NCBI GenBank assembly: GCA_050273025.1
Contig: CP158635.1
Coordinates: 19,282,001 to 19,346,000, forward strand
Direction: 5' to 3'
DNA: 64,000 nucleotides
DNA from: Cenococcum geophilum
Taxonomy: Eukaryota
Shown here: positions 1 through 64,000 of the stretch, in pieces
How the letters are laid out: each line of letters starts with the position of its first letter
How positions within the stretch are numbered: position 1 is the stretch's first letter
Notes under the pieces: model-generated
The model's database searches: none
The model's input: only the letters and a program-made list of their open reading frames with translations
Told to the model about the DNA's origin: nothing
Translations under genes and position numbers: made by a program

Positions 1-1840
1 TTAAAGGGCTTAAAAAGGCAATTACTTAGTGCTAGGAGACGGGCTTTAAGATCCTAGGTTTAGTTAAGTCTTACCTTTAAACTGCAGCTAAGCATTTATT
101 AGGTTCGTATATACCCTATCTAGTCTATACAGCTGCCGTTTTCTAACCCGTTCCTTAGGCCATACTACTATTACCCGTAGTAAAAGTAGATAAGACGTTT
201 AGCTTACTAATTTTATCCTTATTAAACTAGAGAATAAAGGGCCTAAACTAGACGAGTTAGCGCTATATATAATTATGTTAATAATATAAAGGAAGCAGAA
301 TTAGCACAGTAAGGTTAAGTATATAGGCTATATACAGAACACTAACCCTATTCTCTACCCCCTCTCTATAGTAGCCTTCTACTTCTTTAACCGCTAGGGT
401 AAAGACGGCGCTAAGAGCTTCTTATCCTTTCGGCAGCTAGAGGAATACTATAACCTATACGTCTTCCCTAGCAGTATTGAAGTACCATAACGGCCGCTAA
501 GCTATTATACGCAGTTTAAATAAAATAAAAAGATATTTTAGGGGGTAGGAATTTACTTAAAGGAAAAGACCTATAGCGCTTATAAGCAGAGCATTTAATA
601 TACCAAGCTTAGCGGCGTTAAGGAGACCTAAATTAGACGGGCCAGATACTAGAATACAGACGCGATAACGGGAGCCTACCTTAGCTACCTACCCTATATA
701 TTTATGCGGTTGATTACTAGCTTCCCAAAGGAAGGAAAGGGCTACTTTCTTCCCCACATACGGGAGGTGCTAGAGAAGGCCCTTTGTTTAAAGATATAGC
801 CTAAGACTAACGTCTAGCTAAAACGTATAGAGGCCTACTACCTAGGTAGGGCCGATAATAAGGTCGTATAGCTTAACCTTACGGGCTTAGGGTTTCTATA
901 CCTCCTCCGCGCGCTTAGGGTAATCCTATTATAGAATTTAGTAATTCTACACAAGCAGTTCCCGCTCTACCCCCTATAGAAGGACCCCCTCTTTAGCTAT
1001 AAGGAGTACCGGAGGTTTACCATATAGGTAGAAAGCTCGCTAGCTAACGTAGTTACGTTAAATAAGCTAATAATGCGGGAATACTAGCCCGCCTATAAGG
1101 CCGTAGCTAAGCTAAGATATAAGGCCGCGATCTCTAAAGTAAAGGGGGTTTAATTACGCGTGTAGATAATCTTAGAACGCCTTAGCAAAATAAAAAGGTT
1201 ATTAGCATTATTCGCACCTATATAAATCTAGTAAGGAAAGACGGGTATCTAGATAGGGCCTATAGAGTCTATATATCCACCTTTAGGCGAGCCTATACCG
1301 TCTACTATAACGTCTACTATATCCGCGCTACCTGCTTAGCCGTCTATAATATCCATACTGCCTGCTTAGCCGCCGTCTACAATATCCGCACCGTCCGCTT
1401 AGCCGTCTATAATATCTATATCGTTTACTTAGCCGTTTATAATATCTACACCGTCCGCTTAGCCGTCTACTATATCTATATCGCCCCTACTAGCGTAGGC
1501 ATAAGCTAATACTTAACTATCTCTCCTATTTATTTTTAATCTATAGGCGCCACTAAGGAAATATAAAATGCTTTAAGGCAGTAATTCGGTCTTCTAGCTC
1601 TAAATTAAGTAGACTTTAGGGCTAGCGGGTGGGCTGTTAATTAAACCTCTTAATTATTACTAGGGGGCACGCTAACGGGTTAACGGCGAGGCTATATTCT
1701 ATAGCCGTTGCTGTAGAATTATTAAGGATATAAGACGGCGTGTAGAAGACGGTATAGCAAAAGATAAGAGATAGGCTATTAACCAGCTAAAACAGCTACG
1801 AGGTTAGCATTCTTTAGATTGGCTTTGTAAGAATATTTAG
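1..1840 (+). pseudogene. Crypton tyrosine recombinase (NDC10-II-like) with C-terminal GCR1_C domain, RIP pseudogene
   Basis: Manual translation: RKQN*HSKVKYIGYIQNTNPILYPLSIVAFYFFNR*G (de-RIP GKQNQHGKVEYMGC.R..DP.LCPLS.VAFYFFNRWG); EKTYSAYKQ...GVKET*IRRARY*NTDAITGAYLSY (KTHSAR...QIRRAGxWN..AM..AYLS); C-terminal YKML*GSNSVF*L*IK*TLGLAGG...FYSRCCRII...SLDWLCKNI* (GCR1_C pattern); stop at 1838-1840. Confidence 0.85.
1298..1486 (+). repeat. About 6 copies of a 30-bp coding minisatellite in the Crypton interdomain linker
   Basis: Unit approximately CCGTCTACAATATCCGCACCGTCCGCTTAG; de-RIP peptide approximately PSTMSAPSAQ. Confidence 0.75.
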
Positions 1841-1882
1841 GGTAGGGGAGGCTCCCTTTTAAGTAGTAAATAATACCTATTT

Positions 1883-2157
1883 TACTATAGTAACTAAGAC
1901 GCCTTAATATAGGACTATATTAATAACCAAGACGTCTTAATATAGAACTACACTATAGTAACTAAGACGCCTTAATATATAACTGCACTGCAGTAACTAA
2001 GACGCCTTAACGTAGAACTGCACTATAGTAACCAAAACGCCTCAATATACGACTGCACTGCATTAACTAAGACGCCTTAATATAGGACTATACTATAGTA
2101 ACCAAGACGTCTTAATATAGGACTGCACTATAGTAATTAAGACGCTTTAATATAGGA
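1883..2157. repeat. Tandem array, 8 copies of a ~35-bp unit, downstream of the Crypton ORF
   Basis: Core resembling TAAC(C/T)AAGACG recurs at 1891, 1924, 1959, 1994, 2029, 2064, 2099 and 2134; consensus approximately CACTGCAGTAACCAAGACGCCTTAATATAGGACTG. Confidence 0.9.
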
Positions 2158-3371
2158 ATAGAGCCCGTTTAGGTGTTGTAAATTTAGAGTAACATTACAC
2201 GACCGTCTAGAAGTACCGATCTAACACAAATTATATACCTTTTTGCCCAAAATCGCGTGCGAAAGTACTCGGGGGCGGTCGCTGCGCGATCTCGTGCGAG
2301 GTGCTCTCCTATGGAGGCCCCTACGGTGGGGTTCCGTGATATAGTTACTTAGTAGCTTATTAATATTATTGGCCTATTAGTTAAGGCTTTAGTCTATACC
2401 TATAAGGCTTATAAGGAAGGTAGTAGGGTTACTTAGTAGGTTAATTCTTAACGTCTAGTGGCCTGATTAAGTAGTAGTGGTAATAAGGTTTTTAGGCAAA
2501 GACTTAAGCCTATAGGGTAAGCTATCGCGGCCTTCCTTCTAATTAATTCTTTGTTGTCTTTTTCTTAATAAAGGCTTCGGCTAAGGAGTAGTAGTGTCTT
2601 TATCTTCCCTCCCTTGCTTATTAGATAAGTTAATAAGTTCTTTTATAAATATAGTAGTAGTCTTTAAACTAATATCACCTTTATAGATCTTAATGTCTTT
2701 AAGGCGCTCAATTTTCTGTTTATCTGGTAGCTAAATACAATAGATTATTTTACTATTATAGCTAATTAAAACGCCCTTCTTTACTTATAGAGCAAACCTA
2801 GCTAATTTTACGCGATCTTCTTTGGCTATAAGGGAGTAGATAGTAGATCCTAGAGCCCGCAGGTAGTATACTAAGGGAGGTTTACCCTTAAGTTTTTTAT
2901 AAGGTAATATACTACTAAAAGCTCTTATAGGGCGTCTATTTTTAATATATATAGCTATAAAAAGTACGTTAAGCTATAGAAAGTCTAGTATATTGCTAGC
3001 GAGAATTATTAAGCAAGTAATTTTAGTAGAGGTTCGCTATAAGCGCTTCGCTACTTTATTCTCTTCCTAAGCGTATAAGGCGGCAGGTTTAAATTCTATA
3101 CCTAAATCGTCTATTTAGGTTGTTGCTTTCTTACTACAAAGCTCTACTCTATAGTTAGTACGAATTTTAGCAATTTTAAGGTTAAATTTAGTGTGGATCT
3201 AGTTATAGTACCTCTATAAAGTACTAAGCTACTTATCCTTTATATAGACAGTATAAACTATAGTAAACCTTATATAGTTATTAGTAAAAGACATATAGTA
3301 TCTTTTGCCTTTAAAGCTAATAGAGGTAATATATCCCACTAGATCTATATAGATAAATTAAAACGGCTATA

Positions 3372-3796
3372 TGTAACGGAACCTTGTAGCAAGAACTACG
3401 ATAGGCTTGTTATTGGGCTAGGTGTGTAGGAAATGCAAGTACAAAAGTCAACAACGTAATAACAACTGGTGGAGTGGTTGCCCAATAGATTAACTCTAAT
3501 TGTATTCTAAGAATTACTACAAGAAAGGAACTATCTAGGTAGGGACTAAGGGTCCTTAAATACATAACCGTACTCCTATAAAATCCTTCTTATATATAAT
3601 ATACGTTTTATACATAAGGTATATAAGTTCCTCTTATTCCTCTCGTTTAATACGTAGCATATTATATAACCTTAGTTACTATTCCTCATTATATAATTCT
3701 ATTAGCTTTATCCTAAACCGTGCCTAAATTAACTAACTAGCTTCTTCCGTCTCTTCTCTAAGTAGTTATAACATTATACTTAAAGCGTCCGTAATA
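3372..3796 (-). repeat. 3' LTR of gypsy A1
   Basis: TGTAACGG...CCGTAATA; direct repeat of 10898-11322. Confidence 0.95.
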
Positions 3797-3904
3797 CTAT
3801 CTCCCTCCTTTTTATCTTTATCCTTAAAGATTTAAAATATCTCTAAGTTATTTACTAGAGGTATAATGTCCATCTAATTAATTTGGTTAATATTATTACT
3901 TATT

Positions 3905-4589
3905 ATACCTAAAGCAATTTCTTTTTTACACACCTAACGTTGTGCTCGCACTATTGCTGCAATATTATCTCTTAGTGAGATTATGCCGTCTCTATATTCT
4001 CGTTGTTTGAAAGAGGGGTTGGTTTATGTTGCATTGGCAAACCCATTTTCGTAATAACCGTTCTCTTGCTCGGAGTATACTAAAGCGAATATTCGTTTGT
4101 CCTATAACGTTCGCTCTACTTCTAATGCTAAATATACGCGACCTATTACTCTTAATAGTCGTCTAGTTCCCTAATTGATTTGTCTTAGGGTCTTGTGTTT
4201 AATCTACTACTGCGCGGCTAGATGGTAAACTATCGCAAGCCCTTACTAAGTTGGAACGTTCCCGTAACGCGGAATAAAAGGCCCTAGATGCTTAAATTGC
4301 GGCATCTACTCGTCTGCTTTATCTTAAGAAGGTTTATAAAAAGGTTTATTTTAAGGAGTGGAAACTTATAGAATAAGGTTTGCAGGAACTAGGTAATAAA
4401 AGAACGGATTCTCTTCTAATAGAGAAGGAAATAGATCTAAGTAGTTCGGCAACTGCTCTTCTTAGGTCCCCCTTAGGTAACTCGTTCTTTGGCGATCCTT
4501 TTTTATTAATACTACCTAACCTAATCTCTTCCGATACTCCTATACCTTTCCTATAGCGTTTTTTAAATTCTTTAGTAGCTCCCAGGTAG
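3905..4589 (+). pseudogene. Antisense two-exon accessory gene of gypsy A1 (six-Cys Zn-cluster-like motif plus coiled coil), RIP-degraded; 3' end uncertain
   Basis: Frame from ATA (ex-ATG) at 3905: MPKA...IMPS(PC)SRC.KEGLV(C)VALA.P.S..P.SCSE(C)TKANIR.S(C). Intron 4134-4188 ((G)TACGC...CTAAT...TTAG) restores a Trp codon, followed by an A/E/L/R-rich helical segment. Confidence 0.7.
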
Positions 4590-7500
4590 TCTTAATATAG
4601 CCTATCCACTTAACCTTATACCATGTTTCGTCGTCAATATTCTTATAATTAACGATCTTCGAAACTTGCTATTTATCTTCTTCTTATCCTCTATACGTGT
4701 CTGCCTTATAGCCTAGTGGCTTAATATTCCTATATACTAGCTCTAGTATTATAATATGCTGTATAGGGTAGATCTTTATTTTGGCTAGTAGGTTTAACTT
4801 AAACGTAACTAGTGAAATCCTCTATATAATTTTAAAAGGTCCTAGTCTAACGTAGTCCAATTTCTTACTTAGTCGTTGACTCTTAAAATTTTTATATAGT
4901 AGCCATACTTTATCTCCCTCCTTAAGATCTAGTCCCTTAGATCTCTTAGCATTATAGTACCTTTTCATTCTCTGCTATACTACCTTAGCTATCTCTATAA
5001 GGTCTACATGAAGATTTATTAAATCCTTTATTCTTTCTTTAGCTGTACTACTTGTTTTCTTTACTTGCCGTGGTAATAACGATGTTCTTAGCTTATATCC
5101 ATAATTTGCCTTAAATAGTAATGTGCCTATTCCTTCTTAGGGTGTTATATTGTATGCAAACTGTGTAACTAGTAATAGCGATACCTAATTGTTCTGTATA
5201 TAATTGATATAATGCCTTAGATACTGTTCTAGTATCTAGTTTAATCTTTCTATTTGCCCGTCTGTCTATAAATAATATACGGTAGAAGTTGCTACTTAAA
5301 CTCCTTGCTCCGCTAAGAATACTTCCTAGAATGCTGCTACGAATTTTAAATCTCTATCTGATATAATCTTGCTTAGTGCTCTATATCTTATAAACACTTC
5401 TTTAACGTAGATTCTAGCGACATCTTCCGCTGAGATTTCTTCTGTATATGCTATAAAGTATCCCCACTTTATAAGCTTATCCACTATTACTAAGATCGCG
5501 TTATAATCTTGTCCGGTAACAGGATCTTTTAATTTTGGCAACTTAACAATAAAGTCCCACGATATGACCTCCTATGGTCTCTCTGGTATTTTAATAGGTT
5601 GTAGCCCTCTATATAGCTTATATCTTGTCGGTTTATTCCTTTAGCAATTTAGACACTTTTTAGTGACCCTTCTAGCTATTTTCTAGATTCCGTTAATAAT
5701 ATATTCCTCCTAAAGTCTTAATACTAGGCCCGTAGCTCCACTATGTCCTTAAGTTAGTCCCTTATAGAAGTCTTCCACGAACTACTCTGCTATACTTCTT
5801 AGGATGTATTTCGCTTCTTAATTTTCGTATATATCTGTCTATAGATCTTTTAGCTATACTTCTAGAATTCTATATACCTAAAAGCTTTCCAGTGTCTTGT
5901 AGACTTTCTTTAGTTTATTATTTTCTTAAGTTGCTACAATTTTCGGATAATTGTACCTAATTAATCTATTTATATCTTTTTGCAATAAAGCCCCTAATGG
6001 CTTTTCTTCATTTTATAGTTTAGCTTTACGGCTTAGAGCATCTGCCCGTGTATTGTCTGTACCTTTAGTATACTAAATCTCAAAATGGTATTCCGTAAGC
6101 ATCTCTGCCTATCTAACCTATCTTTAGTTGAGTTCCTTTGTCGTTAGGAATCCTGTTAGGTTTTTATAATCCGTTTTAACTATAAATGGTTTCTTTATGC
6201 CTTGCAAGAATACTCTCTATTCCTTTAGTGCTATAACTATACCTAATAACCCCTTATTGTAGATGTTATAGTTTAGTTCTGGTGGTGTTATCTTCCGACT
6301 ATAGTATGCTACTAGATGCCATCTATCTTAATGCCTTTGCATAAAGCATGCTCCTAGTATATAGTCTAATATATTTGTTTCTATAACTGTCTCTAGTCCT
6401 AGTTAATAGATCTTAAGAACTAGCTCCTAGGTGAATAACTCTTTGACTTTTTTAAAGAGTTCTCTTTACTCCTCTCCCTATGCCTATAGTTCTTCTTTCT
6501 TTGTTAACCGCGTAAATAGCTTAATGTCCTTTAACTACTGCGCTATAAACCTTCTGCAGTAATTACAAAACCCTAGAAACGATCTTAACTGTATAACGTT
6601 CTCTAGTTCCTACCAATTCACTATAGCCTTAATCTTCTTTAGATCTATACTAAGTTGGCCTAGTTTAATAATAAATCTAATAAAATCGGTCTTCCTAATA
6701 AAGAACTCGTATTTCTTAATTGCTACTGGCATCTGTTTTTCTTGTAGTCTCTTTAAGACCTATTTAATATGTTTTCTGTGTTCTTCCTTAGTTATTAAGT
6801 AGATAATAATATTGTCGAGATATACTATAATAAATTTATCTAAGTATTCTCCTAATATATTGTTAATACGCTTTTGGAATGTTACTAATATATTTATAAG
6901 CCTAAATTGTATAACTAATAGTTTATATAGTTCTTCCTTTAACCTAAAGGCTGCCTTTTATTTGTCGCCTTCCTTGATTCTAATCTAATAGTACGCCTAT
7001 CTTAGATCTATCTTTATGAAGATTTACGCATTACCTATCCTGTTTTAGATTTCGCTAATTAAGGGTAAAGGATACCTATCCTTCCTAGTAATGCTGTTTA
7101 ACTGTCTATAGTTAATATACAGCCTTAGTTTACCATTTTTCTTTAGTATAAATAGTACTAGATAACCTACTGATGACTATAATAGTCTAATGTATCCCTT
7201 TTGTAGATTTTCCTAGATAAACTCTTTTAACGCTCTATCTTCTTCCTTGGTAAGCTTATAGATTAGAAAGAACTTTAGACTTATTTCTAGTTCCAACTCT
7301 ATCTTATAGTCCTATACTATATATTCTGATAGCTTTTCACTTTCTAGTAACCATAGTTTTTTGCCATACTTGTGGTATCTCTTTAGTATATAATTTAGTC
7401 CTTTTTCTGTTTCCTTATAGGTTGCTCCTACTTAATACCATACCAACTTGGCTTGTTGTTGCATCTTATGGCATTAAGTATCCCTAATATTAACCTAACC

Positions 7501-10500
7501 TGTAATCTAATTGATCCTTAGATTGTATTTCTGTAACTAAGGTATACCTAATACTGCCTCGTCCTGTCCTAATGGTAGGATATTAAAAGATATCTTAATT
7601 TGTTTTCCTTTAATAGTTATCTAAATAGGTCCTATTTTAAGATTAATGATCCCTCCTCTATAGGTTATTAGATCTCCTAAAATTATAACTAATAGGTAAG
7701 GTTGCTCCTTTTATCTATAAGGTAGTCCTATTCTTTTAACTACTACTAGTAAGATGTGGTTTCGCGTTACTCCACTATCTATTAGCGCTTTAAACTGCTG
7801 ATCTTGCCAATTAATTCGTAAATTTAGGTATTATCTTTGAATTCCTTTAAGGGTCTAAGGCTCTACTACTGGCTCCCTCTGGTCCTGTAGGCCTCTACTT
7901 TTCCTAACTATTAGCTGCTTAATCCTAGTGTACTTGGCTTACTCTTTAGCTAATACTTAGTTTGCTTTTTATCTTTAATATGCTATAGATACGTGTTTTC
8001 TGGGCATTCCTACCACTATCGTCCGTCTAAGCATTCTTCTGTAAGGAATTTTCCTGGTTAAAGTACTAAACTTCCTTCCTCTTGGACTTCTGCTGGATGC
8101 CATCTATATATATATTTAGCATTCCTGTACTATTACTTGTCCGTTATCCAGTATATTCTTATAGGGTATTTCCAATTCTTTTCCTTCGGATTCTTATGCA
8201 TTTCGCATATATTGTCTATATACGCAATCTATGATAACGTGTGGTATACTAGGTGCTTTAGGTTAACTCTTGGCTCGTCTTTATCCCTAAGTTTAAACCT
8301 TTATTATGCTAATCTAAACGTTATAACTTTATTCGCAGGTACTAAGATGCGTCTCTTACTTCTCTAGTCCTCTAAACGTTTCTTTAGATCCTTTGATGTT
8401 ATAATTAAGGCTCCTTTAATATACGTTATGGCCTTCTCTATAATTAGGTGGTTTTAGATAACTTTTTTATCCAACTATATATAGAAATCTTCCTACTTAT
8501 TATTGTGCCTTTGCCTATACCACTTTTGGTACAGCTACTAGAGTGTATATGGTCTGTTCGTAAGGAAGTATCTTCTTATTACTATATTATAACAGCCCTT
8601 TATATATCATTCTTCGAACCTAGTTAAAATCCCTAGATCCTCTTCATTTTCTAGTTTAGTAAGCCACTTAGCTCTTAGTGTGCCTGCTCTCGGCCTATTA
8701 GTAATTCTTTATACTAGTACTCTGTCCTTTATACGTCCTAATATGCTAGATCTTTTATCTAGTTTCTATTCTTGCTATGCAATAATTCTTTGCCTAAACT
8801 CTTTTATAGTTTCTTTTAGTTTGCGCCTTACGCTCTAATCCTTAAAGTTGTCTTACTTCTTAATCCTAGTATTAAACTTTTAATCTTTAGGCTAAACACT
8901 GCGTTCCCCTGGTAAGTCTTCTAGGTCTATATATCTGTCTCCTAGTCTTACTGCTATTTGTATTATAGATTCTCTGATCTATAAAGAAGCTCCTTGCCTC
9001 TTACCTATAGGTGTCCTTATTCGTATTCTGAAATCTTAGTCCCTTAGATTCTTTAATTCTAAGCTTACTTCTAACTTAAGCTTAGCTCCCGCCTTAGTCC
9101 AACTAGGCGTCCGTAGTATTCTTATCTCGTCTTAAGAGTCTTAAATCTCACTTATCTCGTCTTAAGAGTCTTATGCCTGTGGGAAACTCTATCCCAAGCT
9201 TATTTATATATTTCTAAACTAAGCTGCTGCCCTGCTCTATTAGTTTTCGTTCATTATAGGTCCTTAGGTGTGCCTTATCTTATCTTAAGAATCTTAGTTA
9301 TTTCTTATCTCGTCTTAAGAATCTTAAGCCTTTGGCCTTTTGCCTTTATTAAGTGCTAAAGTGGTTTACTATCCTACTTCTCTTACGTCTCGCGAAGCGA
9401 TAGACATTATATCTAGTGGGGTTTTAATCCCTACTAATGTTCCTTATTCTGTAGTGGAATTATCCTCTACCTTTAGTATGACATCTCTAAGGTCTGCTTG
9501 CTCCTAGTAAGCGGCCCTTATTGCCTCATTATTATAAAATATTTCGCCTAGGTCGAATTTATCGTCCTTAATATCCAATCTGTAAACTAGTTTATTAGTT
9601 CCTCTACATCCTATAGGTGCTAGCTCTTGTGGCTAATAGCTTATGCTGTACTTAGCGTCCTTATAAATTTGGTATATGTTATTATAATAAAACGCAAAAC
9701 TTCTAATTGAACATTCTTTTGTTCCTCGTAGTATATTATTATCCCTTTATACGTATATATCGTCTGCTAGTCTCATACCTTTTACTATATAGTAACTCTA
9801 CCCACTTCTACAGTCTCTAACGTAATAACCTTATTTTCCGCAATTTATATAAGCTCCTTCTTTAAACTATTTCTCTTACTATAGAGTCCGCCTGAATGTC
9901 TTCTGCTATTGAGATCCCTGATTCGGCCTTTGCTCCTTAGACCTTTAATCACTTAATCCTTGTCCTCTAGGTTTCCCTAGTTTGCTCCTTCCCTTATAGG
10001 CTTTTTTAGTACCGCTTAGGTCTATTAGCTCTGCGCCATACTATAGTTTCTAACTTGGCTTTTATCGTTGTGTACTCTACGCCTTATATAACTATAGAAC
10101 TCTATCCTAGCCTTTCTTAGCCTGTTCCCTTTAGTAGATCTAATTATTAATCTTAATTGCCTAATTTATTAGTTCCCTTAGGGTGTCCGCATCTTCTATT
10201 AGAATAATTACGTCCTAGACTTTAGCCTTAAGTCCCTATTTATACTATGCTATAAGCGCCCTATTATTCCACTCTACTTATATTGCTAGTGTTTAGAACT
10301 ATATTATATACTTAATTACTAAAGTCCGTTACACAAGGTTCTGGAGTTTTCTTTCCGCTATAGTTATTTCTTCCAGGTCTCTAAATATCTGCGTAAGTCG
10401 TTCTATAAACTTTTCCTAACTTAAGAACATAAATCGCACATCTTGGTTAGTAGTTGTTATTCCGTTTACCTATATCTCCGTAAGGTAAGGTTTAAACTAC

Positions 10501-10897
10501 TTAAGTGCTTTTCCTAATAAGAATAGTCCTGCGTAGGCTATCCGATCCATAGGTATAGGTAACTTTACTCCCTCCTATAAGACCTTAAAGTGCATCTACG
10601 TAAGGAATCCTTTAAGCTTTAACCTCTCTCCTATAAATCTCTTAATTAATAGTAGCTTAATCTTTGCTGCTTCTATCCCATTAAGTCTTTCTTCTAATAC
10701 TATATTGTTAGCTATTAGCTAGTTAACTATTTCCTATAGCTGTCTAACCATTATAGGTTGCTATAAGTCAGTATCTGCTATACTAGTATCACCTCCTATC
10801 CTTAAAGTAGTTGCTGCCGTTAATGGCGTTGTGGTAGCTGCTTTTGGTGGCATATTATTTGACTTCTTATATTGATACCGTAACTAGGTAGTAATTG

Positions 10898-11322
10898 TAT
10901 AACGGAACCTTATAGCAAGAACTATGATGGGCTCGTTATTAGGCTAGGTGTGTAGGAAATACAAGTATAAAAGTCAATAACGTAATAATAACTGGTGGAG
11001 TGGTTGCCTAATAGATTAACTCTAATTATATTCTAAGAATTACTATAAGGAAGGAACTATCTAGGTAGGGACTAAGGGTCCTTAAATACACAACCGTACT
11101 CCTATAAAATCCTTCTTATACGTGATATACGTCTTATACATAAGGTACGTAAGTTCCTCTCATTCCTCTCATTTAATACGTAGCACATCATGTAACCTTA
11201 GTTACTATTCCTCGTCATATAGTTTTATCGGCTCTATCCTAGACCGTGCCTAAATTAACCAACTAGCTTCTTCCGTCTCTTCTCCAAGTAGTCGTAACAT
11301 CGTACTTAAAGCGTCCGTAACA
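10898..11322 (-). repeat. 5' LTR of gypsy A1
   Basis: TATAACGG...CCGTAACA, followed by TSD CTATA. Confidence 0.95.
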
Positions 11323-14266
11323 CTATATAGCTCGTTTTTAAGGTATTCTATTATACTTCTTTCTAGCTTTAAATTAAGCGTAGGGCTTATAGTATTTATT
11401 ACTAACGTTATTAAACTTAATACTAAGTTTATTTAGGTAGCGTTTAAGGTTATTGTAGTTAAGGTAGCCAAATCGGTAATGCTAAATGGGTAGACTTTTG
11501 TTGTCTTTAATTATATAGAGGACTAATTTTAACGGGTAGTTATACTGTTAAATTAGGTAGAGTTGTTAAACTTTAGGCGCGTATCCTATTACCTCGCTGT
11601 TGTATTTAAGTCCGTGGGTCTTATTATTAAAGAAGACGCCTATTTCCTTAAGTCGGCCTTTAGACAGAAGGTTTACTAGTAAACATTGTAACGGCGCTAT
11701 CGCACGTTACCTGCCAAATTCTACCATATTCTGCCAACCTATAATTAGCCCGCCTAAAGCTAGCGCCTTAGCGGCTTACCTTATATATTTATTTACATCA
11801 GTTCTAGCGACCCCTTTTTCTTCTTTTTAGCTTAGTATCTTTATAAGATAGTATTCTATAAGCTTTAGTTTAGAAGTATTTATACAAGTTATTATATTAT
11901 ACTAAGCTTACCCTACCTTGCCTAGGAAGGCCTTAATAATATCCTACCCTAAAGAAACTTTGTCTGCAACGACGCATCAATACACTATACTTAAACACTA
12001 AAATAACTTTATATTACCTAGGAAGGCTTAGATAATATCCCACCTTATAAGCTAAATAGGACTAGACCTGTACCCCTAGAATTAAAACTAAAGTATATAA
12101 TACCGACGAACCTTAGGAAGCTAATAATGGCACCTAAAGTAAGCTTATTTAAGAGAGCTGCCTCTACCTAAGAGGAACCTAAGATCTAATTAGGATTAGA
12201 AATTAAAGATAATAATAACGTTATAGATATACGCGAGCAGATTCGCGCCCTTATAGCCAGCTAGGAAGCCAATTATCTTAAAGCGAGAAATATATAAGAG
12301 ACCTTATAAGAGATCCTAGAAAGCCTTACAGCCCTATAAAATAGCTTAGCTTCCCCTTTTTAAAGCCCTAACTAACCTATTTACTCCACTAAATGCGATA
12401 TACTAAAGAGTACGGATATAATAATAAAGTAATTAAAGTCTATTAAGCTCCCTAACCCCTACTACTGTCTAACAGGATAGACCCTACCTTTAAGAATTAG
12501 AGGATTTAAGTATAAGGAAAGCTCCGCGTTAATTATAACTATTTCCTTTTTAAAGAAGCTAAAATGCTCTACCTCTTTAGTTAAACTACTAGGGACGCCT
12601 AACGGCACCTTTAAGCTAAGTTTAAGGACGACTTCCCTATTTAATTTATATCTATTAATAAAATAATACGGTACCTAGCGGCTATTTATATTAACCCAAA
12701 TAAAGTACGGGATGCCTATTATAACTATAATCGCCTAATAATAAAACCAAACTAACCCTTTACCGAATTCTAAACTTAATTTCTATACTTTATAGGAGAA
12801 GGCTAGGTTCCCCTTAAGAACTACTAATTAGACCTATATAATAAGCTAATAATCTAGCTATAAAAAAAGATCGCTGTAACCTTAGATAACTTACTAACCT
12901 ATAAAAGACTTATAGCTTATTGCCTATTATTAGACTTAGAACTAAAGCGGATTAACGCCCGCCCTAATTAGTAGAAGTAACTCCGTAATAATTAGAACTC
13001 GCTAACTATACCTATAGGAGCTAGAGTAGGAAGATAAGTTACAACTGCTCTTATACTAAAGGCGGTTATAACTATATACTAGCGAGCCTTGCCCAACTAG
13101 TTACGTACTATACTATTAACTAGCACTCGCTATAAGACTCTAATTAACCCTACCTTGGTTACGTGCTATAACTATAATAAATAGGGTTACTTTACCTTGT
13201 CCTGCCCGGAGCTAAAGGATATAGGCGATATTAAGGAGATAAAGGAAGGAGAAACGTCTAATAAGTTAGGAAAAGAAGAACCTTAGGGAAAGACTCCCCC
13301 CTAGGGTACCCTATTAATCTTAAAGAGATTAATCTTAGTTAGTTAATAGGTGGAAAGTATTTTATAGTTCTATATATAGTATCTTAAAATGAATATAGAG
13401 TTAATATAACTGCCCTTATTAACACTAGAGTAAATAGCTTTGCCTTTATAAATACTGCCTATAAAATAATGTTGCTAAGTTTCTAAATACAGAAGCTATC
13501 CGACTAGAGAAGCCTATTTAGGTAAAAGGCTATAACGGCTAAGCTAATTAGCCTATTACCTACGTTTTAAAGTTATATATTGCTTTTAACGGACAACGCT
13601 AATATAGTATCCCCCTTTACATCCTAAACCTAGGGTCCTATAATATAATCCTTAGACAAAAATAGATGTCCTATTTTAATATTTAGTTAAATATATAATA
13701 AAGACGGTTTATTTAGCCGGAGGATAGACCAAGGTTGCCCTTCTTTATTAGGGAGATCCGAACTAACTGTAAGATACTAGCCGTAAGGGCTAACCCTACC
13801 TACTAGTAGGATGTCTAGGCCTATAACCTAGCCTTTACCTAAGAAGACGCCCACTATAAAGCTAGAAAGAACTCCGTACCGATAAAAATACTCTTTTAAA
13901 GCGCTATGTTTAAAGAGGACTCTATATATAGAAGCGGGATAGATAGTAATATAGATAACGTTTAAATTGCATAGATCTAACTGGTATAGAAAAGAACGTA
14001 TTAATAGGATATAAGGGATAACCTTTAAAAGATATAATAGGAGCTAAAAGGAGTAATAATAATGCTAGTACCCTAGAAGTCCCTAAAGTTATATATGCCC
14101 CTATTATTAGATAACCCCCCTACTATAAATATCGCCGTAATTAGCGCTGTAACATTCCACTTTAATATATACTAGAAGGATAATAAGGTCTATATAATAA
14201 GCCTATATAAAATTAACCAAATTATTAATAATAAAGAGAAAAGGCTAGCTGAGGAAACTAATAAGG

Positions 14267-14515
14267 TGTCACGGGACTCACACGCTCTCACGTCCCTGCG
14301 CGTTTTGACGTTCTTAACCCGTGCTCACGTTCGTCCCGAGACACCTACGCACGTTCCCCTACAACCCCTATTTATACCCGACCTGGCACACGAAGAATCT
14401 TCTTCTTCATCCAAATGTCTTTGTATCAACCACGCATAGTTACGCGTACGTAGCCTTCTTCAATTACTACCCTGTTTAGTACATTGTATTCCAGCTCGTG
14501 CCCACTTCCGTGACA
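14267..14515. mobile_element. Solo LTR (249 bp) of another retrotransposon family, not RIP-mutated
   Basis: Terminal inverted repeat TGTCACGG...CCGTGACA; TSD TAAGG/TAAGG; absent at the matching site of B2 (~20575); many intact CpA/TpG; TATA-like TATTTATA inside. Confidence 0.9.
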
Positions 14516-15753
14516 TAAGGAACGAGTTAAACGCCTTTTTCCTACTATTTATATAGAGTATAAGGATGTATTCTTAAAGGCGGCCTTAGATAAGTTACCC
14601 CCTTACTAGATATATAATTATAAGATTTAATTAAAAGCTAATAACTCGCTAGGCTATAGCCCCCTCTACTATTAATTAACGGATAAGCTAAAAGTAATAA
14701 AGTAGTACTTAATTAATAACCTAGATAAAGGGTTTATCAAGTTAAGTTAAGCCCCTTTTACTTCCCCTATCCTATTTATAAAAAAGCCTAATAAAGGCCT
14801 TTGTTTTTGTATTAACTATTAAAAGCTAAACGCTATTACTTAAAAAAACCGGTATCTTATTCCTTTAATTAACGAGATCCTTATACATCTAAGTTAGGTA
14901 AAGATCTTTACTAAACTTAATATCCGCTAAGCTTTCTACCAAATTAGGATAAACCCTATATCTAAAGATTTAATAACGTTTTATACCCATTATAGTTTCT
15001 ATAAATATAAAGTTCTTCCTTTTAGACTAATAAACGGACTGGCTACGTACTAAAGGTATATAAATAACGTTCTTTTTAATTACCTTAATAAATTCTATAC
15101 AGTATACCTAGACGACATTTTTATATACTTAGACAACGAACTTAAGTATTAAGTTTATATTAAAAAGGTTTTAGAGAGACTATAGAATATAGGCTTATAA
15201 GTTAATATTAAGAAATATAAGTTTAGGGTAAAACGTATAAAATACCTTAGGTTTATTATAACTATAGAAGGAATTAAGGTTAACCCTAAGAAGGTAGAGG
15301 TAATCTATAACTAAAAGCCCCTTTATATAGTAAAAGAAATCTAATCCTTTTTTAGTTTTTGTAACTTCTACTACCGGTTTATCCGTGACTACGGAATTAT
15401 AGCAAAACCTCTTATACGACTAACTAAGAAGGACACGCCTTTTGTCTTTAATAATAGCTATATAGAAGCCTTTAAAGAGATAAAGGATCGGCTTACTTCT
15501 TCCTTAATCCTTAATTACTATAACCTAGACCTTAAATTAATGCTAGAAACGGACGCCTTTAATAAGGTTATAATGGGAATCCTATTATAGTTATATCTAG
15601 ATAGTAAATGGTACCCTATAGCTTTTTTCTTAAAGATAATAGACCCGGCTAAGTGTAACTATAAAGTATATAATAAAGAAATGCTAGCTATTATTTAATT
15701 ACTCTTTTAATGGCGTGTAGAGCTTAAAGGTATAAACTCCTAGATTAAGATAT

Positions 15754-18700
15754 TGTTGGTATTACCAGGGATACCTATTGCAATAGGCCGGAATCGTAGT
15801 CAAACAGTCTTTGCTAGTTGATACGATGATAGTTAATTAATTCTTAAAGCTGTGCGAGGGAAAGGGGCTTAAGGCCCCTTCGCTTCGCTTTGCTTCGCTT
15901 ATTATAGCCTAGCGCTATATATAAATATTCTAATATAGGCAGTTCTTTCTTTTATAGCCTAAGACTAGAATATATATAAATTGTACTAGATAGTACTAGG
16001 CAGTATTAGGCAGATTGCTATAGACTACCGTATATTGCCGTATATTGCCGTATATTACCGCAAATTGCCTAGAACTAGGTAATCTTTTCTCCTCTCTTTA
16101 CCCATCCTTCTATTTATACCTTAAGGTAGTTAGTATCTAAGAACTTTTCTAATGCCTTATTAGGGTTAGACTTAGTTATAGTATCTACTAAGTTATCTTA
16201 GCCGTTAATCTAGCGGATCTTTAGTAGTTCTTTTCGCTTATATAATTAGTAAAGGGCTATAATGTTAATTATTAGACGCTTTTTTTTAGTAGTTCTAAGC
16301 TTAATAAGGCATTTTTAAAGTAAGTAAGAGTTAGTATAGACAATGGTTAGAATTTAGGAAAGACTAAGTTAATTTATAATTATCTTAAGAGTAGTATTAA
16401 TAATAATTGCTATATTCACTCCTTCTATTATGCCATAGATCTCTAATACTAGGACGCTCCTAGTTACTCAATTGCTCTTAGTTAAGCTATAATAAATTAA
16501 GTTTCCCTTAATCTAGAATTCCTCCTCTATTGTCTTAGTCTTATTTATAATAATAATTTTATATCTAATCTAGGAACTAAAATCTTTATTATTTATAAAT
16601 AATCTATTAATAAAGATAAAGAGCTTTACTATAGATAAGTTAAGGGTAATATAGTTGATGCCTTAATCTATATGCTTTATCTATTATGTAAGTCTCTTAT
16701 TTAAAGCAGTAATATTAGCTTTAGTTAGATTCTAATGTTAGGCAGCAACTAAGAGGTTAAATACGGCCTCTGGTTAATAAATAGTTATAATATAGGCTTT
16801 ATAAGCCCGTTACTCTTTATAGTCGTTTTAGAAGTTAGGAGATTTAGCATCTATATACTTAAGCTTCTTTACCTATTCCTTTTAACGTAACTAGATAGTA
16901 TCCTTATATTATATTAGTATATATCTATTAAAAATTAATAGGTTTTCTGGTGCTAGGGCTTCTTTATATCACGGCTCGAATAAATGCCTCTAAACCGAAG
17001 CTTAAACAAATGCTATATTACGAAGATACTAAGCTAAAGAGAAGGAAAAGGGGTCGCTAGGACCGATATAAACAAATATATAGGGTAAGCCGCTAAGGCG
17101 CTAGCTTTAGGCGGGCTAATCACAGGTCGGCAGAATATAGCAGAATTTGGCAGGTAACGTGCGATAGCGCCGTTACATCACCCCCCTCTTTAAAAGAAAG
17201 CCTGCCCTCAGGCTTAGTTAGAAAAAATAGGGTAGCACTAGGCTTATAAACGTAGGATTATAAAAATATAAGATAAGGAGATAAAGGGGACACGAGTCCG
17301 TCCTAACTAAGTATAAAGGGCAATTATAGGCTAAGTGGAAGCACTAGGCTAGAAAGAGTAGCCGCTAAAAGTCTTGGCACAGATCTAACTAATTAGACAA
17401 CTTTAACCGGCGGTTAAAGTTCCTAGATATCTGAAATTTTACGGTACTGGCAGAAAACGGCAGAATATGGCAGAATTTGGCAGATAGCTGTATTAGGGCT
17501 TTGGGGCGTTTTTATCCCTATATTCTTCTGGTAACTTATTATCTTTATTATACCAGTATTCTATCTATTCGTCTAAGTACTTTAGGGGTCTAGGCGTATT
17601 AGGGTATTGGTTATAGAATTCTTTAAGCTTCTAGGGGTAGCTTATAAAGTTCCACGTAGGGTACCAGGTTAGGTTAGGATTATAGCCCTTCTATTAAACA
17701 CGGTATTTTAGCGCTCCCCGTACTATCTTATAGGCTAGTATTTTATTAACCTCCTATTTATTATTACCGTTTACTTAAACTAGTAGGGGAGGCTCGTTCT
17801 TTTGTCTAGGCAATAAGTCGTTTATAGCTTTCCGTAACTTATCTAGTAAAAAGATAGGGTAAACCCTAATTAAGTCTAGGAGCTTTATCTTGTATAAGTT
17901 GCCTATCTTTTTAAGAACCTTATACAGTCCTACTATTTAGTAGTTTAGCTTACGGCTGGGTTGTTTAGTCCTCTAATTCCTTATTATAACCTAGACTATA
18001 TCGCTAGGGGCAAAATTGGGCTCTTAACGGTGTTTGTTCGCCTGCTATTCTATTAACCTCTAAGCTTTTTCTAGGTTCTTGCGGGCTACCGTTTAGGCCT
18101 CCTCTAATCGTTTAGTGTACTATTAGGCCTTAGTATAGGATAGCTTCTTTCGTACAGTCTAGGGTTTTTCTAGCCTTTTCCAGTTAAAGCTTATGCGGGG
18201 TAAGTATCTCATTTCTAGCTAAATTGGGGCAAACCCTATGGAGTTATGGGGTAGGGTTGCTTGCGCGTAGTCTATTAAGGGTAGTAATTTAGACCAGTTA
18301 TCCTGGAAATAGTTAACAAAGGGCCTAAGCCTCTAGTCTAGGTACTAATTTACGATCTTTATCTGACCGTCTATTTAGGGGTAATAAGCTATAGAAAGCT
18401 TTAGCTTAATGCCTAGGATCCGGGTAAACTTATTCCAAAAGGCCGATATAAACTATAGCCTATAATTAGACATAATAGTATCTGGTAGTCCGTAGATTTA
18501 GTAAACGTAATAGACATATAGCCGGGCTGCCTCTTTGGTATTAATGTTCTTATAATATGGAATTAAGAACGGGCGTTTACCAAAGCGGTTAACTATAACT
18601 ATAACTATATCGTATCTGTTATAGTCCCTAGGTAGTTTATAAAAGTCTATAGAGATATACTACTAAGGGCGCTCTAGTATCAGGAGTGGCTTAAGTAGTC

Positions 18701-21700
18701 CTAGGGTCTTATCCCGTGGGATTATAGCTTTTTAGCAGTCTTTACAGTTCCGTATATATCGATTAATATCCGCAACTATTCTCGGCTAGTAGTAGCGGCA
18801 GTTAATAATTTTACGAGTCTTATTCTTGCTAGGGTGTGCCGTAGAGACTTAGCAATAAGCTTCGCGGATTAGTTTAGTTCGTAGATTGTTAACGTTAGGG
18901 ACTATAAGCCGCTCCTAGTATAGGAGTAATCCTTCCTCCGTTTTAAAATCGGGGTCTCCTTTCGCGGCTTATTCGCGGAGGGCCCTTAGGGCGTTAGCCG
19001 TACGGTTTGCAGTTAGGAGGCGGTTAATTAGCCCTATTAGCTTATCCAAGGACTCCTCTATTGGTGCTAGCTCGTTTTACTAGGAGTCTAGCTCCTTAAG
19101 GATCTGTAGGTTAAGCTGTTCTAGATAGAGGAGGGCGCGCGTCTAATATTAGGTCTTTAGCTTATCCTAGGGTCCTATATCTTATTCTCTTTAGGTTAGG
19201 GTATTAGCCTTAGAGTTTTGCTTACTAGAACAATATATAATTATAAAGAAGAATTAGGAGAGTATTTCGGCCTACTAGGCTTATCGCCCTATAAGCTGCT
19301 TTATAGTTATAAAGTACTCTAGGGCTTTATAATCTATATATATCTTAATCCAGGAGTTCGTACCTTCAAGCTCTACGCGCTATTAGGAGAGTAATTAAAT
19401 AATAGCTAGCATTTCTTTATTATATACTTTATAGTTACACTTAGCCGGGTCTATTGTCTTTAAGAAGAAAGCCATAGGGTACCATTCACCGTCTAGATGT
19501 AACTATAATAGGATTCCCGCTACGACCCTATTAGAGGCATCTGTTTCTAGCATTAATTTAAGGTCTAGGTTATAGTAACAAAGGATTAGGGAAGAGATAA
19601 GCCGATTCTTTACCTCTTTAAAGGCCTTTATATAGCTATTATTAAAAACAAAAGGCGTATCCTTCCTAGTTAGTCGTATAAGAGGTTTTACTATAATTCC
19701 GTAGTCACGGATAAACCGGCGGTAGAAATTATAAAAACTAAGGAAGAACTGGATTCCTTTTACTGTGTAAGGGGGCTTCTAGTTACGGATTACCTCTACC
19801 TTCTTAGGGTTGACCTTAATTCCTTCCATAGTTTACAATAAACCTAAGGTATTTTATACATTTTACCCCAAACTTGTATTTCTTAATATTGACTTATAAG
19901 CCCGCGTTCCATAGCCTCTCTAGGACCTTCTTAACATAAACTTAATACTTAAGTTTATCGTCCAAGTATATAAGAATGTCGTCTAGGTATGCCGTGCAGA
20001 ATTCGTTAAGGTAATTAAAAAGAACGTCATTTATATACCTTTAGTACGTAGCCGGTCCGTTTATTAGTCTAAAAGAAAGAACTTTGTATTTATAGGAACC
20101 ATAGCGGGTACGGAACGTTATTAAATCTTTAGATGCAGGGTTTATCCTAATTTAGTGGAAAGCTTAGCGGATATTAAGTTTAGTAAAGATCTTTGCCTAG
20201 CTTAAACGTGCAAGGGTCTCATTAATTAAAGGAATAGGATACCGGTCCTTTTAAGTAATAGCGTTTAGCTTTTAATAGTTAATATAAAAACAAAGGCCTC
20301 TATTAGGCTTTTTTACGAATAGAATAGGGGAAGTAAAAGGGGCTTAACTTGGCTCGATAAACCCTTTATTTAGGTTGTTAATTAAGTACTACTTTATTGC
20401 TTTTAGCTTATCCGTTAATTAATAGTAGAGGGGGCTATAGCCTAGCGAGTTATTGGCCTCTAATTGAATTTTATAATTATACATCCGGTAGGGGGGTAAC
20501 TTATCTAAGGCCGCCTTTAAGAATGTATCCTTATAGCCTATATAAATAGTAAGAAGGAGGCGTTTAACTAGTTCCTTATCGGTTTCCTTATCTAGCCTTT
20601 CCTCTCTATTATTAATAATTTAGTTAATCTCATATAGGCTCGTTATAAAGACCTTATTGTCCTTCTAGTATATATTAAAGTGGAACACTATAGCGCTAAT
20701 TACGGCGATATTTACGGTAGGGGGGTTGACTAACAATAGGGGCGTATATAACTTTAGGGACTTCCGGGGTACTGGCGTCATTATTACTCCTTTTAGCTCT
20801 TATTACATCTTTTAGAGGTTATCCCTTATATCCTATTAATATGTTCTTTTCTATAACGGTTAGATCTGTATAATTTAGACATTATTTACATTATTATCTA
20901 TTCCGCTTCTGTACATAAAGTCCTCTTTAAACGTAGCGCTTTGGGAGAGTATCTTTATTAGTACGGAGTTCTTTCCAGCTTTATAGCGGGCGTCCTCTTA
21001 GGCAAAGGCTAGGTCACGGGCCCGGACATCCTGCTAGTAGGTAGGGTTACCCCTTATAGCTAGTGTCTTGTGGTCGGTTCGGATCTCCCTAATAAAGGAG
21101 GGTAATCTTAGTCTATCCTCCGGCCAGATAAACCGTCTTTTTTATACGTTTAACCAAATATTAAAATAGGACATCTATTTTCGTCTAAGGATTATATCGT
21201 GGGACCCTAGGTCTAGGATGCAAAAGGGGATACCATATTAGCGTCGTCCGTTAAGAGCAATATGTAACTTTAAGACGTGGGTAACGGGCTAACCGGCTTA
21301 GCCGTTATAGCCCTTTACCTAGACAGGCTTCTCTAGTTAGATGGCTTCTACATTTAGAAACTTAGCAACATTATTTATATAGGCAGTATTTATAAAGGCG
21401 AAGCTATTTACTCCAGTGTTAATAAGGGCGGTTATATTAACTCTATATCCATTTTAAGATACTGTATATAGAACCGTGAAATGCTTTCCACCCATTAACT
21501 AACTAAGATTAATCTCTTTAAGATCGATAGGGTACCCTAGGGGGGAGTCTTTCCCTAAGGTTCTTCTTTTCCTAACTTATCGGACGTTTCTCCTTCCTCT
21601 ATCTCCTTAATATCGCCTATATCCTTTAGCTCCGGGCAGGATAAGGCAAAGTAACCTTACTTATTGCAGTTAAAGCACATAGCTAAGGCAGGGTTAATTG

Positions 21701-24700
21701 GAGTATTACGGCGAATACTAGTTAATAGCGTAGTACGTAGCTAGTCGGGCAAGGCTCGCTAGTACGTAGTTATAACCGCCTTTAGTATAAAAGTAGTTAT
21801 AACTTATCTTTCTACTCTAGCTCCTATAGGTATAGCTAGCGAGTTCCGATTATTACAGAGTCACTTCTACTAATTAGGGCGGGCGTTAATCTACTTTAGT
21901 TCTAAGTCTAATAATAGGTAACGAGCTGTAAGTCTTTTATAGGTTGGCAGGTTATTTAAGGTTATAACAATCTTTTCTTATAGCCGGATTATTAGCTTAT
22001 TATACAGGTCTAATCAGTAGTTCTTAAGGGGAACCTAGCCTTCTCCTATAAGGTGTAGAAATTAAGTCTGGAATCCGGCAAAAGGTTAATTCGGTTTTAT
22101 TATTAGGTAATTATAGTTATAACGGGTATCCCGTACTTTATTCGGGTTAATATAGATAGCCGCTAGGTGCCGTATTATCTCGTTAATAGATATAAATTAG
22201 ATAGGGGAGTCGTCCTTAAACTTGGCTTAAAGGTGCCGTTGGGCGTCCCCAGTAGTTCGACTAAAGAGGTAAAGCATTTTAGCTTCTTTAGAAAGGAAAT
22301 AGTTATAGTTAACGCGGAGCTTTCCTTATACTTAAATCCTCTAATTTTTAAAGGTAGGGTCTATCCTATTAGACAGTAGTAGGGGGTTAAGAAGCTTAAC
22401 GGACTTTAATTGCTTCATTATTATATCTATACTCCCTAGTATATTATATTTAGTAGAGTAAATAGGTCGGCTAGGGCTTTAAGAAGGGGAAGCCGGGCTA
22501 TTTTGTAGGGCCGTAAGGCTTTCTAGGATCTCTTATAGGGTCTCTTGTATATTTCTCGCTTTAAGACAATCGGCTTCCTGGCTGGCTATAAGGGCACGAA
22601 TCTGCTTGCGTATGTCTATGATATTATCATTATCTTCGATTTCTGATCCCAATTAGATCTCAGGTTCCTCTTGGGTAGAGGCAGCTCTCTTAGATGAGCT
22701 TGCTTTAGGTGCCATCGTTAGCTTCCCAAGGTTCATTAGTATTGTACGCTTTAGTTTCAATTCCGGGGGTACAGGTCTAGTCCTGTCTGGCTTATAAGGT
22801 GGGATATTATCTAGGCCTTCCCAGGCAATATAGAGTTGTTTTGGTGTCTAAGTATAGCGCGTTAATACGTCGTTGCAGACGAAGTTTCTTTAGGGTGGGA
22901 TATTATTGAGGCCTTCCTAGGCAAGGTAGGGAGAGCTTAGTATAATATCACGGCTTAAACAAATGCCTTTAAACCGAAGCTTGAACAAATACTATATTAC
23001 GAAGATACTAAGCTAAAGAGAAGGAAAAGGGGTCGCTAGGACCGATGTAAATAAATATATAGGGTGAGCCGCTAAGGCGCTAGCTTTAGGCGGGCCAATC
23101 GCAGGTCGGCAGAATATGGCAGAATTTGGTAGGTAACATGCGATAGCGCCGTTACACTTTAGGCTTTATAAGGAACTTAGCTTTGCTAAGCTTATTATCC
23201 TTTAAGACTAAGAATTCTTCTAATGCTAAGATAAGTGTATTATTAGTTTATATTTCTATAAGGCTAAATACCTCCTTAGTTATAATTAGGAAGTAAGGGT
23301 TATAGGTAAATATAATTATAAATAACTTTTCCTTATAATGCTTATAATATATAGCCTACTAATAGGTTTTAGCTTTAGGAATCTTATATAATAGCTTTAG
23401 AACAACTATAATGGTATTTAGTAGATATATATAGATAATTTCCTTTAGAAAATTTATAAGAATTAGTTATTAAATAAAAGTTATTAATTGGGTATAAGCT
23501 TAAGTAATATTATATAGCTATATCTAGATCTTCTTATCTAGAAGTTAAAATAAAGATAGCGCTAGTGCCGTAATAACTTGTTAACTGGCTCTCTAGATAG
23601 TTAGGGATTGTATAAAAATTATTTCCTTTCCGTTGTTGTTATACGCTTAAATAACGAGTCTAGATTTTTTATATAGGGTATCCGTAGCTTTACCCTTAAC
23701 TTTATAAATAATTCTTAAGTTAAAAATCCTAACACTAGTATGCTTAATAGGATCCCATTAAATAAAGTTAAAAACTCCTTGTCTAGTTAAGCTATTAACT
23801 TCCTATTTTATTAAAGCTTTAAATAGTGCTTTAGGAGTAATAATTTTACTCTCTTTCTGTAGCTTTAATGTAAGTACTATATTAGCTTACTCCTTGCTCG
23901 TTATAAAAGCTATTAGGGTTATTTAGGTATTAGTCTCCTTAATAGTAGTAAGGAAGGCTTAGTTAAAGTTATCTTTATTAGCAAAATAATAGTAGGTGCT
24001 TTAATAGGTAATAATTTCTTTATTAGATACGTCTTTGTTACGTAATCCCTTTAGTTATCCTTAACTATGTCGTATAATTGGTTCTGGGTTAACTGGTTCG
24101 GTTTCCTTATTTAGTTCTTTTTCCTTATTAGATTGGTTAACTTAGTCCTCCTATTCTAGAATATTTAGTATCTTCTCTTTTATATAGTATGGTTTAATAA
24201 TAGTTAATTAGAAGTTAGTTAGTTTATGCGGCATATTAATTATATATATTTCGCTGTTAATTGCTAATAGTTTATACGGTCCGTTCTAATTGTCCTTTTT
24301 ACGCCATATATATACTTTTAAGAGAATTAGTAAACTTAGCGTAGATATAGTATTTAGGCCGTTTTTTATAGTAAGCGTATCTTTAACCTAGCGCTCTGCT
24401 TAGAGACGACGAACTTCCTTAGTAGCTGTACGGATTGCTTTAGCTCTTTTAGTAACGGATAGTAATAGAGTATCTATTTTAGTCATTTATAGATATACCC
24501 TAAAGACTAAAAGAGTGGGAATAATTCTATTTGGTCTAGCTGAATTGTTAATAGCCTTTATAGCCATCTATAAACTTATTTCTTTGTTAACCTATTTATC
24601 CGTAAGCTTTTCTTAGATAATTTTATAAGCTCGTTATAATAAAGTATAATATCTCTTAACCTTTTTTATACTGTTATGGGCTTCTATAGGAACTTCCTTA

Positions 24701-27700
24701 ATCTTAATTGCTATTAACTTAGTATATTATCTAAATTTAGTTAATAAGAAGTTCCTTTTTATATTATAAACCAAGTAATCCAGTAGTCCTTGGTAAGTAT
24801 TAATCTAGTATATTTATAGTGTATCCCAAGCATTCTTTATAGATATATCCCTTAAGAACTTAGCAGCTTAGAATAATATTAAAGAGTCTACTACTTATAG
24901 AACTAGCTTGCCATCTAAGTATATAATATTAATAATAACTTTATAATTAAATTTGTAGTTATCTCTTAAGGTAAACTTAAATCTGCTAGGCGATTTTATA
25001 TATATCTGGTAATAGTAACAGTATTTTATAAGGTATTTAATAGCCTTAGAATTTATTTTATGTCTAGCTTATTAAAGAACTTTAGTTAGTTATTAAACTA
25101 ATAGATAACTAAAGCGTTTATGCAATTAACATAATTTAGCTTTAGTTAAGTAACTTTAGGCAATACTGTGTTCTAGTTAGTGGAGCAACATCTATAGATA
25201 GCCCCATTTTCGTATAACTAGGACAATTTTATTACCTTAGATTAGAATATTTTGAAGATTATTTAGCTTAACACCTATTTTATTTATATCTTAGATATAA
25301 AATAAGAATAGTATATTTACTAGAATAATATAGAAGGTAATAATGCCTAGTAGGGTAGGAACTTAGATAGTACCTTAGGATAATATAGTGCCTTTACTAA
25401 ATCTAATCTTGTAAGCTCTAGCTGTGGTAGTATTAAGTTAGACACTAGTATTAAGCTTTTATAATGCCTAAAATTAAGGTTAGCCAGTAGTTAATATACC
25501 TATAGCTTCGCTATCTAGTATAATACCCTAAAAGACCTCTAACGAATATCGGTCCTTAAACGTAAATACTAAGGTCTTTGGCAACTATAGTGGTGGTGCC
25601 TTAAAGATATCTTTGCCAGTAACCGTGTGTTAGGTAAACTGGTTGTTTAAAATAGCTATAGTTTAGGTACTATTAACTTCTCTAAACTCCGTAAAATACG
25701 TACTATATTCCTCCTTAATCTCCATACTTATTATTATATGGTTTACTTCTCCTACATTATTATCTAAAAGATCTTTTACTCCTTCCTATATAGCAAAAAA
25801 GCCGTAATACTGGGCCAATATAACTTCCTACTCTCCTACATATTAGGTATATTATTAATACTTAGTATATACTTATTATCTGTCTTCTGCTATATACTTA
25901 CTTAACTAGTATCTAGGCTTATTATAGATATAGCATTACTTCTAATAGGGTGGGTAGTGGTTGTAATATCCGCTATAGTAGTTTCCTCTACTTTAGTATC
26001 CTCCTTTATATGGACGTGATTTACGCTAGGAGCCTCTTTAGGGTCCTCTATACGTATAATTAGTCTAATTCTAGTTATACTGCTTAGTATTACTTTAATT
26101 ATCTTACTTCTAGGGGGCAGTTTGCGTATAGTATTGTTATATTTCTTAGGCACGTACTACTATTCCTACTATTAATCGCAACTAAGCATATATACCCTTA
26201 AATATAGTGGCCGGGTTATATAATATAAGACTATACTTATTAACACCTCTATAGGCACTAATAACTTAATCCCAAAGACTATATTCTCTTTAGTATTCTT
26301 CTAATAATCTATATTAGATCTTTTAGAGTTTATTAAAGAGCATTTACAGATACTTAAGTTATAATTTTTCTAAGTTGGCGTTAATAATTTGCTAATATAT
26401 AGTTTCTCTCCATTCTAATATATACAGCTAGCGGTTTTCCTTAGTCTTAAAGTATATCTTTACTATTTATACTATTATAATAAAGTTATACGATCTTCCT
26501 ATAATCTTATTATAGTAAAAATCGCTTACCCGATCCTTAAGCATAATTAAAAATGCTATATAATATTATTTCTTTAGCACTCTAACTATAATATAACGAT
26601 TATAGAATACTTATAGCTTAGTATTAAGAATATTATATACTTCTCCTCTATACTTCTTAGTATCGTTAATATAAAACTTTATTAAGTCTATAAGTAGCTT
26701 AGTTAAAGTAGTCTAAGGTTATTATTAGTTCTATATATTCCATTTAGGGTAGTACTAGTAAGGTAGTTAAGCTTATTTATTATATAGTTATATAGGTAAT
26801 ATCCTTATTATAATTGCGGGCATTTATAACGGTAATAGCAATTTAAACTAGTTTATTAATGCGGGTGGGTTATATAGTATAGGTAAGTTCTATAACATAG
26901 GTATATTTGGCTGTAATGGCGGTAGAGGAAGGTAAGTATGTTAATCTTATGGGATATCTTATTAATGCTGCTCTACTGCTACTAGTATAGCTAAGGTAGC
27001 TTAAGGTGTCTCTAGAGTAGTCCGGGGTATTAATACTCCTACTAATCTTAGTGCTTGCGACTTATAATTTATAAGATTCTACTATAAATAAAATTTACCG
27101 CCTTCTCTAAGCTGCTAATTAATTTCTTCTTTAGTTTATTTATAATATTCTTCTTCCTTAATAGTAATTTGTAAGTTTATAGGGAGGGTTCTCTTATCTT
27201 TGCCTATATAGCATCTATACGCTTATAAGTAATTCCGTAATATTTAGACTAAATTCTTATAACTAAGATTAAAGATATCCTTTATTTATCCTTTAAAATC
27301 TTCTTAAAAGTATTCCTATAGGATTCGGTCCTTAAACTTCTTATCTTGGTAGTACTAGATATAGTATATAATATATCCATTTACTATTTCTATATTAAGG
27401 TTAGCTTTATTTATAGAATTAAATAATTCTCCCCATTTCTCTTTATTATAGGCGTATTTGTCTCATAATAATATATTAATTAACTGGTTTAAAAGGGGTT
27501 AATGTAGTTAAAAGTAATATAAGGTTGGGTTTATAGGTGGGTTAGAGGTAAAGTTAAGGTTATTATAATAACGTTCTTAATAGAGACTTAAAGCGTTAGT
27601 AGAGGGAGAGGTTCTTAGCTTACTAATTCTACTTAAGTCCTTATAAACGTTGTTGTTCTGCGTAATAGACGCAACTTAGAGGATTAAACGGAGGGAGAGG

Positions 27701-28110
27701 TTCTTAGCTCGCTAATTCTATATAAGTCCTTAGAAATCTTACGTAGCTTCTTTAACACTTGCTAAAGGTATATACTAGCTTCCTCTAGGAGCCTTTAAAG
27801 TTACTTCGTCAATTACCTCAACACATTCCTATAAAGGGGTAGGGATGCGATCCCGATATTTATAGTTTAGCCTCTTCTAGATAGATTCCTTGCTATTCTG
27901 TGGTTAATAATTAACAACCACTAATTAGTATTAGTATTACTAGGGATACCTATTATAATAGGCCGGAATTGTAGTTAAATAGTCTTTGCTAGTTAATACG
28001 ATGATAGTTAATTAATTCTTAAAGCTGTGCGAGGGAAAGGGGCTTAAGGCCCCTTCGCTTCGCTTCGCTTCGCTTGTCGTGGCCTAGCGCTATACGTAAA
28101 TATTCTGACA
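15754..28110 (-). mobile_element. Copia LTR retrotransposon of GalEa type, family C copy 1, interrupted by gypsy B2
   Basis: 182-bp LTRs 15754-15935 and 27929-28110; TSD GATAT/GATAT; palindromic ACTAATTAG in place of a PBS at 27920-27928; integrase (YLDGK.VL.VVDS...W.TL...W.TYQG) precedes RT, which precedes RNase H (SVLASEIYG), i.e. Copia order. Confidence 0.92.
16967..23156 (-). mobile_element. Ty3/gypsy chromovirus, family B copy 2, full length, inverted relative to B1
   Basis: 211-bp LTRs 16967-17177 and 22946-23156; TSD CTTTA/CTTTA; RT AYLDDI ~19975-19992; reverse-complement match to B1 throughout. Confidence 0.95.
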
Positions 28111-31100
28111 GATATATATAGATTATAAAGCCCTAGAGTACTTTATAACTATAAAGCAACTTACTAAATAATAAGCCTAGTGGGCTAAAATACTCTTCTA
28201 ATTTTTTTTTATAATTATATATCGTTCTAGTAAGTAAAACTCTAAGGCTAGTGCCTTAACCTATAGATTCTTAAGAAGCTAGACTTCTAGTAAAATAAGC
28301 TAGCACTAATAAAGAAGTTGTTAGATTAGCTAATAGGGCTAATTAACCGCCTCTTAATTATAAACCGTATAGTTAATGCCCTAAGGGCCCTCCGCGAATA
28401 AGCTGTAAAAGGAGACCCCGATTTTAAAATGGAGGAAGGATTACTTCTATATTAGGAGGGGCTTATAGTCCCTAATATTAATAATTTATAGACTAAACTA
28501 ATTCGCGAAGCTTATTGCTAAGTTTTTATAGTATACCCTAGTAAGAATAAGACCCGTAAAATTATTAACTACTACTACTACTGGCTAAGAATAGTTATAG
28601 ATATTAATTAATATATATAGAACTGCGAAGACTGCCGGAGAGCTATAATCCTATAGGATAAGACCCTAGGACTACTTAAGCTACTCCTAATACTAGAGCG
28701 CCCTTAGCAGTATATCTTTATAGACTTTTACGAACTACCTAGAGACCGTAATGGATACGATATAGTTATAGTTATAGTTAACCGCTTTAATAAATGCCTA
28801 TTTTTAATTCCCTATTATAAAAACATTAATGCTAAAGAGGTAGCCTAGCTATATATCTATTACGTCTACCAAATTTATAGATTACTAGATACTATTATAT
28901 CTAATTATAGGCCATAGTTTATATTGGCCTTTTGGAATAAGTTTACCTAGATCTTAGGCATTAAGCTAAAGCTTTCTATAACTTATTACCCCTAGATAGA
29001 CGATTAGATAGAGATTATAAATTAGTACCTAGATTAGAGGCTTAGGTCCTTTATTAATTATTTCTAAGATAACTGGTCTAAACTACTACTCTTAATAGAC
29101 TACGCGCAAGTAACCTTACCCTATAACTTTATAGGGTTTGCCTTAATTTAGCTAGAAATGGGATATTTACCCTATATAAGCTTTAACTAGAAAAGGCTAG
29201 AAGAACCCTAGACTATATAAAAGAAGCTATTCTATACTAAGGCCTAATAGTACGCTAAATGATTAGAGGAAGCCTAGATAGTAGCCTATAAGAACTTAGA
29301 AAAAGCTTAGAGGTTAATAGAATAGTAGGTAAATAAATACTATTAAGAGCCCGATTTTGCCCCTAGTAATAGGGTTTAGGTTATAATAAAGAATTGGAAA
29401 ACCGAATAACCTAGCTATAAGCTGGACTACTAGATAGCAGGACTGTATAAGGTTCTTAAGAAGATAGGTAACTTGTATAAAATAAAGCTCCTAAATTTAA
29501 TTAGGGTTTACCCTATCTTCTTACTAGATAAGTTATAGAAAGCTATAAATAACCTATTGCCTAGATAAAAGAACGAGCCTCCCCTACTAGTTTAAGTAAA
29601 CGGTAATAATAAATAGGAGGTTAATAAAATACTAGCCTATAAGATAGTATAGGGAACGCTAAAATACCGTATTTAATAGAAGGGCTATAATTCTAACCTA
29701 ACCTAATACCCTATATAGAACTTTATAGGCTGCCCCTAGAAGCTTAAAGAATTTTATAACTAATACCCAAATACACCTAGACCCCTAAAGTACCTAGACA
29801 AATAAATGGAATGCTAGTATAATAAAGATAATAAGTTACCGGAAGAATATAGGGATAAAAACGCCCTAAAGCCCTAATATAGCTATCTGCTAAATTCTGC
29901 TATATTCTGCCGTTTTCTGCTAGTACTGTAAAATTTTAGATATTTAGGAACTTTAACCACCGGTTAAAGTTGTCTAATTAGTTAAATCTATGCTAAGACT
30001 TTTAGCGGCTATTTTTTCTAGCCTAATGCTTCCACTTAGCCTATAATTACCCTTTATACTTAGTCTGGACGTACTTATATCCCCTTTATCTTCTTATCTT
30101 ATATTTTATAATCCTATATTTATAAGCCTAGTACTACCCTATTTTTAACTAAGCCTAAGGGCAGGATTTCTTTTAAAGAGGGAGGTGATGTAATGGCGCT
30201 ATTGTACATTACCTACCAAATTCTGCTATATTCTGCTGACCTATAATTGGCCCGCCTAAAGCTAGCGCCTTAGCGGCTTACTTTATATATTTGTTTATAT
30301 TGGTCCTAGCAACCCCTTTTCCTTCTCTTTAGCTTAGTATCTTTATAAGATAGCATTCTATAAGCTTTGGTTTAGAAGTATTTATACAAACCGTTACAAA
30401 TATAGTATATAAAAAACATTATATATAGTAAGCGTGCTTCTATAGCTTCTATTAGGTAGTGCGGTTTATATAAAGACGGACCCTTTACCTACTAAATAAG
30501 CCCTATAGGGACCAACTGTCCCTAATAAGGTGTCGTTATTAACGTAGTTAAAAAAAAGTTCGCGATCTTTGTAGTAGTAGACAGTAGCGGCGGTATTAAG
30601 GATAAAGTCGTACCTACTTAGTTAAGCTTGTACTACTGCTGCTACAAGCTCTTGTTATAGATTTGCGTTAAGCTTAGCTTAACTAGAATATTCATTAAGC
30701 TAAATAGACGCTTAAGTCCTAGGCCTCTTCCTTACGCGGATTTTATTGCCAATTTCCTTTAGAGCGTTATCTAGCTTCCTCTCCTAATAGTCTTCTTTGT
30801 AGTGCGTAGTTCTATTAAATCTTATATAGTTAGGGTGCTTACATATCCCAACTAGTGCTATTAGTATAGAGACTTCTTAATTAAGTTTGCTGTTAAAAAC
30901 AATAAGTTCCTTGCCTAAAGCTTATAGGTTAGTGTTTTCCTATATTTAATTTGTTTATTTTATTGTTTTAAACTAAGTGTATTTAGTAAAGTTAACCCCG
31001 TGTAGAAGGGCTGCTTAGGTAAAAAGTTTATAGTTAATAGGTTAGTTTATTTTAATAAGACGATTAAGGTTTAATATAATATAGGAGATAAACTCCTCTA

Positions 31101-32019
31101 CGTTCTTAAAGTCTTATACACGTTTAGTAAAGAGGGTAGCCATAATATTAATAACAGCTGCTAGATTAAAATCCTTAAAACGTTCTTTTAAGGCCTTCTA
31201 TTTTTTAAGTGCCCGTCCGGTGTTTAATATAAACGGCTTATAGATATTACTAACGCTCTAGTTAATAAAACCGGCTATATAGGCTAGCTGTTCCTCGTGT
31301 TTCTCCTATTCCTTTACTAGCTTAGCTAGTTTAATTTTTGGCTATTTACTAGTAAAGCCTAAATCCGCCTATTTCTCCTTAATCGACTTAAGTATAGGAA
31401 GAGGCCGTGGTGGATTATTAAGGACCTACTCGATATTCCTAGATCGGAGGTAGTTTTATACGTTAATACTAAACATTGGCTAGTTTTCCCATTTAATAAG
31501 CTTTTAAATAGAGGCTTGGGCGGTACGTTCATCGCTTATATTAGCGGGGCTTTAATTATAGGTAGTTTGTAGTAGGCAGTCTATAGGCCTTATTAGAAAC
31601 AATATTGTTAGATTAGTTTCCTTTATAGGGAGTATAGGTTTTTTAACTTAATATATTCCTTAGCTGGTGTAGGCAGTTCTAATAAGCTTTTTTTAATTCC
31701 CTACTAATGCGGATATTATAAAGCTTTATTCTTAAAACTCTATCGTTCTATAATAATAATAGTAAGGTTATCTACTAAATAAGAGGTCCTCCTAAGCCTC
31801 TAGTGCCGCTATTTGGTTATAGACTATATTAGGCTCATCCTTAGTAGGATCCTCTTATGCATTTAGCGTAGAGTCCGTCAGCAGCTACGTAGCTACTTAT
31901 TGTAGGTTTTTGGCGTTATAAGTTGGTAAACGTTCACCGACTTCTGTTAACGCCCGTATAGTAATATTGCGACAGCAATTATCGTAACAATAATAAAGTA
32001 ATTAGATTTAGCTTATTAG

Positions 32020-32041
32020 GCGCGAACCCAGGCTTATAACC
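32020..32041 (-). promoter_or_regulatory. Primer-binding site of Copia A (half-tRNA-Met type)
   Basis: Minus strand GGTTATAAGCCTGGG directly after the LTR end; one RIP change from the GGTTATGAGCC PBS known from copia/Ty5-type elements. Confidence 0.75.
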
Positions 32042-32222
32042 TATTAAATTAAGGTTATGTAGCTAAAAACTCTGTGTATTGCTTATTTTCTATATAGGTG
32101 GTTGAAGAGATTTTAAGGAACTTCGACCGCCGGTCGAAGTTGTCTGATTGGTCAGATTCCTGCCAAGAGCTTTCTCCCACAAGTCTCATCACGTGATATC
32201 GTTGCGGGCTTGTTTTCCAACA
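32042..32222 (-). repeat. 5' LTR of Copia A (181 bp), only partly RIPed
   Basis: Minus strand begins TGTTGGAA and ends TTTAATA (ex-TTCAACA); contains CCAAT and TATATA; abuts the PBS. Partner LTR is outside the window. Confidence 0.75.
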
Positions 32223-32435
32223 ACTCGATTGCCCTAAATACACGAAGAACTCTCTGGAGAGAAAAGAATTGACAACAGTGTGAGTGTAAATAGTTGACAG
32301 CGTTGCCCGTCACCCGGGCAACCACCTAATCCTGCGAGCGACATAAGAACAAATACAGAAGCGCAGGCTAGGCGGCCGTAGGCCGCCGCCTAAGCATAAT
32401 AGAGGGCTATGCCCCATGACACCCACCTATGTTGA

Positions 32436-32690
32436 GGAGCAGAAGAACAGGAGCAGGAGCAGGAGCAGGAGCAGAAGCAGGGGCGCAAGCGGGAGCAAGA
32501 GCAGAAGCAGGAGTAGAATGCAAAGCGTCAAGAGAATCGGGATCAGGAGCGGAAGCAGGACGGTGGCAGGAGTGGAAAGAGAAGTGGAAGCATCAGCAGA
32601 AGCGTCAGCAGAAGCGGAAGTAGAAACGGAAGTCAGCAAGAGTAGAAATGGAAAACGCCAGCGGGAGGAGGGGCAGGAGCAGAAATAGAA
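32436..32690. repeat. Degenerate hexamer tract (AGCAGG/AGCAGA/AGTAGA)n
   Basis: Visible GAGCAGGAGCAGGAGCAGGAGCAGAAGCAG run; it generates the low-complexity ORFs in three frames. Confidence 0.85.
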
Positions 32691-33075
32691 ACGTCAGCTT
32701 GTCTTACCGAGTCCGAAGATTATTGTCCCAAGACGCCACCGTGGGAGCGCTATTATTGAAGTCTCCGCCGAGCTTCCCAGCCGGTCGCAGACGGCGGCCA
32801 CGACTAGCCGTTCCACAGCTTGTGGTATGGCTAATCGTAATTGAAGAAATTAAGGAAATATGGTCCCATCAACAAGGACGATGAAGGGACACCGGAGCCG
32901 ACGAGGTTCAATAGTCATCCGCATTGTCCACTATTTTCAGCAAGGTGTCCGAGCACTGGCCATCCACTGGCTATCTAAGCATGCGGAGCGGCGTCGAAAG
33001 GCAGTAGTAGTTTGAACGTGATGCCGGTTTGACGGATAGAGCTATGAAAATTATTTCAACATCATTGAGACCCAC

Positions 33076-34899
33076 TCATTTGATCCAGAACTCCAAAAAA
33101 TCCTCTGCCTTTGCGCTTTGAAGATATTCACCGTTCATAATTCCATGAACATACGCTTCGCCAATAAAACTGCAGTACCCTTCCTCGCGGTCCCCTGGTC
33201 GCAGAACGTAAGCAACGGCTCCCCCACGCAGTATGCACACCCAGTCCCCAACCTGTGCCTTTTGAGGTGCCAGGCCGAAATATCCGTTCTTGGTCGTAAC
33301 GAACGCTCTCTTCGCACAGCGAGTGATTGCTGGAAAGCTGTAGGTGTTAATATGTCGCGACCTTTCCGCTTCCGACAATAAAGAAAAATCTAGAGATGGA
33401 CGACCTATCCAAGCGTCGAAGTGAGACTTGAAGCTGGCGGAAATATTATCTCCTGCGAAATTTCTGTCTGCGACAACAGTTCTCCAAAACGCTTCCGTGT
33501 AACCGCAAGTGTTCGCGTAGGACTGCTGCTTGTGTGAAATGACATGTTCTTCCCACCGCCAGCATGCTTGAAGAGTCAATCTAGCGCGAAACTCCTTTGG
33601 TAGAGTCAGCTCGCTGGCATCATCTCGGTAATCCGGGACAATAGTTTCGTTGACGAAATCAATAGTATCGACGATGAATCCGCGGACAGCCAGGATTTCA
33701 TGGCTGCGTGAGAAATGAAAAAAGCTGTATTCTACCGGGTTCTTCTCTTCGAGACGCCAACGCCCGACACCTGGTCCTCTGTAACGACTTTTTTCTGTGT
33801 ATGCACAGAATTCAAGGCCTACCAGAGGCACAAATGCCGTAGAAGTATTTGTTGTCCAATCCGGGCACCAGGAAGGAAGCTGAAATGCAGCATTTTTCTC
33901 ATCCTGCGCAAACTGCAGATTCAGCAAGCCCGATTCTCTAAAGAGAAGTACGCTGGCCTCAAGCACAACCTCGCGATCGGATTTGACGAACTCATCAGTA
34001 CCAGACTTTTTCTCGTAGTCGACTTCGATCTCTTCCTTACTGCTCTCTCTAATCAGGCCCAATAGGGCGTATATTCTATCCCTCAGGTACTTGCACTTGA
34101 ATCCTCTCGTGCCGGCGATCCACCAACTCAAAGCTCCATTCAACCATTCTTTTGAGTTTCGCCAAAGCAAGTCACCGTACGGGACATCGCTGAAAGGTCG
34201 TAGAGTAGAGAAACGCTCGATGTCCGTCTCCCTATGTTGCTCATGCAAGTATTTCAGGTCGACAAATCTTTCAAGTTCCACCTCTTTTGCGCCACACCTA
34301 ACCAATGGGCGGGGTGAAAGCATAGCTTCTTGGACAATCCACATCCTAGTCCACCAATCTCTCTTGAAGAGCGGGTCAAGGGCTAGCCAAGATGGATCTT
34401 CCGGGGTGTACTGTTGAAAATCTTCATCGCTGATGGTTGACACCAGATCCATGGCGAGGTCGCTATCATCTGCATTCTCGCCCAGCCATATCAATGTGAG
34501 GTCAGCGTTTGCATAGATATCCTTCATCATCTGCACCTGGTGGCTCTTTTCTGCCGAGTCTGTTTGGTTGATGCATACGGCATCGATCCAAATATTCCGG
34601 GCTTTGCCTTCGCTATGAAGACGACGCAATGCAATGGCCAAGTTGCTTGTGATGGTCATGTCGATACCATTAAGGCGCATTTGGGGGCAAAATTTCTCGT
34701 CTCCCCAGACATATGACAACGCTGAGTACTTTTCACCATCTTGCAAAGATATGACTCGAAGTTCCCCAGAAAGTGGGTCGTCAGAGGAAGATGAGAAAAG
34801 CGATAGCAGTCGAATTTGCTGCTTGGAGGGATCTAGAGGCTGAGAGTTGTAAATCTTCTTGGCCGCCTCGACCTTTACAAGGTTGTCTGCCGTTGTCAT
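33076..34899 (-). CDS. HET-domain protein, HET-6-like (heterokaryon incompatibility / regulated cell death), 607 aa, intronless, intact
   Basis: HET motifs IRLL, YSALSYVWG, NLAIALRRL, IWIDAVCINQ.D..EK..QV.MM..IY..A, WLG, WWTRMWIVQE; HET-6-type C-terminal motifs RDRIYALLGL, LPSWCPDW, GYFGLAP, GD.VCIL.GG, FIGEAYVHGIMNGE. No RIP signature by eye. Confidence 0.95.
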   Translation of the reverse strand: MTTADNLVKVEAAKKIYNSQPLDPSKQQIRLLSLFSSSSDDPLSGELRVISLQDGEKYSALSYVWGDEKFCPQMRLNGIDMTITSNLAIALRRLHSEGKARNIWIDAVCINQTDSAEKSHQVQMMKDIYANADLTLIWLGENADDSDLAMDLVSTISDEDFQQYTPEDPSWLALDPLFKRDWWTRMWIVQEAMLSPRPLVRCGAKEVELERFVDLKYLHEQHRETDIERFSTLRPFSDVPYGDLLWRNSKEWLNGALSWWIAGTRGFKCKYLRDRIYALLGLIRESSKEEIEVDYEKKSGTDEFVKSDREVVLEASVLLFRESGLLNLQFAQDEKNAAFQLPSWCPDWTTNTSTAFVPLVGLEFCAYTEKSRYRGPGVGRWRLEEKNPVEYSFFHFSRSHEILAVRGFIVDTIDFVNETIVPDYRDDASELTLPKEFRARLTLQACWRWEEHVISHKQQSYANTCGYTEAFWRTVVADRNFAGDNISASFKSHFDAWIGRPSLDFSLLSEAERSRHINTYSFPAITRCAKRAFVTTKNGYFGLAPQKAQVGDWVCILRGGAVAYVLRPGDREEGYCSFIGEAYVHGIMNGEYLQSAKAEDFLEFWIK

Positions 34900-36687
34900 G
34901 GCTAACAGGGCGAGATAGCGGGCAGGCTGATCACAGGCTGACCTCCGGTCCTAGGACGATGTAGGGACGAGACCAAGCTAGGAGCAGGCCGGCAAATCAA
35001 CCAACCCAACGCAAATTAGGGTCAAATTGCGCTGTCAAGATTGAGCCAATATTATTGCTCTAGATTGCCTACAGTGCACCCACCAAAAAAAAAAAACCCC
35101 CCGAGAAGAACGCTCGCTACGGTTTTGCCTCTTGGTTGTTGCAGGCGTCCGTATACTACGACTAAAATTATTAGTGCGCCCTCTACTGGCCTGACACCAA
35201 GGAAGCCGACGATGGGACAGAAATGAAGTCTGTCACAAATGTCTTTGCTTCCTAAGCGTTCGCTTAGAATACTTAACAAGGTCACTGACGGCCGCTGATG
35301 TGTGGAAGGGACAGGGAGCCAGGGTCTATTTGTTTTTCCGATTTCGAATGAGAATACTAGACATGACGAAGCAGATGCGAGGGAGTTTGGAAGATGAGTG
35401 TTTGCTCCAATCGCTCCACTCATAGTTGTTCGCGCCCGGTCTAAGCGAGAGAACGAACCAAAGGCAAGGCTGAAATGATCACTTTCTCGCAAAGGCCGAT
35501 AGAGAAGGGTCTGGGAGGGCTGATGTTTATATAGTGTACCCGTAAGAATTTAGCCCTGTTGGAATGTTGCCACCGGGTGGTTCCAGCACTTCCACCTGGA
35601 TTCCAGAAGCTTCACTCTCCGCTTTACCTGCCACGTGACGCCGATTTACAGACCTCGTAAGAAATAGCTCATCTCAGACGGGAACTCAGAGATTGTTCAA
35701 CGCACCCGTCAACAAATGCTCGTAGTATTCAATTGAATTTATTGAGTATATAATCGTGGTGTCGAGGCGGGCTAGCCCCTTTTTTGCCCCTTGGTAGCTA
35801 CAGGCCTCCGTAGTACTGCAAATGATGCTGACGCTAAACCAGATCTAGAGTAGCGGGCGCGGAGATGTCCGCGCAATAAAGTGGGGCTAAGATTCTGACA
35901 GAGAGTTTGAGGGTGAAGCCGATTTTGCAAGCGACTGTACACTGTATGACGCAATCCGAAATTGCGGGGTTGATCACTGATCTACCTATCATTTGTCACA
36001 GCCCGCTAAACTTAATAGGTCAGTGCGGCCTTCTAAGCCAGGACAGTATGTGCTTCTTACCAATTTACGTGCTGGGGGTGAATGGTGTTGGGCTAAACTA
36101 CGCAGCTCCGACCTAGCTCGCACGACCACCTAGCTTGCACGACCAGGGCTGCAATGTTAATTACGCACTAGTATCCCTTGATTAAGACTGGTAGAACACC
36201 TAACGTACGCCACCTGCATAGTTCTAGAGATCCCACTACTTTGTTTAAAGATGGGAAACTAAAGAAGTGTTGGGGTCTTGTGCACGTCATGGGCGTGACG
36301 CAGAACATGCAAGTCATTCTCAAGGGCTGCCTCGCAGTTTGGATAGCCACACCTGATTAATCGTCCCTTTTTAAGTTAATTAAGGTACTTACGGTAGAGA
36401 TGTCTCTTTAGAATGGCCCGGCTGTAGAACTAGTGCATATATTCTTCTATTAGCTTCGCTTTATCCCTAAGACAAAATACTTAAAGCCCGAGATCCCCTT
36501 AGAGAAATGTAAACGCGTTTAACCTCCATTATTACTATTAAAGTTTCTTAGCGTTTATATAAAATAGCCTATCTTATAAAATATAAAAGAAATTTTCTAA
36601 GACTACTTACTGTAATTAATCCTTAGTGTTAAAACTAAAATTGCACTATTTATAGAGTAAATTTATGTTTTAAACAGTTGTAGCGCT

Positions 36688-36981
36688 CTATAAGACCGTA
36701 CCGTATATATCGTTAGTATATTATTATAGGTGCATCTTATACGCTAAAACAACCTAATAAAGGTTATATTAGATCTTTTCCCCTTCCCTAATATTTATAA
36801 GGTGCTTCCGCTTAAAGTATTTACTAAGATTACCTAGGGTATAAAACGAATATATATGCTATTTAATTAATAGGTTTTTATTACCTAGATAAAGGAAATA
36901 TATCTTTAGCCTCTTCTTACTATATATTAATACTTTAGCTACTTTTAAGGCTTTAACTTAAGAGTTAATCTTGGCCTTATC
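36688..36981 (-). pseudogene. Starship captain (DUF3435 tyrosine recombinase), C-terminal Cys/His segment, RIP-degraded
   Basis: Reads KKRLKIYFLYLGNKNL...FYTLGNLSKYFKRKHL...I*YNLY*VVLAYKMHL**YTNDIYGTVL*; de-RIP KRPKICFLCLGNE.L...F.TPGDLSKHFKRKHL...CDLC..VL.HKMHLQ.HA..IHGTVS*; stop at 36690-36688. Confidence 0.85.
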
Positions 36982-37509
36982 TGTAACGAAGCCTTATAGT
37001 AGGAACTACAGTGGACTTATTAATAGGCTGGGTATATAGGTATAGAATAGTCAACAACGTAATAATAACTAGTGGAATAGTTGCCTAACAGATTAACTCT
37101 AATTATATTCTGAGATTTACTATAAAGGAGAGAACTATCTAAGTAGGGACTATGGTCCTTTAAATATACAACTATACTCCTAAGAAATCCCCTTAGTACG
37201 TAAGGTACGTATACTCTACCTACTCTATTATAGATCTTATAGATCCTATAGATTATATAGATTACGTTATATAACCTTAGTTACCATTCCTCGTTATTTA
37301 GCTCTATTAGCTCTATTCTAGACCGCGCCTAAATTAACTAATTAGCTTCTTCTAACTCCTCTCCTAGTAGTTATAATATTGTACTTAAAGCGTTTATAAT
37401 ACTATCTCCCTCCTTTTTATCTTTGTCCTTAAAGATTCCTAATATCTTTAGGTTGTTTACTAGAGATATAATATCCGTTTAATTAATTTAGTTAATATTG
37501 TTACTTATT

Positions 37510-38214
37510 ATACCTAAAGTTCCTTCCTCTTCTTTAATCGCTTGTTATGCTTAAACTATTACTATAATATTATCTCTTAGTAAAATTATACCGTCTCCAT
37601 ATTCTTATTGTGTAAAAGAGGGGTTAGTCTATATTATATTAGTAAGTCTATCTTTATAATAACCGTTCTCTTACTTAAAGTATACTAAAGCGAATATTTG
37701 TTTATCCTATAACGTTTACTCCGTCTTTAATGCTAAATATATATAACCTATTACTCTTAATAGCCGTCTAGTTCCTTAATTAATTTATCTTAGGGTTTTA
37801 TATTTAATCTGCTACTATACGGCTAAATAATAAACTGTTAGTGGCTCTAGTAAAGTTATACTATTCTTATAATGCTAAATAGGAGGCTATTAATGCTTAG
37901 TAACGGGCCCTTAAGTCTCGTCTTATAGCGTCCACTTAGTTAATTTATCTTAAAAAGGTTTATAAGAAAGTCTATTTTAAGAAGTAAAAACTTATAGAAT
38001 AAGGTTTATAGAAACTTAGCGATAAAAGAACGGATTCTCTTCTATCTAAGAAGGGAATAAATCTAAGTAGCTTAGTAACTACTCTTCTTAGGTCCCCCTT
38101 AGGTAACTTATTCTTTAGCAATTTTTTTTATTAATGCTACCTAACCTAATCTCTTCTAGTACTCCTTTACCTTTTTTATAGCGTTTTTTAAATTCCTTAG
38201 TAGTTCCTAGGTAG
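37510..38214 (+). pseudogene. Antisense accessory gene of gypsy A2, homologue of 3905-4589
   Basis: Same frame, Cys-motif positions and intron location as in A1; in-frame 21-nt insertion at 37901-37921. Confidence 0.65.
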
Positions 38215-39167
38215 TTTTAGTGTAGCCTATCTACTTAACCTTATACTATATTTTATTATTAACGTCCTTATAACTAATAATCTTTAAAACTTATTATTTA
38301 TCTTCTTTTTATCCTCTATATATATCTACTTTGTAAACTAATAGTTTAATATTTCTATATACTAGTTCTAGTATTGCAATATACTATATAGGGTAGATCT
38401 TTATCTTAGCTAGTAGGTTTAACTTAAACGTAACTAATAAAATTCTTTATATAATTTTAAAAGGTCCTAGTCTAATAGAGTTTAACTTCTTACTTAGTTG
38501 TTAACTTTTAAAAAATTTATATAGTAGCTATACTTTATTTCCCTCCTTAAGATCTAGTCCCTTAAATCTCTTAATATTATAGTACTTTTTTATTTTTTTC
38601 TTATACTTTCTTTACTAATTCTATAAGGGTTATATAAAGATTTATTAGTGTCTTTATTCTTTCTTTAGCTATACTACTTATTTTCTTTACTTATTATAGT
38701 AATAATAATATCCTTAGCTTATATATATAATTTGCCTTAAATAGTAATATGCCTATTTCTTCCTATAGTATTATATTATATATAAACTATATAACTAGTA
38801 ATAATAATACCTAATTATTCGATATATAATTAATATAATGTTTTAGATACTTCTCTAGCATCTAATTTAATCTTTCTATTTAACTCTCTGTCTGCGGATA
38901 ATATATAGTAGAAGTTACTACTTAAACTCCTTATTCTGCTAAAAATACCTCCTAAAATACTGCTATAAATCTTAAATCTCTATCTAATATAATTTTATTT
39001 AGTACTCCGTGTTTTATAAATACTTCTTTAATATAGATTTTAGCAACATCCTCTGCTAATATCTCCTCTGTATATATTATAAAGTAGCCCTACTTAGTTA
39101 ACTTATTTACTATTACTAAGATTATATTATAATCTTATCTAGTAATAGGATCTTTTAACTTTAGTAA

Positions 39168-42100
39168 TGTTGGTTACATAAGGGGATATCACGTAGCTAC
39201 GGTTCGTAGATAGTATGATAATTGTTATTGTTCTCTTCTTGAAGAAAGGGGTGAGGAACTTAAGGTTCCTCACCACGCTAATGCCGCGGCGGCACGTGAT
39301 GGTAACTTGCTATACGTGACGGTAATATGCCTTATATGGTGACTATTTGCCTTTATTTCTAACACTAGTAACTCTTCTTTTGTAGTTGCCATCTATATAT
39401 ATATACCGCTTAACTAGCGGAATAAAAATTAATCCTCCTTACTTACTATTGCTATTGTAACATAAGTCTTGCTATTCTAAAATTTGCCTCTTAGTATGTG
39501 GTGCTTTCTTGCTTATAAGTTATGGGTAGGTATCTTGTTAGTAGGGCCGCTAAGGCGCTAGCAGTAAGCGAGCTAATAGCGATTTTCTATCCTGGGGATG
39601 GAAAATCCTAATTGGCTGGTTTGAGTTAGGGTCTGCAGAATCTGACTAATTAGATAACTTTAATTGCTGGTTAAAGTTCCTAGATATCTTAAGACCTTAC
39701 GTAACTAAGAAATTTCTAGGGACTCCCTTTTAACCTAACCTTTAACTTATATACGCAGAGTATTTATATTAATAAACGTCTCTAGTGCCTTATTTGGGTT
39801 TGCCTTTGTTATTATATCTACTAGGTTATTTTAGCTATTAATCTATTAAATCTTAAAGAGTTCTTAACGCTTATAGGATTACTAAAGTGCCATAATATTA
39901 ATTATAAGGCGCTTCTCTTTTATAGTACTAAGCTTAACTAAACACTTATAGAGGGAATATAAGTCGGTGTATACGATTATAGGGATAACGGGAAGTTTAA
40001 GTTAATCTATAATTATCTTTAGGGTAGTTCTAATTGCAATTACTATATTAACTCCGCTAACCATTCTATATATCTCTAATACTAAAACACTTTAGGTAAC
40101 GCGCTTACTCTTAGTTAAGCTCTAATAGATAAGATTGCTATAGATTATAAAGTTATTCTCTCTAGTAAATTTGTTTATGATAATAATTTTATATCCTAAC
40201 TAGGAGCTAAAATCTTTATTGTTTATAAACGATCTATTAATAAATACAAAGAGCTTAGTAATAGGAAGATTAATAGGTATATAGAGTAGTCCCCGATTAA
40301 AATGGTTTATTTACTAAAAAAGACGCTTATTTAGGGCAAGGATATTATCCTTAGTTGGTTTCTAGTGTTAAGCCATAATAGAGAGATTAAATAAAGCCTT
40401 GGGTTAATAGATAGAAGTAATATAAGCTTTGTAAGCACGTTGCTCTATATACTCTTGCTTTAGAGAATTAACGTTAATAACGTTAATCTTCTTGCTTTAA
40501 CCCTTCTGGCGTAAAGTAATGGAATCCTTGTTTAGGGAGAGGATGCATCTATTAAAGAGTAATGGTATTGTTAAGTTAAGCTTTTCCTTTAGCTTTGCTA
40601 TAAGATTTACCTTTACTAGCTTATCCTCTTTAAGAGCTAAGAATTGGTCGTCTCCTAAGATAATTATATTATTAGTTTATATACTGACAATTCTAAATAG
40701 GGTTCCCGTGGTTATAATAAGGAAGCAGGGATTAAATATAGAAGTAGTTATTAAAAGCTTCTCTTTATGGTGCTTGCTGTAGGTAGCCTACTAATAAGTT
40801 TCTACCTCTGCGATTCTATATAATGGCTTAAGTATAACTATGATTATATCTTTAGGATACTGGTAGCGAATTTGCTCTGGAAGGTATGCCAGTATTAAGC
40901 GCTAAAGGGGCGTCTCTAATTAAGTGTAGGCTTAAGTAATATCTTATAAATAAACCGCTATTCTATTCTTTATTAAGGAGGGAGTTAGCGCAATAATAAC
41001 TCGCTAACTAGCTTGTTAAATTATGGGAGATTACGTAAGAATTACCTCCTTACTATTATTGTTGTGACCTTAGATAATAAGCCTTAATTTCTTAAATAGG
41101 GCGTTAGTAGCTTTGCCCTTAATCTTATTAACTATTCTTAATTTAAAGATATAAACTCCACCAAATTTGGTAGGGTCATACTTCTTAAATTTAAAGACTC
41201 CTCTTATAATGAGACTATTAATCTCCTACTTATTAGATGCTTAGAAAGGAGCTCCTAGAGTTATAATATAACCTTCCTTTTAGAGCTATTTTGCGAGCTT
41301 AAAGTTAGCCTTCTCCTTAGCTGTTATAAAGGCTATTAATAACTTAACTCTATTCTTAATGGCGGCAATAAATTGTTCTTTAAAATTAATAAGATGTTAG
41401 TAATTATATAATCCCTTCGGGTAACTTCTACCGCGTCGTGGTTATGGCGCATCTACTATAATTATATTGGGATTATAGTTGCCTTCTAGAGTATATTAAT
41501 TGTAGTTCTCTTTTAGGGTATCTTCTAGGGCATCCTATAAAGGCTTAGAATTATTATCTTTATAGTAAGGCTTAATAATAGTTAAACGGAATTAAGTAGG
41601 TCCGTAAGGTATTTAAATAATATAAGTTTAACTATTAATTATAATAAGTTGGTATGGGCCTAACCATTCTTTCTTTTTACGTTATACGCGTACCTTAGAC
41701 TAGAGTGGCAGATCGAGCGTAGTTAAGGTATTTAGGCTATTTCTTATTCCTAGTGCGTTATTAACCTAGCATATGGCGTAGAGATATCGCACCTCCTTTA
41801 TTGCCTTATAAATAGCCTTAGCTTATTATATAACGGAGGGAGATAGTAGAGAATTATTAGTTATTTAAGGGTAGGCGCTAAAAACTAGTAATGTAGGTAT
41901 AAGTCTATCCGGGCTAGCGGAATTGTTAATAGCTTTAACAGCTATTTATAAGGTAAGTTCTTTACTAGCGTCCTTTAGTTCTAAAGAGATAATCTTATAT
42001 ACGCGGCGTAATAGCGCATAATATTATTCTACTTTTTTAATACTATTATGTGCCTTAATAGGGACTTCCTTGACCTTAATTGCTATTGCCTTTATCTATT

Positions 42101-45100
42101 GTTAAAACTTTATAGATAAGAAGTTCTTTCCTATATTATAGATGATTTAATTAGGGGGTCCTAAATAGACATTAATCTAGCATAACTAAAGGGTCTCCTA
42201 TACGTTTCTGGCTAATATATCTTTTAAGAAACGCGCGGCTTAGAAGGAGGTTAAGAAGTTAATAACTTAGAGTACTAGCTTGCCGCTAAGATATATAACG
42301 TTAATAATAATATAGAAGTTAAAGTTATAGTTATCCTTAAGGGTAAACTTAAATCGGCTAGGGGACTTCTGGTTTATTTAGTAGTAATAGTAATACTTTA
42401 TAAGATGCTTAATTGCCTTAACCTTAACTTTATAGCCTACTTACTAAAGAACCCTAAGCAATTAATAAACGAATAGGTGGCTAAAACGATAGTATAGTTG
42501 GCGTAACTTTAACTTAGTTAAGTAGCTTTAAGTAATACTCTTTTCTAGTTAATAAAGGAGTAACTAGGGGTAACCCTACTTGCGTATAACGGGCACCCAA
42601 TTATCTCCTTAGATAAGTATATTCTTAAGGTTATTAAGCTTAATGCCTAATTTATTTATATCTCTAATATAAAATAAAAATAGGGTGTTTATAGGAATAA
42701 CGTGAAAACTAATGTACCCTAAGGGGGTTTAAACCCTAATTATGCTAAGAGAGATTATAGTACCTTTACTAAAACAAATTATATGCTAGCCTGCCGTTAA
42801 ATAGTTAATCTAAACAGAGCTATTAAGCTGCTAAAGGGCTCGAACTTAAGGTTCTCCTACTATAGATACTCTTACGGCTCTAGTATCCGGTATAATATTA
42901 TAGAAGACGTTTACTAAGTATCTATTATTAAAGGAAAACGCGGAGCTCTCCTTTAGCTTATTAAAGATATCTAACTTTATAATAGAATAGAGCGTAGATT
43001 AGTTATTAAGGATAGCGATAGTTTATATGCTATTTACCTTACTATACTTAGTAAAGTATTGGTTAGGTAAGTAGTCCTTAATTTCTATATCTATAAGGAG
43101 CTGTTTAGTCTTATTAACCTTACCTTTAAGGTCTTCTACGCCTTTATATTAAACTAGGAAGCTTTAGAAGTAGGCTATAGTAATCTTATTATTTCTAATA
43201 TTTCTTATACTCTAACGGAACTTATTATATGCCTCTTTTCGCTTATTAAGGGAGTGTCTAGTTAACTAGCAATTTGGCTTCTTATAAACGTAGTATTTCT
43301 TTTAGTAATTACTTTAAAATAAACCTCTATAAGGACCTCTATAATTACCTTATAGTTAACGTTAATTATACCCTCTTCCGTATTCCCTACCGCGGCCACT
43401 ATATATTTAATTAGTCTAGTTATAATTATATTAGTCGGGAATACTTAGTTAGGTAGGGTTTTTAGTATAGAACTATTAAGATTCTTATATTTATATTATA
43501 GTACCTACAGTAGAGCGTAGCTTAGTATATACTCCTTTAAACGTATCTATAGGTTTATATAGCGCTAAGTTACACTTAGGAACGCTATAGCATACTAAAA
43601 TAACCTAGTCCCTTAGGCTATTCTTATTTTAGTAAGTTTTGGTAAAGCTACGTTAGATTTTCTAAAGTTTATTAAAGAGTAGTTAAAGGTACTCTAAATA
43701 AGTCTTTGTTAGGTTAGAAGTAATAACTCTTTAGAACATAGTCTCCCGCCATTTAGATATATAAAGTTAGCAATTCTTATTAGTCTTAAAGTGGGCTCTA
43801 ATAAGCTAAAGCATTACATTAAAGTTATAGTTTTTACCCATAATATGGTCGTAATAGAATATTACCGCCCGTCCCTTTAATATAATAGAGAAAGCGTAAT
43901 AGTACTAGTGGCGTTAAATTCTAACCTTATTGCAATAGTTATAAAAGACCTATAGTTTTACTCTAAGTATATTATATAGTTCTCCTTTAAACTTCTTCTC
44001 TTTATCCGAATATACCTTTATTAGATTCGTAACTTCTTATAGTAAAGGCTTACTAGTTAGCTAAAGTGGAAGAGGTAAAAGCGGAGCAACTCTAAGTAGG
44101 AGAGCACCTCTAGGTAGGAGAGTAGCTCTAGGTAGGGGGTTAGCGTTCTAGGGGTTTTAATACGAATTAAAGTTGCCTTCTAAAGAATATAGGTTATTTT
44201 TAGGTTTCCGTAGTTAATATATAATCTTAGCTTCTGTCTATATTAGTTCTTCTATACTAATAATAACAGCCTAAATATTGCTAGCAATTAGGTTACTGTT
44301 CTTAGTAATATATACCCTATTCCTATAGAGGAAGTTTTAAAAGTCCTAAATAATATTAACGTTGCTAAGTACTTAGGTATCAGCAGTCTATCCTATAAAA
44401 TCCTCCCTAAAATACTCTTATAGTTGTAAGTCGGTATAGTATCTATTTTAGTAGAATATAATATAGTGTAGGAGAAAGCCGTTAACTTGTTTTGCGGTAT
44501 AAGTTATTATATTAAAGGCGAATTCGTCCTAATCTTTATTAATAAGTTTTGCGTACTTAGCTACCCCTAGTGGTAAGAAGTTTTTCTAGTTATTTAAGGT
44601 AGGCGTAGCCATGTTTTTGGAGGGAGGGAAGTGTTATTAGTATAGGGATTATCATTTGGTACGCGTTTGTAATGTATATTTATTATTTAGTACGCGTTTA
44701 TTATTTAGTACGCGTTTATAACGTATATTTACGGTTATAGGGCTTAGGACTAGTTCTAGCCTTAAATCGCGAAGACTTGTAAAGCGTATTATTCTGCGTA
44801 ATAGACGCAAGAATCCGTAATCTTAGAAAGGCTTAGGACTAGTTCTAGCCTTTAGATCTTTAGATTTATAGAAGAGTTCTATTTAAGGTTTAGGACTAGT
44901 TCTAACCTTAAAAGATAGCTTTCTTTAGCACGAGTAGCACTAGTACAGTGGCTTATTTCTTTTTAGTGGAATACCTAGCTGTTCTATGGTATAATAGTAA
45001 AGTTAATTACTAATTAGTGTTAGTTACACAAGGGGATATTACATAGCTATGGTTCGTAGATAGTATGATGATTATTATTGTTCTCTTCTTGAAGAAAGGG

Positions 45101-45214
45101 GTGAGGAACTTAAGGTTCCTTACCACGCTAGTGCCGCGGCGGCACGTGATGGCAACTTGCTATACGTGACGGCAATATGCCTTATATGGTAACCATTTGC
45201 CTTTATTCCTAATA
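39168..45214 (-). mobile_element. Copia LTR retrotransposon of GalEa type, family D, full length, RIP-degraded
   Basis: 197-bp LTRs 39168-39364 and 45018-45214; TSD AGTAA/AGTAA; ACTAATTAG at 45009-45017; integrase, RT and RNase H motifs homologous to family C but a different LTR. Confidence 0.92.
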
Positions 45215-48200
45215 AGTAACTTAATAATAAAGTCCTATAATATAACCTCCTATAGTCTCTCTAGTAATTTAATAGGTTATAGCCTTCTATATAGCTTATG
45301 CCTTATTAATTTATTTCTTTAGTAATCTAAACACTCCTTTATTACTTTTCTTATAATATTCTAGATTCCGTTAATAATATATTCTTTTTATAGTCTTAAC
45401 ACTAAGCCTATTACTCTATTATGTCCTTAAGTTATCCCCTTACAAAAATCTTTTATAAAATGCTCTGCTATGCTTCTTAGGATATATTTCGCCTCTCTAT
45501 ACTTATATAATATTTTTTTTCTTTAGGTGCTTTAACTATTCTTTTAGTTATACCTTAAAGATCCTTTATACCTAAAAGCTTTTTAGTGTTTTATAGACTC
45601 TTTCTAGTTTATTATCCTCTTAAGTTACTACTAGCTTAGGGTAATTATATCTAATTAATCCGTTACTATCTCTACGTAGTATTACTCCTAATAATTTCTT
45701 ATTATTTTATAGTTTAGCTTTTTTACTAAGTATATCTGCTCTTATATTTTTAGTTCCTTTAATATACTAAATTTTAAAATAGTATTCTATAAGCATCTCT
45801 ACCTATCTAATTTATTTATAATTAAGTTCTTTTATTATTAGAAACCCCGTTAGGTTCTTATAATCTATTTTAACTATAAATAGTTTTTCTACGCCTTATA
45901 AGAATACTCTCTATTTCTTAAGTACTATAACTATTCTTAATAATTTCTTATTATAGATATTATAGTTTAACTCTAGTAGTGTTATCTTTTAACTATAGTA
46001 TGCTATTAGGTGCTATATATCCTTATACTTCTATAATAAGTATACTCTTAGTATATAGTCTAATACGTCTATTTTTATAACCGTGTTTAGTCCTAGTTAG
46101 TAGATCTTAAAGATTAGCTCCTAAGTAAACAGCTCCTTAAATTCTTTAAATAGCATCTTTTATTTATCCCCCTATATTTATAGTTCCTTTTTCTTTATAA
46201 GCCTAGTAAATAGTTTAATATTCTTTAACTATTATACTATAAACCTTCTATAGTAGTTATAAAACCCTAAAAATAACTTTAACTATATTACATTCTCCAG
46301 TTCTTACTAACTTACTATAGCTTTAATCTTTTTTAGGTCTATACTAATATAACCTAATTTAATAATAAATCTAACAAAATCGGTCTTCCTAGTAAAGAAC
46401 TTGCATTTTTTAATTACTACTAGTATCTATTCTTTTTATGGTCTCCTTAAAACCTATTTAACGTATTCCCTATACTCTTCTTTAGTTATTAAGTAAATAA
46501 TAATATCGTTAAGGTATACTATAATAAACTTATTAAAGTATTCTCCTAATACGCTATTAATTCTTTTCTAAAATATTATAAGTATATTTATTAATTTAAA
46601 TTATATAACTAATAGTTTATATAGTCACTCTCTTAACCTAAAGGCTGCCTTCTATTTATTACCTTCCTTAATTCTAATCTAATAGTATACCTATCTTAGA
46701 TCTATCTTTATAAAGATTTACGCATTACCTATTTAGTCTTAGATTTCGCTAATTAAGGGTAAAGAATACCTATCCTTTTAAGTAATACTATTTAACTGTC
46801 TATAGTTAATATATAATTTAAGTTTTTTATTTTTCTTTAGTATAAATAGTACTAGATAACCTACTAATAACTATAATAGTCTAATATATCCCTTTCGTAG
46901 GTTTTCTTAGATAAACTCTTTAAGTACGCTTACCTTTTTTTAGGTAAGCTTATAGGTTAGAAAAAACCTTAAACTTATTTCTAGTTCTAACTCTATCTTA
47001 TAGTTCTATACTATATAATTTACTAGCTTTTTACTTTCTAAACTCTATAATTTCTTACTATATTTATAGTATCTTTTTAGTATATAACTTAAGCCTTACC
47101 TAATCTCTTTATATATCGCTCTAACTTAGTACTATACTAACTTAGTTTACTATTATATTTTATAGCGTTAAGTATCTCTAATATTAACCTATTCTATAAT
47201 CTAATTAATCTTTAAGTTATACTTCTATAACTAAGGCATTTCTAATACTACCATATTCCGTCCTAATAGTAGGATATTAAAAGATATCTTAATTTATTTT
47301 TCTTTAATAGTTATCTAAATAGGTCCTATTTTAAGGTTAATAATCCCTCCTCTATAGGCTATTAAATCTCCTAAAATTATAACTAGTGGGTAAGGTTATT
47401 CCTTCTATTTATAAAGTAATTCTATTTTCTTAACTATTGCTAGTAAGATATAGTTTCGTATTACTCCGCTATTTATTAATACTTTAAACTATTAATCTTA
47501 CTATTTAACTTATAAATTTAGGTATTATCTTTAAATTCCTTTAAGGGTCTAAGGCTTTACTACTAGCTCCCTCTAGTTTTATAAGCCTCTACTTTTCCTA
47601 ACTATTAGCTACTTAATCCTATTTATACTTAGTCCACTTTTAGCTAATACTTAGTTTACTTTTTATCTTTAATATACTATAGATATATATTCTCTAGGCA
47701 TTTCCACTACTATTTTTTATTTAAGTATTTTTCTATAAGGAATCTTCCTAGTTAAAGTATTAAGTCCCCTTTTTTTTTTAAAAACTTTTATTAAATGCTA
47801 GCTATATATATACTTAGTATTTCTATACTATTACTTATCTAGTGCCTAATATATCCTTATAAGGTACTTCCAATTCTTTTTCTTTAGGTTTTTATATATC
47901 TTATATATATTATCTATATATATAACCTATAATAGTATATAGTATACTAGATGCTTTAGGTTAACTCTAAACTTATTTTTATTTTTAAGTTTAAACCTTT
48001 ATTATATTACTCTAAACGTTATAACTTTATTTATAGGTACTAAGATACGCCTTTTACTTCTTTAGTTCTCTAATTATTTCTTTAAATCCTTTAATATTAT
48101 AATTAAGGCTCCTTTAATATAAGTTATAGCCTTCTCTATAATTAGGTGGTCTTAGATAACTTATTTATCTAACTATATATAAAAATCTTTCCACTTATCG

Positions 48201-48324
48201 TTATATCGCTATCTATACTACTTTTAGTATAGCTACTAAAGTATATACGGCTTATCCGTAAGGAAGTATCTTTTTATTACTATATTATAATAGCCCTTTA
48301 TATATTATTCTTTAAATCTAATAA

Positions 48325-51300
48325 TGTTGGTACCACTAGGGATACCTATTGCAATAGGCCGGAATTGTAGTTAAACAGTCTTTGCTGGTTAATACGATGA
48401 TAGTTAATTAATTCTTAAAGCTGTGCGAGGGAAAGGGGCTTAAGGCCCCTTCGCTTTGCTTCGCTTCGCTTATTATGGCTTAGTGCTATATATAAATATT
48501 TTAACATAGGCAGTTTTTTCTTTTATAGCCTAAGACTAGAATATATATAAATTGTACTAGATAGTACTGGGCAGTATTAGGTAGATTGCCATAAACTGCC
48601 GCACATTGCCGTATATTGCCGCATATTGCCGCAAATTACCTAGGACTGGGTAGGCTTTTCTCCTCTCTTTACCTATCCTTCTATTTATACCTTAAGGTAG
48701 TTAGTATCTAAGAACTTTTCTAATGCCTTATTAGGGTTAGACTTAGTTATAGTATCTATTAGGTTGTCTTGGCCGTTAATCTAGCGGATCTCTAGTAGTT
48801 TTCTTCACTCATATAATTGGCGAAGGGCTATAATGTTAATTATTAGACGCTTTTTTTTAGTAGTTTTAAGCTTAATAAGGCATTCCTAGAGTAAGTAAGA
48901 GTTAGTATAGATAATGGTTGGAATTTAGAAAAGACTAAGTTAATCTATAATTATCTTAAGAGTAGTATTAATAATAATTGCTATATCTACTCCTCCTACT
49001 ATGCCGTAGATCTCTAATGCTAGGACGCTCCTAGTTACTCGCTTACTTTTAGTTAAGCTATAATAGATTAAGTTTCCCTTAATCTAGAATTTCTTCTCTA
49101 TTATCTTAGTCTTATTTACAATAATAATTTTATATCTAATCTAGGAACTAAAATCTTTATTATTTATAAATAATCTATTAATAAAGATAAGTTAAGGGTA
49201 ATATAGTTAATGCCTTAATCTATATACTTTATCTGCTATGCAAGTCTCTTATTTAAAGTAGTAATATTAGCTTCGGTTAGATTCTAGTATTAGGCAGTAA
49301 CTAAGAGGTTAAATACAGCCTCTAGTTAATAGATGGTTGTAATATAGGCTCTATAAGCCTATTACTCTCTATAGTTGTTCTAGAAGTTAGGAGATTTAGT
49401 ATCTATATACTTAAGCTTCTTTGCCTATTCCTTTTAACGCAACTAGATGGTATTCTTATATTATGTTAGTACACATCTATTAAAAATTAATGGGTTTTCC
49501 GGTGCTAGGGCTTCCTTAGGCTTTATAAGGAACTTAGCTTTACTAAGCTTATTATCCTCTAAGACTAAGAATTCTTCTAATGCTAAGATAAGTGTGTTAT
49601 TAGTTTGCATTCCTATAAGGCTAAATACCTTCTTAGTTATAATTAGGAAGCAAGGGTCGTAGGTAGATATAATTATAGATAGCTTTTCCTTATAATGCTT
49701 ATAATATATAGCCCACTAATAGGTTCTAGCTTTAGGAATCCTATACAATGGCTTTAAAACAACTATAATGGTATTTAGTGGATATATATAGATAATTTCC
49801 TTTAGAAGATTTGCAAGAATTAGTTATTAAATAAAAGTCGTTAATTGGGTATAAGCTTAAGTAATATTACGTAGCCATATCTAGATCTTCTTATCTAGAA
49901 GTTAAAATAAAGACGGCGCTAGTGCCGTAATAACTCGTTAACTAGCTCTCTAGATAGTTAGGGATTGCGTAAGAATTATTTCCTTTCTGTTGTTATTATA
50001 CGCTTAAATAATAAGTCTGGATTTTTTATATGGGGTATTTATAGCTTTACCCTTAACTTTATAAATAATTCTTAAGTTAAAAATCCTAACACTAGCATAC
50101 TTAATAGGATCCTATTAAATAAAGTTAAAGACTCCTTGTCTAGTTAAGCTATTAACTTCCTATTTTATTAAAGCTTTAAATAGTGCTCTAGGAGTATTAA
50201 TTTTACCCTCTTTCTGTAGCTTTAATATAAGTACTATATTAGCTTACTCCTTGCTTATTATAAAAGCCATTAGGGTTATTTAGGTATTAGTCTCCTTAAT
50301 AGTAGTAAGGAAGGCTTAGTTAAAGTTATCTTTATTAGTAAAATAGTGGCGGGTGCTTTAACAGGTAATAATTTCTTTATTAGATACGTCTTTATTATAT
50401 AATCCCTTTAATTATCCTTAACTATATTATATAATTAGTTTTAGGTTAACTAGTTTAGTTTCCTTATTTAGTTCTTTTTCCTTATTAGATTAGTTAACTT
50501 AGTCCTCCTATTCTAGAACATTTAGTATCTCCTCTTTTATATAGTATGGTTTAATAATAGTTAATTGGAAGTTAGTTAGTTTATGCGGTATATTAATTAT
50601 ATATATTTCGCCGTTAATTGCTAATAGTTTATACGGTCCGTTCTAACCGTCCTTTTTACGCCATACACGTACTTCTAAAAGAATTAGTAAACTTAGTATA
50701 GATATAGTATTTAGGCCGTTTCTTATAGCAAGCGTATCTTTAACTTAGCGCTTTACTTAGAGATAATAAACTTCCTTAATAGCTGCACAGATTGCTTTAG
50801 CTCTTTTAGTAATAGATGGCGATAGAGTATCTATTTTAGTCATTTGTAGATATACCCTAAAGACTAAAAGAGTGGGAATAATTCCATCTAGTTTAGCTAA
50901 ATTATTAATGGCCTTTACAGCTATCTGTAAACTTATTTCTTTATTAACCTATTTATCTATAAGCTCTTCTTAGATAATTTCGTAAGCTTATCGCAATAGA
51001 GTATAATATCTCTTAACCTTTTCTATACTGTTATAGGCTTTTATAGGAACTTTCTTAATCTTAATTGCCATTAACTTGGTATATTGTCTAAATTTAGTTA
51101 ATAAGAAGTTCCTTTCTATATTGTGAACTAAGTAATCCGGTGGTCCTTGGTAAGTGTTAATCTAGCACATTTATAGTATATTTTAAGCATTCTTTATAGA
51201 TATATCTCTTAAGAACTTAGCAGCTTAGAATAATATTAAAGAGTCTACTACTTATAGAACTGGCTTGCCATCTAAGTATATAATATTAATAATAACTTTA

Positions 51301-54300
51301 TAATTAAATTCGTAGTCATCCCTTAAGGTAAACTTAAATCTACTAGGCGATTTCGTATATATCTGGTAATAGTAACAGTATTTTATAAGGTATTTAATAG
51401 CCTTAGAATTTACTTTATATCTAGCTTATTAAAGAACTTTAGTTAGTTATTAAACTAATAGATAACTAAAGCGTTTATGCAATTAACGTAATTTAGTTTT
51501 AGTTAAGTAACTCTAGGCAATACTATGTTCTGGTTAGTAGAGTAACATCTATAAATGGCCCCATTTTTATATAACTAGGATAATCTTATTGCCTTAGATT
51601 AAAATATTTTAAAGATTATCTAGCTTAATACCTATTTTATCTATATCTTAGATATAAAATAAGAATGGTATATTTACTAAGATAATATAGAAGGTAATAA
51701 TACCTAGCGGGGTAGGAACTTAGATAGTGCCTTAGAATAATATAGTGCCTTTACCAAATCTAATCTTGTAAGCTCCAGCTATGGTAGTATTAAGTTAGAC
51801 ACTAGTATTAAGCTTTTATAATGCCTAAAATTAAAGTTAGCCAGTAGTTAATATACCTATAGCTCCGCTATCTAGTATAATGCCCTAAAAGACCTCTAAT
51901 GAATATTAGTCCTTAAATATAAATACTAAGGTCTTTAGCAACTATAGTAGTAGTGCCTTAAAGATATCTTCGCCAGTAACCGTGTGCTAGGTAGACTGGT
52001 TGTTTAAAATAGCTATAGTCTAGGTACTATTAACTTCTCTAAACTCCGTAAAATATATACTATATTCCTCCTTAATCTCTATACTTATCATTATATGGTC
52101 TACTTCTCCTACGTTATTATTTAGAAGATCTTCTACTCCTTCCTATATAGCAAGGAAGCCGTAATACTAGGCTAATATAACTTCCTACTCTCCTATATAT
52201 TAGGTATATTATTAATACTTAATATATACTTATTATCTGTCTTCTACTATATACTTACTTAACTAGTATCTAGGCTTATTATAGATATAGCATTGCTTCT
52301 AACGGGGTAGGTAGTAGTTGCGATATCCGCTATAGTAGTTTCCTCTACTTTAGTATCCTTCTTTATGTAGACGTGATTTACGCTAGGAGCCTCTTTGGGG
52401 TCCTCTATATATATAATTGGTCTAATTCTAGTTGTACTGCTTAGTATTACTTTAATTATCTTGCTTCTGGGGGGCAGTTTACGTATAGTATTATTATATT
52501 TTTTAGGTATATACTACTGTTCCTACTACTAATCGCAACTAAGTATACATACCCTTAAATATAGTGGCCGGGTTATATAATACAAGACTATACTTATTAA
52601 CACCTCTATAGGCACTAATAACTTAATCCTAAAGACTATATTCTCTTTAGTATTCTTCTAATAGTCTACGTTAGATCTTTTAGAGTTTATTAAAGAGCAT
52701 TTACAGATACTTAAGTCGTAATTTTTCTAAGTTGGCGTTAATAATTCGCTAATATATAGTCTCTCTCTATTCCAATATATACAGCTAGCGGTTTTCCTTA
52801 GTCTTAAAGTATATCTTCACTATTTATACTATTATAATAAAGTTATACAATCTTCCCGTAATCTTATTATAGTAAAAATTGCTTACCCAATCCTTAAGCA
52901 TAATTAGAAATGCTATGTAATATTATTCCTCTAGCACTTTAACTATAATATAATAATTATAGAATACTTATAGCTTGGCATTAAGAATATTATATACTTC
53001 TCCTCTATACTTCTTAGTATTATTAGTATAAAACTTTATTAAGTCTATAAGTAGCTTAGTTAAAGTAATCTAGGGTTATTATTAGTTCTACATATTCTAT
53101 TTATGGTAGTGCTAGTAAGGTAGTTAAGCTTATTCATTACATAGTTGTGTAAGTAATATCCTTATTACAATTGCGGGCATTTATAATAGTAATAGCAATT
53201 TAAACCGGTTTATTAATATAGGTAGGTTATATAGTATAGGTAAGTTCTATAATACAGGTATATTTAGCTATAATAGTGGTAAAGGAGGGTAGGTATGTTA
53301 ATCTTGTGGGATATCTTATTAATGCTGCTTTGCTGCTGCTAGTATAGCCAAGGTAGCTTAAGGTGTCTCTAGAGTAGTCTAGGGTATTAATGCTTCTACT
53401 AATTTTAGTGCTTATAACTTACAATTTATAGGGTTCCACTATAAATAAAATTCGCCGCCTTTTCTAAGCTGCTAATTAATTTCTTCTTTAGTCTATTTAT
53501 AATATTCTTCTTCCTTAATAGCAATTTATAAGTTTATAGAAAGGGTTCTCCTATCTCTACCTACGTAGCATCTATATACTTATAAGTAATCCCGTAATAT
53601 TTAAACTAAATTCTTATAACTAAGATTAAAGATATCCTTTATCTATCCTTTAAAATCTTCTTAAAAGTATTCCTATAGGATTCGGTCCTTAAACTTCTTA
53701 TCTTAGTAGTACTGGATATAGTATATAATATATCTATTTACTATTTCTGTATTAAGGTTAGCTTTATTTATAGGATTAAATAATTCTCCCTATTTCTCTT
53801 TATTATAGGCGTATTTATCTTATAATAATATATTAATTAACTGGTTCAAAAGGGGTTAATATAGTTAAAAGTAATATAAGGTCGGGTTTGTAGGTAGATT
53901 AGAGGTAAAGTTAAGGTTATTATAATAACGTTCTTAATAGAGACTTAGAGCATTAGTAGAGGGAGAGGTTCTTAGCTTACCGATTCTACTTAAGTCCTTA
54001 TAAATGTTGTTGTTCTGCGTAATAGACGCGACTTAAAGAGTTAGACGGAAAGAAAGGTTCTTAGCTTACTAATTCTATATAAGTCCTTAGAAATCTTATA
54101 TAGCTTCTTTAACACTTACTAAAGATATATACTAGCTTCCTCTAGAAGCCTTTAAAGTTACTTTACTAATTACCTCTAGCACATTCCTATAAAGGGGTGG
54201 GGATACAATCCTGATATTTACAGTTTAGCCTCTTCTAAACAGATTCCTTACTATTCTATAGTTAATAATTAATAACCACTAATTAGTGTTAGTATTACTA

Positions 54301-54468
54301 GGGATACCTATTATAATAGGCCGGAATCGTAGTTAAATAGTCTTTACTAGTTAATATAATAATAGTTAATTAATTCTTAAAGCTATGCAAGGAAAAGGGG
54401 CTTAAGGCCCCTTCGCTTCACTTCGCTTCGCTTGTCGTGGCCTAATGCTATACGTAAATATTCCGATA
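48325..54468 (-). mobile_element. GalEa-type Copia family C copy 2, full length, RIP-degraded
   Basis: 182-bp LTRs 48325-48506 and 54287-54468; TSD AATAA/AATAA; RT VVLKPLY(G)IP(E)A(G)T...STYDPCFL...MQT(DD)TLI ~49590-49770; colinear with C1. Confidence 0.93.
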
Positions 54469-57050
54469 AATAAAGATCCCTAAATCCTTTTTATTTTTTA
54501 GTTTAGTAACCTACTTAGCTCTTAGTATATCTACTTTAAGCCTATTAGTAATTTTTTATATATCTAAGTATACTAAACCTCTTATCTAGTTTCTATTCTT
54601 ACTATACAATAATTCTCTACTGGAATTCTTTTATAGTTTCTTTTAGTTTATATCTTATAGATAAATCCTTAAAGTTTTCTTACTTCTTAATCTTAGTATT
54701 AATATTTTAATCCTATTACTAGATTCTATTTATAATTTCTTTAATAATCCTTATTTACTTCTAAAAATCTTAGTTCTATAGGATTTTTAATCCTAAGCTT
54801 ACTTTTATTTTAAGCTTTACTCTAGCCTTAATTTAATTAGGCTTTACTAGTGTTCTTATCTTATCTTAAGAATTTTAAATCTCACTTATCTTATCTTAAG
54901 AATCTTATATCTTTAGGAAACTTTATCCTAAGCTTATTTATATATTACTAAACTAAGCTATTACTCTACTTTATTAGTTATTGTCTATTATAGGTCCTTA
55001 AGCTTACCTTATTTTATTTTAAGAATCTTAATTATCTTATATCTTATCTTAAGAGTCTTAAGCTTTTAGCCTTTTGCCTTTATTAAGTGCTAAAGTAGTT
55101 TACTATTTTACTTCTCTTATATCTCGTAAAGTAATAAATATTATATCTAGTAGGGTCTTAATTTTAACTAATATTCCCTATTCTATAGTGGAATTATCCT
55201 CTACCTCTTATATAATATCTTTAAGGTCTATATACTTTTAGTAAGCTACTTTTATTACCTTATTATTATAAAATATTTTACCTATATTAAAATTATTATC
55301 CTTAATATCCGATCTATAAATTAGTTTATTAGTTCCTCTAAATTCTATAGATTTTAGCTCCCATAGCTAATAGCTTACGCTATACTTAGCGTCCTTATAA
55401 ATTTAGTATACGTTATTATAGTAAAACGCAAAACTATTAATTAAACTCTCTTTTATTCCTTATAGTATACTATTATTCCTTTATACGTATATATCTTTTA
55501 CTAGTCTTATTTCTTTTACTATATAGTAACCTTAACTACTCTTATAGTCTTTAATATAGTAACCCTATTTCCCGTAATTTATATAAGTTCCTTCTTTAAA
55601 CTATTTTTCTTATTATAGAGTTCACCTAAATGTCTTCTATTATTAAGATCCCTAGTTTAGCCTTTACTCCTTAAACCTTTAATTACTTAATCTTTACCCT
55701 CTAAGTTTCTATAGTTATTTATTTTATTTTTTATTTTCTTTAATACTACTTAGGTCTATTAGCTCTGCGCTATACTATAGTTTTTAACTTTAACTTTATT
55801 ATTATATGCTTTACGCCTTATATAACTATTGAACTCTATCTTAACCTTTCTTAGTTTACTCTCTTTAGTAGATCCTATTATTAATCTTAATTACTTAATT
55901 AATTAGATTTCTAAAAGTGTCTATATCTTTTATTAGGATAATTATATCCTAGACTTTTACCTTAAGTCCCTATTTATACTATACTATAAGCGCCTTATTA
56001 TTCTATTTAACTTATATTACTAATATTTAAAATTGCGTTATATATTTAATTGCTAAAGTCCTCTATACTAGGTTTTAAAGCTTTTTTTCCACTATTATAG
56101 TTACCTCTAGGTCTCTAAATATTTGTGTTAGTTATTCTATAAACCTATTTTAACTTAAAAATATATACCTAACCTCCTAGTTAGTAGTTATTATACTATA
56201 TTCTTATATTTTTATAAGGTAAGATTTAAACCACTTAAGTGGCCTTTTTATTAAGAATAATCCTCTATAAATAACTTAATCTATAAGCGTTTCTAGTTTA
56301 ACTCCCTTTATATTACCTTAAAGTGTATTTATATAAGAAATCCCTTAAGCTTTAACTTCTTTCTTAAGAATTATTTAATTAAGGGTAACTTAACCTTAGC
56401 TACTTTAATCCTACTAATCCTTTCTTTAAGTATTTTGTTATTATCTATTAATTAATTAACTATTTCCTATAGTTGTCTAATAGTAACTAACTAAGAGTTA
56501 GTATTTTTTGCTATGCTAGTATTATTACCTAATCTTAATATAGTTGCTATTATTAATATTGTTATAGCTAGTGCTTTTAGTAGTATATTATTTAACTTTT
56601 TTTACTATAACCTTAGTAGTAAATATATAATAAAGCCTTATAGTAGGAACTACGGTAAACTTATTAATAGGCTAGGTATATAGGTATAAAATAGTTAATA
56701 ATATAATAATAACTAGTAGAGTAGTTGCCTAATAGATTAACTCTAATTATATTCTAAGATTTACTATAAAGAAGAGAACTATCTAGGTAGGGATTATAGT
56801 CCTTTAAATATATAACTATACTCCTAAGAAATCCCCTTAGTATATAAGGTACGTATACTCTACCTACTTTATTATAGATCTTGCAGATTCTATAAATTAT
56901 ATAAATTACGTTATATAACCTTAGTTACTATTCCTTATTATATAGCTCTATCGGCTCCATTTTAGACCGCGCCTAAATTAACTAACTAGCTTCTTTTAAC
57001 TCCTTTCCTAGTAGTTATAATATTGTACTTAAAGCGTCCGTAATATTATT

Positions 57051-57917
57051 TATTGTCTTAACTAGTCTTATATAACTACTAGATTGTTTATAAAGTTTAA
57101 AAGCAGTAGGGTATATTTTACTTTCCTTAACCTTATAGTATTATATAACCGTATAAATAGCCCTATTATATTAATAAATCTCCTCTTTAAATATAGTACC
57201 TAATAGGCTAACGACCGCATTAACTAATTCCTTTTATTTTAATAATATGCCTTTATAGAGATCCATTATTACCTTAGCCTCTATATTAACTTAAACGCCA
57301 ACAAGCTACAGTTTAATATTATATACTAGTTGCTCCTATTTCTAGGTCTCCTTAATATCTTTAAAAAGTATATACCGCTAGCGTTGCCTTTCCCTATTAA
57401 TTTCACCATTAAGCGCCTTATACTTTAGATATTTTATAGCTTTACCTTTAAGACGGTATTTAAGTTACTCTCTTTACTTAAGTAGAGAATAAATAGTAGG
57501 ATAATTGTTAACTAATAAAGATTATTCTATTATAAGCCGCCGTAGTTATTAAAAATTAATTAAACGGCTTATAGTATAAGCGGCCCGCATTAGTATATCT
57601 TAGGGCTAGAGGCCTTAGATAATCGCCTATATATCTACTATAATACGTTATAATAGGTAGTGCCTTAAGAACGTTTATATATTAGTATACTATATTATTA
57701 GGTTTTATATAGCCTTACTAACGTTGCCTATATTTTTCTTTAGTACTTTTAATAGAAAGGCTAGTTGTAACAGAGCTTATTATTCTTATTAAATGCCTTT
57801 TTAGTATTATATCTAAGCAAATATAGGCGAGACACCTAAGTAAAGCTAGTAATCTCTTTAAGCCCTTTAGTCTAAGGTATAAGGGTAAAATATAAAAGAG
57901 GTTTATTATAAGAAAAG
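57051..57917 (-). pseudogene. Starship captain (DUF3435 tyrosine recombinase), catalytic and central segment with one intron (57780-57728)
   Basis: Reads PLLYFTLIP*TKGLKEITSFT*VSRLYLLRYNTKKAFNKN / GNVSKAI*NLII*YTNI*TFLRHYLL*RIIVDI*AII*GL*P*DILMRAAYTISRLIN; de-RIP L.YSTL.PW...LGEITGF.QV.RPYSLRYGAGKAF / GNVS.A.QNL.MQHA..RTFLRHYLSRR.T.DTQA..RGL.PQ..LMRAACTMSRSIDPRRPRRL. Continues in frame into 36981 after removing A2. Confidence 0.88.
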
Positions 57918-60900
57918 TGTTATAAACGCTTTAAGTATAATATTATAACTACTTAGAGAAGAGTTAGAAGAAGTTAGTTAGTTAATATAGGCATGGTCTA
58001 GGATAGAGCTAATAGAACTATATAACGAGAAATAGTAGCTAATGTTATATAACGTGATTTATATAATCTATGGGATCTATATAATCTATAATAGAGTAGA
58101 TAAAATACACATACCTTATATATAAAGGGGATTTCTTAAAAGTATAGTTATATATTTAAAGGACCACAGTCCCTACCTAGATAGTTCTCTCCTTTATAGT
58201 AAATCTTATAATATAATTAAAGTTAATTTATTAGGCAACTACTCTACTAAGTTATTATTACGTTGTTAACTATTCTATACCTATATACTTAGCCTATTAA
58301 TAAATTTACTATAGTTTTTACTATAAGGCTTTATTATATATTTACTACCATAATTATAGTAAAAGAAGTTAAATAATATACCACTAAAAGTATTAGCTAT
58401 AACGCTGTTAATAGCAGTAATTATATTAAGATTAGGTAATAATACTAGTATAGCAGAAAATACTAACTCTTAGTTAATTACCGTTAGATAGCTATAGAAA
58501 ATAGTTAACTAATTAATAGATAATAATAAAATACTTAAAAAAAAAGATTAGTGGGATTAGAGTAGCTAAGGTTAAGTTACCCTTAATTAAGCAATTCTTA
58601 GGAGAAAAATTAAAGCTTAAGGGATTCCTTATATAAATGTACTTTAAGGTTATATAAGAGGGAGTTAAACTAGGAACGCTTATAGATTAAGTTACTTATA
58701 TAGGATTATTCTTAACGGGAAGGGCGCTTAAATAGTTTAAATTTTACCTTATAGAAATATAAGAATATAGTATAATAACTACTAACTAAAAGGTTTAGTA
58801 TATATTCTTAAGTTAAAACGGGTTTATAAAATAATTAATATAAATATTTAGAGACTTAAAGGTAACTATAATAGTAAAAAGAAAGCTTTAAAACCTAGTA
58901 TAAAGAACTTTAGTAATTAAGTATATAATATAGTTTTAAATATTAGTAATATAGGTTAAATAGAATAATAAAGCGCTTATAGTATAGTATAAATAGGGAC
59001 TTAAGGTAAAAGTCTAGGATGTAATTATTCTAATAGAAGATATAAATACTTTTAGGAATTTAATTAACTAAGTATTTAAGATTAATAATAGGATTTACTA
59101 GAGAGAATAGACTAAGAAGGGTTAAAATAGAGTTTTATAGTTATATAAGGCGCAAAGCACGTAATAATAAAGTTAAAGTTAAAAACTATAGTATAGCGTA
59201 GAGCTAATAGACCTAAGTAGTATTAAAGAAAATAAGAAATAGAATAAACGATTATAGAAACCTAGAGGATAAGGATTAAGTAATTAGAGGTCTAAAAAGT
59301 AAAGGCTAAATTAAGGATTTTAATAGCAGAAGATGTTTAGGCAAACTTTATAGTAGGAAAAATAGTTTTAAAAAAGAGCTTATATAAATTGCGGAAAATA
59401 AGGTTACTATATTAAAGACTATAAAAGTAGTTAGAGTTACTATATAGTAAAAGGAATAAGACTAGTAGAAGATATATATATATAGAGGGATAATAGTATA
59501 CTATAAGGAATAAAAGAATATTTAATTAATAGTTTTATATTTTGTTATAATAACGTATACTAAATTTATAAGGATGCTAAGTATAGTATAAGCTATTAGC
59601 TATAAGAGCTAAAATTAGTAGAGTTTAGAGAAACTAATAAACTAGTTTATAGATTAGATATTAAGGATAATAAGTTTAATATAGATAAAATATTTTATAA
59701 TAATAAGGTAATAAAGGTAGCTTACTAAAAGTATATAAACCTTAAAGATATTATATAAGAAGTAGAGGATAATTCCACTATAGAATAGGGAATATTAGTT
59801 AGGATTAAGACCCCACTAAATATAATATCTATTGCTTTATAAGATATAAGAAAAGTAGGATAGTAAACTACTTTAGTACTTAATAAAGGTAAAAAGCTAA
59901 AAGCTTAAAATTCTTAAGACAAGATATAAGACAACTAAGATTCTTAAGATAAGATAAGGTAAGCTTAAGGACCTATAATAAACAATAACCAATAAAGTAG
60001 AGTAATAGCTTAGTTTAGCAATATATAAATAAGCTTAGGACGAAGTTTTTTAAGGATATAAGACTCTTAAGATAAGATAAGTAAGATTTAAAACTTTTAA
60101 GATAAGATAAAAATACTAGTAAAGCTTAGTTAAACTAAGGCTAGAGTAAAGCTTAAGATAGAAGTAAGCTTAGGATTAAGAATCCTATAGAACTAAGATT
60201 TTTAGAAATAAATAAGAACTACTAAGAAAATTATAAATAAAATTTAGTAATAGGATTAACACGCTAATACTAAGATTAAGAAGTAAGAAAACTTTAAAAA
60301 TCTATCTATAAGACGTAAACTAAAAGAAACTATAGAAGAATTTAGATAAAGAATTATTATATAGTAAGAATAGAAACTAAATAAGAGATTTAGTATACTT
60401 AGATATATAAAGAATAGAGCACTAGTATAAAGGATTATTAATAGGCCGAGAGTAGGTATACCTAAAACTAAGTAGCTTACTAAACTAGAAAATAAAGAGG
60501 ATTTAGAAATCCCTATTAGGTTTAAAGAATAATATATAAAAGGCTATTATAATATAGTAATAAAAAGATACTTTCTTACGGATAAGCTATATATACTTTA
60601 GTAACTGTATTAAAAGTAGTATAGGCAGCAATATAACGATAAGTGGGAAGATTTCTATATATAGTTAGACGAATAAGTTATTTAAGACTACCTAATTATA
60701 GAGAAGGCCATAACTTATATTAAAGGAGCCTTAATTATAATATTAAAGGATCTAAAGGAATAATTAGAGGATTAAAGAAGTAAAAATATATCTTAGTACC
60801 TATAAATAAAGTTATAATATTTAGATTAATATAGTAAAGGTTTAAACTTAAAGATAAGAATAAGTTAAGAGTTAACCTAAAGTACCTAGCGTACTATACG

Positions 60901-63900
60901 CTATTATAGATTATATATATAGATAATATATATATAATATATAAAAACCTAAAAGAAAAGAATTAGAAATACCCTATAAGGATATATTAGGTGCTAGATA
61001 AATAATAGTATAAAAATGCTAAGTATATATATAGCTGGCATCCAACAGAAGTTTAAGAGGAAGAAGATTTAATACTTTAACTAGGAAGATTCCTTATAAA
61101 AGAATACTTAGACGGATAATAATAGTGTGAATGCCTAAAAAATACGTATTTATAGTATATTAAAGATAAAAAGCGAACTAGGTATTAGCTAAAGAGTAAG
61201 CTAAGTATAATAGGATTAAACAGCCAATAGTTAGGAAAAGTAGAGGCCTATAAAACTAGGGGGAGCTAATAGTAAAGCCTTAGACCCTTAAAGGAATTTA
61301 AAAATAATACCTAAATTTATAAATTAAATGGTAAGATTAAAAGTTTAAAGTATTAATAGATAGTAGAGTAACGCGGAACTATATCTTACTAATAGCAGTT
61401 AAGAGAATAGGATTACCTTATAGATAGAAGGAATAGCCTTACCTATTAGTTATAATTTTAGGAGATCTAATAGCCTATAGAGGAGGGATTATTAATCTTA
61501 AAATAGGACCTATTTAGATAACCATTAAAGAAAAATTAATTAAAATATCTTTTAATATCCTACTATTAGGACGGGATAAGATAGTATTAGGTATACCTTA
61601 ATTATAGGAATATAATCTAAAGATTAATTAAATTATAGGATAAGTTAATATTAAAGATACTTAATAATATAAGATATAATAGCAGACTAAGTTAGTATAG
61701 TATTAAGTTAGAGTAATATATAAAGAGACTAAGTAAGGCTTAAGTTATATACTAAAAAGATACTATAAGTATAGTAAGAAACTATAAAGCTTAGAAAGTA
61801 AAAAGCTAGTAGAATATATAGTATAGGACTATAAGATAGAGTTAAAACTAAAAATAAGTCTAAGGTTCTTTCTAACCTATAAGCTTACTTAAGAGGAGGT
61901 AAGCGCACTTAAAGAGTTTATTTAAGAAAACTTATAAAAGGGATATATTAGACTATTATAGTTATTAGTAGGTTATCTAGTACTATTTATACTAAAGAAA
62001 AATAGGAAACTTAGGTTATATATTAACTATAAATAGTTAAATAGTATTACTTAAAAGAATAGGTATTCTTTACCCTTAATTAGTAAAATCTAAGACTAGA
62101 TAGGTAATACGTAAATCTTTATAAAGATAGATCTAAGATAGGCGTATTATTAGATTAAAATTAAAAAAGGTAATAAATAGAAGGCAGCCTTTAGGTTAAG
62201 AGAAGGACTATATAAACTATTAGTTATATAATTTAGATTAATAAATACACCTATAATATTTTAGAAAAGAATTAATAGTATATTAGAAGAACACCTTAAT
62301 AAGTTTATTATAGTATACCTTAATAATATTATTATTTACTTAATAACTAAGGAAGAATACGGGGAATATATTAAATGGGTTTTAAAGAGACTATAGGAAG
62401 AATAGATGCTAGTAGTAATTAAAAAATACAAGTTCTTTATAAGGAAGACTAATTTTATTAAATTTATTATTAAACTAGATTATATTAGTATAAACCTAAA
62501 GAAGATTAAAGCTATATTAAGTTAGCAAGAACTAGAAAATATAATACAGTTAAGGTTATTTTTAGGGTTTTATAATTACTATTAAAGGTTTATAGTATAA
62601 TAGTTAAAGAATATTAAACCTTTTACTAGACTTATAAAGAAAGAGAAACTATAGGTATAGGGAGATAAATAAAGGAAGTTGTTAAAGGAACTTAAGGAGT
62701 TGTTTACCTAGGAGCTAATCCTTAAGATTTATTAACTAGAATTAGATATAGTTATAAAAATAAACGTATTAAACTATATACTAAGAGTATACTTACTATA
62801 AAAGTATAAGGACGTATAGCACCTAGTAGTATACTATAGTAGGAAAATAACACTACTAGAGTTAAACTATAACGTCTATAATAAGAAGTTATTAGGTATA
62901 GTTATAGTACTTAAGGAATAGAAAGCATTTTTATAAAGCGTAAAAAAATTATTTATAATTAAAATAGATTATAAGAACCTAATAGGGTTTCTAATAATAA
63001 AAGAACTTAATTATAGATAGGTTAGATAGGTAGAGATACTTATAGAATACTATTTTAAAATTTAGTATATTAAAGGAACTAAGAATATAAAAGTAGACGC
63101 ACTTAGTAAAAAAGCTAAACTATAAAATAATAAAAAAAACTATTAGGAGTAATACTACGTAAAGATAATAATAGGTTAATTAAATATAATTACCCTAAGC
63201 TAGTAGTAACTTAAGAGGATAATAAACTAGAAAAAGTCTATAAGACACTAAAAAGCTTTTAGGTATAAAGAATTTTTAAAATATAGCTAGAAGAATAGTT
63301 AGAGTATCTAGAGAAAGAAATATTATATAAATATAGAGAAGTAAAGTATATCCTAAAGAGCATAGTAGAGCATTTTATAGAAGATTTCTATAAGGGAATA
63401 ACTTAAAGACATAATAGAGTAATAGGCTTAGTATTAAGACTTTAAGAAGAATATATTATTAATAGAATTTAAAATATCGCGAGAAAAGTAATAAAGGAGT
63501 ATCTAGATTGCTAAAGAAATAAATTAATAAGATATAAGTTATATAGAGGACTATAACCTATTAAAATACTAGAGAGACTATAGGAGGTTATATTATAGGA
63601 CTTTATTACTAAGTTACTAAAGTTAAGAGATCCTATTACTAGATAAGATTATAATATAATCTTAGTAATAGTAGACAAGTTAATTAAGTAGGGCTACTTT
63701 ATAGCATATACAGAAGAAATATTAGCAGAGGATATTGCTAGAATCTATATTAAAGAAGTATTTATAAGATATAGAGTACTAAGTAAGATTATATTAGATA
63801 GGGATTTAAGATTTATAGCAGCATTTTAGGAGGTATTTTTGGCAGAATAAGGGGTTTAAGTAGTAACTTCTATTATATACCACTTATAGACAGACGGTTA

Positions 63901-64000
63901 GATAGAAAGATTAAATTAGATATTAGAGCAGTATCTAAAATATTATATTAATTATATACAGAATAATTAGGTATTGCTATTACTAGTTATACAGTTTATA
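57918..64000 (+). mobile_element. Ty3/gypsy family A copy 3, runs off the window within integrase; second insertion in the captain gene
   Basis: 5' LTR 57918-58338 is the reverse complement of the A2 LTR; gag, protease, RT, RNase H and integrase are colinear with A2 on the opposite strand. Confidence 0.92.

Follow-up and report, generated by a model that had tools for sequence, protein, structure and literature searches.

A RIP-inactivated antisense gene with a GT-AG intron in a Ty3/Gypsy chromovirus of Cenococcum geophilum, possibly encoding a small zinc-dependent DNA-binding regulator

The window analysed here, a stretch of 64,000 nucleotides from contig CP158635.1 of Cenococcum geophilum, contains two copies of a gene that runs opposite to gag-pol in a Ty3/Gypsy retrotransposon. 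The gene is made up of two exons separated by a short GT-AG intron, and purifying selection has acted on its plus frame. Both copies present in the window are dead and not expressible as protein. The explanation that we favour, with a modest degree of confidence, is that they are the remains of an accessory antisense gene killed by RIP, which would have encoded a small zinc-dependent DNA-binding regulator. The parts of this explanation do not stand equally firm: that this was a real, selected antisense protein gene can be held with high confidence, and that its product was a DNA-binding regulator of the zinc-cluster kind is put forward tentatively, at slightly less than an even chance.

Repeat-induced point mutation (RIP) has left its marks on the window, which is AT-rich fungal DNA with a GC content that is mostly 0.23–0.40 and a single island of ∼0.50. 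RIP yields transitions only; it converts the Cys codons TGT and TGC into Tyr codons, and a GT splice donor into AT. Copy 1 of the retrotransposon is on the minus strand; the plus strand carries the antisense frame. When the two LTR regions were aligned pairwise, the 3′ LTR was placed at ∼3374–3799 (the similarity ends at ∼3800–3813) and the 5′ LTR at ∼10900–11325, both on the minus strand. A longer extent of the 3′ LTR, corresponding to repeat family D2, was rejected because the similarity over the additional stretch is at chance level (61–66%). The polypurine tract of copy 1 occupies positions 3800–3819 of the minus strand, where it reads aaagataaaaaggagggaga immediately before the LTR start. 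At the end of pol there is a chromodomain remnant (4540–4668, minus strand; the ORF reads ...WYKVKWIGYIKTTWELLKNLKNAIGKV), which overlaps the antisense gene in its final codons. Copy 2 of the retrotransposon has been broken up by other insertions, and its 3′ end lies at ∼36979–38250. Its antisense gene, located through pairwise alignment and translations, spans positions 37510–38181 of the plus strand, the end being approximate since it was computed from the alignment. This second copy of the gene is more heavily RIPed; its intron lies at 37739–37793, and it bears a 21-nt insertion and a 1-nt deletion.

In copy 1 the antisense gene lies on the strand, and in the interval between the chromodomain and the 3′ LTR, that the preliminary description had assigned to it, as the window coordinates make plain. 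All of its features are on the plus strand. Exon 1 (3905–4133, delimited from the translations) contains three stop codons and specifies a basic N-terminal stretch followed by a region with six Cys positions. The first start codon (3905–3907), an ATG that RIP has turned into ATA, is 106 nt from the end of the LTR, close to the ∼110 bp expected. A second ATG, at 3983–3985, is intact. The six-Cys region (3995–4105) has the spacing C-x2-C-x6-C-x13-C-x2-C-x8-C, the six positions being residues 5, 8, 15, 29, 32 and 41 when counted from the ATG at 3983; positions 1, 3, 5 and 6 have been RIPed to Tyr. The gaps of 2, 6, 2 and 8 residues agree with the initial reading, but the middle gap, first given as 12, is of 13 residues both in the window and in the un-RIPed element L040 described below. 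The intron follows (4134–4188, 55 nt), with its donor GT changed to AT by RIP and its acceptor TAG kept. Exon 2 (4189–4556) carries four RIP stops ahead of its stop codon TAG (4554–4556), and can be divided into a long-helix region (∼4189–4400), a variable linker and a conserved C-terminal motif. The RIP damage to this copy therefore comes to seven stops in total, plus the ATG to ATA change and the GT to AT change at the donor. A de-RIPed consensus (5% rule), which had been suggested as a check, made the frames readable but left two stops in exon 2, and was over-corrected (GC 0.60).

Natural relatives of the gene were sought in databases using the broken window frames as queries, with stops read as X. 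A search with the tail returned P0001 (E = 8.9e-30) and two further stop-free proteins (P0001–P0003), and the helical tail that had been read from the window after de-RIPing proved to be a near letter-for-letter match to two stop-free natural relatives, P0001 and P0044. A HMMER search of 1.84 billion representatives matched 27 proteins, the longest of 151 aa; the full-length gene model was absent among these 27. Searches with exon 1 returned 15 proteins (RIPed copies, with E values down to 1.6e-21) and 80 proteins. In 79 of the 80 exon-1 database relatives, the upstream ATG is the start and the protein begins MP...; the upstream start is therefore probably the real one, and its use adds the basic stretch ahead of the Cys module.

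Further gene copies were drawn from metagenome loci. When metagenome contigs were scanned, 599 pattern matches emerged; confirmation was obtained for 255 of these, and the 80 best were retained as loci. The profile for the locus search was built from eight aligned sequences. Most loci belong to family A, which comprises RIPed copies of the window's own family. Family B consists of five short contigs (L027, L071, L072, L075 and L078). The third lineage is represented by L040, an un-RIPed 7.5-kb element with a GC content of 0.48. This sequence is circularly permuted: its two ends overlap by 3 bases within the intron and, once joined there, give a sequence that aligns to family A without gaps. 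The preliminary description had proposed looking for the same antisense ORF in un-RIPed relatives, and in L040 both exons are indeed open, with the six Cys and a GT-AG intron in place. Exon 1 of L040 (7255–7545) retains all six Cys (MPPIRSSLSDRRNRLVTTILSLGVIMPSCSRCAEKKLVCVAIAAPSGRQPSSCAECTKSNMRSSCNVRSVSDAE), and exon 2 (1–387) is open over 127 codons and ends at the stop position of the window copy. According to a first-order Markov simulation, frames as open as these would arise by chance with probabilities of 0.06 (exon 1) and 0.022 (exon 2).

The element that carries the gene is a Ty3/Gypsy chromovirus, as indicated by the pol domains of L040 together with the LTR pair and the chromodomain remnant of the window. 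The pol region of L040 matches the Pfam families gag-asp_proteas, RVT_1 (2.3e-32), RT_RNaseH (1.8e-35), Integrase_H2C2, rve and Chromo (3.1e-08), and its gag matches Retrotrans_gag and zf-CCHC; the equivalent of the polypurine tract is at 7162–7183. The family is very abundant in at least three organisms and is present in many metagenome contigs. The C-terminal part was matched in 97 copies, and 94 of them have the chromodomain in antisense orientation within 250 nt, so that in most copies the layout is that of an antisense extra ORF situated after pol and before the 3′ LTR. Two of the other three are too close to the edge of the locus and one has no chromodomain. No antisense gene lying outside an element was seen among the copies examined.

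The intron was compared in an alignment of 31 sequences (L040, five from family B and 25 from family A). Its donor is GT in 11 of them; in 19 RIP has made it AT, and in one it is deleted. The acceptor AG is kept in all 31. Intron lengths are 55, 61, 127 and 130 nt, and a branch-like site can be recognised in each lineage (CTGAC in L040, CTAAT in family B and GTAAC in family A). The 55-bp intron with donor, branch site and acceptor that had been predicted from the window has its un-RIPed counterpart in L040, where it reads GTGCGT...CTGAC...TAG and is likewise 55 nt long. The database proteins P0019 (138 aa) and P0022 (90 aa), both of which begin at an internal Met, run across the predicted junction (...SCDVRSVS(N/D)AEWS(Q/R)VQSAAAKLDGELS...). 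Across the junction (...SVS(N/D)AEWS(Q/R)VQSAAAKLDG...) the exons are joined just as the GT-AG prediction has them, with a Trp codon split as T/GG. P0020, unlike P0019 and P0022, reads through intron sequence. The contigs behind these three proteins measure 941, 1193 and 965 nt. P0019 and P0022 derive either from cDNA or from intron-less DNA; in both cases the intron is cut out with precision, and intron-less (spliced) versions of the gene are present in public data. In a single raw RNA run, 40 reads fell on the stretch, all of them less than 90% alike, and none joined the exons across the intron, a result that weighs neither for nor against the gene. The donor, the branch-like site, the acceptor and the intron-free products together are those of a spliceosomal GT-AG intron. 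Since the intron stands in antisense orientation in the genomic RNA, that RNA retains it and every round of retrotransposition copies it. The survival of an antisense intron through retrotransposition, as first proposed, fits with its presence in all three lineages, with GT or AT at the donor in 30 of the 31 sequences and with the acceptor in every one. The intron also offers a simple marker with which to separate the antisense mRNA from the genomic RNA.

To measure selection on the frame, bases were recoded as purine or pyrimidine and the transversion changes were counted per codon position among the three lineages, namely L040, family B (five copies) and family A, the last represented by the 25 copies of highest GC content among 80 near-full ones. 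Only transversions were counted because RIP makes transitions alone, and columns with gaps or with a family majority below 80% were dropped. A codon-position bias had been set beforehand as one of the tests on which the gene would stand or fall, and an excess of changes at third positions was found. In the N-terminal extension, changes at positions 1, 2 and 3 numbered 2/18, 2/20 and 8/15, respectively; in the Cys region, 3/47, 3/48 and 10/42; and over nt 1–198 of exon 2, 5/57, 3/57 and 15/48. For the Cys region and the helix combined the values were 8/104, 6/105 and 25/90 (chi-square, P = 4e-6). The pol coding region, used as a control and read in the minus frame, gave 22/286, 12/285 and 37/284 (P = 6e-4). 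Over nt 199–300 of exon 2 the counts were 4/26, 7/25 and 7/22, and from nt 301 to the end 6/26, 5/26 and 5/26; the bias is therefore absent over the last ∼180 nt of this exon, which specify the linker and the C-terminal motif.

These counts bear on two readings in which the plus frame does not code. One of them denies the gene altogether: few stops would arise in a plus strand poor in A, and the conservation would reflect cis-acting DNA near the polypurine tract or the LTR. The region is in fact A-poor (0.17), several frames are open in L040, and the window copies are full of stops, all of which this reading would accommodate. It does not explain why the third-position excess is specific to the plus frame, why the six Cys are conserved, or how there come to be sequences from which the intron has been precisely removed. 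It also fails to account for relatives of only 37–66% identity, across which the stop position and the C-terminal motif SPL..FF.DPS.S.LP....DTP.PF persist; the block RL(E/K)KVREKVRSKE.(K/R)LVEQGL.EL is conserved in these relatives as well. The absence of a gene was already disfavoured, and is the least probable of the readings weighed here.

According to the other, the frame under selection would be that of the sense strand, as a long C-terminal extension of pol past the chromodomain, and the plus frame would be its shadow. The pol frame of L040 is open through exon 2, the intron, exon 1 and the polypurine tract, to ∼7050 in the LTR. Given the plus-strand codons, the chance of an open minus frame is 0.014 over exon 2, and the four intron lengths are all equal to 1 modulo 3; both points speak for this reading. 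Over exon 1, however, the same chance is 0.56, which is unremarkable. The plus frame and the minus pol frame share their wobble positions over exon 1, so that the bias in this exon cannot separate the two strands. Exon 2 is informative: plus position 3 faces minus position 2 and plus position 2 faces minus position 3, so the signal in this exon belongs to the plus frame. Over nt 1–198, changes are rarest at the minus wobble position (3/57) and commonest at minus position 2 (15/48), the opposite of what selection on pol would leave. In addition, the minus frame of family A has TAA at one codon in 81 of 81 sequences and TAA or TAG at another in 81 of 82, with zero non-stop variants, and the conserved acidic stretch of the minus frame is the polypurine tract itself. 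A selected extension of pol is accordingly very unlikely, and the one seen in L040 is regarded as lineage-specific or fortuitous.

With the antisense gene as the preferred reading, the protein can be considered. Among 95 exon-1 proteins, 92 have Cys or Tyr at all six positions, with a spacing of 2-6-13-2-8 that is invariant in them; of the three exceptions, two are truncated and the other has Phe at position 2. Cys itself is found at positions 1 to 6 in 51, 48, 26, 17, 74 and 63 of the 92, respectively, and all six are intact in four database proteins and in L040 and L029. The possibility that the third Cys was ancestrally a Tyr, which had been suggested by 17 RIPed copies, was ruled out, Cys being present at this position in L029, L043 and L040. 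In most lineages a Lys-Lys pair lies between the second and third Cys. For the part that follows the Cys region, AlphaFold was run on P0019 with 18 aligned relatives and predicted one 79-residue helix (residues 12–90; pLDDT ≥90 at 74 residues) with a disordered tail. A coiled coil had been claimed at this place. The long helix after the Cys region is borne out by the prediction, but 5–19% of shuffled sequences reach the heptad pattern; because the pattern is not significant, the helix is not called a coiled coil here. The product is a protein of ∼200 aa with a basic N-terminus, a six-Cys module with the spacing of a Gal4-type zinc cluster, a predicted helix of ∼80 residues and a disordered tail that ends in a conserved hydrophobic/acidic motif.

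Whether the six-Cys module is a zinc cluster was addressed by comparison with domain and structure databases. The usual spacing of the Zn(II)2Cys6 cluster is C-x2-C-x6-C-x5-12-C-x2-C-x6-8-C, and with 13 residues between its third and fourth Cys the module here exceeds this range by one. The resemblance to Zn(II)2Cys6 clusters that had been noted at the outset holds for the 2-6-n-2-8 spacing, but it is not matched by the scores. Against Pfam Zn_clus (PF00172), exon 1 of L040 scored 14.1 bits (E = 0.052) and that of L029 19.1 bits (E = 0.0015), both below the gathering threshold of 21 bits, which places neither in the family. Zn_clus is nevertheless the Pfam family matched by most exon-1 members (7 of 34 at E ≤ 1, the best at 0.016). 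Across the antisense-gene sequences no Pfam family was matched at threshold, and the RIPed window copies matched none. DUF3716 (PF12511) was also below its 22-bit threshold (12.2 bits, E = 0.18), and was matched by two of the 34 members (best E = 0.034). A profile search of PDB sequences gave no matches at E ≤ 10; the single-sequence search matched PPR1 (1pyi) weakly (E = 1.3). The AlphaFold model of exon 1 was unreliable (mean pLDDT 48). An Atlas search returned neighbours in unnamed ascomycete clusters with scores of at most 0.86, to be taken as leads only; at rank 10 (score 0.80) there was a cluster in which 28% of the members carry DUF3716. Exon 2, P0019 and P0022 matched no bZIP family at E ≤ 1, which gives no support for an HBZ-like bZIP protein. 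No host zinc-cluster genes were matched in the metagenome loci, and a reading by eye of the L040 LTR revealed no pairs of CGG-type sites.

The same results can be read differently, the antisense gene being real and selected but its protein not a transcription factor. The Cys module might then bind zinc to some other end, such as binding RNA or other nucleic acid, helping in particle assembly or integration, or interfering with host silencing, and the helix and tail would serve for contacts between proteins. That every Zn_clus match is sub-threshold, that DUF3716 is matched weakly and appears in the Atlas search, and that the profile search found no relative in the PDB would all be expected of such a protein. 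Antisense extra ORFs have, moreover, been described with no assigned function in the part of the literature consulted (PMC7264820). On the other side, Zn_clus is the commonest of the Pfam matches. The order of the parts also argues against a non-factor protein: a basic stretch, a six-Cys 2-6-n-2-8 module and a long helix follow one another as they do in the DNA-binding regions of Gal4-type proteins. A role other than that of a transcription factor is, on balance, unlikely, though it merits consideration. A zinc-cluster regulator is the best candidate mechanism available, one that depends on architecture and on sub-threshold matches.

On the explanation favoured here, the gene is an accessory gene that a clade of ascomycete Ty3/Gypsy chromoviruses carries in antisense to gag-pol, in the interval that separates pol from the polypurine tract. 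An antisense transcript, starting in or near the 3′ LTR, would give rise to the small zinc-dependent DNA-binding protein, and this in turn might act on transcription of the element itself or of the host. The preliminary description had put forward a regulator or anti-silencing factor driven from the 3′ LTR, and either activity stays at the level of a proposal. LTR retrotransposons are usually thought to need gag and pol only; a conserved, spliced antisense third gene, with a product resembling a small DNA-binding factor, would, if the proposal is right, provide the element with a regulator of its own, as in complex retroviruses. With a family so abundant, whatever activity the protein had may have left its mark on these genomes before the copies were silenced by RIP.

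Several known systems can be compared with the gene. Zn(II)2Cys6 proteins bind two zinc ions and DNA containing CGG, usually as coiled-coil dimers. The antisense protein differs from the Gal4-type factors of this class in being very small, in its middle gap of 13, in having no middle homology region and in its sub-threshold scores. It resembles them in its six Cys near the N-terminus, in their 2-6-n-2-8 spacing, in the Lys-Lys pair of most lineages, in the long helix predicted to follow and in its weak Pfam matches; a basic stretch, a six-Cys module, a long helix and a short acidic/hydrophobic end are presumably what a minimal Gal4-type factor would look like.

A second comparison is with HBZ of HTLV-1, an antisense gene near the 3′ LTR that gives a spliced transcript and a small factor-like protein with a long helix. 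HBZ belongs to the bZIP proteins and comes from a vertebrate retrovirus, and since no bZIP family was matched here the likeness is one of analogy only. It is conceivable, if rather doubtful, that the chromovirus clade carries its own Gal4-like zinc-cluster factor, produced from a spliced antisense mRNA with its start at the 3′ end of the element and tuning the LTRs as a functional counterpart of HBZ. Such a factor would tune the LTRs of the element and many solo LTRs, and could rewire host genes near insertions.

Antisense ORFs in the same position and orientation are found in the plant LTR retrotransposons RIRE2, Grande, Retand and PvRetro13, where they are conserved within families and, in the portion of the source available, have no assigned function (PMC7264820). 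These elements belong to another kingdom, and a sequence relation with them is not expected.

The closest precedent is fungal. Zhao et al. in 2011 (Virology 417:248) reportedly described brtn as an additional antisense gene of Boty-like Gypsy elements in Botrytis. No cluster among the 20 database clusters looked up bore the BRTN name or an NCBI source, and the term 'brtn' is absent from two supplements of PMC8365987. In the published excerpts seen, brtn is part of BcGypsy1 and missing from the current B05.10 annotation (PMC8365987); it lies antisense between pol and the 3′ LTR, is found in Sclerotinia as well and has no assigned function (PMC7264820). A 'brtn-106' is mentioned in an extract of another paper (PMC4227169), and a Monilinia transcript is reported, in the section seen, to match both pol and BRTN (PMC5987419). 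A search of the full-text literature, which for the most part does not take in subscription journals, returned no antisense zinc-cluster gene in a fungal retrotransposon and no precedent other than brtn. The likeness, an antisense extra gene between pol and the 3′ LTR, is one of layout, with brtn as these excerpts describe it. On those descriptions the antisense layout has already been published as brtn, and the gene of the window is possibly a brtn relative. It adds, in any event, to the class of antisense extra genes already known from LTR retrotransposons.

The repeat-induced point mutation (RIP)-affected Ty3/Gypsy chromovirus family that carries the antisense two-exon gene was found to be extremely abundant in the DNA assemblies of three organisms (runs X1, X5 and X15), in which 24158, 15787 and 2717 contig pieces, respectively, matched window positions 3600-4750 at 80% or more. 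Parts of this same segment were also present in root and soil metagenome runs. In the window, the second copy of the element (36979-57163) is interrupted by insertions nested within it, which belong to one or more further repeat families; one such family has copies at 15750-17177, 27925-28224, 39775-40454, 48321-49477 and 54283-54582. RIPed repeats also lie on all sides of the window's sole GC-rich island (about 32000-36000; GC about 0.50), inside which sits an intact 624-aa open reading frame (33076-34950, minus strand) whose product carries a heterokaryon incompatibility (HET) domain (Pfam, E = 1.8e-34).

Across the three lineages, represented by the un-RIPed 7.5-kb metagenome element L040 and by families A and B, the intron of the antisense gene measures 55, 61, 127 or 130 nt, each length leaving a remainder of one when divided by three. 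In one family-A copy, A_L009_18_909, the last part of exon 1 has been deleted together with the donor site of the intron, so that 32 nt now separate the two aligned boundaries of the intron; this copy is a dead variant of the gene.

The sense pol frame of L040 contains no stop for about 290 codons beyond the chromodomain, crossing first the antisense gene and then the polypurine tract before it enters the LTR; this open frame is absent from family A. The gag frame of L040 (1001 aa; 3703-6708, minus strand) rendered Pfam matches to Retrotrans_gag, Ty3_capsid and zf-CCHC, all within its first 352 residues, and the ~650 charged, Ser/Thr-rich residues between that point and pol matched no Pfam family. 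In the U3 of the L040 LTR (about 6960-7030, read in the minus-strand sense), a tandem array of four GGAACGTG units and several copies of ACGTAC lie directly upstream of a TATTTAAG box. Inspection by eye revealed no obvious CGG pairs. These repeats are possible candidates for enhancer or binding-site repeats.

Follow-up and report, generated by a model that had tools for sequence, protein, structure and literature searches.

A DUF3435 captain-class pseudogene in Cenococcum geophilum, mutated by RIP and cut by two Ty3/gypsy insertions, and its plausible but unproven link to a Starship

Starship captains have been described as DUF3435 genes located at the 5' ends of the elements and forming a clade apart from Cryptons, as which DUF3435-bearing repeats were first annotated (PMC9156397). 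The same source calls 'Starship-like' those loci where a DUF3435 gene is co-located with DUF3723, FRE, PLP and/or NLR genes. Dead captains, whether inactivated through RIP, an inserted LTR element or premature stops, have already been published (PMC9156397, PMC12257634, PMC11162782). In a Voyager copy of Botryosphaeria dothidea an LTR element interrupts the captain reading frame, and this captain is presumed inactive (PMC9156397). The Limos captain of Fusarium falciforme shows, as reported in PMC12257634, 511 transitions to 45 transversions at its 5' end, attributed to RIP, and the Frontier captain is given there as RIP-affected and judged likely inactive. Finally, the Wallaby captain pseudogene was missed by starfish because of its many premature stops (PMC11162782).

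The window considered here, i.e. the whole stretch of 64,000 nucleotides that was analysed, adds a case of this kind and leaves the knowledge of Starships unchanged. Our main reading, to which we give a probability of roughly 0.9, is that it contains a dead captain-class gene of the DUF3435 type, of which the rear ~55% is present, and that this gene was multiplied, mutated by RIP and cut by two gypsy insertions (Table 1).

Table 1. Features of the captain locus and its surroundings, in window coordinates.
Feature	Positions	Strand	Basis or remark
Intact HET-domain gene, 624 codons	33076-34950	-	PF06985, E 1.8e-34; not RIP-mutated
Captain-downstream segment common to sister copies	35938-36687	-	blastn
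Relic of a second, divergent captain-type tail	36262-36480	-	P0002 match
Captain C-terminal tail, CxxC/HxxxH patterns	36688-36981	-	P0002 216-311, P0004 508-604
First A2 target-site duplication copy, TTATC	36977-36981	-	overlaps captain tail
Ty3/gypsy element A2	36982-57045	-	LTRs ~36982-37410 and 56626-57045, 90% identical
Nested LTR element N1, inside A2	39163-45217
Nested LTR element N2, inside A2	48321-54472
Second A2 target-site duplication copy, TTATT	57046-57050	.	single copy in empty sites of L001-L004
Captain exon, C-terminal half of DUF3435 domain, many TAA/TAG stops	57051-57727	-	PF11917, E 7.8e-16
Captain intron, 53 nt	57728-57780	-	frame change across the stretch; L003 splice sites
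Captain exon fragment	57781-57917	-	P0004 residues 268-311 and first base of next codon; truncated by A3 at 57917
Ty3/gypsy element A3	57918-64000	+	inverted relative to A1 and A2; lies in the captain; runs off window end

The minus-strand stretches 57917-57051 and 36981-36688 are two pieces of one DUF3435 tyrosine-recombinase pseudogene. The minus-strand frame starting at 57917, translated with stops as X, matches PF11917 with 58.4 bits, against a gathering score of 25.8 bits, and the match spans residues 64-253 of the translation, corresponding to profile positions 212-411 of 418. This is the single translation with a Pfam match among the nine made (also with stops as X) from 57051-57917 and 36600-36981; the other two minus and three plus frames of the former and the three minus frames of the latter gave nothing at E<=10. 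A phmmer search yielded 139 relatives at E<=1e-3, 38 of these at E<=1e-10, and tblastn of the relatives lands in only three places of the window: 57036-57916, 36262-36987 and the HET gene, the latter through relative P0058 alone. The long relatives are full DUF3435 proteins, with P0004, P0031 and P0132 scoring E 1e-107 to 1e-158 against PF11917 (P0031, E 4.8e-158). Along the captain, P0004 residues 268-314 align on 57913-57773 with 46.8% identity, P0002 residues 3-207 on 57704-57075 with 39.5%, and P0002 residues 216-311 on 36981-36694 with 46.9% (E 8e-20), the identity of P0004 to the tail being 43.3%. The tail closes with HGTV, one further codon and a TAG stop at 36690-36688. The preliminary description had proposed a DUF3435 captain with a zinc-finger-like tail from a few quoted motifs and had named the profile search as a check; the significant profile match, the homologues on both sides of the 20-kb insert, the presence of those motifs in the actual sequences of P0002 and P0004, and the CxxC/HxxxH patterns of the tail all bear this out.

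The domain is incomplete: of its 418 profile positions the window covers only ~168-418, which corresponds in P0004, a protein of 614 residues, to residues 268-604. P0004 residues 1-267, the N-terminal catalytic half, find a tblastn match nowhere in the window, and this N-terminal ~45% of the captain is expected beyond A3, ~1.8 kb past the window end. Three near-invariant columns fall within the window. An Arg, in the LRY context of the 57781-57917 exon, is found in 21 of the 24 long relatives and is kept; in the following exon, a His present in 23 of 24 is a Tyr in the window and a Tyr present in all 24 is kept. We take these columns to be the catalytic Arg, His and Tyr of tyrosine-recombinase box II. 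The remaining active-site positions lie outside the window; the starfish paper uses six such positions for captains (PMC11162782).

Concerning the join across A2, the two tblastn matches of P0002 are separated by 8 residues and the window leaves 24 nt (57074-57051) for them, hence 57051 and 36981 join in frame. Natural empty sites agree with it. Four metagenome loci, L001-L004, carry the same gene uninterrupted with a DNA identity of 85-89%, the loci themselves being 79-89% identical, and were used for testing the join. In L003, window positions 57915-57051 correspond to 4334-5198 and window positions 36981-35943 to 5199-6236, without any interruption, and L004, L002 and L001 are likewise contiguous across the A2 site; the sister copies are also uninterrupted at the A3 point. 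The two 5-bp target-site duplication copies of A2 differ by one C>T change, and the target sequence occurs once in each of the four empty sites. Removal of A2 with one duplication copy, as previously suggested, is thus backed by both the protein alignment and the sister loci. The 53-nt intron that had been proposed is supported as well, by a change of frame between the upstream exon, read in the frame of 57916 as far as 57781, and the downstream exon, read from 57727 onward, and by L003, in which GTAAGC, a canonical donor, and a TAG acceptor occupy the corresponding positions. The window donor reads ATAAGC, a G>A change of RIP type, and L002-L004 show a 43-47-nt gap at the intron's protein position.

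Both interrupting elements belong to one Ty3/gypsy family together with a further element, A1. Three blocks of A2 are collinear with A1; for A3, the stretch 57916-63997 matches A1 in inverted order, from A1 position 7953 to 1787. The minus strand of A1 presents the order PR-RT-RNaseH-integrase (PF13975, below cut-off, then PF00078, PF17917, PF17921 and PF24626), and the Pfam scan of its plus strand gave no match. Paired LTRs, the 5-bp target-site duplication of A2 and this domain order place A1, A2 and A3 in Ty3/gypsy. For A3, an LTR copy was found at 57916-58331, and AAAAG at 57913-57917 is its candidate target-site duplication.

The damage to the captain is extensive. The frame of 57917 shows 33 TAA/TAG in 289 codons and is not an open reading frame; aligned to P0004, there are 27 stops in 329 codons overall and 19 in the 185 aligned codons of the 57051-57727 exon. 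When compared with P0002, undoing C>T/G>A changes explains 74 of 122 mismatches in the core and 26 of 51 in the tail (100 of 173), against 7 and 1 (8 of 173) for the opposite transitions and 8 and 9 (17 of 173) for transversions of equal freedom. Differences between copies are almost all transitions, with transition to transversion counts of 122:3, 107:3 and 128:5 in the captain core and 55:0, 37:0 and 64:2 in the tail segment versus L003, L004 and L002, respectively; the changes private to the window are 29 C>T and 26 G>A, versus 4 reverse transitions and 2 transversions. In the core, TpA is in excess and CpA/TpG depleted (TpA/ApT 1.68, (CpA+TpG)/(ApC+GpT) 0.29), the corresponding indices of the HET gene being 0.59 and 1.36. 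The copy differences and the reversal test together uphold the earlier attribution of the damage to RIP, and near-exclusive transitions fit RIP acting on a recently multiplied element. The captain can make no recombinase and therefore anything that it once moved is now immobile.

An intact copy of the captain was not found, as all four sister loci also carry stops. In L002-L004 the N-terminal part is present, immediately upstream of the position where A3 inserted in the window; in L004 this 5' part is at ~638-1902. The captain N-terminus that the preliminary description expected beyond A3 is supported only indirectly, by these sister copies. Transversion divergence between the window copy and its sisters is at most ~0.8%. 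Within the 7.8-10.2 kb of sister contig that were read, the copies share the captain and a downstream stretch, which measures 0.2 kb for L002, 0.75 kb for the window and 1.7 kb between L003 and L004; they then differ, with no return of homology in the 3-4.5 kb readable beyond each break. On the window, blastn follows the downstream segment to 35943 with L003, to 35938 with L004 and only to 36478 with L002. For a candidate element end near L004 ~151, the point at which a segment of L002 is inverted, the breakpoint sequences showed no recognisable terminal repeat.

The downstream segment contains the second tail, where P0002 residues 246-310 match 36474-36274 with E 1.7e-9. Changes of RIP type are not in excess in it (7 of 39 mismatches explained, versus 5 and 5 in the controls), and a working small gene at this place was rejected, two stops being common to the window, L003 and L004. 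The HET gene lies on the captain's strand, separated from the captain's stop codon by 1.7 kb in the downstream direction; its best relative is 57% identical. Un-mutated and adjoining, it is flagged as possible stranded cargo, or it is simply a neighbour. Different genes stand behind the sister captains: a kinase in L002 and, 3.2 kb downstream in L003, a PF17111 STAND-type (HeLo-like) N-terminal domain.

Whether these genes belonged to a Starship is a separate matter. The preliminary description stated that a Starship sits here, and this claim goes further than the evidence: no element boundaries are visible, no associated gene families were found in the non-repeat DNA scanned, and the copies share only the captain and 0.2-1.7 kb. 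In a Starship the captain is the first gene at the 5' end, in conserved orientation; here the 5' part of the captain, everything upstream and any 5' element boundary would be located past A3, beyond position 64000. Neither boundary repeats nor an empty site of a large element are visible in the window, and the Pfam scan of its non-repeat DNA found no DUF3723, FRE, PLP or NLR gene, so the locus lies outside the published 'Starship-like' definition. The scan comprised 30395-33080 and 34900-36300 in six frames, 36301-36700 in the three plus frames and, on its minus strand, in the frame of the second tail only, selected ORFs within 32058-35549 and the minus strand only of 1-3371; it did not extend to 11327-11686, and the repeat-nest interiors were assigned by self-similarity only. 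It yielded only HET (PF06985), a weak copia-type match and spurious low-complexity matches. Likewise, no copies alike over their whole length and carrying large cargo were found within 3-4.5 kb beyond the breaks, and sharing this short is not like that of whole-element copies of a giant transposon.

A Starship at the locus is nevertheless plausible, though unproven, and we see about even odds that the unit was once a cargo-carrying one, in which case its interior would extend across the relic tail and the HET gene, in the direction of lower coordinates. A near-identical captain followed by differing sequence, as in the window and its sisters, agrees with the account given of Starships with related captains in PMC12257634. 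Only somewhat short of an even chance, in our view, is an account in which no Starship ever existed here: a captain-only repeat of a few kb, or scattered fragments of old elements, were multiplied and RIP-mutated, and the HET gene and the rest of its GC-rich island are ordinary neighbouring sequence. The homology of the five copies, which ends at three different points with no resumption in the sequence compared, and the lack of partner gene families in the non-repeat DNA scanned are as it would have them, and so is the island free of RIP, which must therefore have been single-copy; furthermore, the starfish paper allows that pseudogenes lacking any recoverable element may account for many of the predicted Starship recombinases (PMC11162782). 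On the other hand, the copies lack the common 3' end of a compact autonomous element, DUF3435 genes are described in PMC9156397 as captains of cargo-carrying elements, and the genes behind two of the copies, HET in the window and PF17111 in L003, are of the cell-death or allorecognition type often linked with Starships.

A more specific, unlikely suggestion is that the five copies represent a recently amplified captain lineage in which only the captain and a short trailing segment with the fossil second tail are conserved, with a different gene behind each. Such a lineage may be one of Starships in which the captain diverges far more slowly than the cargo directly behind it is exchanged, the exchanged cargo favouring allorecognition and cell-death genes, or it may be a captain-only mobile unit, compact and below the size of every Starship so far described.

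It should be noted that leakage of RIP from flanking gypsy copies is possible in principle. Taken as the sole cause, acting on a captain that is single-copy in this genome, it is quite improbable. Each captain piece does lie within ~430 bp of a RIP-mutated repeat, and on the low-coordinate side RIP ends near 36500, ~480 bp from the A2 edge. However, the middle of the 867-bp piece has RIP indices just as extreme as those of its two margins, GC steps sharply from 0.23 to 0.41 at ~36500, this RIP edge coincides with the end of L002 homology at 36478, and at least four other RIP-affected copies of the captain unit exist; leakage alone was rejected because of the missing gradient and these other copies. 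That the likeness to DUF3435 arose by chance, reversal of C>T/G>A giving many degrees of freedom in DNA of ~72% A+T, has practically no probability left, as it is refuted by Pfam and phmmer matches obtained on the unaltered translation with X at stops, by the silent remaining frames and opposite strand, by the transversion control and by the DNA-level relatives L001-L004.

Returning to the multiplied, RIP-mutated captain, the locus suggests a sequence of events, whose order is inferred. A captain-bearing unit would have multiplied, either in this fungus or in one closely related to it; the duplicated stretch would then have been struck by RIP (C>T, on either strand), creating the stops, breaking the intron donor and turning the near-invariant His into Tyr; two copies of one Ty3/gypsy family would next have entered the captain, A2 at 57051|36981 and A3, inverted, at 57917/57918; and two further LTR elements would later have invaded A2. 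The captain was recoverable from DNA with a stop roughly every 12 aligned codons and with a 20-kb retrotransposon nest between its two pieces. Such a gene would escape ORF-based annotation, hence Starship surveys of RIP-active fungi may undercount old elements.

Among known systems, Cryptons are similar in being small-to-medium fungal DNA transposons with a tyrosine-recombinase gene; PMC9156397 places the DUF3435 captains in a clade of their own, apart from the recombinases of Cryptons. Wallaby resembles the window in that stop codons hide its captain from gene prediction, but is described in PMC11162782 as a delimited genomic island otherwise conforming to what is expected of a Starship, which the present locus so far is not. 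As in the window, the Voyager copy of B. dothidea has an LTR retrotransposon in the coding sequence of a DUF3435 captain; there it sits within a Starship with a defined target site and OCH1 as cargo (PMC9156397), whereas in the window two members of one gypsy family are inserted, of which one is itself nested, RIP is saturating and no element boundaries are visible. Closest in the kind of damage are Frontier and Limos, whose captain copies, as in the window, differ almost only by transitions attributed to RIP (PMC12257634). Those captains were recognised, as PMC12257634 presents them, through DNA identity to an intact reference Starship, while the four sister loci of the window all carry stops, and the damage in the window, with 27 stops in 329 aligned codons, is the heavier.

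Nine translations, with stops written as X, were screened against Pfam (three minus and three plus frames of 57051-57917, and three minus frames of 36600-36981), and one of the nine matched PF11917 (DUF3435), scoring 58.4 bits where the cut-off is 25.8 (E 7.8e-16), over profile positions 212-411 of 418. The matching frame contains 33 stops in 289 codons, every one TAA or TAG. When this translation was submitted unaltered to phmmer, 1.84 billion representatives yielded 139 matches at E<=1e-3, 38 of them at E<=1e-10, and when these 139 relatives were aligned to the window with tblastn they fell in three places only, 57036-57916, 36262-36987 and the HET gene (the last through one chimeric protein). 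The best relative (P0002, 312 aa) places residues 3-207 at 57704-57075 and 216-311 at 36981-36694 in the tblastn alignment, and ends in ...HGTVS where the window reads GTV, one codon and a TAG at 36690-36688. P0004, a 614-aa protein of Alternaria alternata labelled 'unnamed protein product' with DUF3435 from residue 101, places residues 268-314 at 57913-57773 (in a neighbouring frame), 312-496 at 57728-57108 and 508-604 at 36987-36697. Since P0002 and P0004 each align on both stretches, the two stretches are one gene, as the preliminary description had proposed; the DUF3435 match that it expected is present, and the motifs that it reconstructed are the actual text of the relatives. The assignment to the captains, the DUF3435 tyrosine recombinase genes that lead Starship transposons, is sound. 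Among 24 relatives of at least 400 aa, near-invariant columns inside the window comprise an Arg (21/24) and a Tyr (24/24), both kept, and a His (23/24) that has become Tyr; by the motifs of tyrosine recombinases, these columns would be active-site residues.

Several of the short protein matches resemble ORFs of RIP-affected captain copies elsewhere, and one of the short matches (P0047), which bridges the junction of the Ty3/gypsy copy A2, led as a probe to four metagenome loci, L001-L004, in all of which the captain gene is present at 79-89% DNA identity to the window copy. L003 4334-5198 corresponds to window 57915-57051 and L003 5199-6236 to window 36981-35943, gap-free, and L004, L002 and L001 are likewise contiguous across the A2 insertion point. 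In the gene sense these empty sites read ...GACAATA/GATAAGG... (the slash marking the insertion point) or close RIP variants, the window text being identical, and A2 is flanked by GATAA on one side and AATAA on the other, a 5-bp duplication that is TTATC and TTATT on the plus strand. The empty-site match together with the duplication therefore means that the proposed excision of 36982-57050 gives exactly the pre-insertion sequence. The proposed 53-nt intron (57780-57728) is confirmed by L003, which reads ...AAT G/GTAAGC...ATATAG/GC AAC..., with its GTAAGC donor and TAG acceptor at the same place, the window donor ATAAGC being a G>A change; the relative P0012 appears to run through an unspliced intron at that position. 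The observation in the preliminary description holds in every checkable detail.

Both A2 and the Ty3/gypsy copy A3 are absent from the sister copies. Every sister copy is dead too, with 7-18 stops per aligned block. In L003 a separate member of the A2 and A3 family has landed elsewhere in the captain, within its 5' part (L003 1-3339). L002 carries an in-place inversion of the unit's initial ~650 bp, among them the captain's first ~55 codons (L002 2535-3229 compared with L004 151-804), with ~12 bp of overlap at the inner breakpoint and the outer breakpoint at the end of homology to L004. In L004 the N-terminal exons of the captain lie at ~638-1902, interrupted by an intron-like gap of ~390 nt, with upstream sequence at 151-637.

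Concerning the damage, nearly all differences between the copies are transitions: transitions and transversions between the window and L003, L004 and L002 number 122:3, 107:3 and 128:5 over the 867-nt core, and 55:0, 37:0, 64:2 and 68:0 between the window and the sister copies over the next 504 nt. Restricted to the window copy are 29 C>T and 26 G>A changes, compared with 4 transitions in the opposite direction and 2 transversions. For the captain the RIP indices stand at 1.68 and 0.29, and for the HET gene, 1.7 kb away, at 0.59 and 1.36. At the protein level, reversal of C>T and G>A accounts for 100 of the 173 mismatches in the P0002 alignment and 113 of the 192 in that of P0004 (controls: 8 and 7 for the opposite transitions, 17 and 21 for transversions of equal freedom). 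It also explains 19 of the 27 stops that fall in the P0004 alignment.

RIP is flat and saturating over both captain pieces and ends abruptly near 36500, where G+C passes from 0.23 to 0.41, at most ~25 bp from 36478, where homology to L002 ends. The next 540 bp beyond this edge are common to the window, L003 and L004, with a spectrum of transition-only type (47:4 and 81:2) and the unmutated allele in the window at most differing sites. Most simply read, the stretch that the window's genome contained in repeated form at the time of RIP would have been just the captain and ~200 bp.

Window 35938-36500 is almost RIP-free though shared with the sister copies, the L004 copy being heavily mutated (72 AT alleles vs 9). 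About 215 bp past the captain stop lies another C-terminal tail of captain type, divergent from the first (...LRHAHDVH.T) and 38.8% identical to residues 246-310 of P0002. It looks like the fossil of another DUF3435 gene, carried along with the captain unit.

The window has fungal-type DNA with a G+C of 0.22-0.41, except for the island around the HET gene (~32-36.5 kb, 0.47-0.56), outside which nested LTR retrotransposons make up almost all of the DNA. The domain order of A1 identifies it as Ty3/gypsy, and A3, which at 64000 reaches only A1 position ~1787, would have ~1.8 kb outside the window. Captain copies were struck by this family three times independently, twice in the window copy (A2 and A3) and once, at a different site, in L003, perhaps because the family targets DNA that RIP has already mutated and that is probably heterochromatic. 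Weak copia-type traces occur in two places on the minus strand: 2700-3371 gives a retroviral polymerase SH3-like match under its cut-off (E 1.3e-4), and 30395-31900 has gag-like text with no Pfam match; because of these traces, the DNA beside A1 and the island, too, probably derives from old retroelements. A tandem repeat with a unit of ~70 bp occupies 1884-2160, and 32250-32700 is GC-rich, low-complexity and coding-like (Ser/Arg/Glu-rich), with spurious Pfam matches only.

Features of the captain locus and the surrounding repeats (window coordinates unless a locus is named)
Feature	Position	Strand	Description
A1	3372-11326	minus	Domain order protease, reverse transcriptase, RNase H, integrase
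Further repeat nest	11687-30394		
HET gene	33076-34950	minus	
Second tail	36262-36480; L003 5727-5912; L004 3277-3459	minus (window)	Conserved position, two stops common to all three
Captain	57917-57051 and 36981-36688	minus	
A2	36982-57045		Collinear with A1 in three blocks, with N1 and N2 between blocks
N1	39163-45217		LTR element inside A2
N2	48321-54472		LTR element inside A2
A3	57918 to window end		Same Ty3/gypsy family as A1 and A2, inverted; LTR at 57918-58338; candidate 5-bp duplication AAAAG on the plus strand

The HET-domain gene is intact (624 codons, E 1.8e-34), and a Pfam scan found no other recognisable gene in the island. The best relative in the databases shares 57% identity with it, and the nearest that bear a name belong to Coniosporium (47%) and Epicoccum (44%); a collection of 5.8 billion proteins lacks the HET protein of the window itself, hence the source genome seems unrepresented there. 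Downstream of the captain, L003 matches PF17111 (E 7e-13), a domain with which fungal STAND proteins begin, and L002 carries a protein-kinase fragment on the opposite strand. P0058, an annotated 654-aa protein of Delitschia confertaspora, joins a HET domain (44-200) to the last ~95 DUF3435 positions (558-650), a fusion that echoes the HET-captain neighbourhood of the window; it probably arose from a gene model that extends across a HET gene and the remains of a captain.

Captains are defined as the DUF3435 genes with which Starships begin at their 5' ends, conserved in position and orientation and forming a clade apart from Crypton recombinases, and a 'Starship-like' region as a DUF3435 gene together with DUF3723, FRE, PLP or NLR genes (PMC9156397). 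The window holds a gene of the captain class, whose 5' part would lie beyond A3, outside the window. A Pfam scan of non-repeat DNA, covering 30395-33080 and 34900-36300 in six frames, 36301-36700 on the plus strand and in the frame of the second tail, selected ORFs within 32058-35549 and 1-3371 on the minus strand, turned up no DUF3723, FRE, PLP or NLR companion; 1-3371 gave only a weak copia-type integrase match. Past the captain, sharing extends for 0.2 kb in L002, 0.75 kb in the window and 1.7 kb between L003 and L004 before the sequences diverge, and the sister copies do not realign within the 3-4.5 kb readable beyond. The captain gene of the preliminary description stands, as a pseudogene, while the Starship that it places here is plausible rather than proven. 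A captain followed by so little shared DNA may belong to a lineage whose cargo changes quickly, or the copies may be orphan fragments of captains; we place the probability of a Starship at this locus near one half.

Damaged captains have been described before. In a Voyager copy of Botryosphaeria dothidea, an LTR retrotransposon in the reading frame is presumed to have inactivated the captain (PMC9156397). Two cases of RIP come from one study, which considers the Frontier captain probably inactive for this reason and reports that the Fusarium falciforme copy of Limos was also affected (PMC12257634). In Wallaby, numerous premature stops make the captain a pseudogene that starfish overlooks; the account of this case also cautions that pseudogenes may make up many of the captains predicted, and that RIP and nested repeats drive copies apart (PMC11162782). 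Adding no new kind of damage to those described in such accounts, the window captain unites all three published kinds, RIP, LTR insertion (the case of the Voyager copy) and premature stops, and is a further case of the captain pseudogenes already published.
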